DNA of 64,000 nucleotides from an uncultured Gammaproteobacteria bacterium. Lineage in GTDB: Bacteria; Patescibacteriota; Patescibacteriia; UBA11705; JABHMO01. The translations under genes were made by a program, and so were the position numbers. The stretch lies in assembly GCA_964565345.1 (NCBI GenBank), contig CAZMEQ010000001.1, positions 9,838 through 73,837 of the forward strand. Reading direction: 5' to 3'. Shown here piece after piece: positions 1 through 64,000 of this stretch; the stretch's first letter is position 1, and each line of letters begins with the position of its first letter. Under the pieces are notes generated by a model. The model was not told where the DNA came from. It did no database searches and saw nothing but the letters and a program-made list of their open reading frames with translations.

Positions 1-77
1 TTTTGAGGCGTGCAGCCGCTAATAACCAAACCGGAAAGGCCAAGAACGCATAGAATAATAAGTTTTTTGGGATTCAT
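1..77 (-). CDS. N-terminal fragment of a lipoprotein (continues beyond window start)
   Basis: Reverse complement of 1..77 reads ATG then MNPKKLIILCVLGLSGLVISGCTPQ. This is a signal peptide with a canonical lipobox (I-S-G-C). The frame stays open to the window edge. Confidence 0.4.
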   Translation of the reverse strand, partial: MNPKKLIILCVLGLSGLVISGCTPQ

Positions 78-202
78 AAAAATTTGTTTTGCACATATAT
101 TTTAGCATGAAAGTAGTCAAAAGATAATAATTAAAAGGTTTTTTTGACGATTTTGTGTTTTTGTGTCGCTCATGTTTGACATAGTGTGGAAAAAACAAAA
201 AA

Positions 203-245
203 GTCTCCGTATTTTTATATGCGGAGCTTGTCTTTTTTTGTTATG
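203..245. terminator. Bidirectional hairpin terminator downstream of the minus-strand gene 268..1485
   Basis: Imperfect inverted repeat CTCCGTAT / ATGCGGAG with a T-run on the plus strand and an A-run (T-run on minus) on the other side. Confidence 0.35.
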
Positions 246-267
246 CGTACTTTTTATGAAAAAGTAT

Positions 268-1485
268 CTATTTTTTTATTCTAGTTTTTTTGAAAAGAAG
301 CGCCCAGAGTAAGGAAATAAAAATAGTCGCAGCTATAGTAATGGTCCCGTAAAGTAATAAAGTTTTGAAGTCAAATGAAAGTAGGTCAGCTGTTGCTAGG
401 GGCTCGCCTAATTGATTGTAAAAAAATAATTTTGCAGAAGGGAAAGCACCAAGGGTTATAAATGAAACAACAACACCAATTAAAAAGATGAATTGCAACT
501 GGTTTAGTGATCTTTGTTGCTGCTCACTGTAGGCGGAGTTTAAGTGATTTATTTTATTAATAAGATTTTTTTCGGTCATCAAAAATATGTTTTTAAGATA
601 ATCAAACAAATAACTAATTTCATCAAAATAATTAGTTGTAATCAATTTACTTGTTGAAATTAAATGTTGTTTTCTAAAATCAATGTTTAGCTGGATTTGT
701 TCAATTCTATTTTGGATATTGCTAACATTCTTTGCATGTTCTGATAGTTTTTCGCTAGCGTCAATTAGTTTTGAGGCAATAACAGACTTACTGCTAACAA
801 GTTTTTCGGCGTCATCCCAGATGTAACGATGCGTTTGTAAAAGAGCATCGGCATGTTTTTTTGCTTCGTTGTAGAAAATTAAAAAATTAATTAAATTTTT
901 TTTTGCATTTTCACTAATTGAATTATCAATTAGAGTTTGTGAGCCTGAAGTAAAAACGTTTTTGCCTTCTAATTTCGTTGTTGTGTATTTTTGTCCCTGA
1001 TAAAGCAGTTCAGCATCCTCTTTCTTAGGGTTTTGAGCTAGTAAATAGATTGTTTTCTCGGAGCCAGGAAGTCGAATTATTTCCATTCCTTTGGCGCCCG
1101 AGCTATAAAGATAACTTAAAATAGGGGTAAGTACTTTGTTATAAAATTTTTCTATTTGTTTTTTTGCCCTTTTTACGTCCGCTGTTGTAAGCTGGACAGT
1201 TAGGAGACCATCTTCGTAATAGCAAAACTCGAAAACTCCGGAAAAAACCTGTAAGCCACGAATATTGTTTTCGTTTGTGAGGTGGATACTTTTTATCGTC
1301 AGGCGTTTATGTAAATCCTTAGCCTTGTCTAAATTAAGGCTAGGAATCACATTTTTGTTAATTAAAAAATTATAAAATTCATTGAAGTGGACACTTGTTT
1401 TGGGAAACCAGCTTCCGATGATGATAGAACATAATCGCATATGCAAAAAAACAATTTTTATTTTAGCTCTATTTAATTTTATCAT
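268..1485 (-). CDS. hypothetical membrane protein (coiled-coil region plus two C-terminal TM helices; CorA-like topology but no GMN motif)
   Basis: 405-aa ORF. Two hydrophobic helices at the C-terminus (FIFLIGVVVSFITLGAF, LLLYGTITIAATIFISLLWALLF). The start is uncertain; M16 is an alternative. Confidence 0.5.
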   Translation of the reverse strand: MIKLNRAKIKIVFLHMRLCSIIIGSWFPKTSVHFNEFYNFLINKNVIPSLNLDKAKDLHKRLTIKSIHLTNENNIRGLQVFSGVFEFCYYEDGLLTVQLTTADVKRAKKQIEKFYNKVLTPILSYLYSSGAKGMEIIRLPGSEKTIYLLAQNPKKEDAELLYQGQKYTTTKLEGKNVFTSGSQTLIDNSISENAKKNLINFLIFYNEAKKHADALLQTHRYIWDDAEKLVSSKSVIASKLIDASEKLSEHAKNVSNIQNRIEQIQLNIDFRKQHLISTSKLITTNYFDEISYLFDYLKNIFLMTEKNLINKINHLNSAYSEQQQRSLNQLQFIFLIGVVVSFITLGAFPSAKLFFYNQLGEPLATADLLSFDFKTLLLYGTITIAATIFISLLWALLFKKTRIKK

Positions 1486-1514
1486 TTTTATAGAATTAAA
1501 GATAGAAGTTTTTT

Positions 1515-2453
1515 GTGTTGAAAAAAGAAGTAAAATTGGGTATAATTAAATTTATGAATAAAAAAATAATAGTAGTACAAGGACCTACCGCCAGTGGCAA
1601 ATCATCTTTGGCTCTTAAACTAGCCCAAAAGTTTAATGGATTTTTGATTTCCGCGGATTCACGCATGGTTTATAAAGGAATGGATATAGGGACAAATAAA
1701 GATAAGGTCGAGTGGGTGAAGGACAAATTTTTTGTTCAGGGAGTGGAGGAAAAAATGATTGATCTAATACCCCCGGATCAAGATTATTGTGTTGATGATT
1801 GGGTTAAGCAGGTACGTTCAATAATTAAGGCTGACAAAAGGTTGCCAATTATTGTGGGCGGGACAGGTTTTTACACCCAAGCTTTAATTTATAATTTTAA
1901 GCTACCTGTTGGTAAAAATGCTAAGTTACGCGAACTATTGGAGAGGGAATTGGTAGAAAAGGGCATTGATGATTTGGTTAAGCAGATTCAAAAAATCGAT
2001 CCTGATATCGAATCAAAGATTGATATTCATAATCCACGACGTGTTGTGAGAGCCCTGGAAATTTGTTCACAAACACAAAAACCACTGGAACGTATAGCCG
2101 GAAAGCCGATCTATGATGTTTTACAGCTGGGCGTGAGTTTTGACCGAGAAAAATTATACGAAAAAATAGATAAACGAGTTGATGAAATGATAAAAGAGGG
2201 CCTAGTTGAGGAGGTGCAAGGGCTATTAAAACAAGGATATACAAAAAATATTCCAGCCATGACGGGCATTGGTTATCGGCAAATTGTGGAGTACCTAGAA
2301 GGCTCTAGAACGTTTGAAGAAGCTATTGATTTGATAAAAAGAGATACTCGCCGTTATGCTAAACGCCAAATCACTTGGCTAAAAAGAGATAAAACGATCC
2401 AGTGGGTTAAGAGCCTAAGTGAAGCGGAAAAAGTATTAAAGAAATTTATCTAA
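1515..2453 (+). CDS. miaA: tRNA dimethylallyltransferase (tRNA isopentenyltransferase)
   Basis: P-loop IIVVQGPTASGKSSLALKLA followed by SADSRMVYKGMDIGTNK, typical of the MiaA N-terminus. About 300 aa. Confidence 0.9.
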   Translation: MLKKEVKLGIIKFMNKKIIVVQGPTASGKSSLALKLAQKFNGFLISADSRMVYKGMDIGTNKDKVEWVKDKFFVQGVEEKMIDLIPPDQDYCVDDWVKQVRSIIKADKRLPIIVGGTGFYTQALIYNFKLPVGKNAKLRELLERELVEKGIDDLVKQIQKIDPDIESKIDIHNPRRVVRALEICSQTQKPLERIAGKPIYDVLQLGVSFDREKLYEKIDKRVDEMIKEGLVEEVQGLLKQGYTKNIPAMTGIGYRQIVEYLEGSRTFEEAIDLIKRDTRRYAKRQITWLKRDKTIQWVKSLSEAEKVLKKFI

Positions 2454-2479
2454 AATTAGATAAATTTCTTTGTTTTTAC

Positions 2480-2508
2480 TTGATTTATATCAAAAAACAT
2501 GCTATAAT
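2480..2508 (+). promoter_or_regulatory. sigma70-like promoter driving the GC-rich gene 2566..3072
   Basis: TTGATT at 2480-2485, 17-bp spacer, TATAAT at 2503-2508 with an upstream TGC (extended -10, TGCTATAAT). It lies in low-GC DNA directly abutting the high-GC ORF. Confidence 0.5.
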
Positions 2509-2565
2509 ATAATGTTCGGAGTTGAATTCCGATCGATCAATCCAATTCAAGAAGGAGGTGTTCTC

Positions 2566-3072
2566 ATGAAACGCATGATGCGTTCGATCCTGGTTCTCGT
2601 TCTGGCGGTGGTGTTCTGCAGCGGCTGCGACTTCATCATGGTAGACCCGTACTCCTGCACCTACGACGAGCAGTGTGGCGACGGTCACTACTGTGATCTG
2701 GACAGCTACACCTGCTTCCTCGTCGCCTGGGAGTTCGGTGGCCCCAACTGGTGTTTCGAGGATTCCCAGTGCGGTCCCGGCTACGTCTGCAACCCTGCCG
2801 ACAATTTCTGCTACGAGGAGGGGAACGTAGGGTACCATCCGGAGGATCAGAACTACTTTACTGGGTGGGATGAGAGCACTGGGCAGTGCAAGAACCAGTC
2901 GCACTGTCGCCCCAACGAAATCTGCGCCAACGGCTGGTGCACGCTTCCGGCAGGTAGCCACAACGGCAACGAGCCGGGCTACTACGACAACGATGGCCGG
3001 TGCCAGGACCACACGCAGTGCGCCAGCGACGAGGTCTGCGCCAACGGTTGGTGCACCGAGGCGCATTGGTAG
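2566..3072 (+). CDS. secreted cysteine-rich repeat protein (signal peptide; four C-x5-6-C-x5-C-x5-6-C modules, two ending CANGWCT); high-GC island 1
   Basis: RBS GAAGGAGGTG lies 6 nt before ATG 2566. The N-terminus is MKRMMRSILVLVLAVVFCSGC. Repeats include CKNQSHCRPNEICANGWCT and CQDHTQCASDEVCANGWCT. G+C is far above the flanks, and the antisense shadow ORFs are typical of a high-GC gene. Confidence 0.7.
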   Translation: MKRMMRSILVLVLAVVFCSGCDFIMVDPYSCTYDEQCGDGHYCDLDSYTCFLVAWEFGGPNWCFEDSQCGPGYVCNPADNFCYEEGNVGYHPEDQNYFTGWDESTGQCKNQSHCRPNEICANGWCTLPAGSHNGNEPGYYDNDGRCQDHTQCASDEVCANGWCTEAHW

Positions 3073-3080
3073 ACAACAAA

Positions 3081-3112
3081 GGCCCCCCGATTCCCAAGTG
3101 AATCGGGGGGCC
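3081..3112 (+). terminator. perfect GC hairpin terminator of island 1
   Basis: GGCCCCCCGATTC ccaagtg GAATCGGGGGGCC, a 13-bp perfect stem immediately after stop 3070-3072. T-rich DNA follows. Confidence 0.7.
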
Positions 3113-3127
3113 TGTTCGTACATTTTT

Positions 3128-4681
3128 TTATTTTGCTAAATATTCTTGCAATAGTTTTTCTGTTACCTGCGGATCTGCCTTCCCCTTGGTTTCGCGCATA
3201 ATCAAACCGAGAAAATATTTTATCACCACCGTTTTTCCTGATTTATATTCAGCGACTTGTTCTGGATATTCGGCTACGGTTTTTATTATTATGTCGTTTA
3301 AAGCGCCTTCATCGCTAGTTTGAGAGAGGTCTAAATCTTCCATTATGTGTGAAGGGTCGGCTCCGGTTTCGGACATTTTTTTTAAAATAGTTTGAGCGGC
3401 TGCGCTATTAATTTTACTTTCATAGACAAGACAAATAAATTCGGCAAAATTTTCAGCCGTTATGTTACTCGAGTTAAAAGAAAGTCCAGATTCAGAAAGC
3501 AAAGGGAGGTATTTATTAACGAGCCAGTTAGAAACCAATTTGATTAATTTCGTTTTGTTATTAGCCCAAACTTCATCCTTGTTGCCACTAACATTATCGA
3601 GAGTTTCGATCCAATCCTTTAACTCAGTGATGACGTTTTCAGTAAACGAGGCCAATTTTTTATTTTCAGTTATTATTTTAGCTTCCTCGCCCGTGAAACT
3701 GTACATGTCCACAAAGCGACGTCTTTTATCTTGAGGGAGCTCGGGTATGGAAGATTTTATTTCAAGAATTTCTGCTTCGGTAATGTTTAATGGTGGCAAA
3801 TCTGGCTCGGGAAAGTAGCGATAATCGCTTTCGCCTTCTTTAACACGTTGGCTTATGGTTGTGCCACTAGCCTCGTCCCAACCGCGAGTTTCTTCTTTCT
3901 CCGGTGGAGTATTAGCTAACCAAAGGAGAGTTTGTCTTTCGACTTCATAGGCGAGCGCGCGTTCCAGCGCTTTAAAGGAATTGATGTTTTTTAATTCTGT
4001 TTTGGGGTAAAGTTTTTTGTCACTGACTGGTCGTAAAGAAATATTGCCATCACAACGCAGCTGTCCTTTTTCCATGTCTGCATCAGAAACATTTAAGTGG
4101 CGCATAATCAGTTGCAACTCTTGCCCAAAGGTTTTGGCTTCTTGCGGGCTGGAGAGGTCCGGTGCAGTTACAATCTCAATGAGTGGCGCTCCGCCACGAT
4201 TATAGTCAATTAAAGTTCCATCGCTGATATGCGTCGATTTGGCGGCATCTTCTTCCATATGCAAACGGATAATGCCAATTCTTTTTAGTTGTGTTTCATC
4301 TGTTAAGGAGCCAGCTAAACCATCACGAGCCTGCCAGTTTATAACCAAAGACCCACTTAAAGCGAGTGGTTTGTCGTATTGGGAGATTTGGTAGCCTTTA
4401 GGTAAGTCAGGATAAAAATAATTTTTCCGATCGAATTTGGTAAATTGAGTAATACTACAATTTAAAGCTAGGGCCGCCTTTATGGCCATGTTTACAGCTT
4501 CTTCGTTAATGGTGGGTAATACTCCTGGGTGACCTAAGCAGATAGGGCAGACATTGACATTGGGCTCCTTGGGGTCATTTTCGTTGGGGCAAGCACAAAA
4601 CATTTTAGTTTTTGTTTTGAGTTGAACATGGAATTCTAGCCCAATTATAGCTTCTAATTTCATAGGATAATGGTTAATCAA
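3128..4681 (-). CDS. gatB: Asp-tRNA(Asn)/Glu-tRNA(Gln) amidotransferase subunit B
   Basis: N-terminus EAIIGLEFHVQLKTKTKMFCACPNE is GatB-like, plus a C-terminal GatB/YqeY-like tail. 517 aa. Confidence 0.9.
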   Translation of the reverse strand: MINHYPMKLEAIIGLEFHVQLKTKTKMFCACPNENDPKEPNVNVCPICLGHPGVLPTINEEAVNMAIKAALALNCSITQFTKFDRKNYFYPDLPKGYQISQYDKPLALSGSLVINWQARDGLAGSLTDETQLKRIGIIRLHMEEDAAKSTHISDGTLIDYNRGGAPLIEIVTAPDLSSPQEAKTFGQELQLIMRHLNVSDADMEKGQLRCDGNISLRPVSDKKLYPKTELKNINSFKALERALAYEVERQTLLWLANTPPEKEETRGWDEASGTTISQRVKEGESDYRYFPEPDLPPLNITEAEILEIKSSIPELPQDKRRRFVDMYSFTGEEAKIITENKKLASFTENVITELKDWIETLDNVSGNKDEVWANNKTKLIKLVSNWLVNKYLPLLSESGLSFNSSNITAENFAEFICLVYESKINSAAAQTILKKMSETGADPSHIMEDLDLSQTSDEGALNDIIIKTVAEYPEQVAEYKSGKTVVIKYFLGLIMRETKGKADPQVTEKLLQEYLAK

Positions 4682-4702
4682 TCATTATTTTAGCATTATT
4701 TT

Positions 4703-4740
4703 AGTGAAAATAAAACTCTGCATTTTAGGTGGCAGAGCTT
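4703..4740 (-). terminator. hairpin terminator ending the deoxypyrimidine operon
   Basis: On the minus strand: GCTCTGC cacctaaaat GCAGAG followed by TTTTATTTT, immediately after the tmk-tdk stop. Confidence 0.5.
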
Positions 4741-4746
4741 TATTCA

Positions 4747-6087
4747 TTATGAAGAATAATGTTTTTTATACTTGTTCTTGCAATGACGGCACAGTGCTAT
4801 GTATTGTTTGTCTCCCACCAAAATTTTTCCATCTAGTTGTTGTCTAGCGTTATTATCTAGCCAGCTCTTATTAGCTGTTTGACTCCCACATTCTACGCAA
4901 ACGGCTAGTTCTTTAGTTACAAATTCTGCTTCCACCATCAAAGCCGGTACTGGTCCAAAACCTTCATCGTCAAAAGTTTGATCTAAGCCGACAACAATAA
5001 CCCGCAACTTATAATCTTCAGCCAATCTTTTGCAAACTTGGACCAGGGAAAAATGGCAGAAATGTGCTTCTTCAATCACGACTGTAGTAACTTTTGGGTT
5101 ATATTGTTCGATATATTGGAGTATTAAGCTAGGTTGATCTTTGGGGAACTCAATGGCCGAAAAAACTTTGCCATTGCGGCTAACTAATTTCCCGGCAGTA
5201 TTAATATTCGCACCGGTTTCAGAAATAGTAATTTCTCGTTTTGATTCCTGTGGAGTAAAGATTAAAACTTCACGATTTTTTGACAAAAGTTCTTTTTCAA
5301 TTCTTTTGGCCGCTTCAGTGCTTTTGCCAGAAAACATACAGCCGCAAATAACTTCTATCCAACCTTCTTTGTTGGTTTCCATGATAGGTGGTTTTACATT
5401 TAAGAGTTGTTCTACTTCTTTCCAAACAGCGTTTTGTATTTCTTCACGAGTCATAATGCTATTGTTTCTGGTACATTCAATAAGCTTAAAGTTTGGATAA
5501 CTGGCAATTTCTAAATATGTTTGTTCGGCTCGTCTTAGGTGTTCAATATCTTCTTCATGAATGTCTTTTGTTTTGCCTTTCCAATCTTCGCGATGTCGTT
5601 CTTGGGCTAATTGTTGTGCGATATGCGAATCAACATGCAAAATGATATTCAAATCTGGCTGCGGAATTTTAAAAAGATTATATTCTAAATCGTAAAGCCA
5701 GTCGAAAAAGACTTTGCGTTCTTCGCTGTCATGGAGCTTTGCGCCTTGATGTCCCATGTTGGCTGAAACATAGCGATTGCTTACAACTATTTTACCTTCT
5801 TCGAGCCAGCGGCGTATTTTAAAGCTGGCATCATAACGGTCGCAAGCATAAAAGATTGAAGATATTTTGGGGTTGACTTGATCAGCTGTGCCATATTTGC
5901 CACTCAAGTATTCTTCCACTAATCCTGCCGATTTTGTATTGTATTGAGGGAAATCAGCGATTTCTACAGCAAAACCACGTTGCTTTAGGTTTTCTAAAAG
6001 TAGCGAGAACTGGGTTGTTTTTCCAGAACCGTCTGTCCCATCAATAACAATAAATTTTCCAGGCAAGTTTTGCATAAATTTATTCAT
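4747..6087 (-). CDS. fused thymidylate kinase (N-terminal) / thymidine kinase (C-terminal) bifunctional protein
   Basis: N-terminal half has FIVIDGTDGSGKTT, a P-loop and a CDRY motif (Tmk). C-terminal half has ICGCMFSGKSTE, VIEEAHF, GLDQTFDDEGF and a terminal C-x2-C...C-x2-C zinc ribbon (type II Tdk). Confidence 0.8.
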   Translation of the reverse strand: MNKFMQNLPGKFIVIDGTDGSGKTTQFSLLLENLKQRGFAVEIADFPQYNTKSAGLVEEYLSGKYGTADQVNPKISSIFYACDRYDASFKIRRWLEEGKIVVSNRYVSANMGHQGAKLHDSEERKVFFDWLYDLEYNLFKIPQPDLNIILHVDSHIAQQLAQERHREDWKGKTKDIHEEDIEHLRRAEQTYLEIASYPNFKLIECTRNNSIMTREEIQNAVWKEVEQLLNVKPPIMETNKEGWIEVICGCMFSGKSTEAAKRIEKELLSKNREVLIFTPQESKREITISETGANINTAGKLVSRNGKVFSAIEFPKDQPSLILQYIEQYNPKVTTVVIEEAHFCHFSLVQVCKRLAEDYKLRVIVVGLDQTFDDEGFGPVPALMVEAEFVTKELAVCVECGSQTANKSWLDNNARQQLDGKILVGDKQYIALCRHCKNKYKKHYSS

Positions 6088-7066
6088 TTATAATCCCTTT
6101 GGTAAAAGGAACCTCCTTGTGGATTAGCTCGATAATTTTTAGCGTGAATGGATTGTTTATTTTACTCAGTTCAAAAAAACCTTGCAAATCAAGATCAAGC
6201 AACGCGGTTTGTTTAACACCTAGAGGGAGTACATAGTGATTATGGGTTTTTTCAAAGTGTGCTTTAATACGATCTAGAATTTTTATCACTTCAGGATAAT
6301 GTTTTGTTTCGTTAAGCCTATTGCTAGTGTCTTTTAAATTTTGGAAATTTGGTTGTCGAATAATCAGGCTGAATTTCCCCGTTGTAAAAAGGGGAATAAG
6401 ATCAAAAAGAGCAGTTTTTATTTTTAGAGTGCAAAAGGGTTTAGTGAAAATTATTTTTGGTATTTTGTAGGCTGTTTCTCGTTGGCAAATTTGTTCAATA
6501 TAATTTTCTTTTTGCTCCAATGTCATTAAGTCTATCTTTTCTGATATTTTCGCTATTGTTTCTGATTTAGATTGTAAGAGATGGTAAAATATTATTTTGT
6601 TTTCTATGGAGTGATCGAGATCAATTAGATTTATATCTCCAGAGCTGTCCATCTGAGGTGTAACCGAGTTGCTAATTGGTTCATTCTTATGTTTTATTGT
6701 CGTTGATTCCAAAATAATTTTCTCGGCTATGTTTTTTAGTTCATAGCTATTACTGTGCGACCACTTATGTACTAGCTGTAACCAATCTCCGGTAGGAATA
6801 AGAAATTCTAGCTGTACTAATCGGCCTAATGGGACTAGCTCAGGTAAATTAAATTGTTGGGCACTTCTTAATAATAAGTCAGTTAACTCAAAATATTTTT
6901 GTCTATCGGAAAAATTATCATCGACATAACAATCATTTCTTTCTAGGTACCAAAATTTCAAAAGCGCACTATTGGTACAAATTTCAATTAAGCTCCAATA
7001 AGACAATCCTGCAATATTAACGCGGACGATATCCTCCGTAATATTTGTCACTTGGGTCTCTGGCAT
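6080..7066 (-). CDS. hypothetical protein embedded in the deoxypyrimidine operon
   Basis: 328-aa ORF with no recognisable motifs. It overlaps the downstream gene by 8 nt and lies 1 nt from the upstream gene, so it is co-transcribed. Confidence 0.55.
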   Translation of the reverse strand: MPETQVTNITEDIVRVNIAGLSYWSLIEICTNSALLKFWYLERNDCYVDDNFSDRQKYFELTDLLLRSAQQFNLPELVPLGRLVQLEFLIPTGDWLQLVHKWSHSNSYELKNIAEKIILESTTIKHKNEPISNSVTPQMDSSGDINLIDLDHSIENKIIFYHLLQSKSETIAKISEKIDLMTLEQKENYIEQICQRETAYKIPKIIFTKPFCTLKIKTALFDLIPLFTTGKFSLIIRQPNFQNLKDTSNRLNETKHYPEVIKILDRIKAHFEKTHNHYVLPLGVKQTALLDLDLQGFFELSKINNPFTLKIIELIHKEVPFTKGIINE

Positions 7067-7067
7067 A

Positions 7068-7622
7068 TTACGCTTGGAGTTCTGTTAAAAGAGTTTCTAG
7101 CTGTTGGTAGAGTTCTTCTTTGGTGCCGTCGTTATTAATTTTAGTCTCAGCCTCGGCTACTACTTGGGGGATTGTTATTTCTGTCTCTTTTGTTTGGTCC
7201 AATTTGAATTGTTCAAAAGTTTTGTTTTTATCGTCCGGATTTTCGCTGCGTTCGATGATGCGATTGTAGCGCTTCATTTCGTCGGCATAGATGTGAATTA
7301 GGTGAAAATTGGGTAGGGTTTTTAAGTATTTAATATCAGCCACTCTTCTTATGCCATCCACACAAACAATTTCGTTGGTGTCGTTTTCAACATCTTTTGT
7401 AATAACTTTAGCAAAAAGATCTTCACCAAAATTTTGGCGTAGAACAGTGGATAGATTCTGCATGTTTTCTCGTGCTTGCGGCAAGTATAACCGATCCAAA
7501 ATATCGCGCATGATAGTGGAGAATTTATAATAACCGGCACCGTATTTTTCAATAAAGTAATCGCAGGCTGTCCCTTTGCCGCTGGCGATTTCACCAACAA
7601 ATCCAATGATTAATTTTTTCAT
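7068..7622 (-). CDS. P-loop nucleoside-monophosphate kinase-like protein (AMP/CMP/dNMP kinase superfamily)
   Basis: IIGFVGEIASGKGT Walker A of the adenylate-kinase type (GKGT). 184 aa. Sits between the dCMP-deaminase-like and tmk-tdk genes. Confidence 0.5.
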   Translation of the reverse strand: MKKLIIGFVGEIASGKGTACDYFIEKYGAGYYKFSTIMRDILDRLYLPQARENMQNLSTVLRQNFGEDLFAKVITKDVENDTNEIVCVDGIRRVADIKYLKTLPNFHLIHIYADEMKRYNRIIERSENPDDKNKTFEQFKLDQTKETEITIPQVVAEAETKINNDGTKEELYQQLETLLTELQA

Positions 7623-7625
7623 AGT

Positions 7626-8096
7626 TTATCTTTTAAAAAGTTCCCAAGCTTTTTCTACTAAGTAGACATTTTTTATACCACCTTTGATCATCGCGTTCCA
7701 GCAAGACTTACAGCACCACCAATGTCCATACATGTAAACATCAGCGCCTTCAGTTTTTATTTTATTTTTTTTAGCCTCGGCCATTAATCTCGATTCAGAA
7801 TGTTGTTTTGATGTCGCACAGCCAGGACATAACCAATACCCCTTGCCACTGGGAACTTTTAAAATTCGTCGCGCACAATATTTGCTGTGTAGTTTAATCA
7901 GTTTGGGATTAATCAGTTTGGACATGTTCGAAGCGCGGGCGACTATTTGGCCATCTTTAACCATAACTATCCCAATGGGATTTTTGGCGTCAGTGGATGC
8001 GGCCTGCATTTTTTTTGCTTCTAACATGAATTGGTTCTCGGCTGGTACATAGAGTATTTCTCGATCGGCGGGTAAATATGGGTAGGGGATGGTCAT
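7626..8096 (-). CDS. dCMP/cytidine deaminase-family zinc enzyme
   Basis: H-S-E (QHSESRLMAEA) followed about 30 aa later by WCCKSCWNAMIKGGI, matching the H(A)E ... PCxxC zinc-ligand pattern of ComEB/dCMP deaminases. Confidence 0.7.
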   Translation of the reverse strand: MTIPYPYLPADREILYVPAENQFMLEAKKMQAASTDAKNPIGIVMVKDGQIVARASNMSKLINPKLIKLHSKYCARRILKVPSGKGYWLCPGCATSKQHSESRLMAEAKKNKIKTEGADVYMYGHWWCCKSCWNAMIKGGIKNVYLVEKAWELFKR

Positions 8097-8098
8097 AG

Positions 8099-8776
8099 TC
8101 AGATTTTTAATTTAAATTGAGTTTTGAGTTCATCAATTTTACCGGCTTTGATTAAGTCTACCTCTTCATTTGCATCAATTTTCGCTTCTAGACCATATGG
8201 AGTAGATCCAATATATTTTCCAGTTTGTTTTCCGTGTGCCTTAGCTTCTTCTTCGCTTAATTCACTGGCTAATTCAAATAATTGGAGCTGGCAAATTCTT
8301 TCACCCGGATAAATTTTGATGATGTGATTACTGTTGTTTACGACTGGAATGGTAAGCTGGCCACTGTAACGGCAATCAACTACGCCAGTGTTTATTTGTA
8401 ATCCGCGGCGGAGTGCTGAACTTCTGGGGAAAAGATTGCCGGCGATTCGGCCTGTATTTAAGGTTATTTTCTCTAAGGTCGAAATAATTATTGTTTCCTT
8501 GGGAAGTATTTCAAAAAATTGACCTGGTTTTAATTTTATTAACTTGAAGTATTCTTCTACGTTTTGGTAATCCAAATAGTCAGCAATTACCGCTAAGCGT
8601 CCTTTGTCGTTATATTTCCAGGTGTCAGGGATATAAAAACTCCAACCCACGCGTAAATCAATGGAATTCGGTTGCAATTGATATTCATCAAGTTCAGGCG
8701 TAAAGACTAGGGCCCCGCTGGAAATTAAATTTTGCATTTCTTTTTTCGTCAGTACCATAGGATTATTGTTAGTCAA
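8099..8776 (-). CDS. dcd: dCTP deaminase/dUTPase-superfamily protein
   Basis: QPNSIDLRVG and PRSSALRRGLQINTGVVDCRYSG motifs match Dcd/dUTPase family signatures. Confidence 0.75.
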   Translation of the reverse strand: MTNNNPMVLTKKEMQNLISSGALVFTPELDEYQLQPNSIDLRVGWSFYIPDTWKYNDKGRLAVIADYLDYQNVEEYFKLIKLKPGQFFEILPKETIIISTLEKITLNTGRIAGNLFPRSSALRRGLQINTGVVDCRYSGQLTIPVVNNSNHIIKIYPGERICQLQLFELASELSEEEAKAHGKQTGKYIGSTPYGLEAKIDANEEVDLIKAGKIDELKTQFKLKI

Positions 8777-8783
8777 ATTTAGA

Positions 8784-9296
8784 TTATTGAATGATTTTAT
8801 AGCGTAGATTTATAACGTTTTGTCCTAGGTCTCTGGTTTCTAACAGTTCAAGTTTAATATTAAGGTCTAAATCTTTAAAGAGTGTTAACCCGCCGCCAAA
8901 AAGAATCGGTTCCACTGTTATTTGTAATTCATTGACTAAGCCGGCTTGTAAGAATAGGGAATTAATAGTCGTCCCGCCACCGAGTATAACTTCTTTGTAA
9001 CCACGTTTTTCTAAGGAGCCTAGTAATTCTTGTGGTGGAAGGTTTGTGTATTCAAGTTTTTCTGGAATATTTGTTTCTAGCTCTGGCTCTTTAGTCAAGA
9101 TTATATTTAATCTGCCTGGCAGTGGTCTATTGATTGTTTTGTAGGTATTTAAACCCATTATAATAACACCGGCTTCTTTGGTACGTTGAATAAAGATTTC
9201 TTTATCCGCTGATGAGGTCCAGTCAGTTGATGTTTGATTAGAGTTTTTCGCAATAAAGCCATCTGCTGTCATTACCATCATTAAAGTAACTTTCAT
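8784..9296 (-). CDS. dihydrofolate reductase-family protein (RibD C-terminal/DHFR fold)
   Basis: MTADGFIAK ... VIIMGLNTYKTINRPLPGRLNIILT ... ILGGGTTINSLFLQAGLVNEL is the typical DHFR-family pattern. Adjacent to the ThyA homolog. Confidence 0.7.
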   Translation of the reverse strand: MKVTLMMVMTADGFIAKNSNQTSTDWTSSADKEIFIQRTKEAGVIIMGLNTYKTINRPLPGRLNIILTKEPELETNIPEKLEYTNLPPQELLGSLEKRGYKEVILGGGTTINSLFLQAGLVNELQITVEPILFGGGLTLFKDLDLNIKLELLETRDLGQNVINLRYKIIQ

Positions 9297-9300
9297 ATTT

Positions 9301-10131
9301 TTATAAAACTATTTTTAAGCCATTAATTGGACCAAGTGGTTTATATTTTGATTCTAATAGACCAGTAATTTCGTTAACTAAGGTTTCGTCGCCACGTTCG
9401 GCGCGGTCAAAATAATCAGACTGAGCTTCAAAGTGAACCGGAGGGTGATCATTGTCGCGTTCGATTAACTCCCAAGCTTGTTTGTAATGAATGTCGTATA
9501 TGTGAGCGTTGGAAATAGTATGTGTTAGTTTTCCAGGTTTAACTCCGAGTTTTCCAGCTAGTACGCAAAGCAATAAATAAAATCCCGCGACATCATGTGG
9601 GCAGCCGAGCATCATATCATTGGAACGGACAACACTATGTATATGTAATTTATTGGCGATAATATTGGCTGTCCAAGTAAAGGGGCAGGGAACGTTTTTT
9701 TTGGTTTCTGGATTACCCAAACCATCTTCGCGGGGGTCCCAAGTGATTACTACTCCATGACGTGAACCAGGGGTGCCTTGGAGATGTTGGACTAAAAGAC
9801 CCAGTTGATCCCGGCCAAAAGCATGGCGCCAACGATATCCATAAGCCGCGGGAATAGTGCCATCCTGCTCGGTAAAGTCTTGCCAAATCTTTGTGAATTT
9901 ATTTACAAAATCATCTGGATTTTTACTGCCCATGATAAACCAAATTTGTTCGGCTACAAAGAGTTTTATCGGTATTTTGCGCAAAGTTAAAAGCGGAAAG
10001 CCTTTGTCTAATTCAAAAGTTAGTCCTGGAATTATTTTGGTGTGGTGCCCGGTTCTTTCGTTGTATTCATCGAAGCCTTCATTCATTATTTTAAGAATTC
10101 CAGCTTTATAAAGTTCATCAAATTGTGTCAT
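9301..10131 (-). CDS. thyA: thymidylate synthase-family enzyme with Asp at the Asn177-equivalent specificity position; possible dCMP C5-methylase/hydroxymethylase
   Basis: Conserved blocks: FPLLTLRK, EQIWFIMG, YGYRWR, catalytic Cys in VPCPF, then R-S-N-D, PHDVAGFY and AHIY. A gapless alignment to E. coli ThyA from Cys146 to Tyr181 puts Asp at the position of Asn177, Pro at His147 and Val at Gln165. Confidence 0.85.
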   Translation of the reverse strand: MTQFDELYKAGILKIMNEGFDEYNERTGHHTKIIPGLTFELDKGFPLLTLRKIPIKLFVAEQIWFIMGSKNPDDFVNKFTKIWQDFTEQDGTIPAAYGYRWRHAFGRDQLGLLVQHLQGTPGSRHGVVITWDPREDGLGNPETKKNVPCPFTWTANIIANKLHIHSVVRSNDMMLGCPHDVAGFYLLLCVLAGKLGVKPGKLTHTISNAHIYDIHYKQAWELIERDNDHPPVHFEAQSDYFDRAERGDETLVNEITGLLESKYKPLGPINGLKIVL

Positions 10132-10240
10132 ATAGAAAATAACATTGTCTTCATTTTAACAGATAAATGGGGGGGAGGAAAGCACTTTTCTTGACAAGTT
10201 TTGCAAAAAATACCCTAGTAGGTGCATAACAAAATACCAC

Positions 10241-10268
10241 CCGGTAAAAGGGTGGTATTGGATGTATA
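10241..10268 (-). terminator. hairpin terminator after rplA
   Basis: On the minus strand: ATACCACCC ttttacc GGGTGGTAT followed by TTTTG. Confidence 0.5.
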
Positions 10269-10271
10269 ATT

Positions 10272-10955
10272 TTACTTAATTTCCAGCTTGATGCCAGGTC
10301 CCATGGTGGTGCAAAGAGTAGCATTTTTGATATATACACCCTTTGATGTCTCTGGTTTCACTTTTTTGACAGCATCGATGAAAGTTTGAAAGTTTTCCAC
10401 CAACTGAGCATCATTAAGGCTCAATTTCCCAACTATTTGATGGATATTGGCCGTGTCATCATTTTTAAAGGCAATTTTACCTTTTTTAAGTTCGCCAATT
10501 GTTCTGCCGAGGTTTTGTGTGATCGTTTCGTTCTTTGGTGAGGGCATTAATCCTTTGGTACCAAGCATTCTGGCCAGAGGGGCCAAATTTTTCATGATTT
10601 CTGGGATGGCTACGGCTATTTCAAAGTCGATTTTACCTGATTTTTGTAGTTCAGCTAGGTTTGATTCTGTGTAGATGACGTCAGCTCCAGCGGCCTTTGC
10701 TTCGGCGGCTTTTTCCTCGGTTACAAAGGCAGCTACAACTTTTGATTTACCAAAGCTATGAGGCAAAACAACAGTACTGCGCACTTGTTGGTCCCCCTTT
10801 TTAGGGTCAATGCCAAGGCGTAGATGAACTTCCACTGATTCATCAAACTTTTTACCAGCAAGAGTTCTTGATAAAGTGACAGCTTCAGAAATGGAGTAAA
10901 GTTTGTTAGTTTCGATTTTAGCAGATTGCTTTTTGATTCTTTTTGATTGTGCCAT
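10272..10955 (-). CDS. rplA: 50S ribosomal protein L1
   Basis: GKKFDESVEVHLRLGIDPKKGDQQVRSTVVLPH is typical L1. 227 aa. Confidence 0.9.
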   Translation of the reverse strand: MAQSKRIKKQSAKIETNKLYSISEAVTLSRTLAGKKFDESVEVHLRLGIDPKKGDQQVRSTVVLPHSFGKSKVVAAFVTEEKAAEAKAAGADVIYTESNLAELQKSGKIDFEIAVAIPEIMKNLAPLARMLGTKGLMPSPKNETITQNLGRTIGELKKGKIAFKNDDTANIHQIVGKLSLNDAQLVENFQTFIDAVKKVKPETSKGVYIKNATLCTTMGPGIKLEIK

Positions 10956-11083
10956 ATAAAAATAAGGGTACGCGACCCTTAATTTATCCTAGGTTTATTA
11001 GGAGAAAGAAGAGTCGTGGTGGTAACGTCCTTCGTAGCTTTAGCGAAGAAGGACTCCCACAACATTATAAATATTAATTTAAC
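10956..11083 (-). promoter_or_regulatory. structured rplK-rplA intergenic leader (candidate L1 autoregulatory mRNA site)
   Basis: Two hairpins on the minus-strand transcript: GTCCTTCTTCGC taaagcta CGAAGGAC and AAGGGTCGCGTACCCTT. The second lies directly upstream of the rplA start. Confidence 0.25.
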
Positions 11084-11506
11084 TTACTTGATTTCTACAC
11101 CCATTTGTCTTGCTGTGCCAGCAATACTCTTCATAGCTTGTTCAACATTGGTGGTATTAAGGTCTGGCAATTTTGTTTCAGCAATTTGACGTAATTGATC
11201 CTTGGTAATGCTCCCGGCTTTTTCGGTTAAAGGATTCTTGGCGCCGGATTTAATTCCAGCGGCTTTTTTGATTAATTCAGAAGCTGGAGGTGTCTTCATT
11301 ATAAAGTCGAAAGAACGATCTTCATAAACAGTAATTATAACTGGAACGATGTCTCCGCCTTTATCTTTTGTTGCTTCGTTAAAACGGTTAACAAAGTCTT
11401 GAATTGCGACACCATGTTGACCCAAGGCTGGACCAACTGGTGGTGCTGGGGTAGCCTTGCCACCTGCAATTTGCAGTTTGATTAAGGCTTTAATTTTTTT
11501 AGCCAT
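11084..11506 (-). CDS. rplK: 50S ribosomal protein L11
   Basis: [33 protein letters not shown] is a canonical L11 N-terminus. Confidence 0.9.
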
Positions 11507-11578
11507 ACTTGTAACAAGCGCTCGGGTATCTAATCTAATATCCCTATTTGATTAAAATCTGAGCAACTTAGTTATATT

Positions 11579-12124
11579 TTATAATTTTGTAACTTGTAAA
11601 TAATCGAGTTCAATAGGAGTCTCTCGACCAAACATAGAAACAAGAACTTTAACCTTGCCACGTTCTTCATCAATCGCAGAAATTTTTCCTTCAAAATTTT
11701 TGAATGGTCCATCAACGATTTTAACTGGAGCGTCCACCGTAACATCAATAGTGTATTTGGGTTCGTCAACACCCATGCGTTTTTGTAAATCCTTCATTTC
11801 CTTTTCTGATATTGGTGTCGGGACTGTGCCTGTACCAATAAAGCCAGTTACATTTGGAGTGTTTCTAACTACATACCAAGAATCATCGGTAACAATCATT
11901 TCAACAAAGACATAACCAGGAAATATTTTTTCAGTAATAACTTTTCTTTTCCCGTTCTTAATTTTTATTTTTTTCTCCGTAGGAATCAAAATGTTATAGA
12001 TTTTATCCTCCATATCCATTGATTCAATACGCTGCTTTAAATTCTCGGCTACATTTTCTTCGTAACCAGAATAAGTATGAATAACATACCAGCGGCGGCC
12101 ACGGTTCGCAACTTGTTTTGGCAT
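11579..12124 (-). CDS. nusG: transcription termination/antitermination factor NusG
   Basis: NGN domain (WYVIHTYSGYEENV) and a C-terminal KOW domain (GKVKVLVSMFGRETPIELD). Confidence 0.9.
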   Translation of the reverse strand: MPKQVANRGRRWYVIHTYSGYEENVAENLKQRIESMDMEDKIYNILIPTEKKIKIKNGKRKVITEKIFPGYVFVEMIVTDDSWYVVRNTPNVTGFIGTGTVPTPISEKEMKDLQKRMGVDEPKYTIDVTVDAPVKIVDGPFKNFEGKISAIDEERGKVKVLVSMFGRETPIELDYLQVTKL

Positions 12125-12134
12125 ATCTTAATAT

Positions 12135-12326
12135 TTATTTGATAAATAACCCTAAGATTTTTGAAAAGCCAAAGTCAAGAAGTCCAAGAAAAAAGGCAGT
12201 AAATAAACTAATCCCAATAACTATTAAAGTGTGTTTGGTTGTCTCTTTGCGAGTAGGCCAGGTTACTTTCTTGAGTTCATTTTTTGCAGAAATTAAGTAC
12301 TGAATAAAACGTAAATCTTTAAGATT
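12135..12326 (-). CDS. secE: preprotein translocase subunit SecE
   Basis: KNELKKVTWPTRKETTKHTLIVIGISLFTAFFLGLLDF has a single TM, and the gene sits upstream of nusG. The ORF is open to 12419, but an internal Met start gives the usual size of about 60 aa. Confidence 0.7.
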   Translation of the reverse strand, partial: NLKDLRFIQYLISAKNELKKVTWPTRKETTKHTLIVIGISLFTAFFLGLLDFGFSKILGLFIK

Positions 12327-12340
12327 CATATTGGTTGAAT

Positions 12341-12365
12341 GTATTTTAAAAAGGCCCTTTGGCCT
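12341..12365 (-). terminator. hairpin terminator after gyrB
   Basis: On the minus strand: AGGCCAAAGGGCCT followed by TTTTTAAAA. Confidence 0.4.
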
Positions 12366-12441
12366 ATTTATAACAAAATTATAGTACAAAAATGTCAACT
12401 TGGCAAGCTTGTAGTACAATTAGCTAAAATAAGCCAATATA

Positions 12442-14535
<2,094 letters not shown>

Positions 14536-14676
14536 CTATTCTAGCATAAAAGAATGGCAAAGTGAAGTCTTTAATACACAAAAATTTTCGTAAACAGGGC
14601 GTTTTGTGTTATAATTTAATTGTTTATAAAAGTACATATTCATGATTATATTCTTGAATAGGTACTAACAAAAAAT

Positions 14677-15561
14677 ATGTCAAACAATATTTACAACAAC
14701 TTGAGTGAAAAAGAATTAAAATACAGTTATTGGTATGTGACCCATCGTGTTTTTTTAAGAAAATTAGGGGTGTTGGCTTTGGCTTCGTGTTCTATAGGTT
14801 TGTTGATTTATGGGTTGTTTTTAGTTTCTAGCTATTATATTGAAGATGCTTCTAAGTCTCGGGATTTAGCTGCTAGCTTGTCGCAGGATAAGTTAAATTT
14901 AGAACTTTTAGCTGAGTCGAATAAGCCAAGGGATTTGCAGGTTAGTGAAACCCGTGTTTTGCGGGGAAATCAAGGAATGGTTGATTTTGTGGCTACAATT
15001 TTTAACCCCAACGTACAATGGGCAGTCGATAAGTTGGAATATTATTTTTTAAATGGTGAAGATAAAACAGAGCTTGCAACGGCATATATTTTGCCGGGTC
15101 AAGAAAAATATTTACTTCATTTTAATTATCCTTCTAGTAATACGGGTTTGCAGGTACGTATTATTATTGAAACCGTTCATTGGCAAAAGGTGGTAGATTT
15201 TACAGCTCAACAAGAAAATGCAGTCAACTTCGAAATAACAAATGCAGCCATAACTTCGATTATCAAGCCTGGTAAAGAAACAACCGAGAGCGTTACTAAT
15301 GTAACGTTTGATGTTTTAAATCGATCTGCATATAGTTTTTGGGAGCCGCGTTTTGTGGTTTTATTGGAACGGGGTGATCAGTTAATCGCGGTTGCAGAAA
15401 CACATCTAAGCACCCTGGGATCGAATGAGTTAAGAAAAGAAAGTATTAATTTGTTCCAAACTTTACCAGCCTCCACTCAGCTTCGTGTTGTGCCGGATAT
15501 TAATATCTTAGACCCCAATGTTTTTAAAGGTTTTAATATAGAGGTGGGCGAGCGTAAGTAG
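14677..15561 (+). CDS. hypothetical membrane-anchored protein
   Basis: 294-aa ORF with one N-proximal TM helix (LGVLALASCSIGLLIYGLFLV). Extended -10 TGTGTTATAAT lies upstream. Confidence 0.5.
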   Translation: MSNNIYNNLSEKELKYSYWYVTHRVFLRKLGVLALASCSIGLLIYGLFLVSSYYIEDASKSRDLAASLSQDKLNLELLAESNKPRDLQVSETRVLRGNQGMVDFVATIFNPNVQWAVDKLEYYFLNGEDKTELATAYILPGQEKYLLHFNYPSSNTGLQVRIIIETVHWQKVVDFTAQQENAVNFEITNAAITSIIKPGKETTESVTNVTFDVLNRSAYSFWEPRFVVLLERGDQLIAVAETHLSTLGSNELRKESINLFQTLPASTQLRVVPDINILDPNVFKGFNIEVGERK

Positions 15562-15612
15562 CTATACAATTTTGGTAAAATAAATTAAGATAGCGCTAGT
15601 CTCTATCTTTTT

Positions 15613-16701
15613 ATGTTGAAAAATGCGTTTTACAATTTACGCCGCTTGGATTGGTTACTTGTTTTGGCTGTTTTTGGTCTTTTTTGCCTTGGTTTGGCAG
15701 CGATTTATAGTATTGATTTGAGCAAAGACCAGAGTGACAATTTTGAAAAGCAGGTTATTTTTGGTGTTGTCGGCCTCTTATTTATGTTTATTTTAGCCTC
15801 GATTAATTATTCGGGTTGGCTTATTACCGGAAGACTAATTTATGTCCTAACCTGGTTGCTTTTAATAGCAGTTCTTTTTTTGGGATCAACGATTAGAGGA
15901 ACACGTGGTTGGTTTAATTTTTTGGGTTTAGGTATTCAACCGGCAGAATTAGCAAAAGTGGTTTTAATTATTATGTTGGCACACTTTTTCAGTAACAGAT
16001 TACAGCAATTCAGAGTGGGGAAGCATATAGTTTTTAGTTTTTTAGTTACATTGTTGTATGTTGTCCCGGTTATGTGGCAACCAGATTTTGGTTCAGCTGC
16101 AATTATGTTGGGCATTTGGTTTATTTTATTGATTTTAACAGGAATCCCCAAGGGATATATTATTGTTTTGGTTTCAGTAATTATTTTTGTTATGTGCTTA
16201 TCCTGGTTTTTCTTTTTGGCTGATTATCAGAAAGAAAGAATTGAAACCTTTCTTGATCCAACTTCCGATCCATTGGGGAGTGGTTATAATGTTTCGCAGT
16301 CTATTATTGGCATCGGTTCTGGGTATATTTGGGGGCGTGGTTTGGGGTTCGGTTCACAAAGTCAATTAAAATTTATCCCCGAGAGCCAAACGGATTTTGT
16401 TTTTGCTGTTATCGCAGAAGAGTTGGGTCTTTTTGGCGTTATTTTGGTTTTAGGTCTTTTTGCTATAGTTTTTTATCGATTGATTGCTATCGCCCGTCGA
16501 GCGCACGATGATTTTGGTTTATTCTTGGTTTTGGGGATAGTTATTGTCTTATTTTTACATGTTTTTATTAATATTGGCATGAATATGGGGGTAATGCCAG
16601 TTACAGGAATTTCTTTGCCCTTTCTAAGTTATGGAGGAAGCTTTTTATTGATATGTTTAGCGATGGTTGGGCTGGCTCAAAGTGTGGCTGTTAGAAGATA
16701 G
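15613..16701 (+). CDS. SEDS-family peptidoglycan glycosyltransferase (FtsW/RodA)
   Basis: Polytopic membrane protein with the FtsW/RodA signature GSGYNVSQSIIGIGSGYIWGRGLGFGSQ ... FIPESQTDFVFAVIAEELG. Confidence 0.85.
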   Translation: MLKNAFYNLRRLDWLLVLAVFGLFCLGLAAIYSIDLSKDQSDNFEKQVIFGVVGLLFMFILASINYSGWLITGRLIYVLTWLLLIAVLFLGSTIRGTRGWFNFLGLGIQPAELAKVVLIIMLAHFFSNRLQQFRVGKHIVFSFLVTLLYVVPVMWQPDFGSAAIMLGIWFILLILTGIPKGYIIVLVSVIIFVMCLSWFFFLADYQKERIETFLDPTSDPLGSGYNVSQSIIGIGSGYIWGRGLGFGSQSQLKFIPESQTDFVFAVIAEELGLFGVILVLGLFAIVFYRLIAIARRAHDDFGLFLVLGIVIVLFLHVFINIGMNMGVMPVTGISLPFLSYGGSFLLICLAMVGLAQSVAVRR

Positions 16702-16772
16702 TCTCTTGGGTTGACTAAAATAAGTACTTTTGGTATAATCCTTCTCGATATTAAGAAACTAAGTTTTCGTAT

Positions 16773-17438
16773 ATGATTTACAATTTAGAGGCATCTATTA
16801 GAAAAGAATTAAAAAAGAAGGTCCAGACGTTACGAAAAAACAGTTTGGTGCCTGGTGTTATTTATGGCCCAGAGGTCAAAGAGAATATTAATATCTCAAT
16901 TGATGCGGTTAAGTTAGAAAAAATTTATAATGAAGCTGGTGAAAACTCGTTGATCAATTTAACACTTGATAGCGGGAAGGAAGCTTTAGAAGTTTTGATT
17001 AAGGATGTTGTTTTTTCTCCAGTGAGCCATCGCATTGATCATGTTGATTTCTATCAAATTAAAAAGGGTCAAAAATTGGATATTGAACCAGAATTGGTTT
17101 TCTTTGGTGTCGCGCCTGCAGTTAAAGAATTGGGTGGAATTCTGGTTAAAAATCTTGATAAAATTGAAATTCGTTGTTTACCCAAGGATATGATTTCTGA
17201 GATTCAGGTGGATTTAACAAGTCTAAAAACTTTTGAAGATAAAATTTTAGTTAAGGACTTAAATATTCCAGAAAGCGTTGAAGTTTTGACAGATCTTGAA
17301 GAAGCGGTTGCTGTTATTTCTAAACCAGAGGAAGAAGAAAAATCTCAGGGAAGTGCTGAAGTTAAGGAGCCTGAGGTTATAGGTAAGAAAGAAGCTCCAG
17401 CAGAAGGTGGTGAAAACAAGGGAGACAAAAAAGAATAA
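16773..17438 (+). CDS. rplY: 50S ribosomal protein L25 (Ctc form)
   Basis: SIRKELKKKVQTLRKNSLVPGVIYGPEVKENINISI is an L25 N-domain, followed by an acidic/Lys-rich C-terminal tail. Confidence 0.8.
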   Translation: MIYNLEASIRKELKKKVQTLRKNSLVPGVIYGPEVKENINISIDAVKLEKIYNEAGENSLINLTLDSGKEALEVLIKDVVFSPVSHRIDHVDFYQIKKGQKLDIEPELVFFGVAPAVKELGGILVKNLDKIEIRCLPKDMISEIQVDLTSLKTFEDKILVKDLNIPESVEVLTDLEEAVAVISKPEEEEKSQGSAEVKEPEVIGKKEAPAEGGENKGDKKE

Positions 17439-17493
17439 TTTGCTTTAGCTTAAAAAGTGCCTTATATTGTAGAAGTATAAGGCACTTTTATTT

Positions 17494-18534
17494 ATGCTTA
17501 AAATAAGAAAACAACGTTTTAGTTTTATCTTTTTAATTGTTTTGTTGGTGGTATTTTTATCGATCGCCGTTGCTGTTGTAGTTAAGAATACCAAAACCGT
17601 AAATATTCCTATAAGCTCAATAAAAGAGACAGGCGATTTGTCTCAAGGCGTGTGTGAGTCTAGGCTGGCTATTGATGGCACCTGTATTGAAGGAATTGAC
17701 CCGGGAGTTTTTGCTGTGATGATTGATAATCATGTGGGAGCCAGGCCATCAGCGGGGTTGAGTCAGGCTAGATTGGTTTATGAAACAATCGTAGAACACC
17801 CGATTACTCGTTTTTTGGCTGTGTTTTCTTTTCTTGATGAAGTAGAGAAGATTGGACCTATCCGTTCGGCTCGCCCTTTTTATGTCGACTGGGCAAAAGA
17901 GTTTAATGGCCCGTATGTTCATGTTGGTGGGAGTGATAAGGCAATTGAAACTTTAAATGCAACCTATAAGTTTAATTTGGACGAATTTTATAACGGTAAA
18001 TATTTTTATCGAGACAATTACCGTAGTGCTCCGCACAATGTTTTTACTTCTAGTTTGAAAGTTAACCAGGCACTAAAAGATAAAGAATGGGTTCCAGAAG
18101 TTAGTTTTTCTTCATGGAAATACAATAATGAGGTCCCAGAAGATGGGGGGATAAAAACATTAGAGCTAAATTTTAAGACCTCCGATTTTTTAGTCCGCTG
18201 GGAATACGACGTGACAACAAAAGAATATGTCAGATATCAAAAAAATAAAATTCATGCCGATTTTGATGGAAGGGAAATACGTGCTAAGAACATTGCAGTA
18301 GTATACACAGATAGTGAGATTGTTGATGGGTATGGTCGCTTGGAAACAAGAACTATAGGTCGTGGTCCGAGTTTAGTTTTTAGAAATGGAGAAGTTGTGG
18401 AGGGATATTGGCAGAGGGAGTATTTGGCTGATAGAACTACTTTTTATGATAAGGCGGGGAATGAAATAACTTTTAATATCGGAACAACCTGGATAGAAGT
18501 AATAACGCCAGGTTGGGCTGAGGTCAAGTATTAA
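17494..18534 (+). CDS. secreted DUF3048-like protein
   Basis: N-terminal TM/signal. Motifs PSAGLSQARLVYETIVEHPITRFLAVF and GPIRSARPFY recall the DUF3048 family. Confidence 0.45.
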   Translation: MLKIRKQRFSFIFLIVLLVVFLSIAVAVVVKNTKTVNIPISSIKETGDLSQGVCESRLAIDGTCIEGIDPGVFAVMIDNHVGARPSAGLSQARLVYETIVEHPITRFLAVFSFLDEVEKIGPIRSARPFYVDWAKEFNGPYVHVGGSDKAIETLNATYKFNLDEFYNGKYFYRDNYRSAPHNVFTSSLKVNQALKDKEWVPEVSFSSWKYNNEVPEDGGIKTLELNFKTSDFLVRWEYDVTTKEYVRYQKNKIHADFDGREIRAKNIAVVYTDSEIVDGYGRLETRTIGRGPSLVFRNGEVVEGYWQREYLADRTTFYDKAGNEITFNIGTTWIEVITPGWAEVKY

Positions 18535-18535
18535 T

Positions 18536-19258
18536 ATGTCAACGAAAAAAGAAAATTTTTTTGCATTTTTGCTGATTTTAATTTTTGCATCAGGTCTCGC
18601 GATTTTTGTTTGGAATAAAATTCAAGGGAGGGATTTATCTAAAGCGCCCAATTTTGATTTGTCCGCCTATAATTCAATCGATTTAGTTAATGACCTTGAT
18701 CCTAGTATCAAAAAACAAATTAGTTCTGAGTTAGCGCGTGCCATGAAGTCAAAGGACAAGGGCGAGAATCTTTTCGCAGATAAGATCAATGTTGATAACA
18801 ATGATAAGGGGTTGTCATCTGGCTTTATATATTTTAAGGATTCCTTCCGTTTAGAAAACAACACTAAAACAACAAACATGATACAAAGTTTTTTGGATGA
18901 TTTTCCTGAGCTAAAAGGGGCAATGTTGGAAAATTTTGATGTTTTTAAGACTATAAAGATTGAGTTGCCTGCTTTAGAGCGAGACAAGATTTTAGAAGAA
19001 GTTAAAGCGCATGAGTTGGTGGCTGATGTTTTGTTAGTAAAGGCTCCAGTGTGGCAGATTAATTTTAAATTGGGTCGAAATGAAGAGGAGATACAAAACT
19101 TTATAAATAATTTTCCTGATGTAAAAATGCTTCCGATTGAAAGGACGATAGTTGAGGGGTATGTGGCTCGAGCCAGCATTAAGGAGTTAAAGCTAGAACC
19201 TGCTTTTATTGAAAAAATGCAAAAAGAATATTCTGATGTTATTACAATATTGCCATAA
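18536..19258 (+). CDS. hypothetical protein with N-terminal TM anchor
   Basis: 240-aa ORF starting 1 nt after the previous stop. TM helix FFAFLLILIFASGLAIFVW. Confidence 0.5.
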   Translation: MSTKKENFFAFLLILIFASGLAIFVWNKIQGRDLSKAPNFDLSAYNSIDLVNDLDPSIKKQISSELARAMKSKDKGENLFADKINVDNNDKGLSSGFIYFKDSFRLENNTKTTNMIQSFLDDFPELKGAMLENFDVFKTIKIELPALERDKILEEVKAHELVADVLLVKAPVWQINFKLGRNEEEIQNFINNFPDVKMLPIERTIVEGYVARASIKELKLEPAFIEKMQKEYSDVITILP

Positions 19259-19259
19259 T

Positions 19260-19943
19260 ATGAAAATAGGTTTTTCAACAGCAGATTTTTATCAAGAAAA
19301 AAATCAATTAGCACGTGATTTATTGGAACAGCAACTTAGCCTAGGATCAGAAGTAATTGAAGTGAATACTGGCGCGTCAGTGATTCGTGCTCAAATGCTT
19401 GGTTTATCCTCTAGCTATTTTGATGATTTTAAGTTTAAAACACTTCACGCGCCAGCAAGTATAGATGCTGCAGTTTTATCTGAATTAATCAGACTCCAAG
19501 ATAAATTTAATTTCGATTACATAAATTTTCATCCCGATCAGCTCGATATTAAGTTGTTAGAAGTTTTAGGACGTTCAGGGTTACCTGTTTGTGTCGAAAA
19601 CATGGATAGTCGTAAATTAAATTTTCGTGATGTTGAATCAATGGAAAAGTTATTGAATACATATCCTTTTGGCCTGGTTTTGGATTTGAATCATTGCTAC
19701 TCGAACGGGGAAAACATGGATTTAGTTAATGAGTTTTGGAATAGGTTGGAGAAGAGGATAAAATATTTTCATTTGAGTGGCTTTACTACTTTGCATGAAC
19801 CTTTGTATAAGACGAGACAACGAGAACTAGTTGATTTTGTTGAAAGTAAGGACAGGCCAGTGGTGATTGAAAGTATGTTAGCTGATCGTAGTGAAATGGA
19901 GCAAGAGTGGCACTACATTGTTGATAACATGCTTGATCGATAA
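19260..19943 (+). CDS. TIM-barrel sugar-phosphate isomerase/epimerase-like protein (tentative)
   Basis: ATG at 19260, right after the previous stop. MKIGFSTADF ... alternating beta/alpha pattern. Weak resemblance to the xylose-isomerase-like TIM-barrel family. Confidence 0.35.
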   Translation: MKIGFSTADFYQEKNQLARDLLEQQLSLGSEVIEVNTGASVIRAQMLGLSSSYFDDFKFKTLHAPASIDAAVLSELIRLQDKFNFDYINFHPDQLDIKLLEVLGRSGLPVCVENMDSRKLNFRDVESMEKLLNTYPFGLVLDLNHCYSNGENMDLVNEFWNRLEKRIKYFHLSGFTTLHEPLYKTRQRELVDFVESKDRPVVIESMLADRSEMEQEWHYIVDNMLDR

Positions 19944-20017
19944 TTTTTTGTTTTATTTTTGCGTGCTTAAGGGCATGCTTTTTTTATTTGTTTTTTCAAA
20001 AGAAAGTTATTTGCAAC

Positions 20018-20046
20018 TTGACATATTTGCCAAAATTAGATATTCT
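20018..20046 (+). promoter_or_regulatory. sigma70-like promoter of GC-rich island 2
   Basis: TTGACA 20018-20023, 17-bp spacer, TATTCT 20041-20046, in low-GC DNA. Confidence 0.4.
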
Positions 20047-20126
20047 GAAAAGCTCTTTTGAAGGCGGTTGCAGGATGTAGCCGTCTGTCTGGTTCAGTTC
20101 AAAATTCCATTGGGAGGTACCCGACC

Positions 20127-21077
20127 ATGAGGAAAAACATCCTCACCCTGTGCCTGATCGTCCTGTCCCTGGCGGCCTGCTCCACGAAGGAGAAGCCCGC
20201 CGACCCCGCGCCTGTCGCGGTGGCGCCCGTGCCCGAGGTCTGCACCATGGACAAGGCCAAGGCGCAGGTCCAGTACCGGGGCTTCGATGTCGCGATCGAG
20301 GGCGACACCCTGGTCTTCACCAAGGTGCTCTCCGGCGCCGACGGCCAGCGCCTCGGTCGCGAGATGCACGAGTTCAAGGTCGAGGACGACCAGGGCCAGT
20401 GCAAGCTGACCGAGTGCGTTGCCAGCCGCGAGGTCTCGGGCGAGAAGCTCGAGAATCTGTTCTGCCAGAAGCGTTCGCGCTTCTACAAGAACGGCGCGCT
20501 GGTCTGGGAGGACACCCTCCTCAAGGACAGCCAGTGGCTGCGCAGCTACGCCGGCCTAGACAAGGTCCTGATGGACGCGCCCAACTGGGCTTCGTCCGAT
20601 GGAATGGACATCTACATGACCTGGGTCTTGCGTTCGGCCGACAAGGCTGTGCGGGTGCCGGTCTGGGGCGTCCGGGCTATCTGGATCCGGGAGGGCGACG
20701 ACTACACCCTCATGGGCGGGGAAGTCGTCCTCAAGAACCCGAAGCGCGCCCCCACACCCGAGGAGGTCGTGACCTTCCTGCGCACCAACGCGCAGGGCGA
20801 GGTCAACACGCGTGGCGTCCTGTACCCGGTCTCCGGGGAGACGTTCACGGCCTATCTCTCGTACCTCAAGGACGAGGATAAGGGCTGGGAGCGAGACCAC
20901 GCCGGCGACAGCGAGGCCATGCTGGCCCACTTCGACGGGCCGGTCAAGCTCTCGCGTGGCCAGACCTGGCCGCTGGAGCGCGTCTTCCAGCACCGCGGCA
21001 CCCAGCAGTCCCGGCTGCCCAACGTGGACCCCGGCTTCCTGCCGGGCTTCCCGCTGGTCCCCAAGCTGGGCCAGTGA
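20127..21077 (+). CDS. lipoprotein of unknown function; high-GC island 2
   Basis: RBS GGGAGGT precedes ATG 20127. The N-terminus MRKNILTLCLIVLSLAACS has a canonical lipobox (L-A-A-C). G+C is far above the flanks. The ORF track's upstream extension to 20058 is not supported. Confidence 0.7.
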   Translation: MRKNILTLCLIVLSLAACSTKEKPADPAPVAVAPVPEVCTMDKAKAQVQYRGFDVAIEGDTLVFTKVLSGADGQRLGREMHEFKVEDDQGQCKLTECVASREVSGEKLENLFCQKRSRFYKNGALVWEDTLLKDSQWLRSYAGLDKVLMDAPNWASSDGMDIYMTWVLRSADKAVRVPVWGVRAIWIREGDDYTLMGGEVVLKNPKRAPTPEEVVTFLRTNAQGEVNTRGVLYPVSGETFTAYLSYLKDEDKGWERDHAGDSEAMLAHFDGPVKLSRGQTWPLERVFQHRGTQQSRLPNVDPGFLPGFPLVPKLGQ

Positions 21078-21085
21078 CAACAACG

Positions 21086-21142
21086 CGGTTGGCGTAACCA
21101 ACCACCCCCACATCGACACGTCGGTGTGGGGGTATTTTGTTG
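21086..21142 (+). terminator. tandem GC hairpins plus T-run terminating island 2
   Basis: GGTTGG cgtaa CCAACC, then CCCCCACATCGA cacg TCGGTGTGGGGG, followed by TATTTTGTTGTT. Confidence 0.6.
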
Positions 21143-21192
21143 TTACTAATCAACAAATTTTGTATAATGTTTTTAGAAATAAAATAATTTAT

Positions 21193-21966
21193 ATGACCTT
21201 GGATAAAGAGTTACAAAAAATCGGACTATCGGATAAAGAAGCGAAAGTTTACTTGGCAGCATTGGAATTAGGACAAGCTTCGGTTCAAAATATTGCCCGC
21301 AAAGCTGAAGTTAATCGCGCCACAACTTATTCTATTTTAGAGTCATTGATTAAAAAGGGCTTGTGCAGTATCAGCGAAAAAGATAAAAAAGTTTTTTATT
21401 TTGCTAGCGCGCCCGAGTCGTTACTTTCAATTTTTGATATTAAAAGGAAACATCTTGAAACAGAGGAAGAGGTTTTTAAAAGACTATTGCCAGAATTAAA
21501 TTCTGTTTTTAATAAACAAGCCGACAAGCCAACCGTACGTTTTTTTGATGGCAGACAAGGGTTGATTAATAGTTTGGGCGAATTTTATCGTGAAAAAACT
21601 GATGGCAATGAGCCAGTGCGCATGGTCTATAATAAAGATTTAATTGAAAAAACAATTGATGAAAGAGAACGACAAAAATTGAGAAAGATACGATTAACTA
21701 GAGAAATAAAATCCAAAGTTATATATAGCTACGAGGGCGGAGTTTTAAAAACAAACGTTGATGGCCAAAGAAGAAAAATTAATGGTGACGAATATCCTAT
21801 TTCATGTGATATAGAAATTTTGGGTGATGCAGTTATGTTTGTGCCTTTAACTGAAAAACTTCACGCTGTTTTAATTAAAGATAGACAAATAGCCGAAACA
21901 TTAAAGAGTTTTTTTGATCTGGCTTGGATTGGGGCCGAAATAAAAGAAGTTAAAGAGGAAAAATAA
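21193..21966 (+). CDS. TrmB-family transcriptional regulator
   Basis: N-terminal wHTH LSDKEAKVYLAALELGQASVQNIARKAEVNRATTYSILESLIKKGL is typical of TrmB-like regulators. The start was set at the first Met in low-GC sequence. The longer ORF in the track runs through the GC-rich island in the same frame by chance. Confidence 0.65.
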   Translation: MTLDKELQKIGLSDKEAKVYLAALELGQASVQNIARKAEVNRATTYSILESLIKKGLCSISEKDKKVFYFASAPESLLSIFDIKRKHLETEEEVFKRLLPELNSVFNKQADKPTVRFFDGRQGLINSLGEFYREKTDGNEPVRMVYNKDLIEKTIDERERQKLRKIRLTREIKSKVIYSYEGGVLKTNVDGQRRKINGDEYPISCDIEILGDAVMFVPLTEKLHAVLIKDRQIAETLKSFFDLAWIGAEIKEVKEEK

Positions 21967-21968
21967 AT

Positions 21969-22487
21969 ATGTTGGCAAAAAAAGATTTAGCAATTTATAT
22001 TTTAACTTTCTTGGTTTTAATTTTAGTCGTTTTTGTTTTATTCCAGTACTATTCGAATAATGATTCATCTCAGCCATTTGAACAAAACGAACCGGAATTA
22101 ATTTCTGTTCAGGTTTTTTATGCCAATAGTATCAAAAACCCCGAAATGCTTGATTGTTCATTAGTTTTTCCTGTTAGTCGGGTGGTAACTAGTCGCGAAA
22201 AAATATATGAGGAAACAATAAAACTATTATTGCAAGGTCCAAGTTTAGATGAAAAAACTGTTGGATACAAAAATATGATTTCGGAAAATGCGGGGCTTAA
22301 TTTTGCTAAGTTTAATAACGGGATTTTGGTAGCGGATTTTAATAGTCAGCTTGATTATGCAGTGGGAGGGTCATGTTGGACTGCGGCTATAAGATCGCAA
22401 ATTGAAAATACTATGAAACAGTGGCCGGAAGTAAAAGAAACCGTTATATCAATCAATGGCAAGAGCGAATATATATTACAGCCCTAA
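21969..22487 (+). CDS. GerMN-domain protein (membrane-anchored)
   Basis: N-terminal TM, then SVQVFYANSIKNPEMLDCSLVFPVSRVV ... KLLLQGPS, a pattern typical of GerM/GerMN domains. Confidence 0.65.
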   Translation: MLAKKDLAIYILTFLVLILVVFVLFQYYSNNDSSQPFEQNEPELISVQVFYANSIKNPEMLDCSLVFPVSRVVTSREKIYEETIKLLLQGPSLDEKTVGYKNMISENAGLNFAKFNNGILVADFNSQLDYAVGGSCWTAAIRSQIENTMKQWPEVKETVISINGKSEYILQP

Positions 22488-22488
22488 T

Positions 22489-23484
22489 ATGGATTTAAAT
22501 TCGTTGAATAATATTTTGAGTGATTATCCGTCTTTTCGTAAAAAACAGGTTTATCGTTTTATATTTAAAAATTTGATTGATAATTGGGACGAGGCTACCT
22601 CTTTGCCTGCAGATTTACGAATGGAGCTTAAAAAAAATTTCAGTTTAGATATAGAACACAAGGCTTATTTTAGTAAACACGATGATGCGGTTAAGGCGTT
22701 GGTGACTTTTGCTGATGGTGCTCAAGTAGAGACTGTTTTAATGAAGCACTCGGATGGCCGTAACACGGTGTGTGTGTCATCTCAAGTTGGTTGTGCTTTG
22801 GGTTGTGATTTTTGTGCGACGGGCAAGCTTGGGTTTAAACGTAATCTGACAAGTTCAGAAATAATTGCGCAGGTTTTGCTTTTTAATATAATTTTAAAAA
22901 AGAGTCAGGCTAAGGTAACTAACATTGTTTTTATGGGAATGGGTGAGCCAATGCGGAACTATCAAGCAGTCATGGAAAGCATAAAATTTATGAATGATAA
23001 GGATATTTTTAATCTTGGAGCGAGAAGGTTTTCTGTCTCCACTGTTGGCGTCGTTGATGGTATAAAAAAATTAGCTCAAGAACCACTAGAAATAAATTTG
23101 GCTGTTTCCATCCATGCTCCCAACGATATTTTGCGTTCTAAGTTAATGCCTATTAATAATAAATGGAATTTAAAGCAACTATTTTTAGCCATTGATAATT
23201 ACATTCATATAACAAATCGTCGTGTTATGCTGGAATATACTTTAATGGGCGGAGTTAATGATTCGTTGGATCAGGCGGCGCAGCTTTGTCAGTTGGTGAC
23301 GAATAAACTGTGTTTTGTGAATCTTATTACTTATAATAAAACTAAATTTTATACACCGCCTAAGCCCGAGGTTATTAAAAAATTTGAAAATTTTTTAATA
23401 AAAAATCATGTCGCCTGTACGACACGACAAAGGTTCGGTCATGATATTGCTGCTGCTTGTGGCCAACTTGCTGCGCGAAGTTAA
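22489..23484 (+). CDS. rlmN: 23S rRNA (adenine2503-C2)-methyltransferase, radical SAM
   Basis: VCVSSQVGCALGCDFCATG is a CxxxCxxC radical-SAM cluster motif in RlmN/Cfr context. The start was set at the Met immediately after the upstream stop. Confidence 0.8.
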   Translation: MDLNSLNNILSDYPSFRKKQVYRFIFKNLIDNWDEATSLPADLRMELKKNFSLDIEHKAYFSKHDDAVKALVTFADGAQVETVLMKHSDGRNTVCVSSQVGCALGCDFCATGKLGFKRNLTSSEIIAQVLLFNIILKKSQAKVTNIVFMGMGEPMRNYQAVMESIKFMNDKDIFNLGARRFSVSTVGVVDGIKKLAQEPLEINLAVSIHAPNDILRSKLMPINNKWNLKQLFLAIDNYIHITNRRVMLEYTLMGGVNDSLDQAAQLCQLVTNKLCFVNLITYNKTKFYTPPKPEVIKKFENFLIKNHVACTTRQRFGHDIAAACGQLAARS

Positions 23485-24314
23485 TTACTCCAAACAATTA
23501 GACGGTCTAATCCCGCTAGATCCTTATATAAGTCTACCGTTGCTTCTGGGTAGATTTTTTTTATGTAATTATTTAAGACAGAATATTGGTTTAAGCCGAT
23601 TTCGAGAATTATAAAAGAGGGAAGTGTTTTTTCTTTAGACAAGGATTTAATGAGTCGACGATACGCCTGTAGGCCATCTGGTCCTGAATAAAGAGCTGTT
23701 TTAGGTTCGTGCTTAATTGTTGGGTGTGTATAACTGGTGGGGAGATAGGGTAGGTTCGCAACAAGGATATCAATTTTTTTATTTTGGAGAGGTGAGATTA
23801 AATCTCCGTGGTGAAATTTAATTCTAACTATATTTTTTTTAGCGTTGTATTTTGCGATCAGCAAGGCTTTGCGTGATTTGTCCGTGGCATAGACAAGTGT
23901 CTTGGGATTTTTTTTCGCTAACGTTATGGCTATGGCGCCAGATCCGGTCCCTATGTCCGCAACGGTAAAGTTGTTGGAAAAATTTTTCTGAATAATCTCT
24001 TGCGTTTTATCAATTATAAGTTCTGTTTCTGGTCGCGGTATTAGTACGTCTTTGGTAACTTTAAAATCAAGTCCGTAGAATTCTTGTGATCCGATCAAAT
24101 AAGCCAAAGGCCACCCTTTAATTCTTTGTTTAACCATTTTTAGAAACTTGGCGCTTTGTAGCTTGTCCAACTTTGATTCCGGATGAGTAAAAAGATATTC
24201 ACGCGTCTTTTTGGCAACATAACTAAGAATTAACTCTATATCAAAATTAGAAAGAGTCCGATTACTTTTTTCTACAAATTTTAAGGCTAAGTGTAGAGCT
24301 TCTTTGATGGTCAT
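23481..24314 (-). CDS. prmC: release factor glutamine N5-methyltransferase (HemK/PrmC)
   Basis: VLIPRPETE, VADIGTGSGAIAI (motif I) and ANLPYLP (NPPY-type motif). Lies downstream of prfA. Confidence 0.85.
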   Translation of the reverse strand: MTIKEALHLALKFVEKSNRTLSNFDIELILSYVAKKTREYLFTHPESKLDKLQSAKFLKMVKQRIKGWPLAYLIGSQEFYGLDFKVTKDVLIPRPETELIIDKTQEIIQKNFSNNFTVADIGTGSGAIAITLAKKNPKTLVYATDKSRKALLIAKYNAKKNIVRIKFHHGDLISPLQNKKIDILVANLPYLPTSYTHPTIKHEPKTALYSGPDGLQAYRRLIKSLSKEKTLPSFIILEIGLNQYSVLNNYIKKIYPEATVDLYKDLAGLDRLIVWSN

Positions 24315-24380
24315 GTTTTTTTATTGTTAATTAGAAGAATCAGAACATTGCAATACGAAAAGAGCCCGGAGGCTCTTTTT

Positions 24381-25439
24381 TTATTTGGTTTGAAGCTTAA
24401 AGTCAGCTTCTTTAAGGGCATCTATGATAGGGGAAAGATCACCCGCAAGAATGGTAGTGATGTTGTTCCAGCTTTCTTTGATTCGATGATCGGTAATTCG
24501 ATCTTGAGGATAATTGTAAGTTCTAATTTTTTCACTTCGATCGCCGGTGCCAATTTGTGCGCGTCGTTGGCTGCCTAAGGCAGCTTCGCGTTTAGCCGTT
24601 TCTAATTCATAAAGACGTGATCGTAGCACGCGCATCGCTTTTTCTTTGTTTTGCGCTTGTGATCGTTCATCTTGGCAAGACACAACAGTATTAGTGGGTA
24701 GGTGGGTGAGCCGAACAGCTGATTTGGTGGTATTAACGCTTTGTCCACCAGCGCCACCAGAACAGAAGGTGTCAATTTTAACATCAGCTGGGTCAATTTT
24801 TAAATCAACCTCTTCCACTTCTGGCAATACAGCCACCGTAATCGCGGATGTGTGTATGCGGCCTTGTTTTTCAGTCTCTGGAACACGTTGAACACGGTGT
24901 GTTCCACTTTCATATTTTAAAGTTCCATAAACATTTGGTCCGTTGACTTCAAAAACAACTTCCTTAAAACCGCCCAGCTCGCTCACACTGCTAGAAACTA
25001 TATGTGTTTTCCATCCAACTCGTTCTGCAAACTTGCCATACATTCGAAATAATTCAGCAGCAAATAATGCTGATTCATCACCACCTGTGCCAGCTCTGAT
25101 TTCCACAATGACGTTTTTTTTGTCATTAGGGTCTTTGGGGGTAAGAGCATATTTTACCTGTTGTTCTAGTTCAGAAACTTCGGGTTCCAAAGTATCTATT
25201 TCTTGTTGTGCTAACTCATGCATTTCTGCTTCGTTGGGATTAGCTAAAGTTTCTTGAGCTTCTTTGAGGTGAGCTAGCTTTTTTTCATAATCATTAAAAA
25301 GATCAACCAAGGGCGCAACTTCTGCATGTTCACTGGAAACTTGTTTAAGTCTTTCTGGATTATTAATAACTGAAGAGTTCTGGAGTTGTTGTTCCAGTTC
25401 TTTAAAGCGATTTTTAATTTTTTCTATTTGATCATGCAT
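24381..25439 (-). CDS. prfA: peptide chain release factor 1
   Basis: [16 protein letters not shown] and [12 protein letters not shown] (GGQ motif). The prfA-prmC operon arrangement is conserved. Confidence 0.8.
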
Positions 25440-25507
25440 AATGCTTATCTTATTATATCAAAAAACCGTCCAGAAAAACATAAATCATTGGGACGGTTTT
25501 GCGTATG

Positions 25508-25792
25508 TTATTTATTGACCTTGGCAGCCTTCTTTTCGTTTTTTGCGGTACGTTTAGCTTTTTTACCCTTGCTAGCTGTGGCTGAAGTGTCTTTCTTAGA
25601 TAGACGTTCTTGGAATTTCTCTACACGGCGAGCAGTGTCGACCAACTTTTGTTTGCCAGTATAAAAAGGATGGCAAAGATGGCAGATTTCAACTTTGATC
25701 TCTTTTTGAGTTGAGCCGGTAGTAAATTCATTACCACAAACACAAATGACCTTAGCGTCTTTGTAATACTTTGGATGTATATCTTTCTTCAT
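25508..25792 (-). CDS. rpmE: 50S ribosomal protein L31
   Basis: [10 protein letters not shown] ... CVCGNEF ... [10 protein letters not shown] is a zinc-ribbon L31, with a Lys-rich C-terminal extension. Confidence 0.85.
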
Positions 25793-26014
25793 AAAGTTTT
25801 TTCCTTGTCATGCTGAACTTGTTTCAGCATCTGGAATGTAATTAGCAGATCCTGAAATAAATTCAGGATGACACCTGGATTAATTTCGTAATCAGAGGAT
25901 ATCATATTACTATAAATTTGGCAAGAATAGTGGTCTTTTGAGGGTGGAAACGTCTTTTGTGGATAAAGGGGGCAAGACTTTAAAAAACATGTGCTATAAT
26001 ATCACTAGAATAAC

Positions 26015-26356
26015 TTGAAATTTATGAAAACCAAGAAGTTTTTAGGTGGTTTAGCGTTAGGCGCTCTTATTGGTGGGGCTTTGGGATTATTTTTGAGCCC
26101 AGGTAAGGGTAAGGAAAACCGCGCTAAGTTTCAAAAGGTTAGCAAGCAGTTAAGCGAAAAACTTGTAGCTGATGTTGCCAAGCTCAAGAAAATTGGCAAA
26201 GAAGAATACGAAGAAATTGTCGAAAATCTGATTAAGAAGTATTCCAAGTCTGATTTGATGAGTGTGGCCGCCTGGGAGGAGATTGGTCAAGAATTGAAAC
26301 TCCGCTGGAAAGATATTCAGAAGGAATTGGGCGCAAAAAAGAGCGCTAAAAAGTAA
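26015..26356 (+). CDS. YtxH-like small membrane protein
   Basis: N-terminal TM GGLALGALIGGALGLFLSPGKGKENR followed by a charged helical tail. Extended -10 TGCTATAAT lies upstream. Confidence 0.5.
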   Translation: MKFMKTKKFLGGLALGALIGGALGLFLSPGKGKENRAKFQKVSKQLSEKLVADVAKLKKIGKEEYEEIVENLIKKYSKSDLMSVAAWEEIGQELKLRWKDIQKELGAKKSAKK

Positions 26357-26440
26357 GTAATTATCCCTACGGTAATTAGCCAAGGGGTTTAATTATATTG
26401 ATGTTGCGTAAATTGCAACTCTAAAAACCTAGAGAGAGTA

Positions 26441-26475
26441 AAGCCTCCGTTTTAAACGGGGGTTTTATTTTTTAG
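26441..26475 (+). terminator. hairpin terminator after 26015..26356
   Basis: CCTCCGTTT taa AACGGGGGTT followed by TTATTTTTT. Confidence 0.5.
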
Positions 26476-26476
26476 C

Positions 26477-26504
26477 TTGACAAAAAGAGGAAAATCATTA
26501 TAAT
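26477..26504 (+). promoter_or_regulatory. sigma70-like promoter of GC-rich island 3
   Basis: TTGACA 26477-26482, 16-bp spacer, TATAAT 26499-26504. Confidence 0.5.
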
Positions 26505-26560
26505 AAATAACGCTTCCACGTAGAAGCAGGGTGTTTCAACTGTCCACTGAGGAGGAGCTA

Positions 26561-27052
26561 ATGACCGAGAAGAAGACGTGTCTGCAGGTGGAGAAGGAGA
26601 TCCGAGCGGGTCTGCCCGTCGGTTTCGCTGAGGCGGTGCGCTTCGACGTGCGCCAGTCCAAGAAGGGCTTGCGTGTCGTCGTGCCGAACCACCGGCTCGG
26701 CAAGATCGCGATCACCGCGACGTGCTTCAATGGCAACAGCGACCTCGTCGGTCGCACGATCTCCCACTTCACCCAGATCGTCCCCGAAGGAACCGTGGTC
26801 GAGGCCCCGCGCAACGTGGTGTGTGACCGGGTTCGCCGGGCGATTCGTGCCACGCTGCCGAAGGATTACGCGACCGCGGTGCGCTTCGATGTTCGTAGCG
26901 CTCGTGATGGCCTGGCCGTCATGATCCCGGCTCACCGCGCCAACGGCATCTACATCGATCGGCAGCGCTTCGAGCTGCCCGACCCCGATCGCCTCGTGAC
27001 CATGGCCGTCCGGCACATCTGCCAGTTCGTGCCCACGAACGCCACCGTCTAG
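26561..27052 (+). CDS. small protein built from two tandem ~70-aa repeats; high-GC island 3
   Basis: RBS GAGGAGGAG precedes ATG 26561. Repeat 1 is KEIRAGLPVGFAEAVRFDVRQSKKGLRVVVPNHRLGKIAI. Repeat 2 is RRAIRATLPKDYATAVRFDVRSARDGLAVMIPAHRANGIYI. No signal peptide. Far higher GC than the flanks. Confidence 0.6.
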   Translation: MTEKKTCLQVEKEIRAGLPVGFAEAVRFDVRQSKKGLRVVVPNHRLGKIAITATCFNGNSDLVGRTISHFTQIVPEGTVVEAPRNVVCDRVRRAIRATLPKDYATAVRFDVRSARDGLAVMIPAHRANGIYIDRQRFELPDPDRLVTMAVRHICQFVPTNATV

Positions 27053-27093
27053 ACACGGTGAGCTGATCTTTCTCTGACCAGACGCTGATTCAC

Positions 27094-27132
27094 GGCGCTC
27101 GTCCAATCACTTGGGCGAGCGCTAATTTTTTT
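27094..27132 (+). terminator. GC hairpin plus T-run terminating island 3
   Basis: GCGCTCG tccaatcacttggg CGAGCGC followed by TAATTTTTTT. Confidence 0.6.
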
Positions 27133-27206
27133 AAAAACAATAGTTGTTCACGGGAAAAGGAGAAGTTTTGTTTAATAGAAAGCCGGTTATTTGCTATAAT
27201 CAAGCT

Positions 27207-28037
27207 ATGATAAATTTTTTGCATACATTTCATCCCACACCAATTATTTTTCAAATCGGTCCATTGGCTGTTCATTGGTATGGGTTCCTCATGGTTATTG
27301 GAGGTCTATTAGGCTTTTATTTAATTTTGAAATTAGCTGAAAGATATAAATTAGATAAAAAGTTTTTTGAAGATCTTTTATTTTGGTTTGTTATTGGGGC
27401 TATTATTGGCGCCAGAATCTATTACGTCATTTATGCTTGGCCAATGTATAAAGAGAATCTATTAGACATCCTAAAAATTTGGGAGGGTGGGTTAGCGATA
27501 CACGGAATTATGCTCGGTGGGTTTATTGCAACTTTTATTTATTGTCGAATAAAGAAAAGAGATTTTTTGCTTACAGCTGATTTAGCGGTAACAGGGTTAG
27601 TTGCCGCGCAGATAATTGGCCGAGTTGGAAATTATTTCAATCAAGAAATTTTTGGGTTACCAACAAATTTACCGTGGGGCATACCAATTGATCCCATTTT
27701 TCGTCCGGAGCAATATGCGCAGTTCCAATATTTTCATCCCACGTTTATCTATGAGTCATTGGGGAATGTTGTGATATTGGCGATATTACTGTTTGTCCAT
27801 TACTACCGATTTAAAAGAAAGGAATTTAATCCTGGACAAATATTCTTGTTTTACCTCGTATTGTATTCTTGTTTGCGCTTTAGCCTAGAGTTTTTGAGAA
27901 TTGATTATAGTCCGATCTTTTTTGGGATCCGGTGGGCAATGTTTTTTAGTCAGGCTATTTTCATGATGAGTATTTTAATTATCATGTGGAGAGATTTATT
28001 TATAAGGTTAGAGCTTGTCAAAAAACAAAAATCGTGA
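27207..28037 (+). CDS. lgt: prolipoprotein diacylglyceryl transferase
   Basis: IFQIGPLAVHWYGFLMVIGGLLGFY ... GARIYYVIY ... IWEGGLAIHG are Lgt signature blocks. Confidence 0.85.
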   Translation: MINFLHTFHPTPIIFQIGPLAVHWYGFLMVIGGLLGFYLILKLAERYKLDKKFFEDLLFWFVIGAIIGARIYYVIYAWPMYKENLLDILKIWEGGLAIHGIMLGGFIATFIYCRIKKRDFLLTADLAVTGLVAAQIIGRVGNYFNQEIFGLPTNLPWGIPIDPIFRPEQYAQFQYFHPTFIYESLGNVVILAILLFVHYYRFKRKEFNPGQIFLFYLVLYSCLRFSLEFLRIDYSPIFFGIRWAMFFSQAIFMMSILIIMWRDLFIRLELVKKQKS

Positions 28038-28186
28038 TAATATAGCCCTTGTAACATTTATTTAATAAAACACATACTTTTCTTGGCTTATTTTAGCCAA
28101 AGTCATTGGACCTGCTGGTAAACTCAGCCCTGATGATTAGAAGAGTAGAGGCTCTCGCTTCGGCGGGGAAGAAAGGACAATTTAGT

Positions 28187-28876
28187 ATGGTAAAAGTTCC
28201 AAGTTTACAAGACTTGATGAAAGCGGGCGCTCATTTTGGTCATCAAAAATCAAAATGGCATCCTAAAATGAAACCTTATATCTTTATCGAAAAGAATGGG
28301 GTTCATATAATTAACTTAGAAGAAACTCAAAAGGCTTTAGAAGTTGCTTTGAATTTCATTACAGAAACTGTTGCTGCTGGCGGAACAGTTCTTTTTTTAG
28401 GCACAAAAAAGCAAGCACGTGACATTGTTAAAGATGCGGCACTTTCTTGCAACATGCCTTATGTAACCAATCGTTGGTTAGGTGGTACGTTAACTAATGC
28501 CCCAACTGTCTTGGGCTTAGTTAAAAAGTTTAGAAAGTTAAAAGAAGAAAAAGCTTCTGGTAAGTTATTAAAGTATACCAAGAAAGAACAATTAGAAATG
28601 GCTCGAGAAATTGAACGTTTAGAAACAATTGTCGGCGGTATCGAAAAGTTGGATCGAATTCCAGACGCTATGTTCTTGGTGGACATTAAAACAGATAGAA
28701 CGGCTATTAAGGAAGCTGCTCGCAAAAAAGTTCCAGTAGTCGCTCTCTGCGATTCAAATACTAATCCTGAATTAGTTAATTATCCTATTCCATCAAATGA
28801 TGATGCCGTTAAAACATTGCAATTAATGGCTAACTTAGTCGCTGAAACCATTAAAGAGGCAAAGTCAAAAGAATAG
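28187..28876 (+). CDS. rpsB: 30S ribosomal protein S2
   Basis: MVKVPSLQDLMKAGAHFGHQKSKWHPKMKPYIF is a canonical S2 N-terminus. RBS GAAAGGA lies upstream of ATG 28187. Confidence 0.9.
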   Translation: MVKVPSLQDLMKAGAHFGHQKSKWHPKMKPYIFIEKNGVHIINLEETQKALEVALNFITETVAAGGTVLFLGTKKQARDIVKDAALSCNMPYVTNRWLGGTLTNAPTVLGLVKKFRKLKEEKASGKLLKYTKKEQLEMAREIERLETIVGGIEKLDRIPDAMFLVDIKTDRTAIKEAARKKVPVVALCDSNTNPELVNYPIPSNDDAVKTLQLMANLVAETIKEAKSKE

Positions 28877-28977
28877 AGCTCTTTGATTCTAATCAAATAA
28901 AATAAAATAATTACGTAGCCAATAATCGTTTTCGTAACTTCTGGTTACTGGTCACTGATTACTGGTTACTTAGTAAT

Positions 28978-29565
28978 ATGGCAGACACACAAACAGTTGT
29001 TAAATTACGCAATCAAACTGGAGCTGGTATGATGGATTGCAAAAAAGCCTTAGATGAGGCAAATGGCGATTATGATAAAGCGGTTGATATATTGAGACAA
29101 AAGGGTGAGCTTAAAGCTGCCAAAAAGATTGAAGAGCGTACTGCTACTGAAGGTATTGTTTATTCTTACATCCACTCTAATAATAAGGCTGGAGCCATGA
29201 TTGCGCTTGCTTGCGAAACTGATTTTGTTGCTCGTACTGAGGATTTCAAAAACTTAGCGCATGAAATAGCTATGCAAGTGGTAGCCATGATGCCGGATTA
29301 TTTAAATCCCGAAGAGGTTCCAGTCGATGTTTTGGAACATGAAAAAAGTATTTATGCCGAGCAACTAAAAAATGAAGGTAAGCCAGAAAATATTATTGAG
29401 AAAATTATGTCTGGTAAGCTGGAAAAGTTTTATGCTGAAACCTGTTTGGTTAAACAGCCATATATTAAAGATGATGCTATTACTATTGAAGAGTTGATCA
29501 ATCAATATATTGCTAAAACAGGAGAAAAAATTCAAATCAGTCGTTTTGTTCGCTTTCAAATTTAA
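28978..29565 (+). CDS. tsf: elongation factor Ts
   Basis: VKLRNQTGAGMMDCKKALDEANGDYDKAVDILRQKG is the UBA-like N-domain of EF-Ts. Lies downstream of rpsB. Confidence 0.9.
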   Translation: MADTQTVVKLRNQTGAGMMDCKKALDEANGDYDKAVDILRQKGELKAAKKIEERTATEGIVYSYIHSNNKAGAMIALACETDFVARTEDFKNLAHEIAMQVVAMMPDYLNPEEVPVDVLEHEKSIYAEQLKNEGKPENIIEKIMSGKLEKFYAETCLVKQPYIKDDAITIEELINQYIAKTGEKIQISRFVRFQI

Positions 29566-29576
29566 TTTTCAACTTC

Positions 29577-30365
29577 ATGAAAATTGTCAAAGTACAATTT
29601 GCGCCCTGGGATAAGGCTTATAGCTTTAGTTTTGATAGTGAAAGCTTGAAAGTGGGAGATTATGTTGTTGTGGAAACAAAACTGGGCATTGAAATGGCCA
29701 AAGTTATTGCTATTGATGAAAAGGGGGACACTGTTACGGCTGAAGCTGATCCAATTAAGCCTATCTCGCGGATTGCAACTAAAGAGGATTTGGATTTAGT
29801 GTTGGAGCAAAATCGTCAAAAAGACAAAGTTTTTCAGAAATGTGTTTCGTTAATCCGCAAGAATCAATTGCCAATTAAATTGGTAGACGTTCATTTTTCG
29901 CTCGATGATACGCGTTTAACTTTTGCCTTTATTGCCGATGGCCGAGTTGACTTTAGAGAATTATTAAAAGATTTAAACAGGGAATTTAAAAAGAATATTC
30001 GTTTGCAACAAATTGGTATCCGTGACGAGATCAAAATCAGTGGCGATATCGGTTGCTGTGGTATGAATCTTTGTTGTCAGGGTTTTTATAAAGAATTGGG
30101 AAATGTTACATCTGAATTAGCGGCTCTGCAACAGGTGGCTCATAGAGGGTCGGAACGACTCTCTGGTGTTTGCGGTCGTTTAAAGTGTTGTTTGACCTTT
30201 GAAGAAAAACTATACAATGAGTTGGCCGAAAAACTTCCTATGATTGGTGAGAAGGTTAAGACTCAGCATGGTAAAGGGGAGGTGATTGGTTGGCACGTCC
30301 TAAAACAAACAGTGGATGTTCTGCTTGAAGATAATACGACAATCGTTGAAATGCCTATAGAATAA
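29577..30365 (+). CDS. PSP1 C-terminal domain protein (YaaT/RicT-like)
   Basis: FAPWDKAYSF ... VVVETKLGIEMAKVIAI ... C-rich GCCGMNLCCQG ... CGRLKCCL segment typical of PSP1/RicT. Confidence 0.65.
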   Translation: MKIVKVQFAPWDKAYSFSFDSESLKVGDYVVVETKLGIEMAKVIAIDEKGDTVTAEADPIKPISRIATKEDLDLVLEQNRQKDKVFQKCVSLIRKNQLPIKLVDVHFSLDDTRLTFAFIADGRVDFRELLKDLNREFKKNIRLQQIGIRDEIKISGDIGCCGMNLCCQGFYKELGNVTSELAALQQVAHRGSERLSGVCGRLKCCLTFEEKLYNELAEKLPMIGEKVKTQHGKGEVIGWHVLKQTVDVLLEDNTTIVEMPIE

Positions 30366-30454
30366 TAGGCATTTTATGTTATAATATTATTAATCTTAAA
30401 CAAAGCAGAAAAAATCTGTTTGCTTAGTAATTTGCGCAATAATGAAATAAATTT

Positions 30455-31492
30455 ATGAAAAAACAATTGTTGCAACTGCGTGAAGACGGTCGCTTAGAAA
30501 TTTCTAAATGTGAAAATTTAGAGACATTAGAAAATATCCAGATAAAATATTTTGGTCGCAAAGAGGGTCTGTTAACAGTTTTATTAAAAAGTCTGAAGGA
30601 TCTATCGCCTGAAGATAAAAAGGAAGTTGGTCAGCTAGCAAATCAAATCAAAATTGAATTGGAGGAAGCCATTGCAGCTCAACAAGTGATTTTAAAAAAA
30701 CAGGAAGTGGCCGAGGCCTTAGAAAGTGACTCTATTGACTTAACCTTGCCAGCTATTGCGCCAAAGAATGGGAGTCTCAACCCCACTTCAATCGTTCAGT
30801 ATGAACTAGAAGACATTTTTAAGTCACTTGGTTTTATGGTTTTGGATGGCCCGGAACTTGAATCAGATTATTATAATTTCGAAGCCTTAAATATTCCTGA
30901 ACACCATCCAGCACGTGACATGCAAGACACTTTTTATATTAAAGGTTGGGCTAAGAACGAAAAAAGAGTTTTGAGAACCCACACTTCACCAGTTCAGGTA
31001 CGGGCTATGCAAAAATATGGAGCACCGCTTCGCGCCATAGCGCCCGGACGTGTTTTTCGTTATGAAAACATAGATGCTTCGCATGAAAACACTTTTTATC
31101 AACTTGAAGGCATAATGATAGATGAAAACATTTCTATCACTAATTTGATTGCTGTCATGAAGACTTTGTTGCGAGGAATATTTAAACGTGAGGTTAAAGT
31201 TCGTTTACGCCCTGGTTTTTTTCCGTTTGTTGAACCTGGCTTCGAACTCGATATTAACTGTTTAATTTGCGGTGGGACTGGTTGTTCTGTGTGCAAGCAG
31301 TCTGGTTGGGTAGAGCTTTTGCCCTGTGGTATGATTCATCCTAATGTTTTACGAGCAGGCAACATTGACCCCGAAAAATATTCTGGATTTGCCTTTGGCC
31401 TAGGTCTGACTCGTTTAGTTATGATGAAATATGGGATTGACGATATCCGCCTTCTGCTTTCGGGCGATCTTCGATTCTTAAAGCAATTTTAA
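30455..31492 (+). CDS. pheS: phenylalanine--tRNA ligase alpha subunit
   Basis: FEALNIPEHHPARDMQDTFYI and class II aaRS motifs. Lies upstream of pheT. Confidence 0.9.
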   Translation: MKKQLLQLREDGRLEISKCENLETLENIQIKYFGRKEGLLTVLLKSLKDLSPEDKKEVGQLANQIKIELEEAIAAQQVILKKQEVAEALESDSIDLTLPAIAPKNGSLNPTSIVQYELEDIFKSLGFMVLDGPELESDYYNFEALNIPEHHPARDMQDTFYIKGWAKNEKRVLRTHTSPVQVRAMQKYGAPLRAIAPGRVFRYENIDASHENTFYQLEGIMIDENISITNLIAVMKTLLRGIFKREVKVRLRPGFFPFVEPGFELDINCLICGGTGCSVCKQSGWVELLPCGMIHPNVLRAGNIDPEKYSGFAFGLGLTRLVMMKYGIDDIRLLLSGDLRFLKQF

Positions 31493-31502
31493 ACTCAAAT
31501 AT

Positions 31503-33941
31503 ATGAATATATCATTAAATTGGATCAAGCAATATGCCAATTTGCCCAAGGCTGTTAAACCAGAAGAACTGGGTTTGAAATTAACCATGGCCACAGTTGA
31601 AGTTGAGGGTGTAGAAAACAGGGCTGAAAGTTTAAATAATGTTGTTGTTGGTAAAATTACTAAATTACAAAAACATCCAGACGCGGATCGTTTAAGATTG
31701 GCTGAAGTCGATATTAGTAGCCGTAGGGTTAATGTCGTCTGTGGCGGTATTAACTTGGTTGAAGGCATGCTCGTTGCCTTAGCTTTGCCAGGAGCCAAGG
31801 TTCGTTGGCATGGCGCAGGTGAGCCAATTATTTTAGAAAAAGCGAAGGTTCGTGGCGTCGAAAGTGAAGGAATGATCTGCGCTAGCGATGAAATTGGCTT
31901 GGGTGGAATGTTCCCAGCTAAAGAAGTAGGCGAAATTGTTGATCTCTCCAGTTTAAAGTGTATGACCGGAGAAAATTTGGCGAACGCTCTACGTTTAGAT
32001 GATGCTATATACGAAATTGATAATAAGTCGGTTACCAATCGTCCGGACTTATGGGGGCATTATGGTATGGCTCGGGAAGTAGCGGCTATTTATGGTTTGG
32101 AATTTAAAAAATACCCAGCAAAAAAAATAGAGGCTGGAAAGGAACTAGATATAAAAGTTAAAGTTGAAAATAAAGAAGCTTGTCCGCGCTATATGGCGGT
32201 GGCAGTGGAGGGGATTAAAATCGGGCCTTCACCAGATTGGTTACAACAAAGATTATTGTCTATTGGCCAAAAGCCGATTAATAATGTTGTTGATGTTACC
32301 AATTACATCATGTACGACTTGGGACAACCACTGCATGCTTTTTCAGCCAAGCAGATTAAAGATAATAATATAATTGTTCGGTTAGCTAGAGAGGGTGAGA
32401 AGATTATTACGCTAGACGAAGTCGAGCGAACGTTATGCTCTGATGATTTAGTTATTGCGACACCAGAGAAAGCCGTTGCTTTGGCGGGTATTATGGGGAA
32501 TTTAAATTCGCAAATAGAAGATGGCTCGGACTGCATTATTTTAGAATCAGCGACCTTTAATCCAGTTACAATCAGACGCACCTCTAGCCGTTTAGGATTA
32601 CGAACAGAAGCCTCCGTCCGCTATGAAAAAAGTTTAGACCCCAATATCGCTGAGTTAGCCATTCAACGCGCGGTTGAATTAATTAAAGAAGCGATTCCTT
32701 CAGCTAAAGTTGCGAGTTCGGTTATTGATATTAATAATTACAAGTTTGAAATTAAGCCGATTTTAATAGATTTTGATTTTATAAATAAAAGGATTGGTGT
32801 TGATTTGGGAGCAGATTTGATTATAAGGATATTGACCAATTTGGGTTTTCAAATCAAGGCGACTAAGAAGGGGCTAAAGGTATCTGTTCCTTCTTGGCGC
32901 GCAACTAAGGACATTAATATAAAAGAAGATCTCATTGAAGAAATTACGCGTATTTATGGTTATGATAATTTGAGCCCCGAAATGCCGGCTGTTAAGAGTG
33001 AGTACAAAGAAACGAATCTTTTGCGTAACTTAGAGCGGCAGGTTAAAGATATTTTAGTGCTCAAGTTTTGCTCTAACGAAATTTATAATTATTCTTTTGT
33101 TGATAAAACTTGGTTGGCAAAAATTGGGTTTGCTTCAGATCATATTGAATTGCAAAATCCTTGGGCTGAAAACGTCAGTTGTATGCGTAAAAGTTTAATC
33201 CCTAACCTTTTGCAAAACGTAGTGGATAATTTGCGCTTTTATGACGACATAAATATTTTCGAAGTCGGTAAAACTTTTATTGAAAATCAAAGCGGCCCAC
33301 AAGCACGTTTTAACTCAGAGGTTAATTTGCCTGCACAAGATTCTATTGTTGGCGGCGCCTTGGGCGGAGAATCTTCGGAAAAAGTTTTTTTAAGGGCTAA
33401 GGGCAGGGTTGAGGCCTTGTTCGATAAAGCGCAATTGAAAGCCTCTTATGATACACAAAGTATGGTTTTGCCTTGGTGTCATCCAAAACAAACAATGCGT
33501 GTTTTGGTGGGCAAAGAAGTTTTGGGTTATTTGGCGGTTTTACATCCAGAAATAAGTCAAAAATTAGGGATCGCTCAGCCGATAGCTGTTTGGGAATTAA
33601 ATCTAAATTTGTTATTGAAATATTCTGAAGACAAAATTAAATATAAATCATTACCTAAATACCCTAGTGTGGAGTTAGATTTGTCTGTCATTGTAGGGGG
33701 ACAGACTGTTTGGCAGGATATTCAACAGTTAGTTAAAGCTGTTGATCCTAAAATAATCAAGAATGTTAGTTTGTTGGATGTGTTTAAAAATGATAAAATT
33801 GAAGTAGGGAAAAAGAGTATAACGTTCAGAATTACGTATCAGGTTGAAGATCGCACCTTAGAGATGGAAGAAGTTGCAACTGTGCAAAAAAAGATTATTG
33901 AACAGCTCGGTAAGGCAGTTAAGGCTGAAGTCCGTCAATAA
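31503..33941 (+). CDS. pheT: phenylalanine--tRNA ligase beta subunit
   Basis: MNISLNWIKQYANL N-terminus, tRNA-binding, B3/B4, B5 and FDX-ACB-like C-terminus. 812 aa. Confidence 0.9.
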   Translation: MNISLNWIKQYANLPKAVKPEELGLKLTMATVEVEGVENRAESLNNVVVGKITKLQKHPDADRLRLAEVDISSRRVNVVCGGINLVEGMLVALALPGAKVRWHGAGEPIILEKAKVRGVESEGMICASDEIGLGGMFPAKEVGEIVDLSSLKCMTGENLANALRLDDAIYEIDNKSVTNRPDLWGHYGMAREVAAIYGLEFKKYPAKKIEAGKELDIKVKVENKEACPRYMAVAVEGIKIGPSPDWLQQRLLSIGQKPINNVVDVTNYIMYDLGQPLHAFSAKQIKDNNIIVRLAREGEKIITLDEVERTLCSDDLVIATPEKAVALAGIMGNLNSQIEDGSDCIILESATFNPVTIRRTSSRLGLRTEASVRYEKSLDPNIAELAIQRAVELIKEAIPSAKVASSVIDINNYKFEIKPILIDFDFINKRIGVDLGADLIIRILTNLGFQIKATKKGLKVSVPSWRATKDINIKEDLIEEITRIYGYDNLSPEMPAVKSEYKETNLLRNLERQVKDILVLKFCSNEIYNYSFVDKTWLAKIGFASDHIELQNPWAENVSCMRKSLIPNLLQNVVDNLRFYDDINIFEVGKTFIENQSGPQARFNSEVNLPAQDSIVGGALGGESSEKVFLRAKGRVEALFDKAQLKASYDTQSMVLPWCHPKQTMRVLVGKEVLGYLAVLHPEISQKLGIAQPIAVWELNLNLLLKYSEDKIKYKSLPKYPSVELDLSVIVGGQTVWQDIQQLVKAVDPKIIKNVSLLDVFKNDKIEVGKKSITFRITYQVEDRTLEMEEVATVQKKIIEQLGKAVKAEVRQ

Positions 33942-34060
33942 ACAAAAACAAAAATAAAGTTACGAATATCTACACAAGAAGGATTTTCCGAATTATTTTG
34001 AAATTTGGTTGCCGACCAATAATTCGAAACATCGGTGTAAGTATGTATTCGTAAAAAAGT

Positions 34061-34327
34061 ATGATAGAAAACACCAAGGACATCTTTTATATTGTTTTAT
34101 CTTTTTGTGTTTTTTGGTTGACTGTTTTTTTGTGCTGGGGTTTGTATTACATGATACAAACGTTTAAGCAAACGAATGAGATCTTGGTAAATTTCAGGTC
34201 TCGTTTAGAAAGTATTTCTAAGCTGGTGGAATTTTTAAAAGGCAAGGCGGTTGGTTTTGTAGCTAAAAAGGCGGTTGATTTCATGTCTGACCGAAGACAA
34301 AAACCTAAAAACAAAAAAAAGGAATAA
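34061..34327 (+). CDS. small membrane protein (one TM plus Lys-rich tail)
   Basis: FYIVLSFCVFWLTVFLCWGLYYMI TM helix. The stop lies 1 nt before the start of the coupling-protein-like gene. Confidence 0.4.
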   Translation: MIENTKDIFYIVLSFCVFWLTVFLCWGLYYMIQTFKQTNEILVNFRSRLESISKLVEFLKGKAVGFVAKKAVDFMSDRRQKPKNKKKE

Positions 34328-34328
34328 T

Positions 34329-36899
34329 ATGCCAGTAGTAGAATTAGATCTCGCGGCTGGGAGTTCAATAGTTAATAACCCACTAATTATTAGCGGATTA
34401 GGAATTGCGTTCCTGGTCTTTTTATTTGTCCTGATGGTGTTTGTGTTGCGTTATTTTTCTTTGAATAAGGGACGTGTTTCGGTTGCTTTCCAAAAAAAGA
34501 TTATTATGGTGACTTTGCCCAAGGCTGCACCTAAAGACGGCGGTGGAACCGAACCGCCGGCTTGGCAGCAGGTCCAGGAAAAAATTGCGGTCATGGAAAC
34601 TTTGTTTTCGACTATCGCGGGCCTAAAGGCAGAGAAGGGGATAAAAACATGGTTTTTTGGCCATCGCGATGTTTTTTCTTTGGAAATAGTGGCGGATAGG
34701 GAGGGCAAAATTAATTTTTTTATCGCTATCCCAGCGCATTTCCAACAGTATGTCGAAGAACAGCTACAAGCCCAATTCCCGCAGGCATTTTTGGAGGAAA
34801 TTCCTGATTATAATATTTTTTCCCCAACGGCAGTTATTGCAGGTAAGATGTTAACTTTTAAGCGAGAATATATTTTTCCGATAAAAACTTTTAAAAAATT
34901 TGATTCTGATCCATTAAATGGAATTACCAATGCACTAAGTAAAATTGAAAAAGGCGATGGAGCGGCTATCCAGATAGTGATAAAATCAGCACCAGGAAGG
35001 TGGCATAATTTGGGCATTAAATTGGCCTCTAAAATGCAACAGGGCAAAAAGCTCGAAGAAGCTATGGATGAAGTTACGGGCGGTTTTTTTCATTTCATAG
35101 GGGGATTTATAAAAGCAGCTAAACCTAAGTCGGAAAGTGTCCAAGCCGAACAATATCGACTTTCTCCCATGGAAGAAGAAGTCGTCAAAGGGCTTGAAGA
35201 AAAATCAAGTAAGGCCGGAGTAGATGCCAATATTAGAATAATAGTTGCTTGCGAACGTGCGGAAAAAGCAAAAATGCATTTAGATAGTTTGATCAATGCC
35301 TTTTCCCAGTATAGCATCTATCAGTTTGGTAATGGCTTTTCACCAGCCGAGCCAGCCTTAAAGAGGGTAGTAACTGATTTTATATACCGTAATTATGATA
35401 GTAAAAGAAGTATGGTTTTTAATACAGAAGAATTAGCTAGTTTATATCATTTTCCAATTCCGTTAGTAAACGAAACCCCGACCATCCGTTGGTTAGATGC
35501 TAAAAAGGCTCCAGCGCCGCTTAATATGCCGAACGAAGGCATAATTTTGGGCAAGAATTTATATCGTGGTCGCGAAACAATGGTGCGTGTTAAACGTGAA
35601 GATCGACGTCGTCACCAATATATTATTGGTATGACTGGTACTGGTAAATCTTGGTATCAAGAAGGTCTTATCATGCAAGACATTGCTAATGGTGAGGGGT
35701 GCTGTTTTATTGACCCACATGGAGATGCTATTCAACATATTTTAGAGCATATCCCGCCTGAACGTGCTGAAGATGTTGTCATTTTAGATCCTAGTGATGT
35801 CCGCCGCCCTATTGGTTTAAATCTTTTAGAATATAAAACGCAAGAAGAAAAGACTTTTGCTATTAACGAAATCATGGCTATTTTCGATAAGTTATATGAC
35901 TTAAAGGCCACTGGTGGTCCAATGTTTGAACAATATTTTAAGAATGCCGCTGCCTTGATCATGGCCGATCCTGCCTCTGGCTCAACGATGTTGGAAATAT
36001 CGCGTGTGCTAGCGGATGATGATTTTAGAAAATATAAACTATCTGTCTGCAAAGATCAATTGGTAAAAGATTTTTGGGAAAAGGAAGCTCTAAAAGCTGG
36101 GGGAGAGGCATCTTTGCAAAATATGGTGCCTTATATTACCAGTAAGATGTCACCGTTCATATCGAACGATTTTGTTCGACCTATCATTTCTCAGCAAAAT
36201 AGCACGATTGATTTTGCTGATATTATGAATACACAGAAAATTTTGTTGGTTCAGTTGTCCAAAGGTAAAATTGGTAACATTAATGCTAATTTGTTGGGTA
36301 TGTTGATAATCGGTAAATTGCTTATGGCCGCACTAGGCCGATCAGATATGGCTGAAGATGATCGAAAGGATTTTTATCTTTATGTTGATGAATTCCAGAA
36401 CTTTTTGACAGATAGTATGGAAATTATTCTTTCTGAAGCGCGAAAGTACAGATTGTGTTTAACTATAGGTCACCAGTATATTGGGCAATTAATTAAGGGT
36501 GGGGATACAAAGTTTAAAGATGCTATTTTTGGTAACGTGGGGACTAAGGTTGCTTTTCGTATTGGTGTTGATGATGCCGAAGCATTAACAAAGGAGTTTG
36601 CTCCAATTTTTAATGAGTATGATTTTTTGAATGTCCCTAAATATAACTGTTATATTAAATTACTCGTTGATAATGCTAACCCTCCTGGTTTTAACATGGC
36701 TACAATCCCTTTTGACAAAATTCCTGGTGTTCCAGCAGCAAATAAAGAATTGTGCGATGCTATCCGTGAGTTATCCCGCTTGAAATATGGTAAAGATCCA
36801 GATATAATTGATATGGAAATAAAAGAAAGACAGCAAAAAGTTTTTAAAAAAGAAGTACCACCGCTACCTAAACCGCCTCTAGGCCCCTCTGGGATTTAA
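34329..36899 (+). CDS. VirD4/TraD/TraG-like type IV coupling-protein-family ATPase with N-terminal TM anchor
   Basis: RBS AGGAA precedes ATG 34329. Walker A IIGMTGTGKSW, then CFIDPHGD (the DPxGD motif of T4CPs), Walker B FYLYVDEFQNF, and LTIGHQ sensor-like motif. About 855 aa. Confidence 0.65.
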   Translation: MPVVELDLAAGSSIVNNPLIISGLGIAFLVFLFVLMVFVLRYFSLNKGRVSVAFQKKIIMVTLPKAAPKDGGGTEPPAWQQVQEKIAVMETLFSTIAGLKAEKGIKTWFFGHRDVFSLEIVADREGKINFFIAIPAHFQQYVEEQLQAQFPQAFLEEIPDYNIFSPTAVIAGKMLTFKREYIFPIKTFKKFDSDPLNGITNALSKIEKGDGAAIQIVIKSAPGRWHNLGIKLASKMQQGKKLEEAMDEVTGGFFHFIGGFIKAAKPKSESVQAEQYRLSPMEEEVVKGLEEKSSKAGVDANIRIIVACERAEKAKMHLDSLINAFSQYSIYQFGNGFSPAEPALKRVVTDFIYRNYDSKRSMVFNTEELASLYHFPIPLVNETPTIRWLDAKKAPAPLNMPNEGIILGKNLYRGRETMVRVKREDRRRHQYIIGMTGTGKSWYQEGLIMQDIANGEGCCFIDPHGDAIQHILEHIPPERAEDVVILDPSDVRRPIGLNLLEYKTQEEKTFAINEIMAIFDKLYDLKATGGPMFEQYFKNAAALIMADPASGSTMLEISRVLADDDFRKYKLSVCKDQLVKDFWEKEALKAGGEASLQNMVPYITSKMSPFISNDFVRPIISQQNSTIDFADIMNTQKILLVQLSKGKIGNINANLLGMLIIGKLLMAALGRSDMAEDDRKDFYLYVDEFQNFLTDSMEIILSEARKYRLCLTIGHQYIGQLIKGGDTKFKDAIFGNVGTKVAFRIGVDDAEALTKEFAPIFNEYDFLNVPKYNCYIKLLVDNANPPGFNMATIPFDKIPGVPAANKELCDAIRELSRLKYGKDPDIIDMEIKERQQKVFKKEVPPLPKPPLGPSGI

Positions 36900-36924
36900 A
36901 GTAATACAAAAATAAAAATAAAAT

Positions 36925-37539
36925 ATGATGAGTTTTTTTCGTAAGAAAAAAGAAAATATTCCTACAAATAATAGTGTTCCCCCAGATGTTCCGCTCACAC
37001 AAAGGGAAATGATTCAGACGATAACACGCATGCAGCGTGAATTGGATCGTTTAAAGTCTGTTATTACAAATGGGAAAATGGAAGCTGCCGCAGAACCAAA
37101 TAAAGTGCTCGAAGAAGCTTTATTAGCTATTCAAAATAAAGAGGATGCTGTCCAAAACAGTGAAACCGAAAAAGTTGTAGAGGGTGTTTTTGATGGAGAG
37201 AGCATGGTGGGGGCTGATGGCCAACGTTATGACATTCCTGCTAACTATGCTTCCAAATCAAAGTTAGTTGAGGGGGACATCCTTAAGCTGACTATTAATA
37301 ACCTAGGATCATTTATTTATAAACAGATAAAACCTATTGATCGAGCCCGCATGGTTGGAGTTTTGGAGCAAGATGAGCGTAATTTACAATATTATGTTGT
37401 TTGTGATGATAAAAAATGGAAATTGTTAACTGCCAGTGTTACTTATTATAAAGGTGAACCAGGAGATGAAGTCGTTTTCTTAATTCCGGCTGAAGGTGGC
37501 AGTCGTTCCGCGGCGGTTGAAAATATTATTAAAAGTTAG
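36925..37539 (+). CDS. hypothetical protein
   Basis: 204-aa ORF with no recognisable motifs, downstream of the T4CP-like gene. Confidence 0.5.
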   Translation: MMSFFRKKKENIPTNNSVPPDVPLTQREMIQTITRMQRELDRLKSVITNGKMEAAAEPNKVLEEALLAIQNKEDAVQNSETEKVVEGVFDGESMVGADGQRYDIPANYASKSKLVEGDILKLTINNLGSFIYKQIKPIDRARMVGVLEQDERNLQYYVVCDDKKWKLLTASVTYYKGEPGDEVVFLIPAEGGSRSAAVENIIKS

Positions 37540-37542
37540 AGT

Positions 37543-37584
37543 AAAAAAAACGGGACCTCGCTGTGAGCGGGGTCCCTTTGTTGT
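37543..37584. terminator. bidirectional GC hairpin between convergent genes (A-run / GGGACC..GGTCCC / T-run)
   Basis: AAAAAAAA CGGGACCTCGCTGTGAGCGGGGTCCC TTTGTTG. Serves the plus gene ending 37539 and the minus MTAP gene ending 37585. Confidence 0.65.
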
Positions 37585-38460
37585 CTAGTCGAACGGAACA
37601 CCTAAGATTCGGTTGCTGTCGTTGTCCGGTCTGGCCGATGCCGCCGTGTGAACGGCAAAGCCTTGCAGTACTTTCCGGCATTCGCAAGGAGGAAGCTTGT
37701 CCATGACGCAAAGAACTTGAGCGACCATGTTGTCGGTGAAGGAACCGAAGTTGGCCAACCCAGATTTGACTTCGTCGGCCGTGACAGCTTCGCCATCGCG
37801 CCAGGCATCATAATCCGAGGGCATGGCTACCACGGCATAGCTGATACCGGCTTCGCGTGCGAGAGCAGCCTCGGGTAGGGCGGTCATGCCAATTACGGTA
37901 GCGTCTGGAACAGTGTTACGGAAGAAGTGTGATTCGGCTGCGGTGGAGAACTGTGGCCCTTCGATGACCACATAGGTCCCCTTGGTGTGGACTTGCTTGG
38001 GGGCGCAACGCCGCGCACATTCGATGAGCGTTTCGCGCCACGGGGTGCAGAAGGGTTCACCCATTGGTACGTGCACGGCTAGTCCTGTGTCGAAGAAGGT
38101 TCGTGCGCGTAGCCCCTTGGTGAAGTCGAAGAGTTGGTCGGGGATGACGATGTCTTCACCAGGTGCAATGTAGGCTTGAAGGCTACCGACTGCGCTGAAG
38201 GCTAGGATGTGTGTGACACCCAAACTCTTCAGCGCGTAGATGTTGGCTCGATAGTTGACCTGTGATGGTGCGTACTCGTGTGCTTGTCCATGTCGTGGCA
38301 ACAAGACAACTTCGTGGCCAGTACTGAGTCTGGCAACAATCGGATTGGCCGAGGTGAGGCCAAAAGGAGTCATGCGAGGGAATACTTGCGTTTGATCGGC
38401 CGGGAGTTCGAGCAGCGCAGTGCCACCCAGGATTCCCAGTTTGGGTGTTACAGAAGTCAT
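37585..38460 (-). CDS. mtnP: S-methyl-5'-thioadenosine/purine nucleoside phosphorylase (MTAP/PNP family II); high-GC island 4
   Basis: N-terminus MTSVTPKLGILGGTAL (MTAP GIIGGSGL-type motif). HGQAHEY ... NIYALKSLGVTHI ... VIGMTALPEAALAREAG blocks. RBS GAGGT precedes ATG 38460. Very high GC. Confidence 0.75.
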   Translation of the reverse strand: MTSVTPKLGILGGTALLELPADQTQVFPRMTPFGLTSANPIVARLSTGHEVVLLPRHGQAHEYAPSQVNYRANIYALKSLGVTHILAFSAVGSLQAYIAPGEDIVIPDQLFDFTKGLRARTFFDTGLAVHVPMGEPFCTPWRETLIECARRCAPKQVHTKGTYVVIEGPQFSTAAESHFFRNTVPDATVIGMTALPEAALAREAGISYAVVAMPSDYDAWRDGEAVTADEVKSGLANFGSFTDNMVAQVLCVMDKLPPCECRKVLQGFAVHTAASARPDNDSNRILGVPFD

Positions 38461-38589
38461 GCCGGACCTCATTGTTGAAGGGCAAAACAGGCTTTGAGCC
38501 AAGTATAATTTTAGCTTAAATTAGTAGAAAATGCAAAAAATTATCTGGGTTGAAAAGAGAGTCTTTTTCTGGTAAAATAATGACACACT

Positions 38590-40182
38590 ATGTCAGTCGC
38601 CTTATATCGAAAATATAGACCGAAAAATTTTTCTGATGTTACCAATCAGAACCATATTAAAATTACCTTGCAACACGAAATTGAAAATGATCATTTGGGG
38701 CATGCGTATTTATTTTGTGGACCGCGTGGTACCGGAAAGACTACTATTGCACGTTTGTTGGCCAAGGCCGTTAATTGTGTAGATTTAAAACCCAATGCTG
38801 AACCTTGTAATGTCTGTGCTAGCTGTGTCGAAATAATGGAAAATCGTTCTTTAGATATAATGGAGGTAGATGCTGCTTCGCACACTGGAGTAGACAATGT
38901 TCGAGAAAATATTATCAACAACGCTCGTTTTACTCCAACCAAGAGTAAGTATAAAGTTTTTATTATTGATGAAGTTCACATGCTTTCCATTTCGGCTTTT
39001 AATGCTTTGCTTAAGGTTTTAGAGGAGCCGCCTAAACATGTAATTTTTATTTTAGCCACTACCGAAGCACATAAAGTTCCGGCTACCATAATTTCACGCT
39101 GCCAACGTTTCGATTTTAAAAAGATATTTGCTAAGGACTTGGTGTCTCGTTTAGGGTGGATTGTTCAACAAGAAAAAATGCAAGTTGATGAGAGCGTATT
39201 AAAAAGTATTGCCAAACAAGCGGGCGGATGTGTTCGTGATGCAGAAAGTTTATTAGAACAAGTTCTATCTTTGGGTGGAGAAAAAATCACCGAGGAACAA
39301 GCGTCATTAATTCTGCCACGCTCTAACCAAAATTTATTTTTAGATCTTTTTAAAATAATACTAAACAAACAAAAAGCCGAAGGCTTGATTTTGATAAATC
39401 GTTTGGTTGATGATGGTGTTGATTTAAATCAATTTATTGATTCTTTCGTTGAATTTTTGCGTCAATTATTAATTTACCGGGTTACCAATAACCCCCATGA
39501 TTTAGCTCGAGACTTGGATGATTCTTTGGTCACAGAGTGCATTGAATTGTTAAAAAACGTAGACGAAGCTAGGCTTATTGGCATGATTAGTAAATTTTTA
39601 GAAAATAAAGATTTGTTTAAACAAAACTATTTGACGCAGTTGTCATTAGAAGTGTCGGTGATAGAGTTGTGCGATATTAATAATGTTTATCAAGCTAGAC
39701 CGAAGATAGAAGTAAAAACTGAACCAAAGGTTGAAATAGTCCCTGCGAAGACTCAGATATCTGAGGAGTCAGTCGCCCCAAAACCAGTTGTTGATGCTGG
39801 GGATTTAGACAGCTTTATGTTGCATTGGCCTAAAGTTTTAAATGATGTTAAGGCTCAGCATTATTCCTTGTTTATGTCCTTGCATATGAGTAAACCATTA
39901 AGCTTTATCGAAGATAAGTTGGTGCTTGGTTTTTTATTTGAATTACAACGTTCTAGGGTTGACGATTTGAAAGCAAAGAATATAATTAAGGAAGCTTTAT
40001 TTAAAGTTTTTGGGCGCAAGATAGAAATAGAGACATTCATAGATCAAAATTTGTCTTTGGCTGATTTGCCCAAAAACAATAACATTGAATCGGCAATAGA
40101 GGTGCCACTCGCGCCGGTTTCTCCGGAAGATTCTGCAGCCGAGGATTTGGCGGGCGCTTTTGGCGGCCAAATTGTTAGTTAA
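38590..40182 (+). CDS. dnaX: DNA polymerase III subunit gamma/tau
   Basis: YRKYRPKNFSDV ... HAYLFCGPRGTGKTT Walker A, Zn module CNVCASC, SRC motif ISRCQRF. Confidence 0.9.
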   Translation: MSVALYRKYRPKNFSDVTNQNHIKITLQHEIENDHLGHAYLFCGPRGTGKTTIARLLAKAVNCVDLKPNAEPCNVCASCVEIMENRSLDIMEVDAASHTGVDNVRENIINNARFTPTKSKYKVFIIDEVHMLSISAFNALLKVLEEPPKHVIFILATTEAHKVPATIISRCQRFDFKKIFAKDLVSRLGWIVQQEKMQVDESVLKSIAKQAGGCVRDAESLLEQVLSLGGEKITEEQASLILPRSNQNLFLDLFKIILNKQKAEGLILINRLVDDGVDLNQFIDSFVEFLRQLLIYRVTNNPHDLARDLDDSLVTECIELLKNVDEARLIGMISKFLENKDLFKQNYLTQLSLEVSVIELCDINNVYQARPKIEVKTEPKVEIVPAKTQISEESVAPKPVVDAGDLDSFMLHWPKVLNDVKAQHYSLFMSLHMSKPLSFIEDKLVLGFLFELQRSRVDDLKAKNIIKEALFKVFGRKIEIETFIDQNLSLADLPKNNNIESAIEVPLAPVSPEDSAAEDLAGAFGGQIVS

Positions 40183-40289
40183 AAACCGCATTGTTCGGGG
40201 ATCATCCCCGTACTATACACCTGCGGTGTAAGTACGGGGCAGGCTAATGGTAGTTCCTTGCCCCGCACATTTTACAATTTAGTTTTATT
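40183..40289 (+). repeat. stacked GC palindromes between dnaX and tRNA-Gln, including a tRNA 5'-half-like fragment
   Basis: CGGGGATcATCCCCG (shares TCGGGGATC with the tRNA 5' end). CCCCGTACTATACACC tgc GGTGTAaGTACGGGG. GGGGCAGG CTAATGGTAG ttCCTTGCCCC (same CTAATGGTAG D-loop motif as the tRNA). Confidence 0.5.
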
Positions 40290-40291
40290 GC

Positions 40292-40365
40292 TCGGGGATC
40301 GTCTAATGGTAGGACAGCAGGTTCTGGCCCTGCTAATCTTGGTTCGATTCCAGGTCCCCGAGCCA
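40292..40365 (+). tRNA. tRNA-Gln (anticodon CUG), CCA encoded
   Basis: Manual fold: acceptor TCGGGGA/TCCCCGA, D-arm GTC-TAATGGTAG-GAC, anticodon stem GCAGG/CCTGC with loop TTCTGGC (CTG), T-arm CTTGG-TTCGATT-CCAGG, discriminator G, then CCA. Confidence 0.75.
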
Positions 40366-40408
40366 TAAAACTAAGCTTCGTAAGAAATGTAAAATGGTGC
40401 GGGGGTGG

Positions 40409-40443
40409 ACCTGCTTATCTTGGTTCGAATCCAGGTCCCCGAG
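40409..40443 (+). repeat. direct repeat of the 3' half of tRNA-Gln (att-site-like scar)
   Basis: CCTGCTTATCTTGGTTCGAATCCAGGTCCCCGAGC matches the tRNA 3' half from the anticodon stem to the acceptor 3' strand with 2 substitutions. There is no matching 5' half and no CCA. Confidence 0.6.
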
Positions 40444-40542
40444 CTGTGCGGTTTTTGTATTTATAGCAACAGGCAATATTTTTTGCATAAAAATGATATT
40501 TCGCATATAGCGTAAAACTTTGATTAAGGGTAGAATAAAGAT

Positions 40543-41442
40543 ATGAATATATCATCAAAGCTCGAAAATTTTCATACATATTTTAGAAGCCAGGCTAAGA
40601 ATAAACATGAGGCGATTAGTCCTACGGCTTGGTTAGTGGCATATCGGAGGGCTTTTTCAGATATTCCTTATGCGAAGGCAATATCTAAGGGGATCGAGAA
40701 GTATCGACTTAATTTAAAAATGCCGGAATTACCTGATGAATATAAGTTTTTAGCCACAATCCCATTGTTTGAAGCACGCCATAAGCTTGTTCACGGTATT
40801 GCTAAAAGCTTAAAGTGTGATCAAATTCTGGATATTGCGGCAGGTCTTAGCCCTCATGGATTAGAGTTGACCAAGGCAAAGACAATAAATTACGTAGAGT
40901 TTGATCTGCCCGAAATGATAGCAGAAAAGAAAAAAATAGTTGGTTGGATTTTAAAAAAGAATAAAGCAAAAAGAGAAAACCTACATTTCGTTTCTGGAAA
41001 TGGCCTTATCTACGCTGATTTAGAAAAGGCATTAAAATATTTTAATAAGCATAAACCAATAACAGTCATAACGGAGGGACTGTTACGTTATTTTGATGAA
41101 GAGGAAAAAAAACAAATTTCCAAAAATATTTATAAGATTTTAACTCAGTACGGTGGCTATTGGGTAACTCCAGATATTATATACAAAAGAAAGTTAAATA
41201 AAGAAGCACAAGAAAATAGTAGGAGAGTGGCTGAAATGACTGGGGTCGATATTGAAAATAATAAATTTGAAAGTGTCGCACAGGCAAAAAGTTTTTTTAA
41301 ATCATTAGGTTATATAATAAAAACGTTTAAATTTGTTGATGTTTTAAGTCAACTTGTTTCACACAAAAAAATATCCTTGACTCTAAAAGAGGCAAAAAGA
41401 GTTATAAAACATAGAGTCGTTTTTGTCATGAAAATAAAATAA
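40543..41442 (+). CDS. LCM-family (leucine carboxyl methyltransferase-like) SAM-dependent methyltransferase (tentative)
   Basis: ILDIAAGLSPHG resembles the V-x-LGAGLDTR motif of the LCM/Ppm1-type O-methyltransferase fold. 299 aa. Confidence 0.4.
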   Translation: MNISSKLENFHTYFRSQAKNKHEAISPTAWLVAYRRAFSDIPYAKAISKGIEKYRLNLKMPELPDEYKFLATIPLFEARHKLVHGIAKSLKCDQILDIAAGLSPHGLELTKAKTINYVEFDLPEMIAEKKKIVGWILKKNKAKRENLHFVSGNGLIYADLEKALKYFNKHKPITVITEGLLRYFDEEEKKQISKNIYKILTQYGGYWVTPDIIYKRKLNKEAQENSRRVAEMTGVDIENNKFESVAQAKSFFKSLGYIIKTFKFVDVLSQLVSHKKISLTLKEAKRVIKHRVVFVMKIK

Positions 41443-41447
41443 TAGTT

Positions 41448-41942
41448 ATGGACATAATCTCGCATGGTCTTTGGGGCGGCTTGGCCTTTGGCCGTAAAAA
41501 CAAGATACAGTATTTGTGGGGGGTGTTTTTCGGCGTCATGCCTGATCTGTTTTCTTTCGGTATTTTTACAATTGCCAGCTTTTTGGGTCTGGTTCAACGC
41601 CCTGAGTGGGGGAATGGAGTGCCTCATCCTGATACTATACCGGGCTTTGTACATATTCTGTATGATCTAACCCATAGCTTAATAATGTTTAGTTTAGTCT
41701 TTATCTTGGTTTGGTTGATACGTCGCAAACCATTTGTGCCACTTTTAGCCTGGGTTTTACATATTGCCATTGATATTCCAACACACTCGATTCAATTTTT
41801 CCCTACACCATTTTTAGAACCAATATCTGATTATGTATTTGACGGGATAAGTTGGGGCACGCCCATTGTTTTTTTCTCTAATTTAGGTTTGTTGTTTATT
41901 GGCTATGCAATTTGGTTTATAGCAAAACGTTTTAAAAAATAG
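41448..41942 (+). CDS. membrane-bound metal-dependent hydrolase-like protein (YdjM/DUF457-like, tentative)
   Basis: Four or five TM helices with conserved His positions (ISHGLWGG ... HIAIDIPTHS). Confidence 0.35.
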   Translation: MDIISHGLWGGLAFGRKNKIQYLWGVFFGVMPDLFSFGIFTIASFLGLVQRPEWGNGVPHPDTIPGFVHILYDLTHSLIMFSLVFILVWLIRRKPFVPLLAWVLHIAIDIPTHSIQFFPTPFLEPISDYVFDGISWGTPIVFFSNLGLLFIGYAIWFIAKRFKK

Positions 41943-42036
41943 AGCTTTTTATTCTAGGCTATGCCTAGATTTTATTTACATAAAAATTTACTTGTGCTAT
42001 ACTTGACTTGTCAATAATATTAATAAAAATATAATT

Positions 42037-42471
42037 ATGCATCAAGTATCAAACGAAGTCCGCTTGTTTACTGAATTAAGTCGGGCTGGCACTATACTTT
42101 CTAGTCGCTTAGATCGCGGTTTGGGCGGGTTAGGCTGGAATGAATTTCTAATTCTATTTTATCTTGATCAGAACGAGCCAAAAAAGTTGAGCCGTATTGA
42201 ATTAGCCGAAAAATTGGGGATGACGGCTTCGGGCATTACCAGATTATTGCTCCCCATGGAAAAAGTTCATTTAATCAAAAGTGGGCCAGTGGAAAACGAT
42301 GCGCGTGTTCGCGCAGTTATGCTAGACGCAGGAGGAAAGTTGCGTTTAGAAGAGTCGATGGCGCGTCTCAATGAATATGCAGAAGAAGTTTTTGAAGATG
42401 TGCCAGCGGAAACGGTCACAAAAACAATTAAGTCACTCAACAATTTTATTGGAAAAATTTTAGCGCTTTAA
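42037..42471 (+). CDS. MarR-family transcriptional regulator
   Basis: wHTH LSRIELAEKLGMTASGITRLLLPMEKVHLI. 144 aa. Confidence 0.6.
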   Translation: MHQVSNEVRLFTELSRAGTILSSRLDRGLGGLGWNEFLILFYLDQNEPKKLSRIELAEKLGMTASGITRLLLPMEKVHLIKSGPVENDARVRAVMLDAGGKLRLEESMARLNEYAEEVFEDVPAETVTKTIKSLNNFIGKILAL

Positions 42472-42492
42472 TTTGTTCAATCCTAAAATATT

Positions 42493-43077
42493 ATGATTGA
42501 CTCTGATAAAAATAGGTTGGTTAAAGATTATTTGTTAGGTGATAAGGATGCTTTGGAAGAATTAATTCGAGACGCTTTGCCTCATGTCTATCGTTATCTG
42601 TTTCGCTTTGTTTATAATGATGATAACGCACAAGAATTAACTCAAGAAACGTTTATTAAGGTTTGGCGTAAGATTAAGAGATTCGATACAAGAAAAAACT
42701 TTAACACGTGGGTATTGTCTATAGCACGGAATACGGCTATCGATTTTTTGCGTAAACAAAAACGAAAAGAGGTTGAAAGTATCAACACCCAAGAATGCGA
42801 GGGTGATTTTTTAGAAGAAACAGTGGCAGATGAGTTGCCGGCAATTGAGGTAGTATTGGATAATAATATATTGGCCACTCAGTTAGAAGACGCAATAAAA
42901 GCATTACCATTAAAATATCGGGAAACTCTTATGCTGTGTTTTTATGAAGATTTGAGTTTAGAAGAGATCTCTGTTATTCAAAACACTCCATTGAATACTG
43001 TTAAAACGCGTAAATTAAGAGGAATTAAGTTGCTTAAGTCAGAATTAGAAAGAATGAACCTAAATGATGAAAAATAA
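42493..43077 (+). CDS. ECF-type RNA polymerase sigma factor (sigma-70 family)
   Basis: Region 2 ETFIKVWRKIKRFD ... NFNTWVLSIARNTAIDFLRK and region 4 LSLEEISVIQNTPLNTVKTRKLRGIKLL. Confidence 0.8.
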   Translation: MIDSDKNRLVKDYLLGDKDALEELIRDALPHVYRYLFRFVYNDDNAQELTQETFIKVWRKIKRFDTRKNFNTWVLSIARNTAIDFLRKQKRKEVESINTQECEGDFLEETVADELPAIEVVLDNNILATQLEDAIKALPLKYRETLMLCFYEDLSLEEISVIQNTPLNTVKTRKLRGIKLLKSELERMNLNDEK

Positions 43078-43495
43078 CGTATATATTAGTATGAGCCATA
43101 ACATAAAAAAATTTTTTCAAAGCTTGCCAGATGTTCAGGTCCCGGCTGGATTGAATGAGAAAATTTTGCATGAAATTTTTAGACGTCAAAAAAGAGCGGG
43201 TTTAATCAAAGCTGTTATTTTTAGTTCGTTATCTGTTATTTTTGGCCTATCATTGATAATGTCGATAGATTACATGCTGGGGATGGCTGTTGCTAGTGGT
43301 TTTGTTCAATTTTTGTCATTGCTTTTAACTGATGCTACCCAGTTAATAGGTTCTTCTAGCTATTATTATATTTTAGCTCAAACGGTTCCGGTTTTTGGAG
43401 TCTTCTTGGTTATGAGTTTTTTGATTATGTTTTTGCAGACGGCAAGGCTTGGGTTAAATAATTTTCGGAGAATTAATTTTGGACAAAATAATTAA
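43064..43495 (+). CDS. membrane protein, candidate anti-sigma factor
   Basis: Overlaps the sigma gene by 14 nt. Short cytoplasmic N-terminus then three TM helices. Confidence 0.4.
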   Translation: MMKNNVYISMSHNIKKFFQSLPDVQVPAGLNEKILHEIFRRQKRAGLIKAVIFSSLSVIFGLSLIMSIDYMLGMAVASGFVQFLSLLLTDATQLIGSSSYYYILAQTVPVFGVFLVMSFLIMFLQTARLGLNNFRRINFGQNN

Positions 43496-43501
43496 AATAA
43501 T

Positions 43502-43972
43502 ATGAATGAGTTATTAAAGAACAAAATTTTTCAAGTTTTTATTTTAGTTTTATGCGTTTTGTTGGTATTTATATCTGGCTTTTGGCTTGGGTTAAGAGTT
43601 GGGGAACATCAGCGTGGCTTTGCTAGAGACTGGAGCGATAATTACCATAAGAATTTTGCTGGACCGCGTGGTGGCTTCTTAAAAGAGATGAGGGACCACG
43701 AGTTTATAAATGCCAATGGGGTTTTTGGTCAAATTATAAAAATAGAAGGAACAACAGTGATTGCCAAAGGCGAGGCAGATATTGAAAAAATTATTATGGT
43801 TAGTGAAAGAACCATTATAAATAGAGGGCCAGAAAAAATAAATGTTTCTCAACTCCAAGTTGATGATAACATTATTGTCGTGGGGGAGCCAGATAATCAA
43901 GGGCGGATAATGGCCAAATTAATCCGTGTTATGCCACCTAAGCTAATAACACCCACGGAGCCAGCTAATTAG
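43502..43972 (+). CDS. TM-anchored small beta-rich protein (DUF5666-like), paralog of 47851..48309
   Basis: N-terminal TM, then GVFGQIIKIEGTTVIAKG ... VDDNIIVVGEPDNQGRIMAKLIRVMPP. The same pattern appears in the C-terminus of 47851..48309. Confidence 0.4.
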   Translation: MNELLKNKIFQVFILVLCVLLVFISGFWLGLRVGEHQRGFARDWSDNYHKNFAGPRGGFLKEMRDHEFINANGVFGQIIKIEGTTVIAKGEADIEKIIMVSERTIINRGPEKINVSQLQVDDNIIVVGEPDNQGRIMAKLIRVMPPKLITPTEPAN

Positions 43973-43984
43973 AGTAAATTTATT

Positions 43985-45931
43985 ATGAATTTAATTAATA
44001 AAATTATACCTTTGATAAGAAGTCACAAAATTATTGCTGTTATAGGTTTAATAGGAGTTTGTCTGGGTGGTTACTTAACTTATCATTATGCAACTAGTGG
44101 TAGTTTAAAAACACGTTATCAGTTTTCAACAGTAGAACGAGGCACTATTATTAAATCTGTTTCTGGTAGCGGACAAATCGTGGCTTCGAGCCAAATTGAG
44201 ATCAAGCCAAAGGTCTCTGGCGATGTTATAAAGGTAGCAGTGAAAAAAGGGCAGGAAGTTAAGGCGGGTGATTTATTGATTCAATTGGATTCTGGCGATG
44301 CTTGGAAGGATGTACGTGATGCTCAGTTAAATTTAAGAAGTGCGCAGCTGGCCTATAAAGAAGTGAAGGATGGCGCAACTGAAGCAGAACTTTTACAAGC
44401 AGAGAACTCTTTAAATAGTGCTAAAACTACCGTTGAAAAGTTAAAATTATCACAACAGGATGGATATATGGAGGCCTTAGAGACAAAAGATAAACTAAAG
44501 GATTCCATTGTCAAATCTTACGACGATATGTTCAATGAAATTTCTGATTCCTTTTTGGATTTCCCGGATGTTATTACTGGCTTGAACGAAGTTCTTTATG
44601 GTGACGGGATAGCAGATGCGGAAATTGCGGTAAATTCCGGTACCTTAAATTTGGATGCGTTAGTAAATACAATACGAAAAGAGGGGAACAAGGGGAAGGT
44701 TGTTAGTTTAAGAGCTTTAGCCGAGAGTAATTATAAAGAAGCACGAACAAAATATGATACTACTTTTTCCGAGTATAAATATTTAACTCGAGCTTCTCAA
44801 CAAGAAGATTTAAATTCTTTTTTACAAAAAACAATTGACCTCACCAGGAGCTTGTTTGAAACAGCGAAAAGCGAGAGTAATTTGTTAGATTCTTGGGTAG
44901 ATGTTCAAACGATTGAGGGGGCGTCAATTTTTAGTACCGTAACAGCATACCAGAATGATTTAGCTGGTTACTTGGGTACAATCAATTCGCATTTAACCAG
45001 CTTATTGTCGGTTGAAAGCACATTGGAATCAAATATAATCTCTCTAGCGCAGAAAGAAAGAAATATTCAATCCTTAGTTCAAAATAATCCCCTTGACTTA
45101 GCATCTGCAGAAGCCACCTTAAAAGAAAGACAACTTGCTTATGATAAAATAAAAGCTGGTCCAGATGAAGCTGATTTGTTGACGCAAGAAATTTCGTTAC
45201 GCCAAAGGCAAAATGCACTTCTAGATGCACAAGAAAATTATGCTGAATATGCAGTCAAAGCTCCTTTTGATGGGGTCGTCGCTGATTTAAATATTACCAA
45301 GGGTGACAGTGTAACTTCTTCTTTGTCTATAGCGACGATTATTACAAAGCAGCAAACCGCAGTGTTGTCATTAAACGAAGTTGATGTTGCCAAGGTCGAT
45401 GTTGGGCAAAAAGCCAATGTAACCTTTGATGCTTTGGACGATTTGAACATTACGGGACAAGTTGCGGAAGTCGATTCTTTGGGAACGACTTCGCAGGGTG
45501 TTGTCTCTTATGAAGTAAAAATATTACTTGATGTTCAAGATGAACAGGTTAAACCCGGAATGTCTGTTTCCGTTGATATAACAACTGAAGCTAAAACAGA
45601 CGTTTTGGTTATCCCAAGTTCAGCTATTAAAAGTTTGGGCGAGACTTATTATGTTCAGATACCAAATAAAAAAATTACTGATTCTGACGCTTTTTCAACT
45701 GCCGGGATTGAGTATCCTGGTGAATTTACTATGCAAGTGATTGAAACTGGTATGAGCAGTGATACGGATACCGAAGTTATGTCCGGTCTAGCTGAAGGCG
45801 ATCAAATTTTGCTAAAAACAATAGCTAATACCAATAATAATAATTCAAACGGGGCTACGCAAACGAAAAGTCTTTTACAAACAACAGCTGGCATGGGTGG
45901 TGGTATGGGGCGTGTTCCCATGGGACGATAG
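43985..45931 (+). CDS. HlyD/MacA-family periplasmic adaptor (membrane fusion) protein
   Basis: N-terminal TM. Biotinyl-lipoyl-like KPKVSGDVIKVAVKKGQEVKAGDLLIQLDS. Long coiled coil. Beta-barrel C-region. Gly/Met-rich C-terminal tail. Confidence 0.7.
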   Translation: MNLINKIIPLIRSHKIIAVIGLIGVCLGGYLTYHYATSGSLKTRYQFSTVERGTIIKSVSGSGQIVASSQIEIKPKVSGDVIKVAVKKGQEVKAGDLLIQLDSGDAWKDVRDAQLNLRSAQLAYKEVKDGATEAELLQAENSLNSAKTTVEKLKLSQQDGYMEALETKDKLKDSIVKSYDDMFNEISDSFLDFPDVITGLNEVLYGDGIADAEIAVNSGTLNLDALVNTIRKEGNKGKVVSLRALAESNYKEARTKYDTTFSEYKYLTRASQQEDLNSFLQKTIDLTRSLFETAKSESNLLDSWVDVQTIEGASIFSTVTAYQNDLAGYLGTINSHLTSLLSVESTLESNIISLAQKERNIQSLVQNNPLDLASAEATLKERQLAYDKIKAGPDEADLLTQEISLRQRQNALLDAQENYAEYAVKAPFDGVVADLNITKGDSVTSSLSIATIITKQQTAVLSLNEVDVAKVDVGQKANVTFDALDDLNITGQVAEVDSLGTTSQGVVSYEVKILLDVQDEQVKPGMSVSVDITTEAKTDVLVIPSSAIKSLGETYYVQIPNKKITDSDAFSTAGIEYPGEFTMQVIETGMSSDTDTEVMSGLAEGDQILLKTIANTNNNNSNGATQTKSLLQTTAGMGGGMGRVPMGR

Positions 45932-45934
45932 ATT

Positions 45935-46615
45935 ATGTTTGAATGTAAAAATATTACAAAATGCTACCCCAGTGGGGATGACAACGTAGAAGTTTTAAAA
46001 GGGTTGTCATTTTTGGTACGTGATGGTGAGTTTGTAGCCATAGTTGGCCCATCGGGTTCTGGTAAATCAACTTTGATGCATATCCTGGGAGCGCTGGATA
46101 CTCCTACAACAGGAAAATACTATATTGATGGCGAAGACCTTTCAACTCTGGATGATGATGCTTTAGCAAAAATGAGAAAATTGAAAATCGGATTTGTTTT
46201 TCAGGCGTTTAATCTATTGCCCCGTGCCACTGTTTTACGGAATGTAATGTTGCCATTGGTTTACGCCAATGTTCAACCAAAAGAAAGAGAAAAAAAAGCG
46301 CGTTTGGTTTTAAATAGTGTGGGCATTGAAGAGGATAGATTTAATCATCACTCTAATCAGCTCTCTGGAGGTCAAATGCAACGCGTGGCTATAGCACGAG
46401 CCTTGATAAATCAACCGGTTTTGATCTTGGCCGATGAACCAACGGGCAATTTAGACACTAAAACCGGTGCATTAGTTTTGGATTTATTTAAAAAATTAAA
46501 TCGAGAAGAACACAGAACCATAGTAATAATTACTCACGATATGGAGGTGGCCAGATCAGCAGATAGGATAATTTCCATTCGTGATGGAGTAATTGTCTCA
46601 GATATTTATGCTTAG
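45935..46615 (+). CDS. ABC transporter ATP-binding protein (MacB/LolD-type)
   Basis: Walker A GPSGSGKST, Q-loop, signature LSGGQMQRVAIARAL, Walker B ILADEPTGNLD. Confidence 0.9.
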   Translation: MFECKNITKCYPSGDDNVEVLKGLSFLVRDGEFVAIVGPSGSGKSTLMHILGALDTPTTGKYYIDGEDLSTLDDDALAKMRKLKIGFVFQAFNLLPRATVLRNVMLPLVYANVQPKEREKKARLVLNSVGIEEDRFNHHSNQLSGGQMQRVAIARALINQPVLILADEPTGNLDTKTGALVLDLFKKLNREEHRTIVIITHDMEVARSADRIISIRDGVIVSDIYA

Positions 46616-47831
46616 ACAAGATGTTTTAGAAGAAATTTATTTATCTTTAGTGGCCAATAAAGCCCGATCATTTTTAACAATATTAGGGATAGTTATTGGT
46701 ATCGGTTCTGTTATTGCGATGATTGCCATAGGTCAGGGATCTCAGTCAAGTATAGAAAGCAGTATCCAATCTTTGGGATCTAACTTGATACAAGTTTATC
46801 CTGGTATGCAGCGTGGCGTTGGTATGCAGGTGAGCCAGGGGCGGGGTAGCGCACAAACTTTAGTGATGGAAGATGTCGACGCCATGGAAAGTCAGTTGAC
46901 TGGGGTCGAAGCTATCGCTCCAGAACTTTCCAATCGTTATCAAGTAACAGCCAAGGGAACAAATACGAATACTTCAGTTGTTGGAGTCACTTCAAATTAT
47001 CTGGGAGTTCGTAATGTCGAAATTGCTAATGGATTATTTATTTCTGATCAGAATAATGTCGCCAGATCAAAAGTCGCAGTTTTGGGGCCAGCGGTGATTG
47101 AAGATTTATTTGGGGAGGGAGTCGATGTTATTGGAAAAACAATTAAAATTAATAACTTGAATTTTCAAATTATAGGAACAACCGTGTCTAAGGGCGGCAC
47201 GGGGTTTGGTAGTCAGGATGATATGATTTTCATCCCATTAGAGACCGCACAACAATATTTATCCGGGAGTCAACGTTTAAGTACTGTAAGCGTTAAGGCT
47301 CAAAACGCAGAAGACATGACACAGATACAAACAGACATAACAAATTTATTGTTAGCACGACATAATATCTCAGATCCAACTATGGCTGATTTTTCAGTAT
47401 TAAACCAATCAGATATTGTGAGCGCTGCTTCATCTGTTACAGATACATTTACATTGTTGCTTGGTTCAGTCGCAGCGATCTCATTGCTTGTTGGCGGAAT
47501 TGGTATTATGAATATGATGTTAACCAACGTGACCGAGAGAACAAGGGAAATTGGGTTACGTAAATCAATTGGTGCAACTAGAAAAGAAATAAACAATCAA
47601 TTTTTAGCCGAAGCAGCGACATTAACTGTTTTAGGTGGAATTTTTGGTGTTTTAATTGGTTGGTTGGTAGCTTTAATAGTTAAAAAAATTGGAGGTATAA
47701 GTACGAACGTAACCTTATCGTCTGTCATTTTAGCTTTTGGAGTTTCTGCTGCAATTGGTATTGTTTTTGGCTACTATCCTGCGAAGCGTGCTTCTAAGCT
47801 CAATCCTATTGAGGCTTTACGTCACGAATAA
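46608..47831 (+). CDS. ABC transporter permease, FtsX/MacB-like
   Basis: N-terminal TM, large periplasmic domain (MacB_PCD-like), C-terminal FtsX four-TM bundle. ATG overlaps the ABC stop (ATGCTTAG). Confidence 0.8.
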   Translation: MLRQDVLEEIYLSLVANKARSFLTILGIVIGIGSVIAMIAIGQGSQSSIESSIQSLGSNLIQVYPGMQRGVGMQVSQGRGSAQTLVMEDVDAMESQLTGVEAIAPELSNRYQVTAKGTNTNTSVVGVTSNYLGVRNVEIANGLFISDQNNVARSKVAVLGPAVIEDLFGEGVDVIGKTIKINNLNFQIIGTTVSKGGTGFGSQDDMIFIPLETAQQYLSGSQRLSTVSVKAQNAEDMTQIQTDITNLLLARHNISDPTMADFSVLNQSDIVSAASSVTDTFTLLLGSVAAISLLVGGIGIMNMMLTNVTERTREIGLRKSIGATRKEINNQFLAEAATLTVLGGIFGVLIGWLVALIVKKIGGISTNVTLSSVILAFGVSAAIGIVFGYYPAKRASKLNPIEALRHE

Positions 47832-47850
47832 ATAATAAATATAGTTATCT

Positions 47851-48309
47851 ATGAACAAAAAAAACGTTATTTTATGTGCAGTCGGAGGAGCTATTATTTT
47901 AGCACTGGGCTTCGCTGGTGGATTGGGGGTATCAAAATTAAGTAAAAATAATCGTAATTTTGGTCAAGGTCAACTTTTTGATGGGAGTAAAATGGGGATG
48001 ATGGGAAACCTAAAAAATAGTGGGCGTGGTTTAGGTTCTGGTTTTAACAATGGTGAAGTTTTATCCATTGATGATAAAAGTATAATAATTAAATTGCCGA
48101 GTGGTGGTTCAAAAAGCATACTTTACTCTGACTCAACCAAAGTCTATAAATCTGTGGAAGGGGCTTTAACAGATATAAATACAGGGGATAGAATTATGGT
48201 GATTGGAAAAAATAATACAGATGGGAGTGTCAGTGCGGAAAGTATTCAAATACAACAAGTTCAGCCTGTGGAAATAGCACCAACAGAAAAGGAAGAAATA
48301 AAAAAATAA
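47851..48309 (+). CDS. secreted Gly-rich small beta-rich protein (DUF5666-like), paralog of 43502..43972
   Basis: N-terminal TM/signal. GEVLSIDDKSIIIKLPSGGSKSILYSDSTKVYKS ... GDRIMVIGKNNTDGSVSAESIQI. Confidence 0.4.
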   Translation: MNKKNVILCAVGGAIILALGFAGGLGVSKLSKNNRNFGQGQLFDGSKMGMMGNLKNSGRGLGSGFNNGEVLSIDDKSIIIKLPSGGSKSILYSDSTKVYKSVEGALTDINTGDRIMVIGKNNTDGSVSAESIQIQQVQPVEIAPTEKEEIKK

Positions 48310-48319
48310 GTAGAAATAT

Positions 48320-48360
48320 AAAAAATCTCCCCCACACCTATGCGTAGATGTGGGGGAGTT
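48320..48360. terminator. bidirectional GC hairpin (A-run / CTCCCCCACA..TGTGGGGGAG / T-run on minus)
   Basis: AAAAAAT CTCCCCCACA cctatgcgtaga TGTGGGGGAG, between convergent genes ending 48309 (+) and 48364 (-). Confidence 0.65.
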
Positions 48361-48363
48361 GCG

Positions 48364-49038
48364 TCAGTTCTTGCGCCCTCCCTTGCCCATGATCTTGAGC
48401 AGCTGGAGGAAGAGGTTGGCGATGTCGAGGTAGATCGCGACGGCGCTGTCCACCGCGTTGTCCAGGGTTCGCGGCAGCTGTACCGCGCGGTTCCAGTCGT
48501 AGATGATGTACAGGGTGAACAGCAATGCAGCCGCGTAGTCGATGAAGGGCCAGTCGTAGAGGTTGTTGCTCACTCCGAAACTGGCCGCGATGAGCTGTCC
48601 GAAGCGAACGAAGACGAGCACGGTGAGCGCACCGAACAGGTAGCCGCCCCAGCTCAGGAGGAGCGTGGGGAAGGCGACTCCGATGATGCTCATGACCACG
48701 GTCACAGCTGCGGTGGCCACGAGTGCGTTCACGACCACGGCGCTCTGGTACAGGTTGACCGTGGGGCCCATGATGGCACCCAGGCCGCAGACCACCATCA
48801 GGTAGCCCACCAGGCTCACCAGCCAGTTGTCGCTGCCCATCGCGATGAAGATGCCGATGATCGGGATGACCAGGCCCACCCCCAGCGCGGCCCAGATGTT
48901 GGGCTGCCAGGGCATGGTGAGGAAGGCGATACCGGCGGAGATAATGAGCCCCACCATCGTGAAGCCCGAGACCGCGAAGATGTACTCGCGGAGGCTGAGC
49001 TCCGAACCGATGCCTCGTTGTTCCGAACGTTCCCAAAC
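48364..49038 (-). CDS. Bax-inhibitor-1/YccA (TMBIM) family integral membrane protein; high-GC island 5
   Basis: Seven predicted TM helices and a C-terminal ...NLFLQLLKIMGKGGRKN typical of the BI-1/YccA family. The start was chosen at MVWERSEQRG; the upstream in-frame extension is possible. Very high GC. Confidence 0.65.
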   Translation of the reverse strand, partial: VWERSEQRGIGSELSLREYIFAVSGFTMVGLIISAGIAFLTMPWQPNIWAALGVGLVIPIIGIFIAMGSDNWLVSLVGYLMVVCGLGAIMGPTVNLYQSAVVVNALVATAAVTVVMSIIGVAFPTLLLSWGGYLFGALTVLVFVRFGQLIAASFGVSNNLYDWPFIDYAAALLFTLYIIYDWNRAVQLPRTLDNAVDSAVAIYLDIANLFLQLLKIMGKGGRKN

Positions 49039-49331
49039 CATGCTGGAAAGACCTATCTGACCCTCCACTTTTATAGGGAATTCATCTGTCCGAAATGGAC
49101 TTAATATTGTAATATAAAGACTAGTATTTGTCAAGGTAGGAGTTTTTATGTTTTCACCTAAAATTACACCTTATATTGACATTTTAGTCGTAATGCGCTA
49201 TACTTAAGATGTTTGTTAGGTGCTCAAAGAGTTTCCAAGGCCAAAGATCTTTAGTCTTTCGTGCGGAAGAAAGTTATTTGAGGTAAAGTGTCGACCTGCA
49301 ACATTTTATTAAAAAGACTAAGTACAGTACT

Positions 49332-49589
49332 ATGGCAAAGAAACTTTTTGTTGGCAGCATTGCCTTCAAAACAACTGACGAAGGTTTACGAGCTTTTTTC
49401 GAAACAGTCGGTACAGTTGAAACAGCTACTATCATCAAAGATAGAATGACTGGTCGTTCAAAAGGCTTTGGTTTCGTTGAAATGTCAAATGACGACGAAG
49501 CTATGAAAGCTATTGAACAGCTTAATGGTAAGGAATTAGATGGCCGCGCTATCGTTGTAAACGAAGCTCGCCCTCGTGAAGATAAATAA
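49332..49589 (+). CDS. RRM-type RNA-binding protein
   Basis: RNP2 LFVGSI and RNP1 KGFGFVEM. 85 aa. Confidence 0.8.
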   Translation: MAKKLFVGSIAFKTTDEGLRAFFETVGTVETATIIKDRMTGRSKGFGFVEMSNDDEAMKAIEQLNGKELDGRAIVVNEARPREDK

Positions 49590-49605
49590 TTTCTTCCAAT
49601 AAAAA

Positions 49606-49648
49606 ACCCTCCTTCGCCTAATCGGCTTCGGAGGGTTTTTTTATTGTG
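49606..49648. terminator. bidirectional hairpin terminator (A-run, CCCTCC...GGAGGG, T-run)
   Basis: AAAAAACCCTCCTTCGCC taat CGGCTTCGGAGGGTTTTTTT, between convergent genes. Confidence 0.55.
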
Positions 49649-49663
49649 TTTGAATCTACAAGC

Positions 49664-50632
49664 TTAGTAACCGACTCTGGCAGCACTGCGCATATCAGAT
49701 TCGAATTGTGCTTGATTAGCACGGTATCTTTCTAGGGCTATTGAAGCGGCATTAGTTCTGCCCATAGCAAATCGGTCATAATATTCACGCATTAACTTAT
49801 CTGGGTCAATTTTTTCAGCTGATGCTAATTTTGCACGAGCAGCTTTTTGCTCTGGGGTTCTGAATAGAATACTGGCATCAAGAAATTTTAAACCAAGGTT
49901 TCGGAAAGCGCCAAAAAATCCTTTAGCTTTTTCTCCTGAAGCTTTTTTTGAAGCATCAAGTTCAGCTTTTGCTTTTTCAACTTCTGAAAAAGCACTAAGA
50001 ACTTCGAGTCTTTTATTGTCTTGAGCTACTTCTAAGTCGAATTTCTGCATGGCCAAGGTGTGCTCGGCTAGTTGAAGTTCAAGGTTTTCTAAGATTTGTT
50101 CTTGAGTTCTGATTTTGCTTATTAAACGACTACGTTCATTGGCACTTTTCATTGCTTCATCGTGGTTGTAACCTTCTGCACTATTTCTTTCCTTTGGTGA
50201 AAGTACGGCCATCTCTGGTAAAGCGGCTAATTCGCTTTTTAATTTTTCTAAAGAGACAGCTTCGGTTTGTAAACGTCCTGCGCAATCAACCTGTTTTGTC
50301 GCTTCCATCCAAGATAAATAGCGAGGACTTGTTTTATCCCAAGATGCTTTTACTTCTTTGGCTGCTTCAGGTGTTAACCCTTTTTTACGTGTCGCTGCTT
50401 CTTCACGGAAAAATTTATTAGCAGCTTGAAAACGTTCAGTTGCGTCTACAGCATAAACTGAGACTTGTTTACCCCAAAATACTGATTCTGGTGCATTAGC
50501 ATCTTCACCCTCAACAACAGAAAGTTTTGGAGCTTCTGCTTCGCTACGTTTTTCTTCTGGCTCTAATTCTGTCTTTGGAGCTTCAGCTGGTTTAACAGCA
50601 GCTGATCCACGGAACATGTCAAAAATTCCCAT
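49664..50632 (-). CDS. hypothetical coiled-coil protein (N-terminus MGIF... reminiscent of PspA/IM30, tentative)
   Basis: 322-aa ORF. Charged helical repeats. Low-complexity Pro/Glu-rich N-region. Confidence 0.4.
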   Translation of the reverse strand: MGIFDMFRGSAAVKPAEAPKTELEPEEKRSEAEAPKLSVVEGEDANAPESVFWGKQVSVYAVDATERFQAANKFFREEAATRKKGLTPEAAKEVKASWDKTSPRYLSWMEATKQVDCAGRLQTEAVSLEKLKSELAALPEMAVLSPKERNSAEGYNHDEAMKSANERSRLISKIRTQEQILENLELQLAEHTLAMQKFDLEVAQDNKRLEVLSAFSEVEKAKAELDASKKASGEKAKGFFGAFRNLGLKFLDASILFRTPEQKAARAKLASAEKIDPDKLMREYYDRFAMGRTNAASIALERYRANQAQFESDMRSAARVGY

Positions 50633-50765
50633 AGAATTTTCAATTAAGTTAATTTTGAAAAGCTTATATACAAATTAATTATTACATATACAATTATAGC
50701 ATACTTTTTATTATTTGTCAAACATTTTGTCTAAATTTAGTTAAAATTTTGCGAAATTATGAGAA

Positions 50766-51941
50766 ATGAGTATAATTAAGCTGTTTATGGGAAATATATT
50801 TGACGCCATTGTTATTCATTTTGATGAGATTGGTTTAAAGGGGAAGAACCAAATTTTTTTTGTTAGAAAATTACAAACAAATATCGCACAAAGATTAAAC
50901 ACTAAGGTTCATATCGGCCCGAAAAAACTTATTGCTCTTTGGCCTAAAGATAAAAAGTTAAATGAGATTATTGATGTTTTAAAATGCGTTCCTGGTATTG
51001 CTTTTTTTGCCCCAGCAATTTTAGTCAAAAGTAAAATCGAAAAGATCGAAGATGTTGTTAAACAAATGATAAATTATTATAATCCACAGAGTTTCCGTTT
51101 CTCGGCGCGACGGGCAGATAAAAGTTTCCCTCTAGATTCGATGTCACTCAGTCGACATTTGGGAGAAAAGGTGTTGGAGTCATTTCCTAATTTAATTGTA
51201 GCTATGAAAGGCGCTGATTTGGAAATTCGGGTAGAAATAGATAAGGAACAAACTGCAATCCTCGGTGCTATCGAACGGGGACTGGGTGGGTTGCCCACTG
51301 GCTCAACCGGAGAATTATTGTGCTTGCTGTCCGGTGGTTTTGATAGTCCTGTTGCTGCTTATATGATGATGAAGCGTGGTGCTCATGTAAATTTTATTCA
51401 TTTTTATAATCAAACCATTAATCAAAGTGGAGTAGAAGAAAAAATAAAAGATTTGGTAAAACAGTTAACACGATTCCAGGGGGAGTCAAAATTATTTTGG
51501 GTGCCGTTTGCGGATTTGCAACGTCAGGTTGTAAAAAATGTCCCAGCGGATGTCCGAATGATTATTTATAGAAGGTTGATGTTTAAGATTGCCGAGCGTG
51601 TGGCGATGGAAAATAAATACCTGGCACTGGTCACTGGTGATAACTTGGGACAGGTTGCCTCCCAGACTTTAGAAAACATGCATGTTATAGCGTCAGTCAC
51701 CACAATGCTTAAGTTAACACCGCTCGCAGGTTTTAATAAAAACGAGATTATCAATCTGGCGCAAAATATTGGAACGCATGACATTTCTGTGCGTCCTTAT
51801 GGTGACTGTTGTAGTCTGTTAGTGTCTAAACACCCGCAGACAGCGTCAAAGTTAGATTATATAAAACGTATTGAATTAGCGGCTGATATAGATGGTTTGT
51901 GTGAAAAGGTTGTCCAAGAAATTGAAATTCTAAAATTTTAA
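50766..51941 (+). CDS. thiI: tRNA 4-thiouridine synthase / tRNA sulfurtransferase
   Basis: THUMP-like N-region and PP-loop LLSGGFDSPVAAYMMMKRG. Confidence 0.85.
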   Translation: MSIIKLFMGNIFDAIVIHFDEIGLKGKNQIFFVRKLQTNIAQRLNTKVHIGPKKLIALWPKDKKLNEIIDVLKCVPGIAFFAPAILVKSKIEKIEDVVKQMINYYNPQSFRFSARRADKSFPLDSMSLSRHLGEKVLESFPNLIVAMKGADLEIRVEIDKEQTAILGAIERGLGGLPTGSTGELLCLLSGGFDSPVAAYMMMKRGAHVNFIHFYNQTINQSGVEEKIKDLVKQLTRFQGESKLFWVPFADLQRQVVKNVPADVRMIIYRRLMFKIAERVAMENKYLALVTGDNLGQVASQTLENMHVIASVTTMLKLTPLAGFNKNEIINLAQNIGTHDISVRPYGDCCSLLVSKHPQTASKLDYIKRIELAADIDGLCEKVVQEIEILKF

Positions 51942-51942
51942 T

Positions 51943-52131
51943 ATGCCTTGTCCAAAAACAAATTTAGAAACATGTCGTTGTACTTATCTTGAATGTGATT
52001 TGCGCGGGAAGTGTTGTGCCTGTGTGCGTTATCACAGAGATAAAGATGAGTTGCCGGGGTGCTTTTTTTCAAAAGAAATAGAAAAAACTTACGACAGGTC
52101 CGTTAAAAATTTCATTAAAAACCATAAATAA
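51943..52131 (+). CDS. small cysteine-rich protein (8 Cys in first 40 aa), translationally coupled to thiI
   Basis: MPCPKTNLETCRCTYLECDLRGKCCACVRYH. The start codon lies 1 nt after the thiI stop (TAATATG). Confidence 0.45.
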   Translation: MPCPKTNLETCRCTYLECDLRGKCCACVRYHRDKDELPGCFFSKEIEKTYDRSVKNFIKNHK

Positions 52132-52134
52132 ATT

Positions 52135-52638
52135 ATGGAGATACTAAAAACGTTAAAAGATTCTGATTTTGGTTTTGACGAGAAACCAGGGGAATTAAAA
52201 TTGCGCGAAGCGGCACGTTCGGTTGTTGTGAATGATTTTAATGAGTTGGCTATATTGTATGTTTCCACCAAGAATTTTTATAAAATTCCTGGTGGTGGAG
52301 TCGAGGCGGGTGAGAATTATCTTTCTGCTTTAAAACGGGAAGTGCGAGAAGAAGCTGGTTGTGAGATCGAAGTTACAAGAGAGTTAGGTGCGATTATAGA
52401 ATATAGAACGCATTTTAAAGTTTTACAAAAATCATATTGCTATTTGGCTAAAGTCGTGGGGAAGGTTGGCGCTCCACAATTTGATCCTGGCGAGTTAGCA
52501 GATGGCTTTGAGGTTAAATGGATGAGTTTAGCCGAGGCAGAGAAGCGTATTAAAACAGTCAAAACTGACGACTATCTGGGCCAGTTTGTAACTGATAGGG
52601 AATTAACAATTCTTAAAGAAGCCAAGAAATATCTATAG
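52135..52638 (+). CDS. NUDIX hydrolase
   Basis: Nudix box GGGVEAGENYLSALKREVREEAGCEI. Confidence 0.8.
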   Translation: MEILKTLKDSDFGFDEKPGELKLREAARSVVVNDFNELAILYVSTKNFYKIPGGGVEAGENYLSALKREVREEAGCEIEVTRELGAIIEYRTHFKVLQKSYCYLAKVVGKVGAPQFDPGELADGFEVKWMSLAEAEKRIKTVKTDDYLGQFVTDRELTILKEAKKYL

Positions 52639-52647
52639 TAATTAAGT

Positions 52648-52670
52648 GAGATTCGTTCTCACTTTTTTAT
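52648..52670 (+). terminator. hairpin terminator after NUDIX gene
   Basis: AGTGAGA ttcgt TCTCACT followed by TTTTTTATTT. Confidence 0.55.
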
Positions 52671-52823
52671 TTAGGGCAGGGGAGTCATTTAAAAGTAAAA
52701 AGTTATAAGCGAGATAAGTGGTAATGATTTTGTCTGTACAGCTGCTAGAGGCGGATAGTGTAGACTGTGGATAACTTTTGTCTTACTGCCCTATTAGTAA
52801 TATAATTTAATTAGGAATTATTC

Positions 52824-53249
52824 TTGATTAGATTTTATAATCATATGGTTAATGAATTACAGCCAGTTCGTAATACTAATCAACGCCAACTTATTTTTGA
52901 ATATTTACAGCGCACACTCACCCACCCAACCGCTGAGCAGATTTTTAATCAAATGAGAAAAGAATTGCCGCGAATCAGCTTTGGTACGGTTTACCGCAAT
53001 CTTGATATATTAGAAAAACAAGGCTTGATTTCAACGGTAATTTATTCCAAGGAACACGTTCGATACCACTGCGGAGTCAACACTCATTCTCATTTTGTTT
53101 GTAATATTTGTGATCGAATTATAGACGTTGATGTAGAGGATCTTTTAGAACTTGAGCACCAGGTTTCCAAGCGATATAAACTTAAAGTTTTGAAACATAA
53201 TCTTATTTTTTACGGACAGTGTGAAGTCTGTCAGAAACTTTATCGGTAA
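52824..53249 (+). CDS. Fur-family metalloregulator (Fur/Zur/PerR)
   Basis: wHTH PTAEQIFNQMRKELPRISFGTVYRNLDILEKQGLI, H-x-H and C-x2-C ... C-x2-C metal sites. AT-rich inverted repeats lie upstream. Confidence 0.75.
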   Translation: MIRFYNHMVNELQPVRNTNQRQLIFEYLQRTLTHPTAEQIFNQMRKELPRISFGTVYRNLDILEKQGLISTVIYSKEHVRYHCGVNTHSHFVCNICDRIIDVDVEDLLELEHQVSKRYKLKVLKHNLIFYGQCEVCQKLYR

Positions 53250-53312
53250 GGCAATTTTCCCTAATTTTGGCCACGTTGACTTTTGTTTGAATTTATGCTA
53301 TAATTAGTATAT

Positions 53313-54476
53313 ATGAAGATAGCCTTTATTGGTCAAAAAGGTATCCCTATGAAGTTTGGCGGCGTTGAAAAACATGTCGAGCGTCTTGCTGTTGGTTTGG
53401 CTGAACGTGGCCATAAAGTTTATGCTTACACGCGGCCATGGTATACCCCAGCCAAACAAAAAGAATATAAAGGAGTAAAATTGATTTCTTTGAAATCACT
53501 TAATACCAAAAATTTGGATGCGATCACCCACTCCTTGCGTGCTAGTCTGGATGTCTTAAAGCGTAATTATGATGTCGTTCATTATCATGGTGTGGGGCCA
53601 GCTTTAACAGCCTGGATTCCAAAGCTTTTTAAGCCAAGTTGTAAGGTTGTTATTACATTCCATTGTATCGATAGGTTCCATCAAAAATGGGGTCGCTTAG
53701 CTCGTTGGGCACTTTATTGGGGTGAATGGGCTGCTGTGCATTTTGCGCATGACACCATTACTGTATCTAAAAATTTACAAAATTATTGTGCTGATACATA
53801 TAGCGCTGATACTATTTATATCCCCAATGGTGTGGATAGAGTTCGCGAATCTTCTGCTCAAGTCATCAAAAAAAAGTACGGTCTAACTAAAGGGAGTTAT
53901 ATTTTGTTTATGTCACGTTTGGTTAGACATAAAGGCGCGCACTATTTGGTTAAAGCTTATAATGAAATTCAGACGGATAAAAAGCTAGTCATCGCTGGTG
54001 GCTCAGCTTTTACCGACGATTATGTTAATTGGTTAAAAAAAGAAGCTCAATACAACCCAAATATTATTTTTACTGGCAATATAACAGGTGGTAGTAATGA
54101 ATGGCAGGAATTATATTCCAATGCTTATATGTTTGTTCATCCCTCAGAAAGCGAGGGGCTTCCGATTGTTATTTTAGAGGCGATGAGTTTCGGCCTGCCT
54201 GTTTTAGCTTCAAATATCCCAGAAAACATGGAGGCAATTGCGGGCGGATATGGATTTAGTTTTAAGAACAAAAGTGTCAATGATTTAAAAAAGAAATTAC
54301 AATATTTATTGAGTTCGCCAGAAATAATAAAGCAAGTTGGTTTATCTGCGAAAGAACATGTTTTGGAAAATTATAATTGGAATGATATTGTTGTTTCAGT
54401 TGAACATGTTTATGAGGAGCTATTGCGTCGGAATGTAGTGCGTAGCTTTACTGGAAAAGCTATTCATCTAAAATAA
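53313..54476 (+). CDS. GT4-family glycosyltransferase (GT-B fold)
   Basis: C-terminal E-x7-E region: SESEGLPIVILEAMSFGLPVLASNIPE. N-terminal Gly-rich donor/acceptor region. Extended -10 TGCTATAAT lies upstream. Confidence 0.8.
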   Translation: MKIAFIGQKGIPMKFGGVEKHVERLAVGLAERGHKVYAYTRPWYTPAKQKEYKGVKLISLKSLNTKNLDAITHSLRASLDVLKRNYDVVHYHGVGPALTAWIPKLFKPSCKVVITFHCIDRFHQKWGRLARWALYWGEWAAVHFAHDTITVSKNLQNYCADTYSADTIYIPNGVDRVRESSAQVIKKKYGLTKGSYILFMSRLVRHKGAHYLVKAYNEIQTDKKLVIAGGSAFTDDYVNWLKKEAQYNPNIIFTGNITGGSNEWQELYSNAYMFVHPSESEGLPIVILEAMSFGLPVLASNIPENMEAIAGGYGFSFKNKSVNDLKKKLQYLLSSPEIIKQVGLSAKEHVLENYNWNDIVVSVEHVYEELLRRNVVRSFTGKAIHLK

Positions 54477-54593
54477 AAAATGTTGCGGACAACGCATACG
54501 CGTTGTAGGGATAGGTCGTTCACCTTCCGAAGTCTCGTACGGAGGACAGGCGACCTGTCCCTATCGCACGTCCCGTGCGGCCGCAACATTTTT
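54476..54593. other. A-run / 13-bp outer stem / T-run terminator-like element whose 92-nt 'loop' is a high-GC three-hairpin insert (four-way-junction fold)
   Basis: Outer stem AAAAATGTTGCGG (54476-54488) pairs with CCGCAACATTTTT (54581-54593). Inside are three hairpins: ACAACGC atac GCGTTGT; GGGATAGGTCG...CGACCTGTCCC with an internal CCTTCCG/CGGAGG sub-hairpin; and CGCACG tccc GTGCG. Confidence 0.5.
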
Positions 54594-54876
54594 ATTTTGT
54601 TGGGATTATTTTGGGATCTGGGCTAAACTTTTTGTTTTTTATACGCCATTGTTCGACGTATTGACCGAGCCCCTTTTTTTCGAGTTTGTTCTTGACTGAT
54701 GTTCTTTTTTGTGACCAGTTTAAAAGGCTTTCAAAGTTAATTTTATATCTGCCTTGGACTACGATATATCTTAGTTCTTCGCGGTTTATGGCCCGTCTAA
54801 TGGTGTGTGAATCAACCCCAAAGAGCCGAGCTGCCTCGGACACAGAAACTCTAATAGGATTTTTTTCTTGGTCCAT
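54592..54876 (-). CDS. small HTH DNA-binding protein of the excisionase/AlpA (MerR-like Xis) type
   Basis: VSVSEAARLFGVDSHTIRRAINREELRYIV is an HTH_17-like motif. 94 aa with a basic C-terminus. Confidence 0.45.
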   Translation of the reverse strand: MDQEKNPIRVSVSEAARLFGVDSHTIRRAINREELRYIVVQGRYKINFESLLNWSQKRTSVKNKLEKKGLGQYVEQWRIKNKKFSPDPKIIPTK

Positions 54877-55089
54877 ATTTTGAGTAATTTGTCTACACCA
54901 GTGTATACAAATTTAACATTTTTAGTATATAGTGAGGGGCTTTTTTTGTCAATAGTTTTGAGCAAAATAAGCTTAATTTTGAGTTTTCCACGTTTACTTT
55001 TTGCTATTTATCGTGTATAGTAGGCAACATCAGCGGGTGGCCTTATCTACCCTGTTTGTAACAAAAATAACCTTTTAACGTCTTATTAA

Positions 55090-55641
55090 ATGAGCGCCAA
55101 TTCTTTACAAGAAAAATTTCTCATCTATAAGGTCCGACAAAATAAAGATGCAGAGGCTTACGGTAAGCTCTACGATTATTATGTGGACCGAATTTATCGC
55201 TTTGTTTATTTCAAAATAAACAGTCAGGAAGATGCGGAAGATATTACCTCAGAAGTCTTTTTAAAAGCGTGGGAATATATTAATACCACTAATAAAAAGA
55301 TTGAAAACTTTAATGCCTTGATCTACCGGGTGGCGCGAAATTCTGTAATCGATTATTACCGTAACAGAAAGATAAATGTAAGTACTGATGATGAAGAAAA
55401 TTTAATCCAAATACAAGACAAAGTAAATGTAGCTGAAAATGTTGATCAAGTATTGGACAGAACAAATATTGAAAAGTTATTGAGTAACTTAAAAGAAACG
55501 TACCGGGATGTAATTCTTCTGCGGTTTATCGAAGATTATAGCATTGCTGAAATCTCCGAAATAACGGGTAAGTCTAAGGCTAATGTCCGAGTATTATTAC
55601 ACCGCGGCATCCAAGCCTTAAAAGAAATAAGCGAGGGCTAA
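55090..55641 (+). CDS. ECF-type RNA polymerase sigma factor
   Basis: Region 2 DITSEVFLKAWEYI ... YRVARNSVIDYYR and region 4 YSIAEISEITGKSKANVRVLLHRGIQALK. Confidence 0.8.
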   Translation: MSANSLQEKFLIYKVRQNKDAEAYGKLYDYYVDRIYRFVYFKINSQEDAEDITSEVFLKAWEYINTTNKKIENFNALIYRVARNSVIDYYRNRKINVSTDDEENLIQIQDKVNVAENVDQVLDRTNIEKLLSNLKETYRDVILLRFIEDYSIAEISEITGKSKANVRVLLHRGIQALKEISEG

Positions 55642-55645
55642 TAAA

Positions 55646-56827
55646 ATGGACAAGATTGTTGAACAACTTAAAGAACTTAAGCAAATCAAACCACGTGCTG
55701 AATGGGTAAATTCTTCACGCGAACTTTTGTTGTCTCAAATTAGCGCTCAGTCTGAAAATACAAAAACTTCTTTTACTGGCAATGTTTGGTTTTTGACCAA
55801 GTCAGTCGTGCCAACTGGCCTTTTACGTTTTGTGGCCCAGCCAATTGGTGTTTTGAGTTTAATTATTGCCACTGTAGTTGGGACTGGGGTGCTTGGCGTT
55901 AACGCTTCTAGAACAAGCTTGCCGGGCGATTTACTTTATCCTGTTAAATTAACTTCAGAAAAAATATCAATATCTTTAACTATTAATGATAGTAAAAAAG
56001 CTGAAAAGCACATTGAGTATGCAGAAGAGCGAGTAAAAGAGTTGGAAGCGGTTTCCGAACAAGCATTAGGTGTTAATGAAAAAAAAGATAAAATGATGCA
56101 GGCTGTTTCTGGTTTGGTGGATCAAATGGAACAAGTGCAGACACAATTAGATAAAGTTAAGGACGCAGGCGTTTCGGGCGCTAATGCTAATAAGGTTATC
56201 GTGGAAGTTGCTTTGGGTGTAGACAAAAGAGCTGAGCAGATAAACCAAAAAATTGCAGTTAAAAAAGAAGAATATAAGCAAGATGTAGAATTAGAAAATG
56301 TCTTGCGCGAAGCTCAGGCTAGCACAAATGTGACGAGCGTAAAAGCAGTTGAGGTGGTAATTAAGGGAGTAGAAAAGTCACCTGTAGAGTTGCCTACAAA
56401 GGAAATAATGAATGTAATTCAAAAACAGATAGAAAACACAGCTGTTCGTGTTGAAGAAATGAAGGCTTCAATCGAGCGTGTTGGCGTTAAAGTAAATGAA
56501 GCTCAGTCTGTGCCAGCAACAACCGAAACCAACAATGAAGCCGTCAATCCAGTCGATGTTATTGTGACAATTAAGGATAAGCCAACTGCAGCTACCTCCT
56601 CTCTTTCAGAGGCGCAGGCTTTATTGAATCAAGGCGATTTAACAAAAGCTATTGAAATGATTAAGAGTACTGTTGATATAACTAATGCAGTAAAAACAAC
56701 TGTTACTCAAATAGAAGAGACCCTTGTTGCACCTGCTCCTGTGGCGAGTAGTCCAGCTGAGACTACAGCTCCAGAATCAGTTGAAGAAAAAACAAGTACG
56801 GATGTTATTATTCAACCAACTAATTAA
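55646..56827 (+). CDS. membrane-spanning anti-sigma-like protein (DUF5667-like)
   Basis: Starts 2 nt after the sigma gene stop. Central TM helix (VAQPIGVLSLIIATVVGTGVLGV). Long helical extracytoplasmic region. Confidence 0.45.
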   Translation: MDKIVEQLKELKQIKPRAEWVNSSRELLLSQISAQSENTKTSFTGNVWFLTKSVVPTGLLRFVAQPIGVLSLIIATVVGTGVLGVNASRTSLPGDLLYPVKLTSEKISISLTINDSKKAEKHIEYAEERVKELEAVSEQALGVNEKKDKMMQAVSGLVDQMEQVQTQLDKVKDAGVSGANANKVIVEVALGVDKRAEQINQKIAVKKEEYKQDVELENVLREAQASTNVTSVKAVEVVIKGVEKSPVELPTKEIMNVIQKQIENTAVRVEEMKASIERVGVKVNEAQSVPATTETNNEAVNPVDVIVTIKDKPTAATSSLSEAQALLNQGDLTKAIEMIKSTVDITNAVKTTVTQIEETLVAPAPVASSPAETTAPESVEEKTSTDVIIQPTN

Positions 56828-56997
56828 GTTATTATTTATAAATCCTAAAGAACTCTCTTTGGGTTGTAGTAACCTAACAGGTCGAGGGGCCTCAAAACCT
56901 CGGTTGCTGCATAACTAAAATATAAAAGGGAGTGTAAATTGTTTCTATCTATAGAGGAAACAATTCATACTTCCAAAAGAAAGATTTAAATTAAAGT

Positions 56998-59900
56998 ATG
57001 AAAAAAGTTCTAGTCATGAGTGTCGTTTTAGCTACACTCGTATGGACAATGGGCTTGGCTGCATTTGTTCCAGCCGTTTCAGCTGCTACATTATCAGCTG
57101 GCGACTTGATCAAGGGTAGCGGTCCAGCTGTATATTACTATGCAGCTGATGGAAAGCGTTATACTTTCCCTACATTGTCAACATACATGACTTGGTATTC
57201 AGATTTCAGTAAGGTTAAAACCATTACTGACAGCGAATTAGCTGCTATTTCATTGGCAGGTAACGTAGTTGTAAGAGCTGGTACAAAGTTAGTTAAAATC
57301 GATACAGTTCCAAAAGTTTTCGCTGTAGAACCTAAGGGTAAATTATTGTGGGTTGATTCAGAAACATCTGCTTCTACACTTTATGGTGCAGAATGGAATA
57401 AGAGAATTATCACTATTCCAGATGGCTTTTGGACAAACTACACAGATTCAGGTTTGACATTAAGTGGTACTACATATCCAGAAGGACAGCTTGTTAAATG
57501 GGCTGGTTCAACAAACGTCTACTATGTTACTGGCGGAAAGAAAGCTTTGATTTCTTCAGACGCTGCTTTTGCTGCTAACATGTGGAAGACTTCTGATATC
57601 GTTACTGCTCCTGCTGCAATCACAATGACAGATGGCACAGCTATCTCAGCTGTTGTTCCAACTTACGTTGATGTTTCACAGGGTGGTGGCGCTGGTTCAA
57701 CAACATTACCAACAGGCGCTGGCACTTTAACAGTCGCTTTGGCTGGTGATACTCCAGCTGCTTCTCCTGTTGCAACTAATGGTGTTGCCAACTTCATGAA
57801 GTTTGGTTTAACAGCTAATGGTGCTGCAATGACTGTTTCTAAAATCCTTGTAACAAAGGGTGGTTATTCAGCAACTGGTGATGTTGAAAACATTAAGATT
57901 ACTGATTTAAGCGGAGTTGCTTTAACAAATTCAACAAGCTTAAACACAAACGGCACCGCTTATTTGACATTCTCTCCTGCTTTAACATTAGCAGCTGGTG
58001 AAACACGTTATTTCTTTGTCAAATCAGGTGTTATTACTGGCGCTACTACTGGTGGTACAATCTCTTTTGCTATTGCTTCATCTGCCGATGTTACTTCATC
58101 AGCAGCAACAGTAGCAGGAAATTTCCCTGTCCAAAGTAATGCCATGAGTATTATTTCTGTAACAATTGGTAGCGCAACTGTTTACGCTGATGGTACTGTT
58201 ACAAATACCACTCCAGATTCAGGTGACACCAATGTTATTGTTAATAAATTCAGAATTGAGGCTGGCACTACGGAGGCCATCACAATTGAATCAATTTCTT
58301 TGATGGAATCTGGTACTGCGTCTTTATCAGATGTTAAGAACATCGAACTTTGGAGTGTTACTCAAAACAAATCATTGGGTGAGGTTGCATCTTACGACAC
58401 TAATGGCAAAGTTAGTTTTACTAACTTAAACATCGTTGTTGGTAAGGGCGAAATCCATCGCTTTGTTGTCCGTGAGGATATCGTAAGTGGCGCTAGCTTA
58501 ACAACTAACGCTGATTTAACTGACGGAACTGATGTCTTAATGTCAGTAAAGGGTAACGCATATGGATTCTATATCTCACCAACAGTTGGTGGCGGTTGGA
58601 ACGGTAAGGGTGCTGCTGACCAGGTTATTAATGCTGGTTCATTATCAATTTCAAAGGCAACGAGCACACCAGCAACAGGTAAAATTGCTGAAGCTCCAGA
58701 CCAATTGTTAGCAGTTTTTGATTTCGATGCTAAAGGCGAAGAAGTTAAAGTCTCTGCTTTCAAGGTTAACTTCACAATGACTGGTACTGCTGATGGTGCT
58801 GACCTTATCTCTTGTAAGTTATTAGACAAGGATGGTAATTTGGTTGCTGGACCAGTTGATGGTACAGATGCTAATGACTATGTAAACTTCACTGATACTT
58901 TTATTGTTCCTGTTGGAGTAAATAAGTATTCAATGAAGTGCCGTGTCTTTGATAGCGATTCAAATGATTTTAATGGCGGTGCATCATGGCAAATGGTTGC
59001 TGATTCTGCCAATATGACAGCTAAGGGATATACTACAAACGATACAATTGTCCCAACTGGCGTTGCAACTGCAAACCCAATGACAGTAGCTACAGCAAAA
59101 TTGGTTGCTACTACTCTTGGTACTCCAGCTGCACAAAGCATTGCTCCTGGTTTAGCTAATTTCGTTTTTGCAACATTCTCGTTAGATGCAGCAAATTCTG
59201 GTGAAAACGTAAATGTTACAAACATCGTTTTAGAAGACACTGTAACACACTCAGGTGCTACAGAAGGTAATGCAGAAGACATTGACAATGTTGAAATCTG
59301 GTGCGACATGACCAGCGCTTCAAGTGAACGTGGTGATGTCTATGAAAAACTTTTCACTAACAGTGAATCTTGGACTGGTACTGGCGATGGCGACGACACT
59401 CTATCAATGAATTTCAATGAAACTCTTGTTATCACAAAAAATTCATTCGTTAAGTGCGCTGTTGTTGCAGATTTAGCTTCTGGTGCTGCTGTTAATGAAA
59501 AACACACAATTAGCATTGACAATGATGAGAATGATGTTTCAGCTACAGGTGCTGATACAGGTTCAACTATTACAGTTGCTGCTGCAGGTGGCAATGGTCA
59601 AACTATGACTGTTGCAGCTAACGGCGCTTTAACTATAACGGTTGATTCAACTTCTCCAAAGGCTGCTATTCTTGTTTCAAGTGAACAAAAGCAAACTTTG
59701 GGCGTCTTCCGTTTGGCTGCTGATTCTGTCGAATCTTTAGATTTAGACGAATTAACAGTCACTGATGATGGAAGTGATACTGGCGTTGCTATGTACTACT
59801 TCTATAGTAATAAGCGCGCTGATGGCGTTGCTATTACTGAACCTATTGCCACTAAACCAGGTGGAGCTACAGCACAAGCGGTTATCACTGATGGTACTGT

Positions 59901-60630
59901 AACTATCCCTGCAAGTGGTTATGTATTGATTACTGTTAAGGGTGACGTAAGTTATGTTGATGGTACAACTGTTGATAACGCTGCTACTGTCAGAGCTACA
60001 ATCGCTCTTGGTACAGATGTTGATGCAACTGGTTTATCATCTGGTTCTGCTGTTACAGGTGGCGGTAATTCATATGATGCTGCTATACACAGATTATACG
60101 AAGCTCGTCCTATTGTAACTAAGGACAGCAGTTCTCCAAGTGGCACTATCGGTACTGGTGTTAGCACTTTGGTTGCAGTCTTTAAGATTGACAACACTTC
60201 TGGCACCAAGGACGTAGTGATGTCTGCTGCTGGCGACAATGATATGGTATTCAACCTATCTGGCGCTGCTTCAGGAGCCTCTTGTGCTGGTGGATGTGCA
60301 GTAACTTTCAAGGATAAGAATGGCAATTTATTGTCAGATTCTGCAACAGCTGTTGACCTAGGTGGTTCTATTGCTGTTACAGATCTTAACCTCGACTTTA
60401 CTGATGGCACATTAACTGTTCCTGCTGGTGATTACGAGTTGATTAAGGTCTATGCTGATACCACAGACTTTACAACTGCTGGTAACTCATTACAGGTATG
60501 GTTAGATGATGTTGCTCCTGCAAACTTCTCATGGGGTATTGATAGTACAGCTGGTGGTACTACACAGGTTATGGAAACAGCTGACATTACTTTCCGTGGT
60601 GATATCTATGCTAATACACTTGGTAAATAA
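56998..60630 (+). CDS. giant secreted Thr/Ala/Gly-rich surface protein (S-layer/adhesin-like), 1210 aa
   Basis: Signal peptide MKKVLVMSVVLATLVWTMGLAAFVPAVSA. An N-terminal ~110-aa domain is shared with the C-terminus of the next gene. Long low-complexity beta-rich repeats follow. Confidence 0.8.
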   Translation: MKKVLVMSVVLATLVWTMGLAAFVPAVSAATLSAGDLIKGSGPAVYYYAADGKRYTFPTLSTYMTWYSDFSKVKTITDSELAAISLAGNVVVRAGTKLVKIDTVPKVFAVEPKGKLLWVDSETSASTLYGAEWNKRIITIPDGFWTNYTDSGLTLSGTTYPEGQLVKWAGSTNVYYVTGGKKALISSDAAFAANMWKTSDIVTAPAAITMTDGTAISAVVPTYVDVSQGGGAGSTTLPTGAGTLTVALAGDTPAASPVATNGVANFMKFGLTANGAAMTVSKILVTKGGYSATGDVENIKITDLSGVALTNSTSLNTNGTAYLTFSPALTLAAGETRYFFVKSGVITGATTGGTISFAIASSADVTSSAATVAGNFPVQSNAMSIISVTIGSATVYADGTVTNTTPDSGDTNVIVNKFRIEAGTTEAITIESISLMESGTASLSDVKNIELWSVTQNKSLGEVASYDTNGKVSFTNLNIVVGKGEIHRFVVREDIVSGASLTTNADLTDGTDVLMSVKGNAYGFYISPTVGGGWNGKGAADQVINAGSLSISKATSTPATGKIAEAPDQLLAVFDFDAKGEEVKVSAFKVNFTMTGTADGADLISCKLLDKDGNLVAGPVDGTDANDYVNFTDTFIVPVGVNKYSMKCRVFDSDSNDFNGGASWQMVADSANMTAKGYTTNDTIVPTGVATANPMTVATAKLVATTLGTPAAQSIAPGLANFVFATFSLDAANSGENVNVTNIVLEDTVTHSGATEGNAEDIDNVEIWCDMTSASSERGDVYEKLFTNSESWTGTGDGDDTLSMNFNETLVITKNSFVKCAVVADLASGAAVNEKHTISIDNDENDVSATGADTGSTITVAAAGGNGQTMTVAANGALTITVDSTSPKAAILVSSEQKQTLGVFRLAADSVESLDLDELTVTDDGSDTGVAMYYFYSNKRADGVAITEPIATKPGGATAQAVITDGTVTIPASGYVLITVKGDVSYVDGTTVDNAATVRATIALGTDVDATGLSSGSAVTGGGNSYDAAIHRLYEARPIVTKDSSSPSGTIGTGVSTLVAVFKIDNTSGTKDVVMSAAGDNDMVFNLSGAASGASCAGGCAVTFKDKNGNLLSDSATAVDLGGSIAVTDLNLDFTDGTLTVPAGDYELIKVYADTTDFTTAGNSLQVWLDDVAPANFSWGIDSTAGGTTQVMETADITFRGDIYANTLGK

Positions 60631-60650
60631 TCAAGTCTATCTAGTATAAA

Positions 60651-60690
60651 AAGAGTGCCTCTCCGCTATGTGCGGGGAGGGCTCTTTTTT
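60651..60690 (+). terminator. hairpin terminator after the 1210-aa gene
   Basis: AGAGTGCCTCTCCGC tatgt GCGGGGAGGGCTCT followed by TTTTTTTT. Confidence 0.6.
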
Positions 60691-60732
60691 TTCTTTTAAA
60701 TCTGTTATAATAAAGGAAAGAATAAATTTATC

Positions 60733-62346
60733 TTGAATATGAAGAGACTAATGATTCCTTTGTTATTATTGATTTTTGCGTTGCCTGTTTGGGCTTTAGA
60801 TGATAGCTTATTTGAAAAAACAGATGTCCCGACAGCAACTTGGTATATAGCACAGTTTGATAAACTAGCCCTAGACGTTGTTATTCCCTCTGGTAATGGT
60901 GGAAATGATACTCTTAAAGCCTTAACAGTACTAAATAATGGAACAGCTTATTATGCCCATGGATTGCAAAATTTACGTTTGTGGGTTGATGCTGGGGCTC
61001 CTGGTTTTCAGGGCTGGGGAATTGATAAGGATTTGGGCCCAGGTAGCACATCAGGTATGCAAAATAGCTGGAATTGGACTGATTTAAATGAAGGGTTGGG
61101 GGCTAATGGCAAAAGATTTTTTGTTAGCGCTGAAATGTGGCCTAATGCGCCTGCTTCTGCTATCAACTACACGGTTCAGTTATTAATTCCAGAATTAGTT
61201 GATGCAAATGGTAATGGGGTCTATGATCCTGATGACCAAGGCGTATTTTTGGAGTCAAAAAATAATGGCCCAACATCAAGCTATTTGCTGAATGTCTCAA
61301 GTCAAATTATTAGTTATTCAAACCTTGATGTGGAGGGACCAAAGGTAATTATTTCTAACTTGACGGAAAATCAAGTCGTAACGACGGGTTCTTATGTAAT
61401 ACAAGGGCAGGCACGCGATCAGGGTAAGTCTTCGGCTGAATTTGTAAAAATAAAAATATCTAAAGTCGGTGGTGCTTCGGGTGATTTTGATTTGGTTGAG
61501 TCTTTGACAGATAACTTTAGTAATTGGCAATATAAATGGATTAATATTGCGGACGGTACATATAAAATTTCAACACAATCGCAAGATTTTTTGGGGTATG
61601 TGTCATCGACTTCAGCTATAACGGTTATTGTAAATAAGGGGGGGGAGCTTTCACAACAGTATTCATCTGTTAGTGTTGATCAAAATACGGCAGTGGCCAA
61701 TGGAAGTGATACGATAAATATCAATGTTATTTTGAAAAATGGGAATGATTATCCACTTAAGGAAAAAACGGTTTATTTAAAAGAAATTAGACCTAACGGT
61801 GATTCTATTATAAAGACATCTGGTTCTGGCCAAACGGGTAAAGTAGTTTTTGCTCTACGAGCATATGAGCCTTCAACTGGGGTCTACAAGGTTACTATGG
61901 ATGATGAACAAGTCGGTAATAATTTTAATCTTTCTTTTGTGGAGAAGAGCGCAAATGATTCTAGCGATTACACAGAAGGACGTTGGATTAAAATTCAAGG
62001 CCACCCAGCAGTATATTTTTTAGATGCCGATAATGTGCGGCATGCTTATCCTACGCAAGCAGTTTGGGAAAGCTATTTTGGCAATGATTTTTCTAAGGTG
62101 GAGATTGTTTCGGCCACAGAAATGGCTAATTATACCTTGGGTAAGAATGTGACTTTTAAAATTGGGACTTTAATGAAATTACCCACAATTCCAAAAGTTT
62201 ATAAAGTAGAAAGCGGTGGTGTTATTAGATGGGTAATTTCAGAAACTATAGCACGTGCGTATTTTGGACTCGACTGGGCTGATAAGATAAGGACTATTCC
62301 GGATTCATTTTTTACAGATTACAAAGAAGGCGCTGATATTTACTAG
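60733..62346 (+). CDS. secreted surface protein (537 aa) with Ig-like middle region and C-terminal domain paralogous to the N-terminus of 56998..60630
   Basis: Signal peptide MNMKRLMIPLLLLIFALPVWA. C-terminal PAVYFLDADNVRHAYPTQAVWESYFGNDFSKVEIVS ... IRTIPDSFFTDYKEG aligns with PAVYYYAADGKRYTFPTLSTYMTWYSDFSKVKTIT ... IITIPDGFWTNYTDSG of the upstream gene. Confidence 0.8.
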   Translation: MNMKRLMIPLLLLIFALPVWALDDSLFEKTDVPTATWYIAQFDKLALDVVIPSGNGGNDTLKALTVLNNGTAYYAHGLQNLRLWVDAGAPGFQGWGIDKDLGPGSTSGMQNSWNWTDLNEGLGANGKRFFVSAEMWPNAPASAINYTVQLLIPELVDANGNGVYDPDDQGVFLESKNNGPTSSYLLNVSSQIISYSNLDVEGPKVIISNLTENQVVTTGSYVIQGQARDQGKSSAEFVKIKISKVGGASGDFDLVESLTDNFSNWQYKWINIADGTYKISTQSQDFLGYVSSTSAITVIVNKGGELSQQYSSVSVDQNTAVANGSDTININVILKNGNDYPLKEKTVYLKEIRPNGDSIIKTSGSGQTGKVVFALRAYEPSTGVYKVTMDDEQVGNNFNLSFVEKSANDSSDYTEGRWIKIQGHPAVYFLDADNVRHAYPTQAVWESYFGNDFSKVEIVSATEMANYTLGKNVTFKIGTLMKLPTIPKVYKVESGGVIRWVISETIARAYFGLDWADKIRTIPDSFFTDYKEGADIY

Positions 62347-62363
62347 ATAAAGTTATCCACAGC

Positions 62364-62390
62364 TGTCGACTTAGGTCGACAGCTTTTGTT
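62364..62390 (+). terminator. perfect hairpin plus T-run (terminator; possible left-end hairpin of an IS200-like unit)
   Basis: CAGCTGTCGAC ttag GTCGACAGCT followed by TTTGTTTTT. Confidence 0.55.
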
Positions 62391-62514
62391 TTTGGCTGAA
62401 TTTTAGAGTGCATCAGGTGTCGGAGCGGTCAGTCAAAATTACCTCGGAGTTAAAAGGCTATTATGAAACAATAAGAGTAAGCAAAACTAGGGTTTAATAA
62501 ATGTAATTATTAGT

Positions 62515-63234
62515 ATGGAGAAAAAAATGAATGCTAAAAACCCAGCATTACAGACGGGAACTGAATGCGGGGTGCAGTCAAAACAAAACTCAAAGTTTAC
62601 CAGACCATTAAGACAAAAGGGTGGAATTTACTTTTATGCAGGTTCCATAACTAGACGTAAAAATGTCTTTGTTACGCCTGAGTACATTAACTTGTTAGTT
62701 AATGCTTTTAAGTATTCGGAATTGAAAAAAGATATAAAAAATTTGGCCTATGTTGTGATGCCTAATTTTTTCTATTGGATTTTTAAGTTGAGTGATTTGC
62801 AAGATGATCCAGTTAATATTTTTGGTGAAGTAAAGCGAGATGTCGCGCGTGAGGTCATTAACAATTTAAAGATGGAAACAAAGAATGGTGATTTTGCACT
62901 AGATCCGATTATGAAAGGGAATAAACAAGTGGCCCGTTCTACTCCGCAACGTATCTTAGCGACCTTTGCCGAAGAGGCCAAAAAGTATGAGAATAAACGT
63001 TATCGAGTTTGGACACCCAAGACCGAGTTGCGTTTGATTGATAGTGCTGAATTATTGCAAGAAAAATTGGCCTTGTTGACCAAGGCTCCAGCTAATGAGC
63101 GTTGGCAATTGGTTAAGGATGCAAAAAAATATCCGTATTTGTATTTAGCAGAAGATCTAGCGCAATTATCTTGTGAGGAGCTTAAAAGTTATACTCTGAA
63201 TCTTTTAGAAACGGTCACTTATTCCAATACCTAG
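62515..63234 (+). mobile_element. IS200/IS605-type (Y1 HUH, REP-associated-transposase-like) domain protein with degenerate catalytic motifs
   Basis: GGIYFYAGSITRRKNVF and AYVVMPNFFYWIF resemble the IYHVTxRxxRR and LMPNHVHLL blocks of Transposase_17-family proteins. Both His of the HUH motif are replaced (F, Y), and no clear catalytic Tyr is present. GC hairpins flank the gene at 62364-62390 and 63261-63284. Confidence 0.3.
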
Positions 63235-63260
63235 TTTTTGCCCATATCTAATTCATTACA

Positions 63261-63284
63261 CCCCGCCGCTTTTATGCGGCGGGG
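63261..63284 (+). terminator. perfect 9-bp GC hairpin after the transposase-like gene
   Basis: CCCCGCCGC ttttat GCGGCGGGG. Confidence 0.45.
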
Positions 63285-63296
63285 TACAAGGGAGTT

Positions 63297-64000
63297 ATGA
63301 CAAAAAGAATATGTCTGATTGTGTTTTGTGTCTTAATTACTATGAGTATGAATATCCCTTTAGTTTCCGCGTCCATAGTTGATAATAGTATTGCCGCCAC
63401 TACAGTGCAACAATTTTATTTTTTTGACTGTGAGGATATGGATTGTCGAATGTGGTTAGAAGAAATGATCACAAGCGATTCTCTGAATGGCCAGAACAGT
63501 TCTGCTTCTATATCTGAAATCATTACAGAGACTGTTAATGAGGAGCCCTCGGCTATTGATGTTTCTGCTGGTAACACTGCAGTCGTTAATTTAGTCCCTG
63601 CTGTATTCCATTCGGTTCGTATTAATGAAATTGTCTCGGCGGTCGAAACAGGCGAGAAAGAATGGGTGGAATTGTATAATAATAGCACGGGTGTAATTAA
63701 TCTAAAGGATTGGTTTATCGAAGAGGGCGGTGGTACAAAAACAATTTTAGCAGGTGAAATTGAGGCCGCGGGATATTTAGTTTTTGAGACTAAAAACTTG
63801 AACAACAGTGGTGATATTATTTATTTAAAAGATTCGACTGGGCAGATTATCGATCAGGTTGTCTATGGAGACTGGAATGATGGCAGCCCTGTGGATAACT
63901 TTTTAGCCAGTGGGAAAGGGGAGTCATTGTCGTTAATTAATGATTCCTATGTGATTAATCCAAATATTACTAAAGGAGCGATAAACAGATATGAACAATT
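63297..64000 (+). CDS. secreted lamin-tail-domain (LTD) protein, 3' end beyond window
   Basis: RBS AAGGGAG precedes ATG 63297. Signal peptide MTKRICLIVFCVLITMSMNIPLVSA. LTD pattern RINEIVSAVETGEKEWVELYNNSTGVINLKDWFIEEGGG ... AAGYLVF ... NNSGDIIYLKDSTGQIIDQVVYG. The frame is open to position 64000. The minus-strand ORF 63416..63805 in the track is its antisense shadow. Confidence 0.7.
   Translation, partial: MTKRICLIVFCVLITMSMNIPLVSASIVDNSIAATTVQQFYFFDCEDMDCRMWLEEMITSDSLNGQNSSASISEIITETVNEEPSAIDVSAGNTAVVNLVPAVFHSVRINEIVSAVETGEKEWVELYNNSTGVINLKDWFIEEGGGTKTILAGEIEAAGYLVFETKNLNNSGDIIYLKDSTGQIIDQVVYGDWNDGSPVDNFLASGKGESLSLINDSYVINPNITKGAINRYEQ

Follow-up and report, generated by a model that had tools for sequence, protein, structure and literature searches.

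S-Methyl-5'-thioadenosine phosphorylases (MTAPs) of known structure include the human enzyme (1CB0), those of Aeropyrum pernix (1WTA) and Sulfolobus tokodaii (1V4N), and a metagenomic protein (4GLF). Their active site contains a phosphate-binding Thr, Arg-His pair and Thr (human T18, R60, H61 and T197), a His and a Met in the 5'-alkylthio pocket (H65, M196), and a Phe and an Asp-x-Asp element that select the purine (F177, D220, D222). Methylthioinosine phosphorylase (MTIP; Pseudomonas PA3004 type, NF006599) and 6-oxopurine PNP (PunA/XapA, TIGR01697-1700) belong to the same PNP_UDP_1 superfamily and have the trimeric NP-I fold in common with the MTAPs. As regards base composition, a classical ameliorating island (Lawrence and Ochman 1997, cited as ref. 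27 in PMC12455944) is a discrete block of atypical GC content in which GC3 has moved further towards the host values than GC1 and GC2. GC-biased gene conversion (gBGC) in bacteria raises the GC3 of recombining genes irrespective of the mutation bias (Lassalle et al. 2015, PMC4450053). Literature searches returned nothing on MTAP or on persistent GC-rich genes in CPR.

The gene described here lies in a window of 64,000 nucleotides, the whole stretch of DNA that was analysed, and its surroundings are listed in Table 1. The host is a Patescibacterium near Falkowbacteria/Kuenenbacteria; the homologs of its DnaX are named Falkowbacteria, Kuenenbacteria, Parcubacteria and Patescibacteria. The MTAP gene is convergent with the T4CP-like gene and the 204-aa ORF and divergent from dnaX; its neighbours are housekeeping genes. 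The T4CP-like ATPase is 76-87% identical to its orthologs. The 204-aa protein has no Pfam match, and its ortholog adjoins MTAP in every relative that carries the gene. The GGGACC...GGTCCC hairpin between the two transcription units consists of 11 pairs, eight of them G-C. Its folding energies for the two strands are -22.9 kcal/mol (z -5.0) and -18.0 kcal/mol (z -3.9), and it is flanked by the A8 tract on one side and by the T-rich tail on the other. Hairpins of differing sequence are found at the same position in the relatives. Comparably strong hairpins were given by RNAfold after several native genes, and the idea of a 3' module specific to the GC-rich islands was rejected. The -10 region AAG[C/A]TAA[A/G]AT is conserved in the related loci L001, L003 and L005. 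An Rfam scan of the window yielded tRNA only, the sole tRNA (Gln, 40292-40365) being located beyond dnaX, and no integrase genes, recombinase genes, flanking direct repeats or adjacent tRNA were found at the GC-rich block.

Table 1. Features of the MTAP locus, with positions counted from the first nucleotide of the window
Feature	Position	Strand	Description
T4CP-like ATPase	34275..36899	+	TrwB_AAD_bind, TraG-D_C, DUF87; DUF8128 in relatives; native composition
Conserved hypothetical protein, 204 aa	36925..37539	+	Last gene of the convergent operon; orthologs 68-75% identical
Bidirectional intrinsic terminator	37543..37584	.	A8 tract, hairpin 37552-37576, T-rich tail TTTGTTGT; common to the MTAP gene and the T4CP/204-aa operon
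MTAP-family nucleoside phosphorylase CDS	37585..38460	-	291 aa; stop TAG 37585-37587; assigned by ORF, family and fold
In-frame upstream extension to TTG 38502	38461..38502	-	305-aa database version (P0001); judged by ortholog starts and Shine-Dalgarno site
Promoter-like site for MTAP	38508..38537	-	TTTGCA-18-TAAAAT in AT-rich DNA; found by scan, 9/12 match, not significant alone
dnaX (DNA polymerase III gamma/tau) with promoter-like site 38550-38578	38550..40182	+	Divergent from MTAP

The ORF at 37585..38502 (minus strand, 305 aa) is intact and contains both motifs quoted in the original prediction. Translation likely starts at ATG 38460, giving 291 aa, because a GAGG lies 6 nt upstream and the orthologs, whose starts are preceded by GGAGG, begin there. 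The upstream extension, which holds this Shine-Dalgarno sequence at 38467-38470, is more likely 5'UTR than coding. The gene is a self-contained monocistronic unit with its own AT-rich promoter, Shine-Dalgarno site and a bidirectional terminator in common with the T4CP-like operon.

The protein matches Pfam PNP_UDP_1 (PF01048) with E=2.3e-31 over residues 37-252 of the 305-aa ORF, which is most of its length. The best NCBIfam model is TIGR01694 (MTAP), with 257.8 bits against a cutoff of 274.85. The protein falls just under every MTAP equivalog cutoff (TIGR01694, NF0063xx), the other MTAP models scoring further below theirs, although such a cutoff is an annotation threshold and not a biochemical feature and the MTAP models are by far the best match among NCBIfam models. 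The MTIP model scored much lower (171 bits, cutoff 223), as did the PNP models (22-65 bits). Solved MTAPs match the protein at E=1e-53 to 1e-56 and are 38-41% identical to it, with similar length. An AF2 model (pLDDT 82.9, pTM 0.86) has MTAPs as all of its top 50 fold matches in the PDB (TM 0.72-0.88, E about 1e-24 to 1e-27). Residues T14, R56, H57, H61, F171, M192, T193, D216 and D218 align with the solved MTAPs and are conserved, and correspond to the human residues listed above; the phosphate loop GGT, the RH pair, the His and Phe equivalent to human H65 and F177, the MT pair and the D-x-D are all kept. Among relatives the catalytic residues are invariant except T14 and M192, which are nearly so. 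In contrast to known MTAPs, the clade of the window protein has P[AS]DYD[AS]W where these have [A/G/V]TDYDCW, and GGT[AS] instead of GGSG, together with a C-terminal GFxVHT motif. The original prediction had recognized an MTAP-family enzyme, convergent with the T4CP-like locus across a common bidirectional hairpin; the profile, structure and residue evidence confirms the former, and the ORF layout and two-strand folding the latter.

Since the scores lie below the equivalog cutoffs, the assignment of the same function is a prediction that depends on residues and fold. The product is probably an ordinary functional S-methyl-5'-thioadenosine phosphorylase with the trimeric PNP/MTAP fold, a judgement held jointly with that on its origin given below; its substrates, trimer state and expression are predictions. 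By homology, the enzyme would split MTA at its glycosidic bond with the aid of phosphate, yielding adenine for salvage and a 5-substituted ribose-1-phosphate, and the reaction would also clear by-products of SAM chemistry that are inhibitory. Substrates of the 6-aminopurine type are indicated by the Asp-x-Asp element of the purine site. A probable further substrate would be 5'-deoxyadenosine from radical-SAM enzymes, and a radical-SAM gene in the window is a possible source of it. No other PNP/MTAP-like ORF is present within the 64-kb window.

The MTAP coding sequence has a GC content of 0.566, compared with 0.388 for the window, and GC1/2/3 values of 0.62/0.47/0.61; the GC3 of native ORFs is 0.23-0.46. 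The segment 37522-38530 forms a discrete block with GC at least 0.5 and sharp edges, one of several, as four other GC-rich single-gene blocks are present in the window. The gene exceeds its flanks by +0.18 to +0.22 in four lineages that make up a subclade (the window, the related loci L001/L002 and L003/L004, and L005), and by +0.07 to +0.10 in distant syntenic relatives. In 143 other MTAP loci, drawn from the matches listed in clade-alignment scans of genome and metagenome contigs, the difference averaged +0.025 (sd 0.030, maximum +0.146), which places the window gene (+0.18) 5-6 sd above the mean. The reading of this DNA as compositionally foreign and GC-rich is borne out, and the anomaly is exceptional among MTAP genes. 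The implied source GC is 0.58-0.62 from GC1/GC2 and 0.51 from GC3, and the amino-acid composition is like that of MTAPs from ~55% GC genomes (GARP 0.32, FYMINK 0.20). The distant syntenic relative L090 has a GC3 of 0.35, which is the host level, while its GC1/GC2 are still about 2 sd high. Two of the 17 genes common to L001 and L003, namely MTAP and a 209/222-aa ORF, are GC-rich, and they are so in both genomes. Head-on orientation was rejected as a cause of high GC, islands 1-3 being co-directional with positive GC skew, and so were strong expression and codon adaptation, given a GC3 of 0.27-0.37 in the genes for EF-Ts and ribosomal proteins. A 13-mer common to islands 1 and 4 is not significant; the window has 293 repeated 13-mers.

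The MTAP gene occupies a conserved slot in the order PheT / small ORF / T4CP / ~205-aa ORF / MTAP / DnaX. Ten related loci (eight distinct sequences) were read; nine of them (seven distinct sequences), from several samples and assemblers, have the gene there. The exception is L088, whose flanks are 78-82% identical to those of the window and L005 and group with both: a 207-aa ORF and dnaX lie 120 bp apart with no MTAP, and the complement of the MTAP promoter-like site persists at the empty site. This absence is nested among carriers, which indicates loss rather than recent gain elsewhere. Every closest homolog placed (63-38% identity) is from low-GC Patescibacteria, a placement that took in no contigs of P0003, P0005, P0007, P0008, P0010, P0012 and P0039, among which there may be a GC-rich carrier. 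The homologs of 63-53% identity and clade members whose contig could be read or matched are, without exception, Patescibacteria with the gene at the same locus. Among the matches listed, the best outsiders, from non-CPR genomes, are 44-48% identical and belong to Chloroflexota, Myxococcota, Planctomycetota and others; in the clade-alignment scans of genome and metagenome contigs the matches listed were outsiders of 38-50% identity and no clade members. Of 20 Patescibacteria-type MTAPs, 19 have P[AS]D[YD]D[AS]W and 14 have G[FM]x[VI]H[ST]; neither motif occurs in any of 129 other MTAPs. Five of the best 150 among 1.84 billion representative proteins carry the clade motif, and the single representative of the GC-rich type is P0009.

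The MTAP phylogeny was built by neighbour joining, and the branch leading to the Patescibacteria clade is long. In this tree the subclade is monophyletic (81% bootstrap), with other Patescibacteria-type MTAPs as its sister. The phylogeny proposed as a check groups the Patescibacteria-type MTAPs together and resolves no non-CPR donor. The history of the gene is not cleanly vertical, its tree being in conflict with those of the genes on either side: the grouping of the window with L005 against L001 with L003 was recovered in 1000/1000 bootstraps for DnaX, 1000/1000 for T4CP and 947/1000 for the 204-aa ORF, in contrast to 89/1000 for MTAP. The distance between window and L005 is 0.70 for MTAP and 0.21 for the flanks. 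In the pairs compared, the identity of flanking proteins is 67-79%, and fourfold sites match at 0.33-0.38 in the flanks (0.29-0.30 by chance) and at 0.29-0.35 in MTAP (0.27-0.30 by chance). Synonymous sites are thus near saturation between the lineages, and the gene predates their split. L001 and L002, like L003 and L004, are identical over 16-20 kb and therefore provide no SNP spectrum. Counts of singleton S>W and W>S changes in MTAP fall inside the range of a stationary simulation, although the same simulation fits the flanks poorly.

The allele is regarded as old and without recent import because its homologs lie in the same slot of low-GC Patescibacteria, carry the same motif, and are separated by near-saturated sites. 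Taken jointly with the functional assignment, it is probable that no recent transfer from a non-CPR partner took place and that this is a Patescibacteria-specific allele whose GC-richness was maintained, re-imported or unusually slow to decay. A small MTAP lineage specific to Patescibacteria would have held the slot between T4CP, the ~205-aa ORF and DnaX since before the Falkowbacteria-like divergence. In base composition the subclade allele is like the genes of genomes with 51-62% GC, a state kept through near-complete synonymous turnover, and the gene is dispensable, having been lost in L088. Counted against an old allele is the codon-position pattern, which resembles amelioration and suits a more recent arrival than one would conclude from synteny. 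The enzyme is ordinary and the persistent composition is its sole puzzling feature; for the cause of this GC-richness, granted an old allele, a force acting in place is tentatively ranked first, an ameliorating old allele second and repeated replacement third.

Possible, though less likely than not, is a force confined to the MTAP transcription unit that opposes AT-biased drift, for which gBGC in a slot prone to recombination and selection acting on the transcript (e.g. for mRNA stability) are candidates. Biased gene conversion is documented in bacteria (PMC4450053) and could hold a gene above genomic GC. The four lineages have an equal GC excess despite near-saturated fourfold sites, and a second orthologous pair, the 209/222-aa ORF, is GC-rich in L001 and L003. 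GC-richness and transcribed region (5'UTR to terminator) coincide, the promoter being AT-rich, the flanking genes are free of mosaicism up to the gene borders, and no carrier of this allele type with a GC-rich genome occurs among the best 150 of the 1.84 billion representatives. On the other hand, the high GC1/GC2 and the GARP-rich protein suggest long genome-wide GC pressure and not a local effect, GC3 lags behind GC1/GC2 as in amelioration, and distant syntenic relatives such as L090 are near host composition. The genes beside MTAP are unaffected, and the evidence for recombination here consists of the tree incongruence. The effects of gBGC are reportedly smaller than the roughly 30-point GC3 excess of this single gene, and we know of no such gene-specific GC force in CPR.

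Maintenance in place is followed by the unlikely case of a passive relic, in which the resident gene was displaced, at the origin of the subclade, by a single GC-rich allele of a GC-richer Patescibacterium, this allele still ameliorating slowly and in parallel in all descendants. The GC1/GC2/GC3 pattern is that of partial amelioration under the Lawrence and Ochman 1997 model (ref. 27 of PMC12455944), the subclade is monophyletic, and L090 resembles a fully ameliorated older state. A rough decay estimate is compatible with such a relic if the ancestral GC3 was about 0.8-0.9. However, with proteins 67-79% identical, turnover should have erased most of the excess, and by the same rough estimate an ancestral GC3 of at least about 0.8-1.0 is needed; the residual fourfold similarity of the flanks is 4-12% after chance correction. 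Equally slow decay is also required in all four lineages, and the star-like, incongruent MTAP tree is left unexplained. Compared with the classical island, MTAP is a single gene without mobility genes or repeats, orthologous and syntenic across near-saturated lineages, and its nearest relatives are within the phylum of the recipient.

Somewhat less probable again is that divergent GC-rich alleles are repeatedly imported as a cassette from an unsampled pool of GC-richer Patescibacteria, each copy being young in its present genome. This would suit the conflict of the MTAP quartet with both neighbours, where the closest pair of genomes (window and L005) has the most divergent MTAPs, and the presence/absence polymorphism at the slot, where the segment missing from L088 matches the GC-rich segment. 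The amelioration pattern suggests short residence, and the nearest fetched homologs of another island, Bax1-I, lie in Patescibacteria of 44-49% GC, where their composition is near-native. Repeated replacement is opposed by the lack of a GC-rich carrier among the best 150 representatives noted above and of any viral carrier or relative of the allele in the viral collection, and by the borders, which in every lineage are the same and follow the gene tightly, the flanks being free of donor-type DNA. A GC-rich donor would have to offer similar flanks for homologous recombination to occur, recombinase genes and repeats are absent, and the L001-L003 MTAP identity of 64% is ordinary among the 17 common genes (49 to 89%).

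A recent, not yet ameliorated transfer from a high-GC non-CPR partner or host (e.g. Actinobacteria), which the original prediction had proposed, is very improbable. The sharp-edged GC block is exactly one gene long, the amino-acid composition is like that of MTAPs from ~55% GC genomes, and the window holds four similar blocks. Nevertheless, the closest homologs placed come from the same locus of low-GC Patescibacteria, the lineage motifs are absent from all 129 outsiders, the best non-CPR matches listed are scattered over phyla, the gene is common to lineages with near-saturated synonymous sites, and integrase genes, flanking direct repeats and an adjacent tRNA are lacking. That the closest homologs placed sit in low-GC CPR largely overturns the import, yet these homologous genes are GC-rich too, and so either a compositional event of old date or a force that maintains GC must have acted. 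A chimeric assembly or contaminating read pile-up that inserted foreign DNA, suggested by the metagenome-derived contig and the abrupt change at the borders, is refuted to a practical certainty because the same junctions and gene order recur in Logan, JGI and ENA assemblies of different samples, and the ORF is intact with host-style promoter, Shine-Dalgarno and terminator signals.

With the allele regarded as old and internal to the phylum, the locus carries a warning: a sharply bounded GC-rich island of a CPR genome, taken for a recent transfer from host to symbiont, proves on comparison to be an old gene of the phylum itself in a constant position. Within genomes of ~37% GC it has retained a base composition and amino-acid usage such as belong to genomes of 51-62% GC, and if this persistence is actively maintained it bears on the control of GC content in bacteria and on the use of amelioration clocks. 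It is conceivable, if doubtful, that this group of low-GC Patescibacteria has a few self-contained single-gene units held at 55-63% GC past synonymous saturation by a gene-confined, GC-favouring process (gBGC in a recombination-prone accessory slot or transcript selection), with MTAP as one, the 209/222-aa gene of L001/L003 as another, and perhaps the other islands of the window. In that case, to date CPR 'islands' or infer their donors from composition would lead to systematic error, and a strong local driver of GC in bacteria could be put to a direct test. For the organism, a reduced cell is predicted to gain a route for the recycling of adenine and the clearance of MTA and 5'-deoxyadenosine. 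To call this function lifestyle-critical was an overstatement, since the close relative L088 is cleanly without the gene, which shows that the function is accessory and non-essential.

The MTAP-family reading frame contains the originally cited motifs LGILGGTAL and VIGMTALPEAALAREAG and matches Pfam PNP_UDP_1 (E = 2.3e-31). The top NCBIfam models for the protein are all MTAP, with TIGR01694 narrowly missing its cutoff (257.8 against 274.85 bits), and the PNP, XapA and MTIP models score much lower. The solved MTAPs 4GLF, 1WTA, 1CB0 and 1V4N match it at E = 1e-53 to 1e-56, and the 50 best matches (50/50) of its AlphaFold2 model (pLDDT 82.9, pTM 0.86) in a PDB fold search are MTAPs (TM 0.72-0.88). 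Residues T14, R56, H57, H61, F171, M192, T193, D216 and D218 are conserved in the alignment; their human MTAP counterparts are T18, R60, H61, H65, F177, M196, T197, D220 and D222. The substrates suggested by the Asp-x-Asp site are 6-aminopurines. Translation probably begins at ATG 38460 (291 aa), since GAGG lies 6 nt upstream and orthologs begin at the equivalent position, after GGAGG. The protein adds one more member to an enzyme family already known; by homology, it would phosphorolyse MTA to adenine and 5-methylthioribose-1-phosphate, with 5'-deoxyadenosine a probable further substrate. The window also holds a radical-SAM gene, SAM-dependent methyltransferases and a nucleotide-salvage cluster. 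The window ORFs scanned include no spermidine synthase, MtnA or APRT, and the suggested check for another PNP/MTAP, run on the window only, found no second such ORF there. The salvage cluster (4747-10131, minus strand) is compact, serves deoxynucleotide salvage and synthesis, and further includes an AAA_17 kinase, dCMP deaminase, a dCTP deaminase/dUTPase-like gene, DHFR and ThyA.

Features of the window and of two related loci (each in its own coordinates)
Feature	Position	Strand	Remarks
Cys-rich secreted protein or lipoprotein (island 1)	2566-3072	plus	block 2496-3218; GC3 ~0.73 (slightly longer ORF)
Thymidylate kinase-thymidine kinase fusion	4747-6087	minus	member of salvage cluster
316-aa lipoprotein (island 2)	20127-21077	plus	block 20006-21206; GC3 ~0.90 (slightly longer ORF)
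Terminator hairpin after island 2	21105-21132		CCCCCACATC...GGTGTGGGGG
Radical-SAM gene	22456-23484		
163-aa protein, internal duplication (island 3)	26561-27052	plus	block 26466-27192; GC3 ~0.84 (slightly longer ORF)
T4CP-like gene	34275-36899	plus	
Hairpin GGGACC...GGTCCC	37552-37576	both	A8 tract on one side, TTTGTTGT tail on the other
MTAP-family ORF	37585-38502	minus	305 aa
Promoter-like site TTTGCA-18-TAAAAT	38537-38508	minus	AT-rich spacer; -10 region kept in relatives
Terminator hairpin after island 5	48329-48356		nearly like that after island 2
Bax1-I/US12 membrane protein (island 5)	48364-49041	minus	block 48261-49126; GC3 ~0.81 (slightly longer ORF)
RRM_1 gene	49332-49589		
Secreted protein, 209/222 aa, in L001	1148-1777	minus	60% identical to that in L003
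Secreted protein, 209/222 aa, in L003	1457-2125	minus	

MTAP is the sole minus-strand gene within a plus-strand run covering at least 27144-48309. Transcription of MTAP diverges from that of dnaX and, as first described, converges with the T4CP-like gene, and also with a 204-aa ORF. The bidirectional hairpin first described between them is an intrinsic terminator for both directions, with folding energies of -22.9 kcal/mol (z -5.0) and -18.0 kcal/mol (z -3.9) on the two strands. The block is not flanked by repeats, and neither integrase genes nor an adjacent tRNA were found. Homologs of the window DnaX (45-66% identity) are named Candidatus Falkowbacteria, Kuenenbacteria, Parcubacteria group and Patescibacteria group, and the window therefore belongs to a CPR/Patescibacteria genome, as had been assumed. 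In a search over 5.8 billion proteins, the nearest MTAP homologs formed a small group (P0002-P0009, 63-53% identity), the next being at most 47% identical. All contigs of this group that could be read were low-GC Patescibacteria with the window's gene order: S2, EF-Ts, PSP1, PheS, PheT, an 84-97-aa ORF, T4CP (DUF8128), a ~205-aa ORF, MTAP and DnaX, with MTAP on the strand opposite to the rest. The close relatives with this order are L001 and L002 (Logan), L003 (JGI), L004 (ENA) and L005 (JGI). More distant loci carry MTAP in the same slot (L086, 43% identity to the window; L087, 42%; L089, 38%; L090, 42%), and the DnaX of L090 (P0136) bears the name Falkowbacteria. A chimeric assembly is excluded as the source of the island, since the same junctions recur in independent assemblies. 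At L086 (GC 0.42, median GC3 0.43), conserved fourfold sites of the flanking genes (DnaX, T4CP, PheT, 216-aa ORF) have ~0.65 GC, an unusual codon-family-specific bias.

The GC-rich DNA around MTAP is real. Positions 37522-38530 form a discrete, sharp-edged block (GC at least 0.5, peak 0.62), and the CDS has a GC of 0.566 (GC1/2/3 = 0.62/0.47/0.61) against 0.388 for the window; GC3 of native window ORFs is 0.23-0.46. In the window, L001, L003 and L005, gene minus flank GC is +0.18 to +0.22 and MTAP GC3 0.59-0.68, with flanking genes at 0.27-0.35. The difference is +0.07 to +0.10 in L086, L087, L089, L090 (MTAP GC3 0.35) and L091, and averages +0.025 (sd 0.030, max +0.146) at the 143 other MTAP loci listed. 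The anomaly is common to the subclade and exceptional for MTAP genes. Among the other loci listed, MTAP GC3 is 0.16-0.25 where genome GC is 25-30%, so the enzyme needs no GC-rich coding. Calibration of GC1, GC2 and GC3 against flank GC (n=127 loci) gives an implied genome GC for the window MTAP of 0.58, 0.62 and 0.51, respectively. Amino-acid usage points the same way (GARP 0.32, FYMINK 0.20; Chloroflexus MTAP 0.34 and 0.20; native window proteome 0.21 and 0.31). Outside Patescibacteria, a large GC excess of MTAP over its flanks occurs, among the matches listed, at L034 alone, on the short Dehalococcoidales-labelled contig CAZQRE010000126.1 (3027 bp; +0.146, flank GC 0.389), which could reflect another transfer or a binning problem.

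Acquisition from a high-GC partner, the original reading, is not supported, in view of lineage motifs, the tree and outsiders at no more than 48% identity. Patescibacteria MTAPs have two derived motifs in common: 19/20 carry P[AS]D[YD]D[AS]W and 14/20 carry G[FM]x[VI]H[ST], against 0/129 other MTAPs for each. The suggested phylogeny, built by neighbour joining, places the GC-rich subclade (monophyletic, 81% bootstrap) beside Patescibacteria-type MTAPs, its sister consisting solely of other such sequences in at least 83/100 replicates. Low-GC CPR homologs of similar composition had been named as contrary evidence; the closest readable homologs are indeed in low-GC Patescibacteria with MTAP in the same slot, which speaks largely against the acquisition, and their MTAPs are GC-rich too. 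The best outsiders among the matches listed (Chloroflexota, Myxococcota, Planctomycetota, Latescibacterota and others) are 44-48% identical, with no standout donor phylum. In the best 150 of 1.84 billion representatives in a profile search, P[AS]D[YD]D[AS]W occurred in only 5, with P0009 the sole GC-rich-type one, and no reservoir in GC-rich genomes was found; a search of the viral collection gave no viral carrier. Any GC-rich source would have to be a Patescibacterium itself.

Flanking proteins of the window are 67-79% identical to those of L001, L003 and L005 (L001 vs L003, 76%). Across these four loci, fourfold sites match at 0.33-0.38 in flanks (0.29-0.30 by chance) and 0.29-0.35 in MTAP (0.27-0.30 by chance). 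L001 and L003 have 17 genes in common. Two of them, MTAP and the secreted protein, are GC-rich (GC3 0.59-0.71) in either genome; the remaining 15 have GC3 0.21-0.36. The GC-rich state is therefore older than the splits. The secreted-protein gene (GC 0.53-0.56, GC3 ~0.70; no Pfam match) adjoins a low-GC Na+/H+ exchanger gene, and its GC-richness in both loci means that persistent GC-richness is not unique to MTAP. In L088, which groups with the window and L005 (flanks 78-82% identical), MTAP is absent: 120 bp separate the 207-aa ORF from dnaX, a terminator remains at the site together with the sequence complementary to the -10 box of MTAP, and the missing segment (~37585-38507) is the GC-rich part. 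MTAP is dispensable and its history is not purely vertical. The quartet (window,L005|L001,L003) received 1000/1000 bootstrap replicates for DnaX, 1000/1000 for T4CP, 947/1000 for the 204-aa ORF and 89/1000 for MTAP, for which an alternative grouping received 765/1000; between the window and L005, MTAP differs by a distance of 0.70 and the flanks by 0.21. Both strong lineage-specific acceleration and allele replacement at the slot fit this conflict.

Four further single-gene GC-rich blocks (islands 1, 2, 3 and 5) each have their own near-consensus promoter, SD site and GC-rich terminator hairpin. The hairpins after islands 2 and 5 agree at 24/28 positions, with one stem pair changed compensatorily; no such likeness is expected by chance, and the motif is absent from 174/174 fetched loci. 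The complete Bax1-I unit (48310-49150; terminator, ORF, 5'UTR, promoter) is missing in the close relative L088 (19634-19700). Its nearest homologs among those named or fetched (64-50% identity) are Patescibacteria, two fetched ones having only +0.06 GC. Upstream of RRM_1, which encodes a small RNA-binding protein, the leader (c. 49170-49331) is ~88% identical to L088 c. 19680-19847, whereas other intergenic DNA is far less conserved. This leader matches no Rfam family and may be a regulatory 5'UTR.

Three models were weighed for the persistent GC-richness; a test on the direction of singleton substitutions did not discriminate among them. One is a force that acts in place and is confined to the gene, such as biased gene conversion (PMC4450053) or transcript selection; it would agree with the equal GC excess in four lineages, the coincidence of the GC-rich stretch with the transcribed region and the lack of a GC-rich reservoir among those best 150 representatives. 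An old allele ameliorating slowly would account for GC3 lagging GC1/GC2 and for the gradient that leads to L090; by rough estimate, however, passive amelioration should have erased most of the excess, and passive decay would need an ancestral GC3 of at least about 0.8-1.0, which makes a simple relic less likely. The third model, in which alleles from a GC-richer, unsampled pool of Patescibacteria replaced the gene repeatedly, draws on the incongruent MTAP tree, the presence/absence polymorphism at the slot and the nearest fetched Bax1-I homologs, of near-native composition in 44-49% GC Patescibacteria, but nucleotide identity to L005 is kept at 70-88% in both neighbour genes up to the MTAP borders, with no donor-type mosaic (window vs L005), which speaks against replacement. 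The island is real, yet old, phylum-internal, syntenic and dispensable, and is no recent host-derived acquisition. Its persistent GC-richness, found in at least one more gene in relatives, is the only feature that a specialist might find surprising.

Follow-up and report, generated by a model that had tools for sequence, protein, structure and literature searches.

Two convergent genes, one for a GT4 glycosyltransferase (53313-54476, plus strand; Pfam Glycos_transf_1 and Glyco_transf_4) and one for an excisionase-type helix-turn-helix protein, HTH_17 (54592-54876, minus strand), meet at a highly structured element in the window, that is, in the whole 64,000-nucleotide stretch of DNA analysed here. 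The GT4 protein groups with those of Patescibacteria, near Candidatus Falkowbacteria, and a near-consensus promoter-like site for the HTH_17 gene (TTGACA-17-TATACT) is found at 54952-54924. The stop codon of GT4 (TAA, 54474-54476) falls within the extended 5' arm of the outer stem of the element and that of HTH_17 (54592-54594, minus strand) within its 3' arm; the element lies in the 3' UTR of both genes, and the ORF and Pfam results agree with the preliminary description, in which the convergent setting beside an Xis-like HTH gene and the position of the HTH stop codon inside the outer stem had been pointed out. U-tracts follow CCGCAACA on both strands (plus strand, U5AU4; minus strand, U6AU4), at convergent 3' ends, and the GT4 transcript would end at the element. 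A scan for consensus terminators, which considers only loops of 3-8 nt, did not call the element, with its loop of 92 nt, and called no other terminator-like hairpin in the GT4-HTH_17 spacer itself. No promoter/terminator pair marking a separate transcript was found at the element.

The outer stem is formed by a 5' arm at 54471-54488 (an A-run followed by ATGTTGCGG) and a 3' arm at 54581-54598 (CCGCAACAT followed by a T-run). Within it, AAAAATGTTGCGG (54476-54488) and CCGCAACATTTTT (54581-54593) are perfectly complementary over 13 bp, and an inverted-repeat search extends the arms to 18 nt at 89%, with one bulge (54471-54488 with 54581-54598). The 92 nt enclosed (54489-54580) fold into three hairpins that complete a near-perfect four-way junction, in which A54563 is the sole unpaired base. 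Side hairpin P2 (54489-54506, ACAACGC-ATAC-GCGTTGT) has 7 bp and a 4-nt loop, and side hairpin P4 (54564-54580, TCGCACG-TCC-CGTGCGG) has 7 bp and a 3-nt loop. Between them, the central hairpin P3 (54507-54562) has a lower stem of 14 bp (AGGGATAGGTCGTT with GGCGACCTGTCCCT), above which come a 3x3 internal loop, an upper stem of 6 bp and a 10-nt loop; its apex is the minus-strand 32-nt conserved core (54519-54550; CCTGTCCTCCGTACGAGACTTCGGAAGGTGAA, or TTCACCTTCCGAAGTCTCGTACGGAGGACAGG when read on the plus strand). The plus-strand RNA has a minimum free energy of -68.5 kcal/mol against -34.4 +/- 3.4 kcal/mol in 200 shuffles (z = -10.0), none of which folds as well; the value for the minus strand is -59.0 kcal/mol (z = -6.7). 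Folding thus gives the perfect 13-bp stem, the 92-nt interior, the three hairpins and the four-way junction of about 118 nt that had been read from the letters. GC content peaks at the element, at 64% in an 80-nt window against a mean of 38.8% over the whole window. The AT-rich 64 kb hold 30 pairs of inverted repeats of at least 13 nt, and a 13-bp repeat by itself is not unusual there; the fold energy, together with the homologues found elsewhere, is well beyond chance.

The genes around the element belong to a block, Fur - GT4 - HTH_17 - ECF sigma - DUF5667, that is syntenic in relatives whose GT4 proteins are 70-83% identical. In six of these relatives (L001, L003, L006, L009, L010 and L086) the GT4-HTH spacer measures 36-43 nt and holds one simple hairpin, an A-run, a stem and a T-run; that of L006 reads AAAAATGTACCA-loop-TGGTACATTTTT. 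Since these six have only the plain terminator, the 92-nt interior is specific to the lineage of the window, and the element is a lineage-specific insertion. Other relatives carry other palindromes at the same place. The spacers of L082 and L083 keep the plain terminator and hold in addition a different element of about 125 nt with terminal inverted repeats (TCTCTGTCATGCCGT and ACGGGATGACAGAGA), and that of L085 is taken up by one hairpin whose arms are about 100 bp long. Because of these additional elements, the GT4-HTH spacer is an insertion hotspot, in which palindromic elements evidently land and are tolerated. The outer stem (AAAAATGT...ACATTTTT) is partly common to the plain terminators of L003 and L006, by orthology, and also to the copy at L024 described below, so that insertion into the loop of a terminator and replacement of the whole terminator both fit. 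Empty counterparts of the L012, L024, L046 and L047 sites were looked for in the window, and no synteny was found.

A second four-way copy lies at L024 and L043, which are the same sequence obtained twice, from different samples; the syntenic relative L001 comes from one of these samples too. There the unit separates two convergent genes, holA-like and rpsT, whose stop codons both fall in its A/T flanks, and consists of an outer stem (AAAAAATGTTGGG with CCCAACATTTTTT), a first hairpin, a homologue of P3 and a third hairpin; AAAAAATGTTGGG is homologous to the 5' arm of the window element, and the two copies are 82% identical over 132 nt. Among the 47 base pairs compared, those of P2, P3 and P4 are all (100%) paired in both copies. 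Three of the seven pairs of P2 have changed on both sides and three pairs of P4 have done so too, with one more P4 pair changed on one side, and all are still paired. The compensatory pair changes come to six, all of them in the side hairpins; three further pairs change to or from G-U, and one pair of the outer stem has been lost, on both sides together. As a control, the 3' partners were slid by 1-3 columns, upon which pairing falls to 40-49%. Two C-to-T changes in the window copy relative to L024 produce G-U pairs on the plus strand. Because pairing is kept in both copies despite two-sided changes, the four-way fold has been maintained; folding and covariation analysis, proposed in the preliminary description as a check on the element, finds its structure conserved, with compensatory changes, in a related sequence. 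A possible kissing contact between the loops of P2 and P3 is not kept in L024 and was discarded. The occurrence of the unit at unrelated loci in related genomes makes it look like a mobile or copied element.

The apex of P3 is more widespread. An 18-mer taken from it (TCCGAAGTCTCGTACGGA, 54526-54543) was used as the query for family scans and is present at 36 loci in JGI metagenome contigs, of which about 29 are family members and seven look like chance matches, and at 34 loci in a set of one genome per species (33 family members and one apparent chance match). The carriers among these species genomes are Flavobacteriaceae (Muriicola, Maribacter, Winogradskyella, Flagellimonas, Spongiimicrobium, Sungkyunkwania and Spongiivirga), Balneolaceae/Rhodohalobacter, Saprospiraceae, Candidatus Gracilibacteria and Candidatus Peribacteria. 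Complete genomes with the motif include those of Maribacter halichondriae (CP107030), a Winogradskyella (OZ245845), a Flagellimonas (OZ243113) and a member of Balneolaceae (CP030887); M. halichondriae, Muriicola marianensis and Rhodohalobacter halophilus are carriers in culture. The roughly 29 metagenome loci resemble each other well past the 18-mer. In most copies of the family the seven nucleotides on each side, whose conservation is not imposed by the search, are conserved too, mostly at 80-98% per column, with the lowest values where T/C or G/A wobble occurs. Read on the minus strand, the 32-nt core of the window is CCUGUCC-UCCG-UACGAGACUU-CGGA-A-GGCGGG, and the consensus of the core is CCUGUCCUCCGUACGAGACUUCGGAAGGYGGR. 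Past the core the stem is lineage-specific yet complementary: Flavobacteriaceae have GCCTGCCTGCC/GGCAGGCAGGC, several of the CPR contigs GTACGTGYARGTCG/CGACYTRCACGTAC, and the window, like L024, AGGGAYAGGTCG/CGACCTGTCCCT. A covariance model, R1, built from 61 distinct copies, matches the window at 54502-54567 on the minus strand (59.9 bits, E = 1.3e-14) and finds at least 65 copies in the collected loci, including divergent ones, which vary mainly at two loop positions; it finds none in the syntenic relatives. Exact and 3-mismatch searches, blastn and the covariance model all gave a single copy in the 64-kb window. A genome scan with a 21-mer from the window copy had no match, because this copy differs from the family in that stretch; no copy was found in phage, plasmid and viral collections, and no paper in the literature searched contains the core sequence. 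The central hairpin is a member of an intergenic repeat family, apparently undescribed, that CPR bacteria and Bacteroidota have in common. Its members have about 55-65% GC in every host, whatever the GC content of that host, and the likeness in GC content to the coding islands of the window, drawn in the preliminary description, does not hold up; a link of the element to these islands, the proteins of which lack homologues in the other CPR loci, was dropped.

All copies examined are extragenic, and their orientation relative to genes is close to random: upstream, the closest gene shares the strand of the copy in 32 cases and lies on the opposite one in 26, and the downstream split is 28 to 32. 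Neither is there a replication-strand bias as judged by GC skew (23 vs 25). Eight contigs carry several copies, at 2-4 per 8-kb locus and up to four within 1.4 kb, and the species-representative genomes have up to three loci with the exact 18-mer. Additional copies on one contig are co-oriented in 12 of 12 cases, in part because a gene has been duplicated along with the repeat upstream of it, as the long flanks in common at L052, L060 and L067 indicate. In Bacteroidota the core occurs among other recurring palindromic boxes (GTCATTCCGAGC/GCTCGGAATGAC, TCCCGATAGCTATCGGGA and TTCGACTGCGCTCAATCTGACA), and 'empty' hairpins, which have the same basal stem and lack the core, are found at L047, L080 and L055. 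No transposase or recombinase was noticed when about 100 flanking ORFs were inspected by eye; the flanking genes look like ordinary housekeeping genes. Paralogues of a 'MIKFFRKIR' membrane protein in Flavobacteria showed no consistent position or strand relative to the repeat.

The element invites comparison with REP and BIME sequences, which are likewise GC-rich, imperfect extragenic palindromes often found after stop codons and between convergent genes, occur in multiple copies, in either orientation and in mosaics with other units, and have been proposed to act in transcription termination and in the protection of mRNA 3' ends. REP families include variants with a short loop and with a long self-complementary loop on the same stem, with loops of up to 27 nt, and form dimers and clusters with proposed roles in termination and mRNA stability (PMC3733652). 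REPs occur in tens to hundreds of copies per genome and bear a terminal GTAG or CGTC tag. The tetranucleotide GTAG is found at the base of P3 both in L024 and, at 54505-54508, in the window; CPR variants have GTAC, the Flavobacteriaceae copies have no tag and GTAG is missing in most lineages. The hairpin studied here, of about 56 nt with a sequence-conserved apex of 32 nt, also exceeds the 20-40 bp of REPs, its core is common to several phyla whereas REP sequences are usually genus-specific, its copy number is apparently low (one in 64 kb here and a few per 8-kb locus elsewhere), and it is nested in a four-way arrangement inside a terminator-like inverted repeat. Moreover, REPs are mobilised by RAYT Y1 transposases, and no RAYT was noticed among the flanking ORFs. 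MITEs and nested palindromic elements of the Correia, RPE, ERIC and BOX type are similar in being about 100-130 nt long, non-coding, intergenic and stably folded once transcribed; like them, the element has terminal inverted repeats (13 bp perfect; 18 nt at 89%) and is present at a site that is empty in the six relatives with a plain terminator. In contrast to MITEs, it has no target-site duplication, the flanks ...CTAAAATAAAAA and TTTTTATTTTGTT... being inverted and not direct repeats, no parent IS with the same ends is known, and its centre, rather than its ends, is most conserved, the termini doubling as the A-run and U-run of a terminator. In view of the differences from REPs and the missing target-site duplication, the element is set outside any named family.

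Two other likenesses concern the shape of the element. Its position between convergent stop codons, its A-tract and T-tract flanks and the terminator that the relatives have at the same place are those of a bidirectional intrinsic terminator, although the loop, at 92 nt, is itself made of three hairpins. A four-helix junction with a long closing stem also recalls a tRNA cloverleaf, and in one copy from Bacteroidota, L074, the core hairpin is accompanied by an acceptor-like stem and by what looks like a genuine T arm (GCGGGTTCGATTCCCGC). The window copy, however, lacks the nucleotides that are the signature of D-loops and T-loops; the only tRNA that ARAGORN and the Rfam model RF00005 find in the window is tRNA-Gln (40292-40365), with no tRNA or tmRNA at the element, and both are negative on L074 as well.

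The explanation that we prefer, and in which we have about even confidence, is an intergenic DNA repeat, palindromic and composite, of the REP/BIME or MITE kind, which now serves as a bidirectional terminator. Three palindromic units would make it up, enclosed by a terminal inverted repeat with the A-run and the T-run, and it would have entered, or replaced, the short bidirectional terminator between GT4 and HTH_17 in the lineage of the window only. The core would be a recognition hairpin for an enzyme that acts in trans and copies units of this kind, probably with single-stranded DNA as its substrate, which is how RAYT and IS200-type transposases handle REPs. We infer such an enzyme, its mechanism of mobilisation and the present terminator activity, whereas the structure, the insertion polymorphism, the second copy at another locus and the membership of a multi-copy family in several phyla are observed. 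The closing stem, with U-tracts on both strands, most likely still terminates and protects both convergent transcripts; folding would begin with the three inner hairpins and end with the closure of the outer stem. The plain terminators of the six relatives, the copy at an unrelated locus in L024 and the multi-copy hairpin in several phyla all point to an inserted element, one of three options offered in the preliminary description. Several observations run against a mobile repeat, however: the window has a single copy, no transposase or recombinase was noticed by eye among the flanking ORFs, the element lacks a direct target-site duplication, copies show no GC-skew strand bias and do not turn up in phage, plasmid or viral collections, and a core that is near-invariant across phyla fits functional constraint at least as well.

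The chief alternative, which we consider rather doubtful, is that the element, or at least the 32-nt core hairpin, is a functional structured RNA, for example a protein-binding 3'-UTR or small-RNA module, the four-way junction being an RNA fold selected in its own right. The very stable fold (z = -10), the location in the 3' UTR of both convergent genes and the six compensatory changes, with no disruptive change, between the two four-way copies are in keeping with this, and so is the manner in which basal stems vary yet stay paired around a near-invariant core, as in a recognition hairpin. Read on the minus strand, CCGUACGAGACUUCGG gives a continuous helix through the core, in which two U-G pairs and a C-A mismatch are conserved, and the common one-sided core variants (U-G to C-G, G-C to G-U and U-G to U-A) keep minus-strand pairing. 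DNA palindromes, however, also undergo compensatory change, and by our own tally the departures of Watson-Crick pairs in the core to G-U are equal on the two strands (18 vs 18). Taken together with the C-to-T changes in the window copy and the random orientation to neighbouring genes, this balance leaves no clear RNA strand, and no promoter/terminator pair accompanies the element. Double compensatory changes are almost absent inside the core, so that the core is conserved as sequence and not as structure alone. Close relatives, moreover, keep the same genes without the element, which is thus dispensable for them.

No RNA family corresponds to the element. Rfam 15 has no match to the window and 20 loci at gathering thresholds, to the element at E<=10 or to eight loci at E<=1; the only model that overlaps the motif is mir-BART15, at 15.6 bits, a chance match. 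A search of RNA families had been suggested at the outset. The two remaining options of the preliminary description, a small non-coding RNA and a riboregulator, may apply but gain nothing from this result, from the near-random orientation or from the lack of a favoured strand; the inserted element in a bidirectional terminator is supported. Specific RNA candidates were also rejected. No hammerhead, twister or pistol core of a self-cleaving ribozyme was seen by eye and none was matched in Rfam, and a sarcin-ricin or loop-E mimic on the minus strand (GUA/GAA) would involve an apical pair, G31-C38, that is unsupported, as G31 varies without compensation. Overall, the data fit a hairpin that a sequence-specific partner would recognise while its DNA or RNA is single-stranded.

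Recognition as a duplex seems improbable. In principle the core could, like dif, lox or pdif, be a double-stranded DNA site at which a site-specific recombinase acts and that delimits small gene modules, with imperfect inverted arms of 11 bp (CCTGTCCTCCG and CGGAAGGCGGG; three transitions between them) around an asymmetric spacer of 10 bp. Arms and spacer are indeed conserved by sequence rather than by pairing, and copies that share a contig always point the same way, in many cases with one or two genes between them (L017, L019, L032, L052 and L060), but co-orientation can also come from the duplication of a gene and its upstream repeat seen at L052, L060 and L067. The core sites of tyrosine recombinases have spacers of 6-8 bp, which the 10 bp found here exceed, and no recombinase gene was noticed by eye beside the copies. 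Such a site fits less well because the long lineage-specific stem extensions, up to 14 bp past the arms, have stayed paired, a property for which a duplex site has no use. Integron attC sites were considered separately; the arms GTTGCGG ... CCGCAAC are in the reverse order of RYYYAAC ... GTTRRRY and imperfect, and there is no cassette array. Finally, that nothing special is at hand, the loop of a terminator having grown by local duplication or slippage or the fold having arisen by chance, is very improbable and is refuted by the 18-mer scans, the R1 matches and the pair comparison with L024: palindromes are common in AT-rich genomes, as the 30 inverted repeats of the window illustrate, and the outer stem does resemble the ancestral terminator, but none of 200 shuffles folds as well, a homologous copy lies at an unrelated locus and there are more than 60 copies of the core in other phyla.

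Returning to the composite repeat, a broader and tentative possibility is that its core hairpin, CCUGUCCUCCGUACGAGACUUCGGAAGGCGGG, represents a new class of functional nucleic-acid motif common to Bacteroidota, Balneolaceae and several CPR lineages. This motif could be the hairpin recognised by an undescribed single-stranded DNA mobilisation system that places units on the tips of existing hairpins, for example those of terminators; alternatively, it could be a protein-binding RNA module of a new kind. The four-way version would in that event amount to a portable cassette, complete in itself, for bidirectional termination. The non-coding DNA and mobile repeats of CPR bacteria, whose genomes are tiny and streamlined, are poorly known; the element shows that nested palindromic units have colonised even the terminators between their convergent genes. 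A near-identical core in distant phyla may reflect a recent exchange of a mobilisation system, CPR bacteria and Bacteroidota being present in the same waters, or an uncatalogued conserved partner protein or RNA function. Covariance model R1 provides a handle for finding all copies, any co-occurring enzyme and the effect on 3'-end formation.

Two side observations have no direct bearing on the element. In the window and in other core-bearing CPR contigs, GC-rich (56-78%) islands of a single gene lie under AT-rich consensus promoters. One island gene, MTAP-like, has the same syntenic position in the relative L087, where it is also GC-rich (60%) at only 53% protein identity, so that this island, at least, is old and has stayed GC-rich. 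A GC-rich segment with three hairpins also occurs upstream of the tRNA-Gln gene, at 40180-40290, and is 92% identical to its counterpart in L087, with a compensatory change from C-G to U-A.

Five GC-rich islands, each comprising a single gene, lie in the window at positions 2562-3130, 20080-21152, 26511-27130, 37544-38500 and 48321-49071 and encode two lipoproteins (one rich in Cys, the other of 316 aa), a protein of 163 aa, an MTAP-like PNP_UDP_1 protein and a Bax1-I protein. Their GC content is 56-78%, as against 38.8% for the window, and for all five, an AT-rich, near-consensus sigma-70 promoter lies directly outside the island, the ribosome-binding site is GGAGG and the terminator is rich in GC. 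In the relative L087, the MTAP island is found in synteny and its GC content is likewise high (60%), but the proteins encoded at the two loci are only 53% identical. This island is therefore old, and its composition has not drifted down to the low GC content of the genome. Islands of a similar kind are also present in the CPR contigs L012, L024, L043 and L046.

A GC-rich segment of three hairpins (40180-40291) separates a DnaX-like gene from tRNA-Gln (40292-40365). The segment is 92% identical at the DNA level to that of L087, which is above the conservation of the flanking proteins, and a compensatory change, from C-G to U-A, distinguishes the two. Moreover, it includes a stretch, CTAATGGTAG, that resembles the D arm of tRNA-Gln. 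Possible identities of the segment are a structured RNA that is conserved and a leader derived from a tRNA. The sequences that flank tRNA-Gln are complementary over another 13 bp (TTAGTTTTATTGC / GCCATAAAACTAA; 40279-40374), which lengthens its acceptor stem, and a duplicate resembling the 3' half of the tRNA, GGTTCGAATCCAGGTCCCCGAGC, is located about 40 nt downstream (40400-40470); both the extension and the 3'-half-like piece are also found in L087.

At position 1-140 of L074, from a Bacteroidota MAG, the core hairpin (the conserved apex of P3) is joined with a palindromic box and a T arm of genuine appearance (GCGGGTTCGATTCCCGC), and GAACATG / CATGTTC supply an acceptor-like stem. Jointly, these parts make a tRNA-like cloverleaf, in which ARAGORN called no tRNA. 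In Bacteroidota and Gracilibacteria, further repeat boxes (GTCATTCCGAGC / GCTCGGAATGAC; TCCCGATAGCTATCGGGA; TTCGACTGCGCTCAATCTGACA) recur around the core, forming mosaics (L050, 1700-3200; L051, L054, L062 and L073). Flavobacterial copies of the core are often adjoined by members of a paralogous, membrane-anchored family (MIKFFRKIR...IGEIILVVIGILIAL; L063, L071, L052, L017, L060, L039 and L048), one member of which has an in-frame SLPGQQAGH insertion that looks like a translated GCCTGCC-type repeat.

A further GC-rich intergenic segment, nested and with multiple hairpins, occurs in the CPR contig L046 (3290-3400), with the pieces CCGCGCCCCG ... CCGGACCCCGG ... CCCCGTATTAAATACGGGG ... CGGGGCGG in this order; such segments appear to be common in the clade of this contig. 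Lastly, the spacer between the convergent GT4 glycosyltransferase and HTH genes carries, in other relatives, palindromic insertions unlike that of the window: in L082/L083 (2010-2150), an element of about 125 nt whose terminal inverted repeats are 15 bp long and of the GTCATsCCG type, and in L085 (1965-2210), a hairpin whose arms are about 100 bp long.
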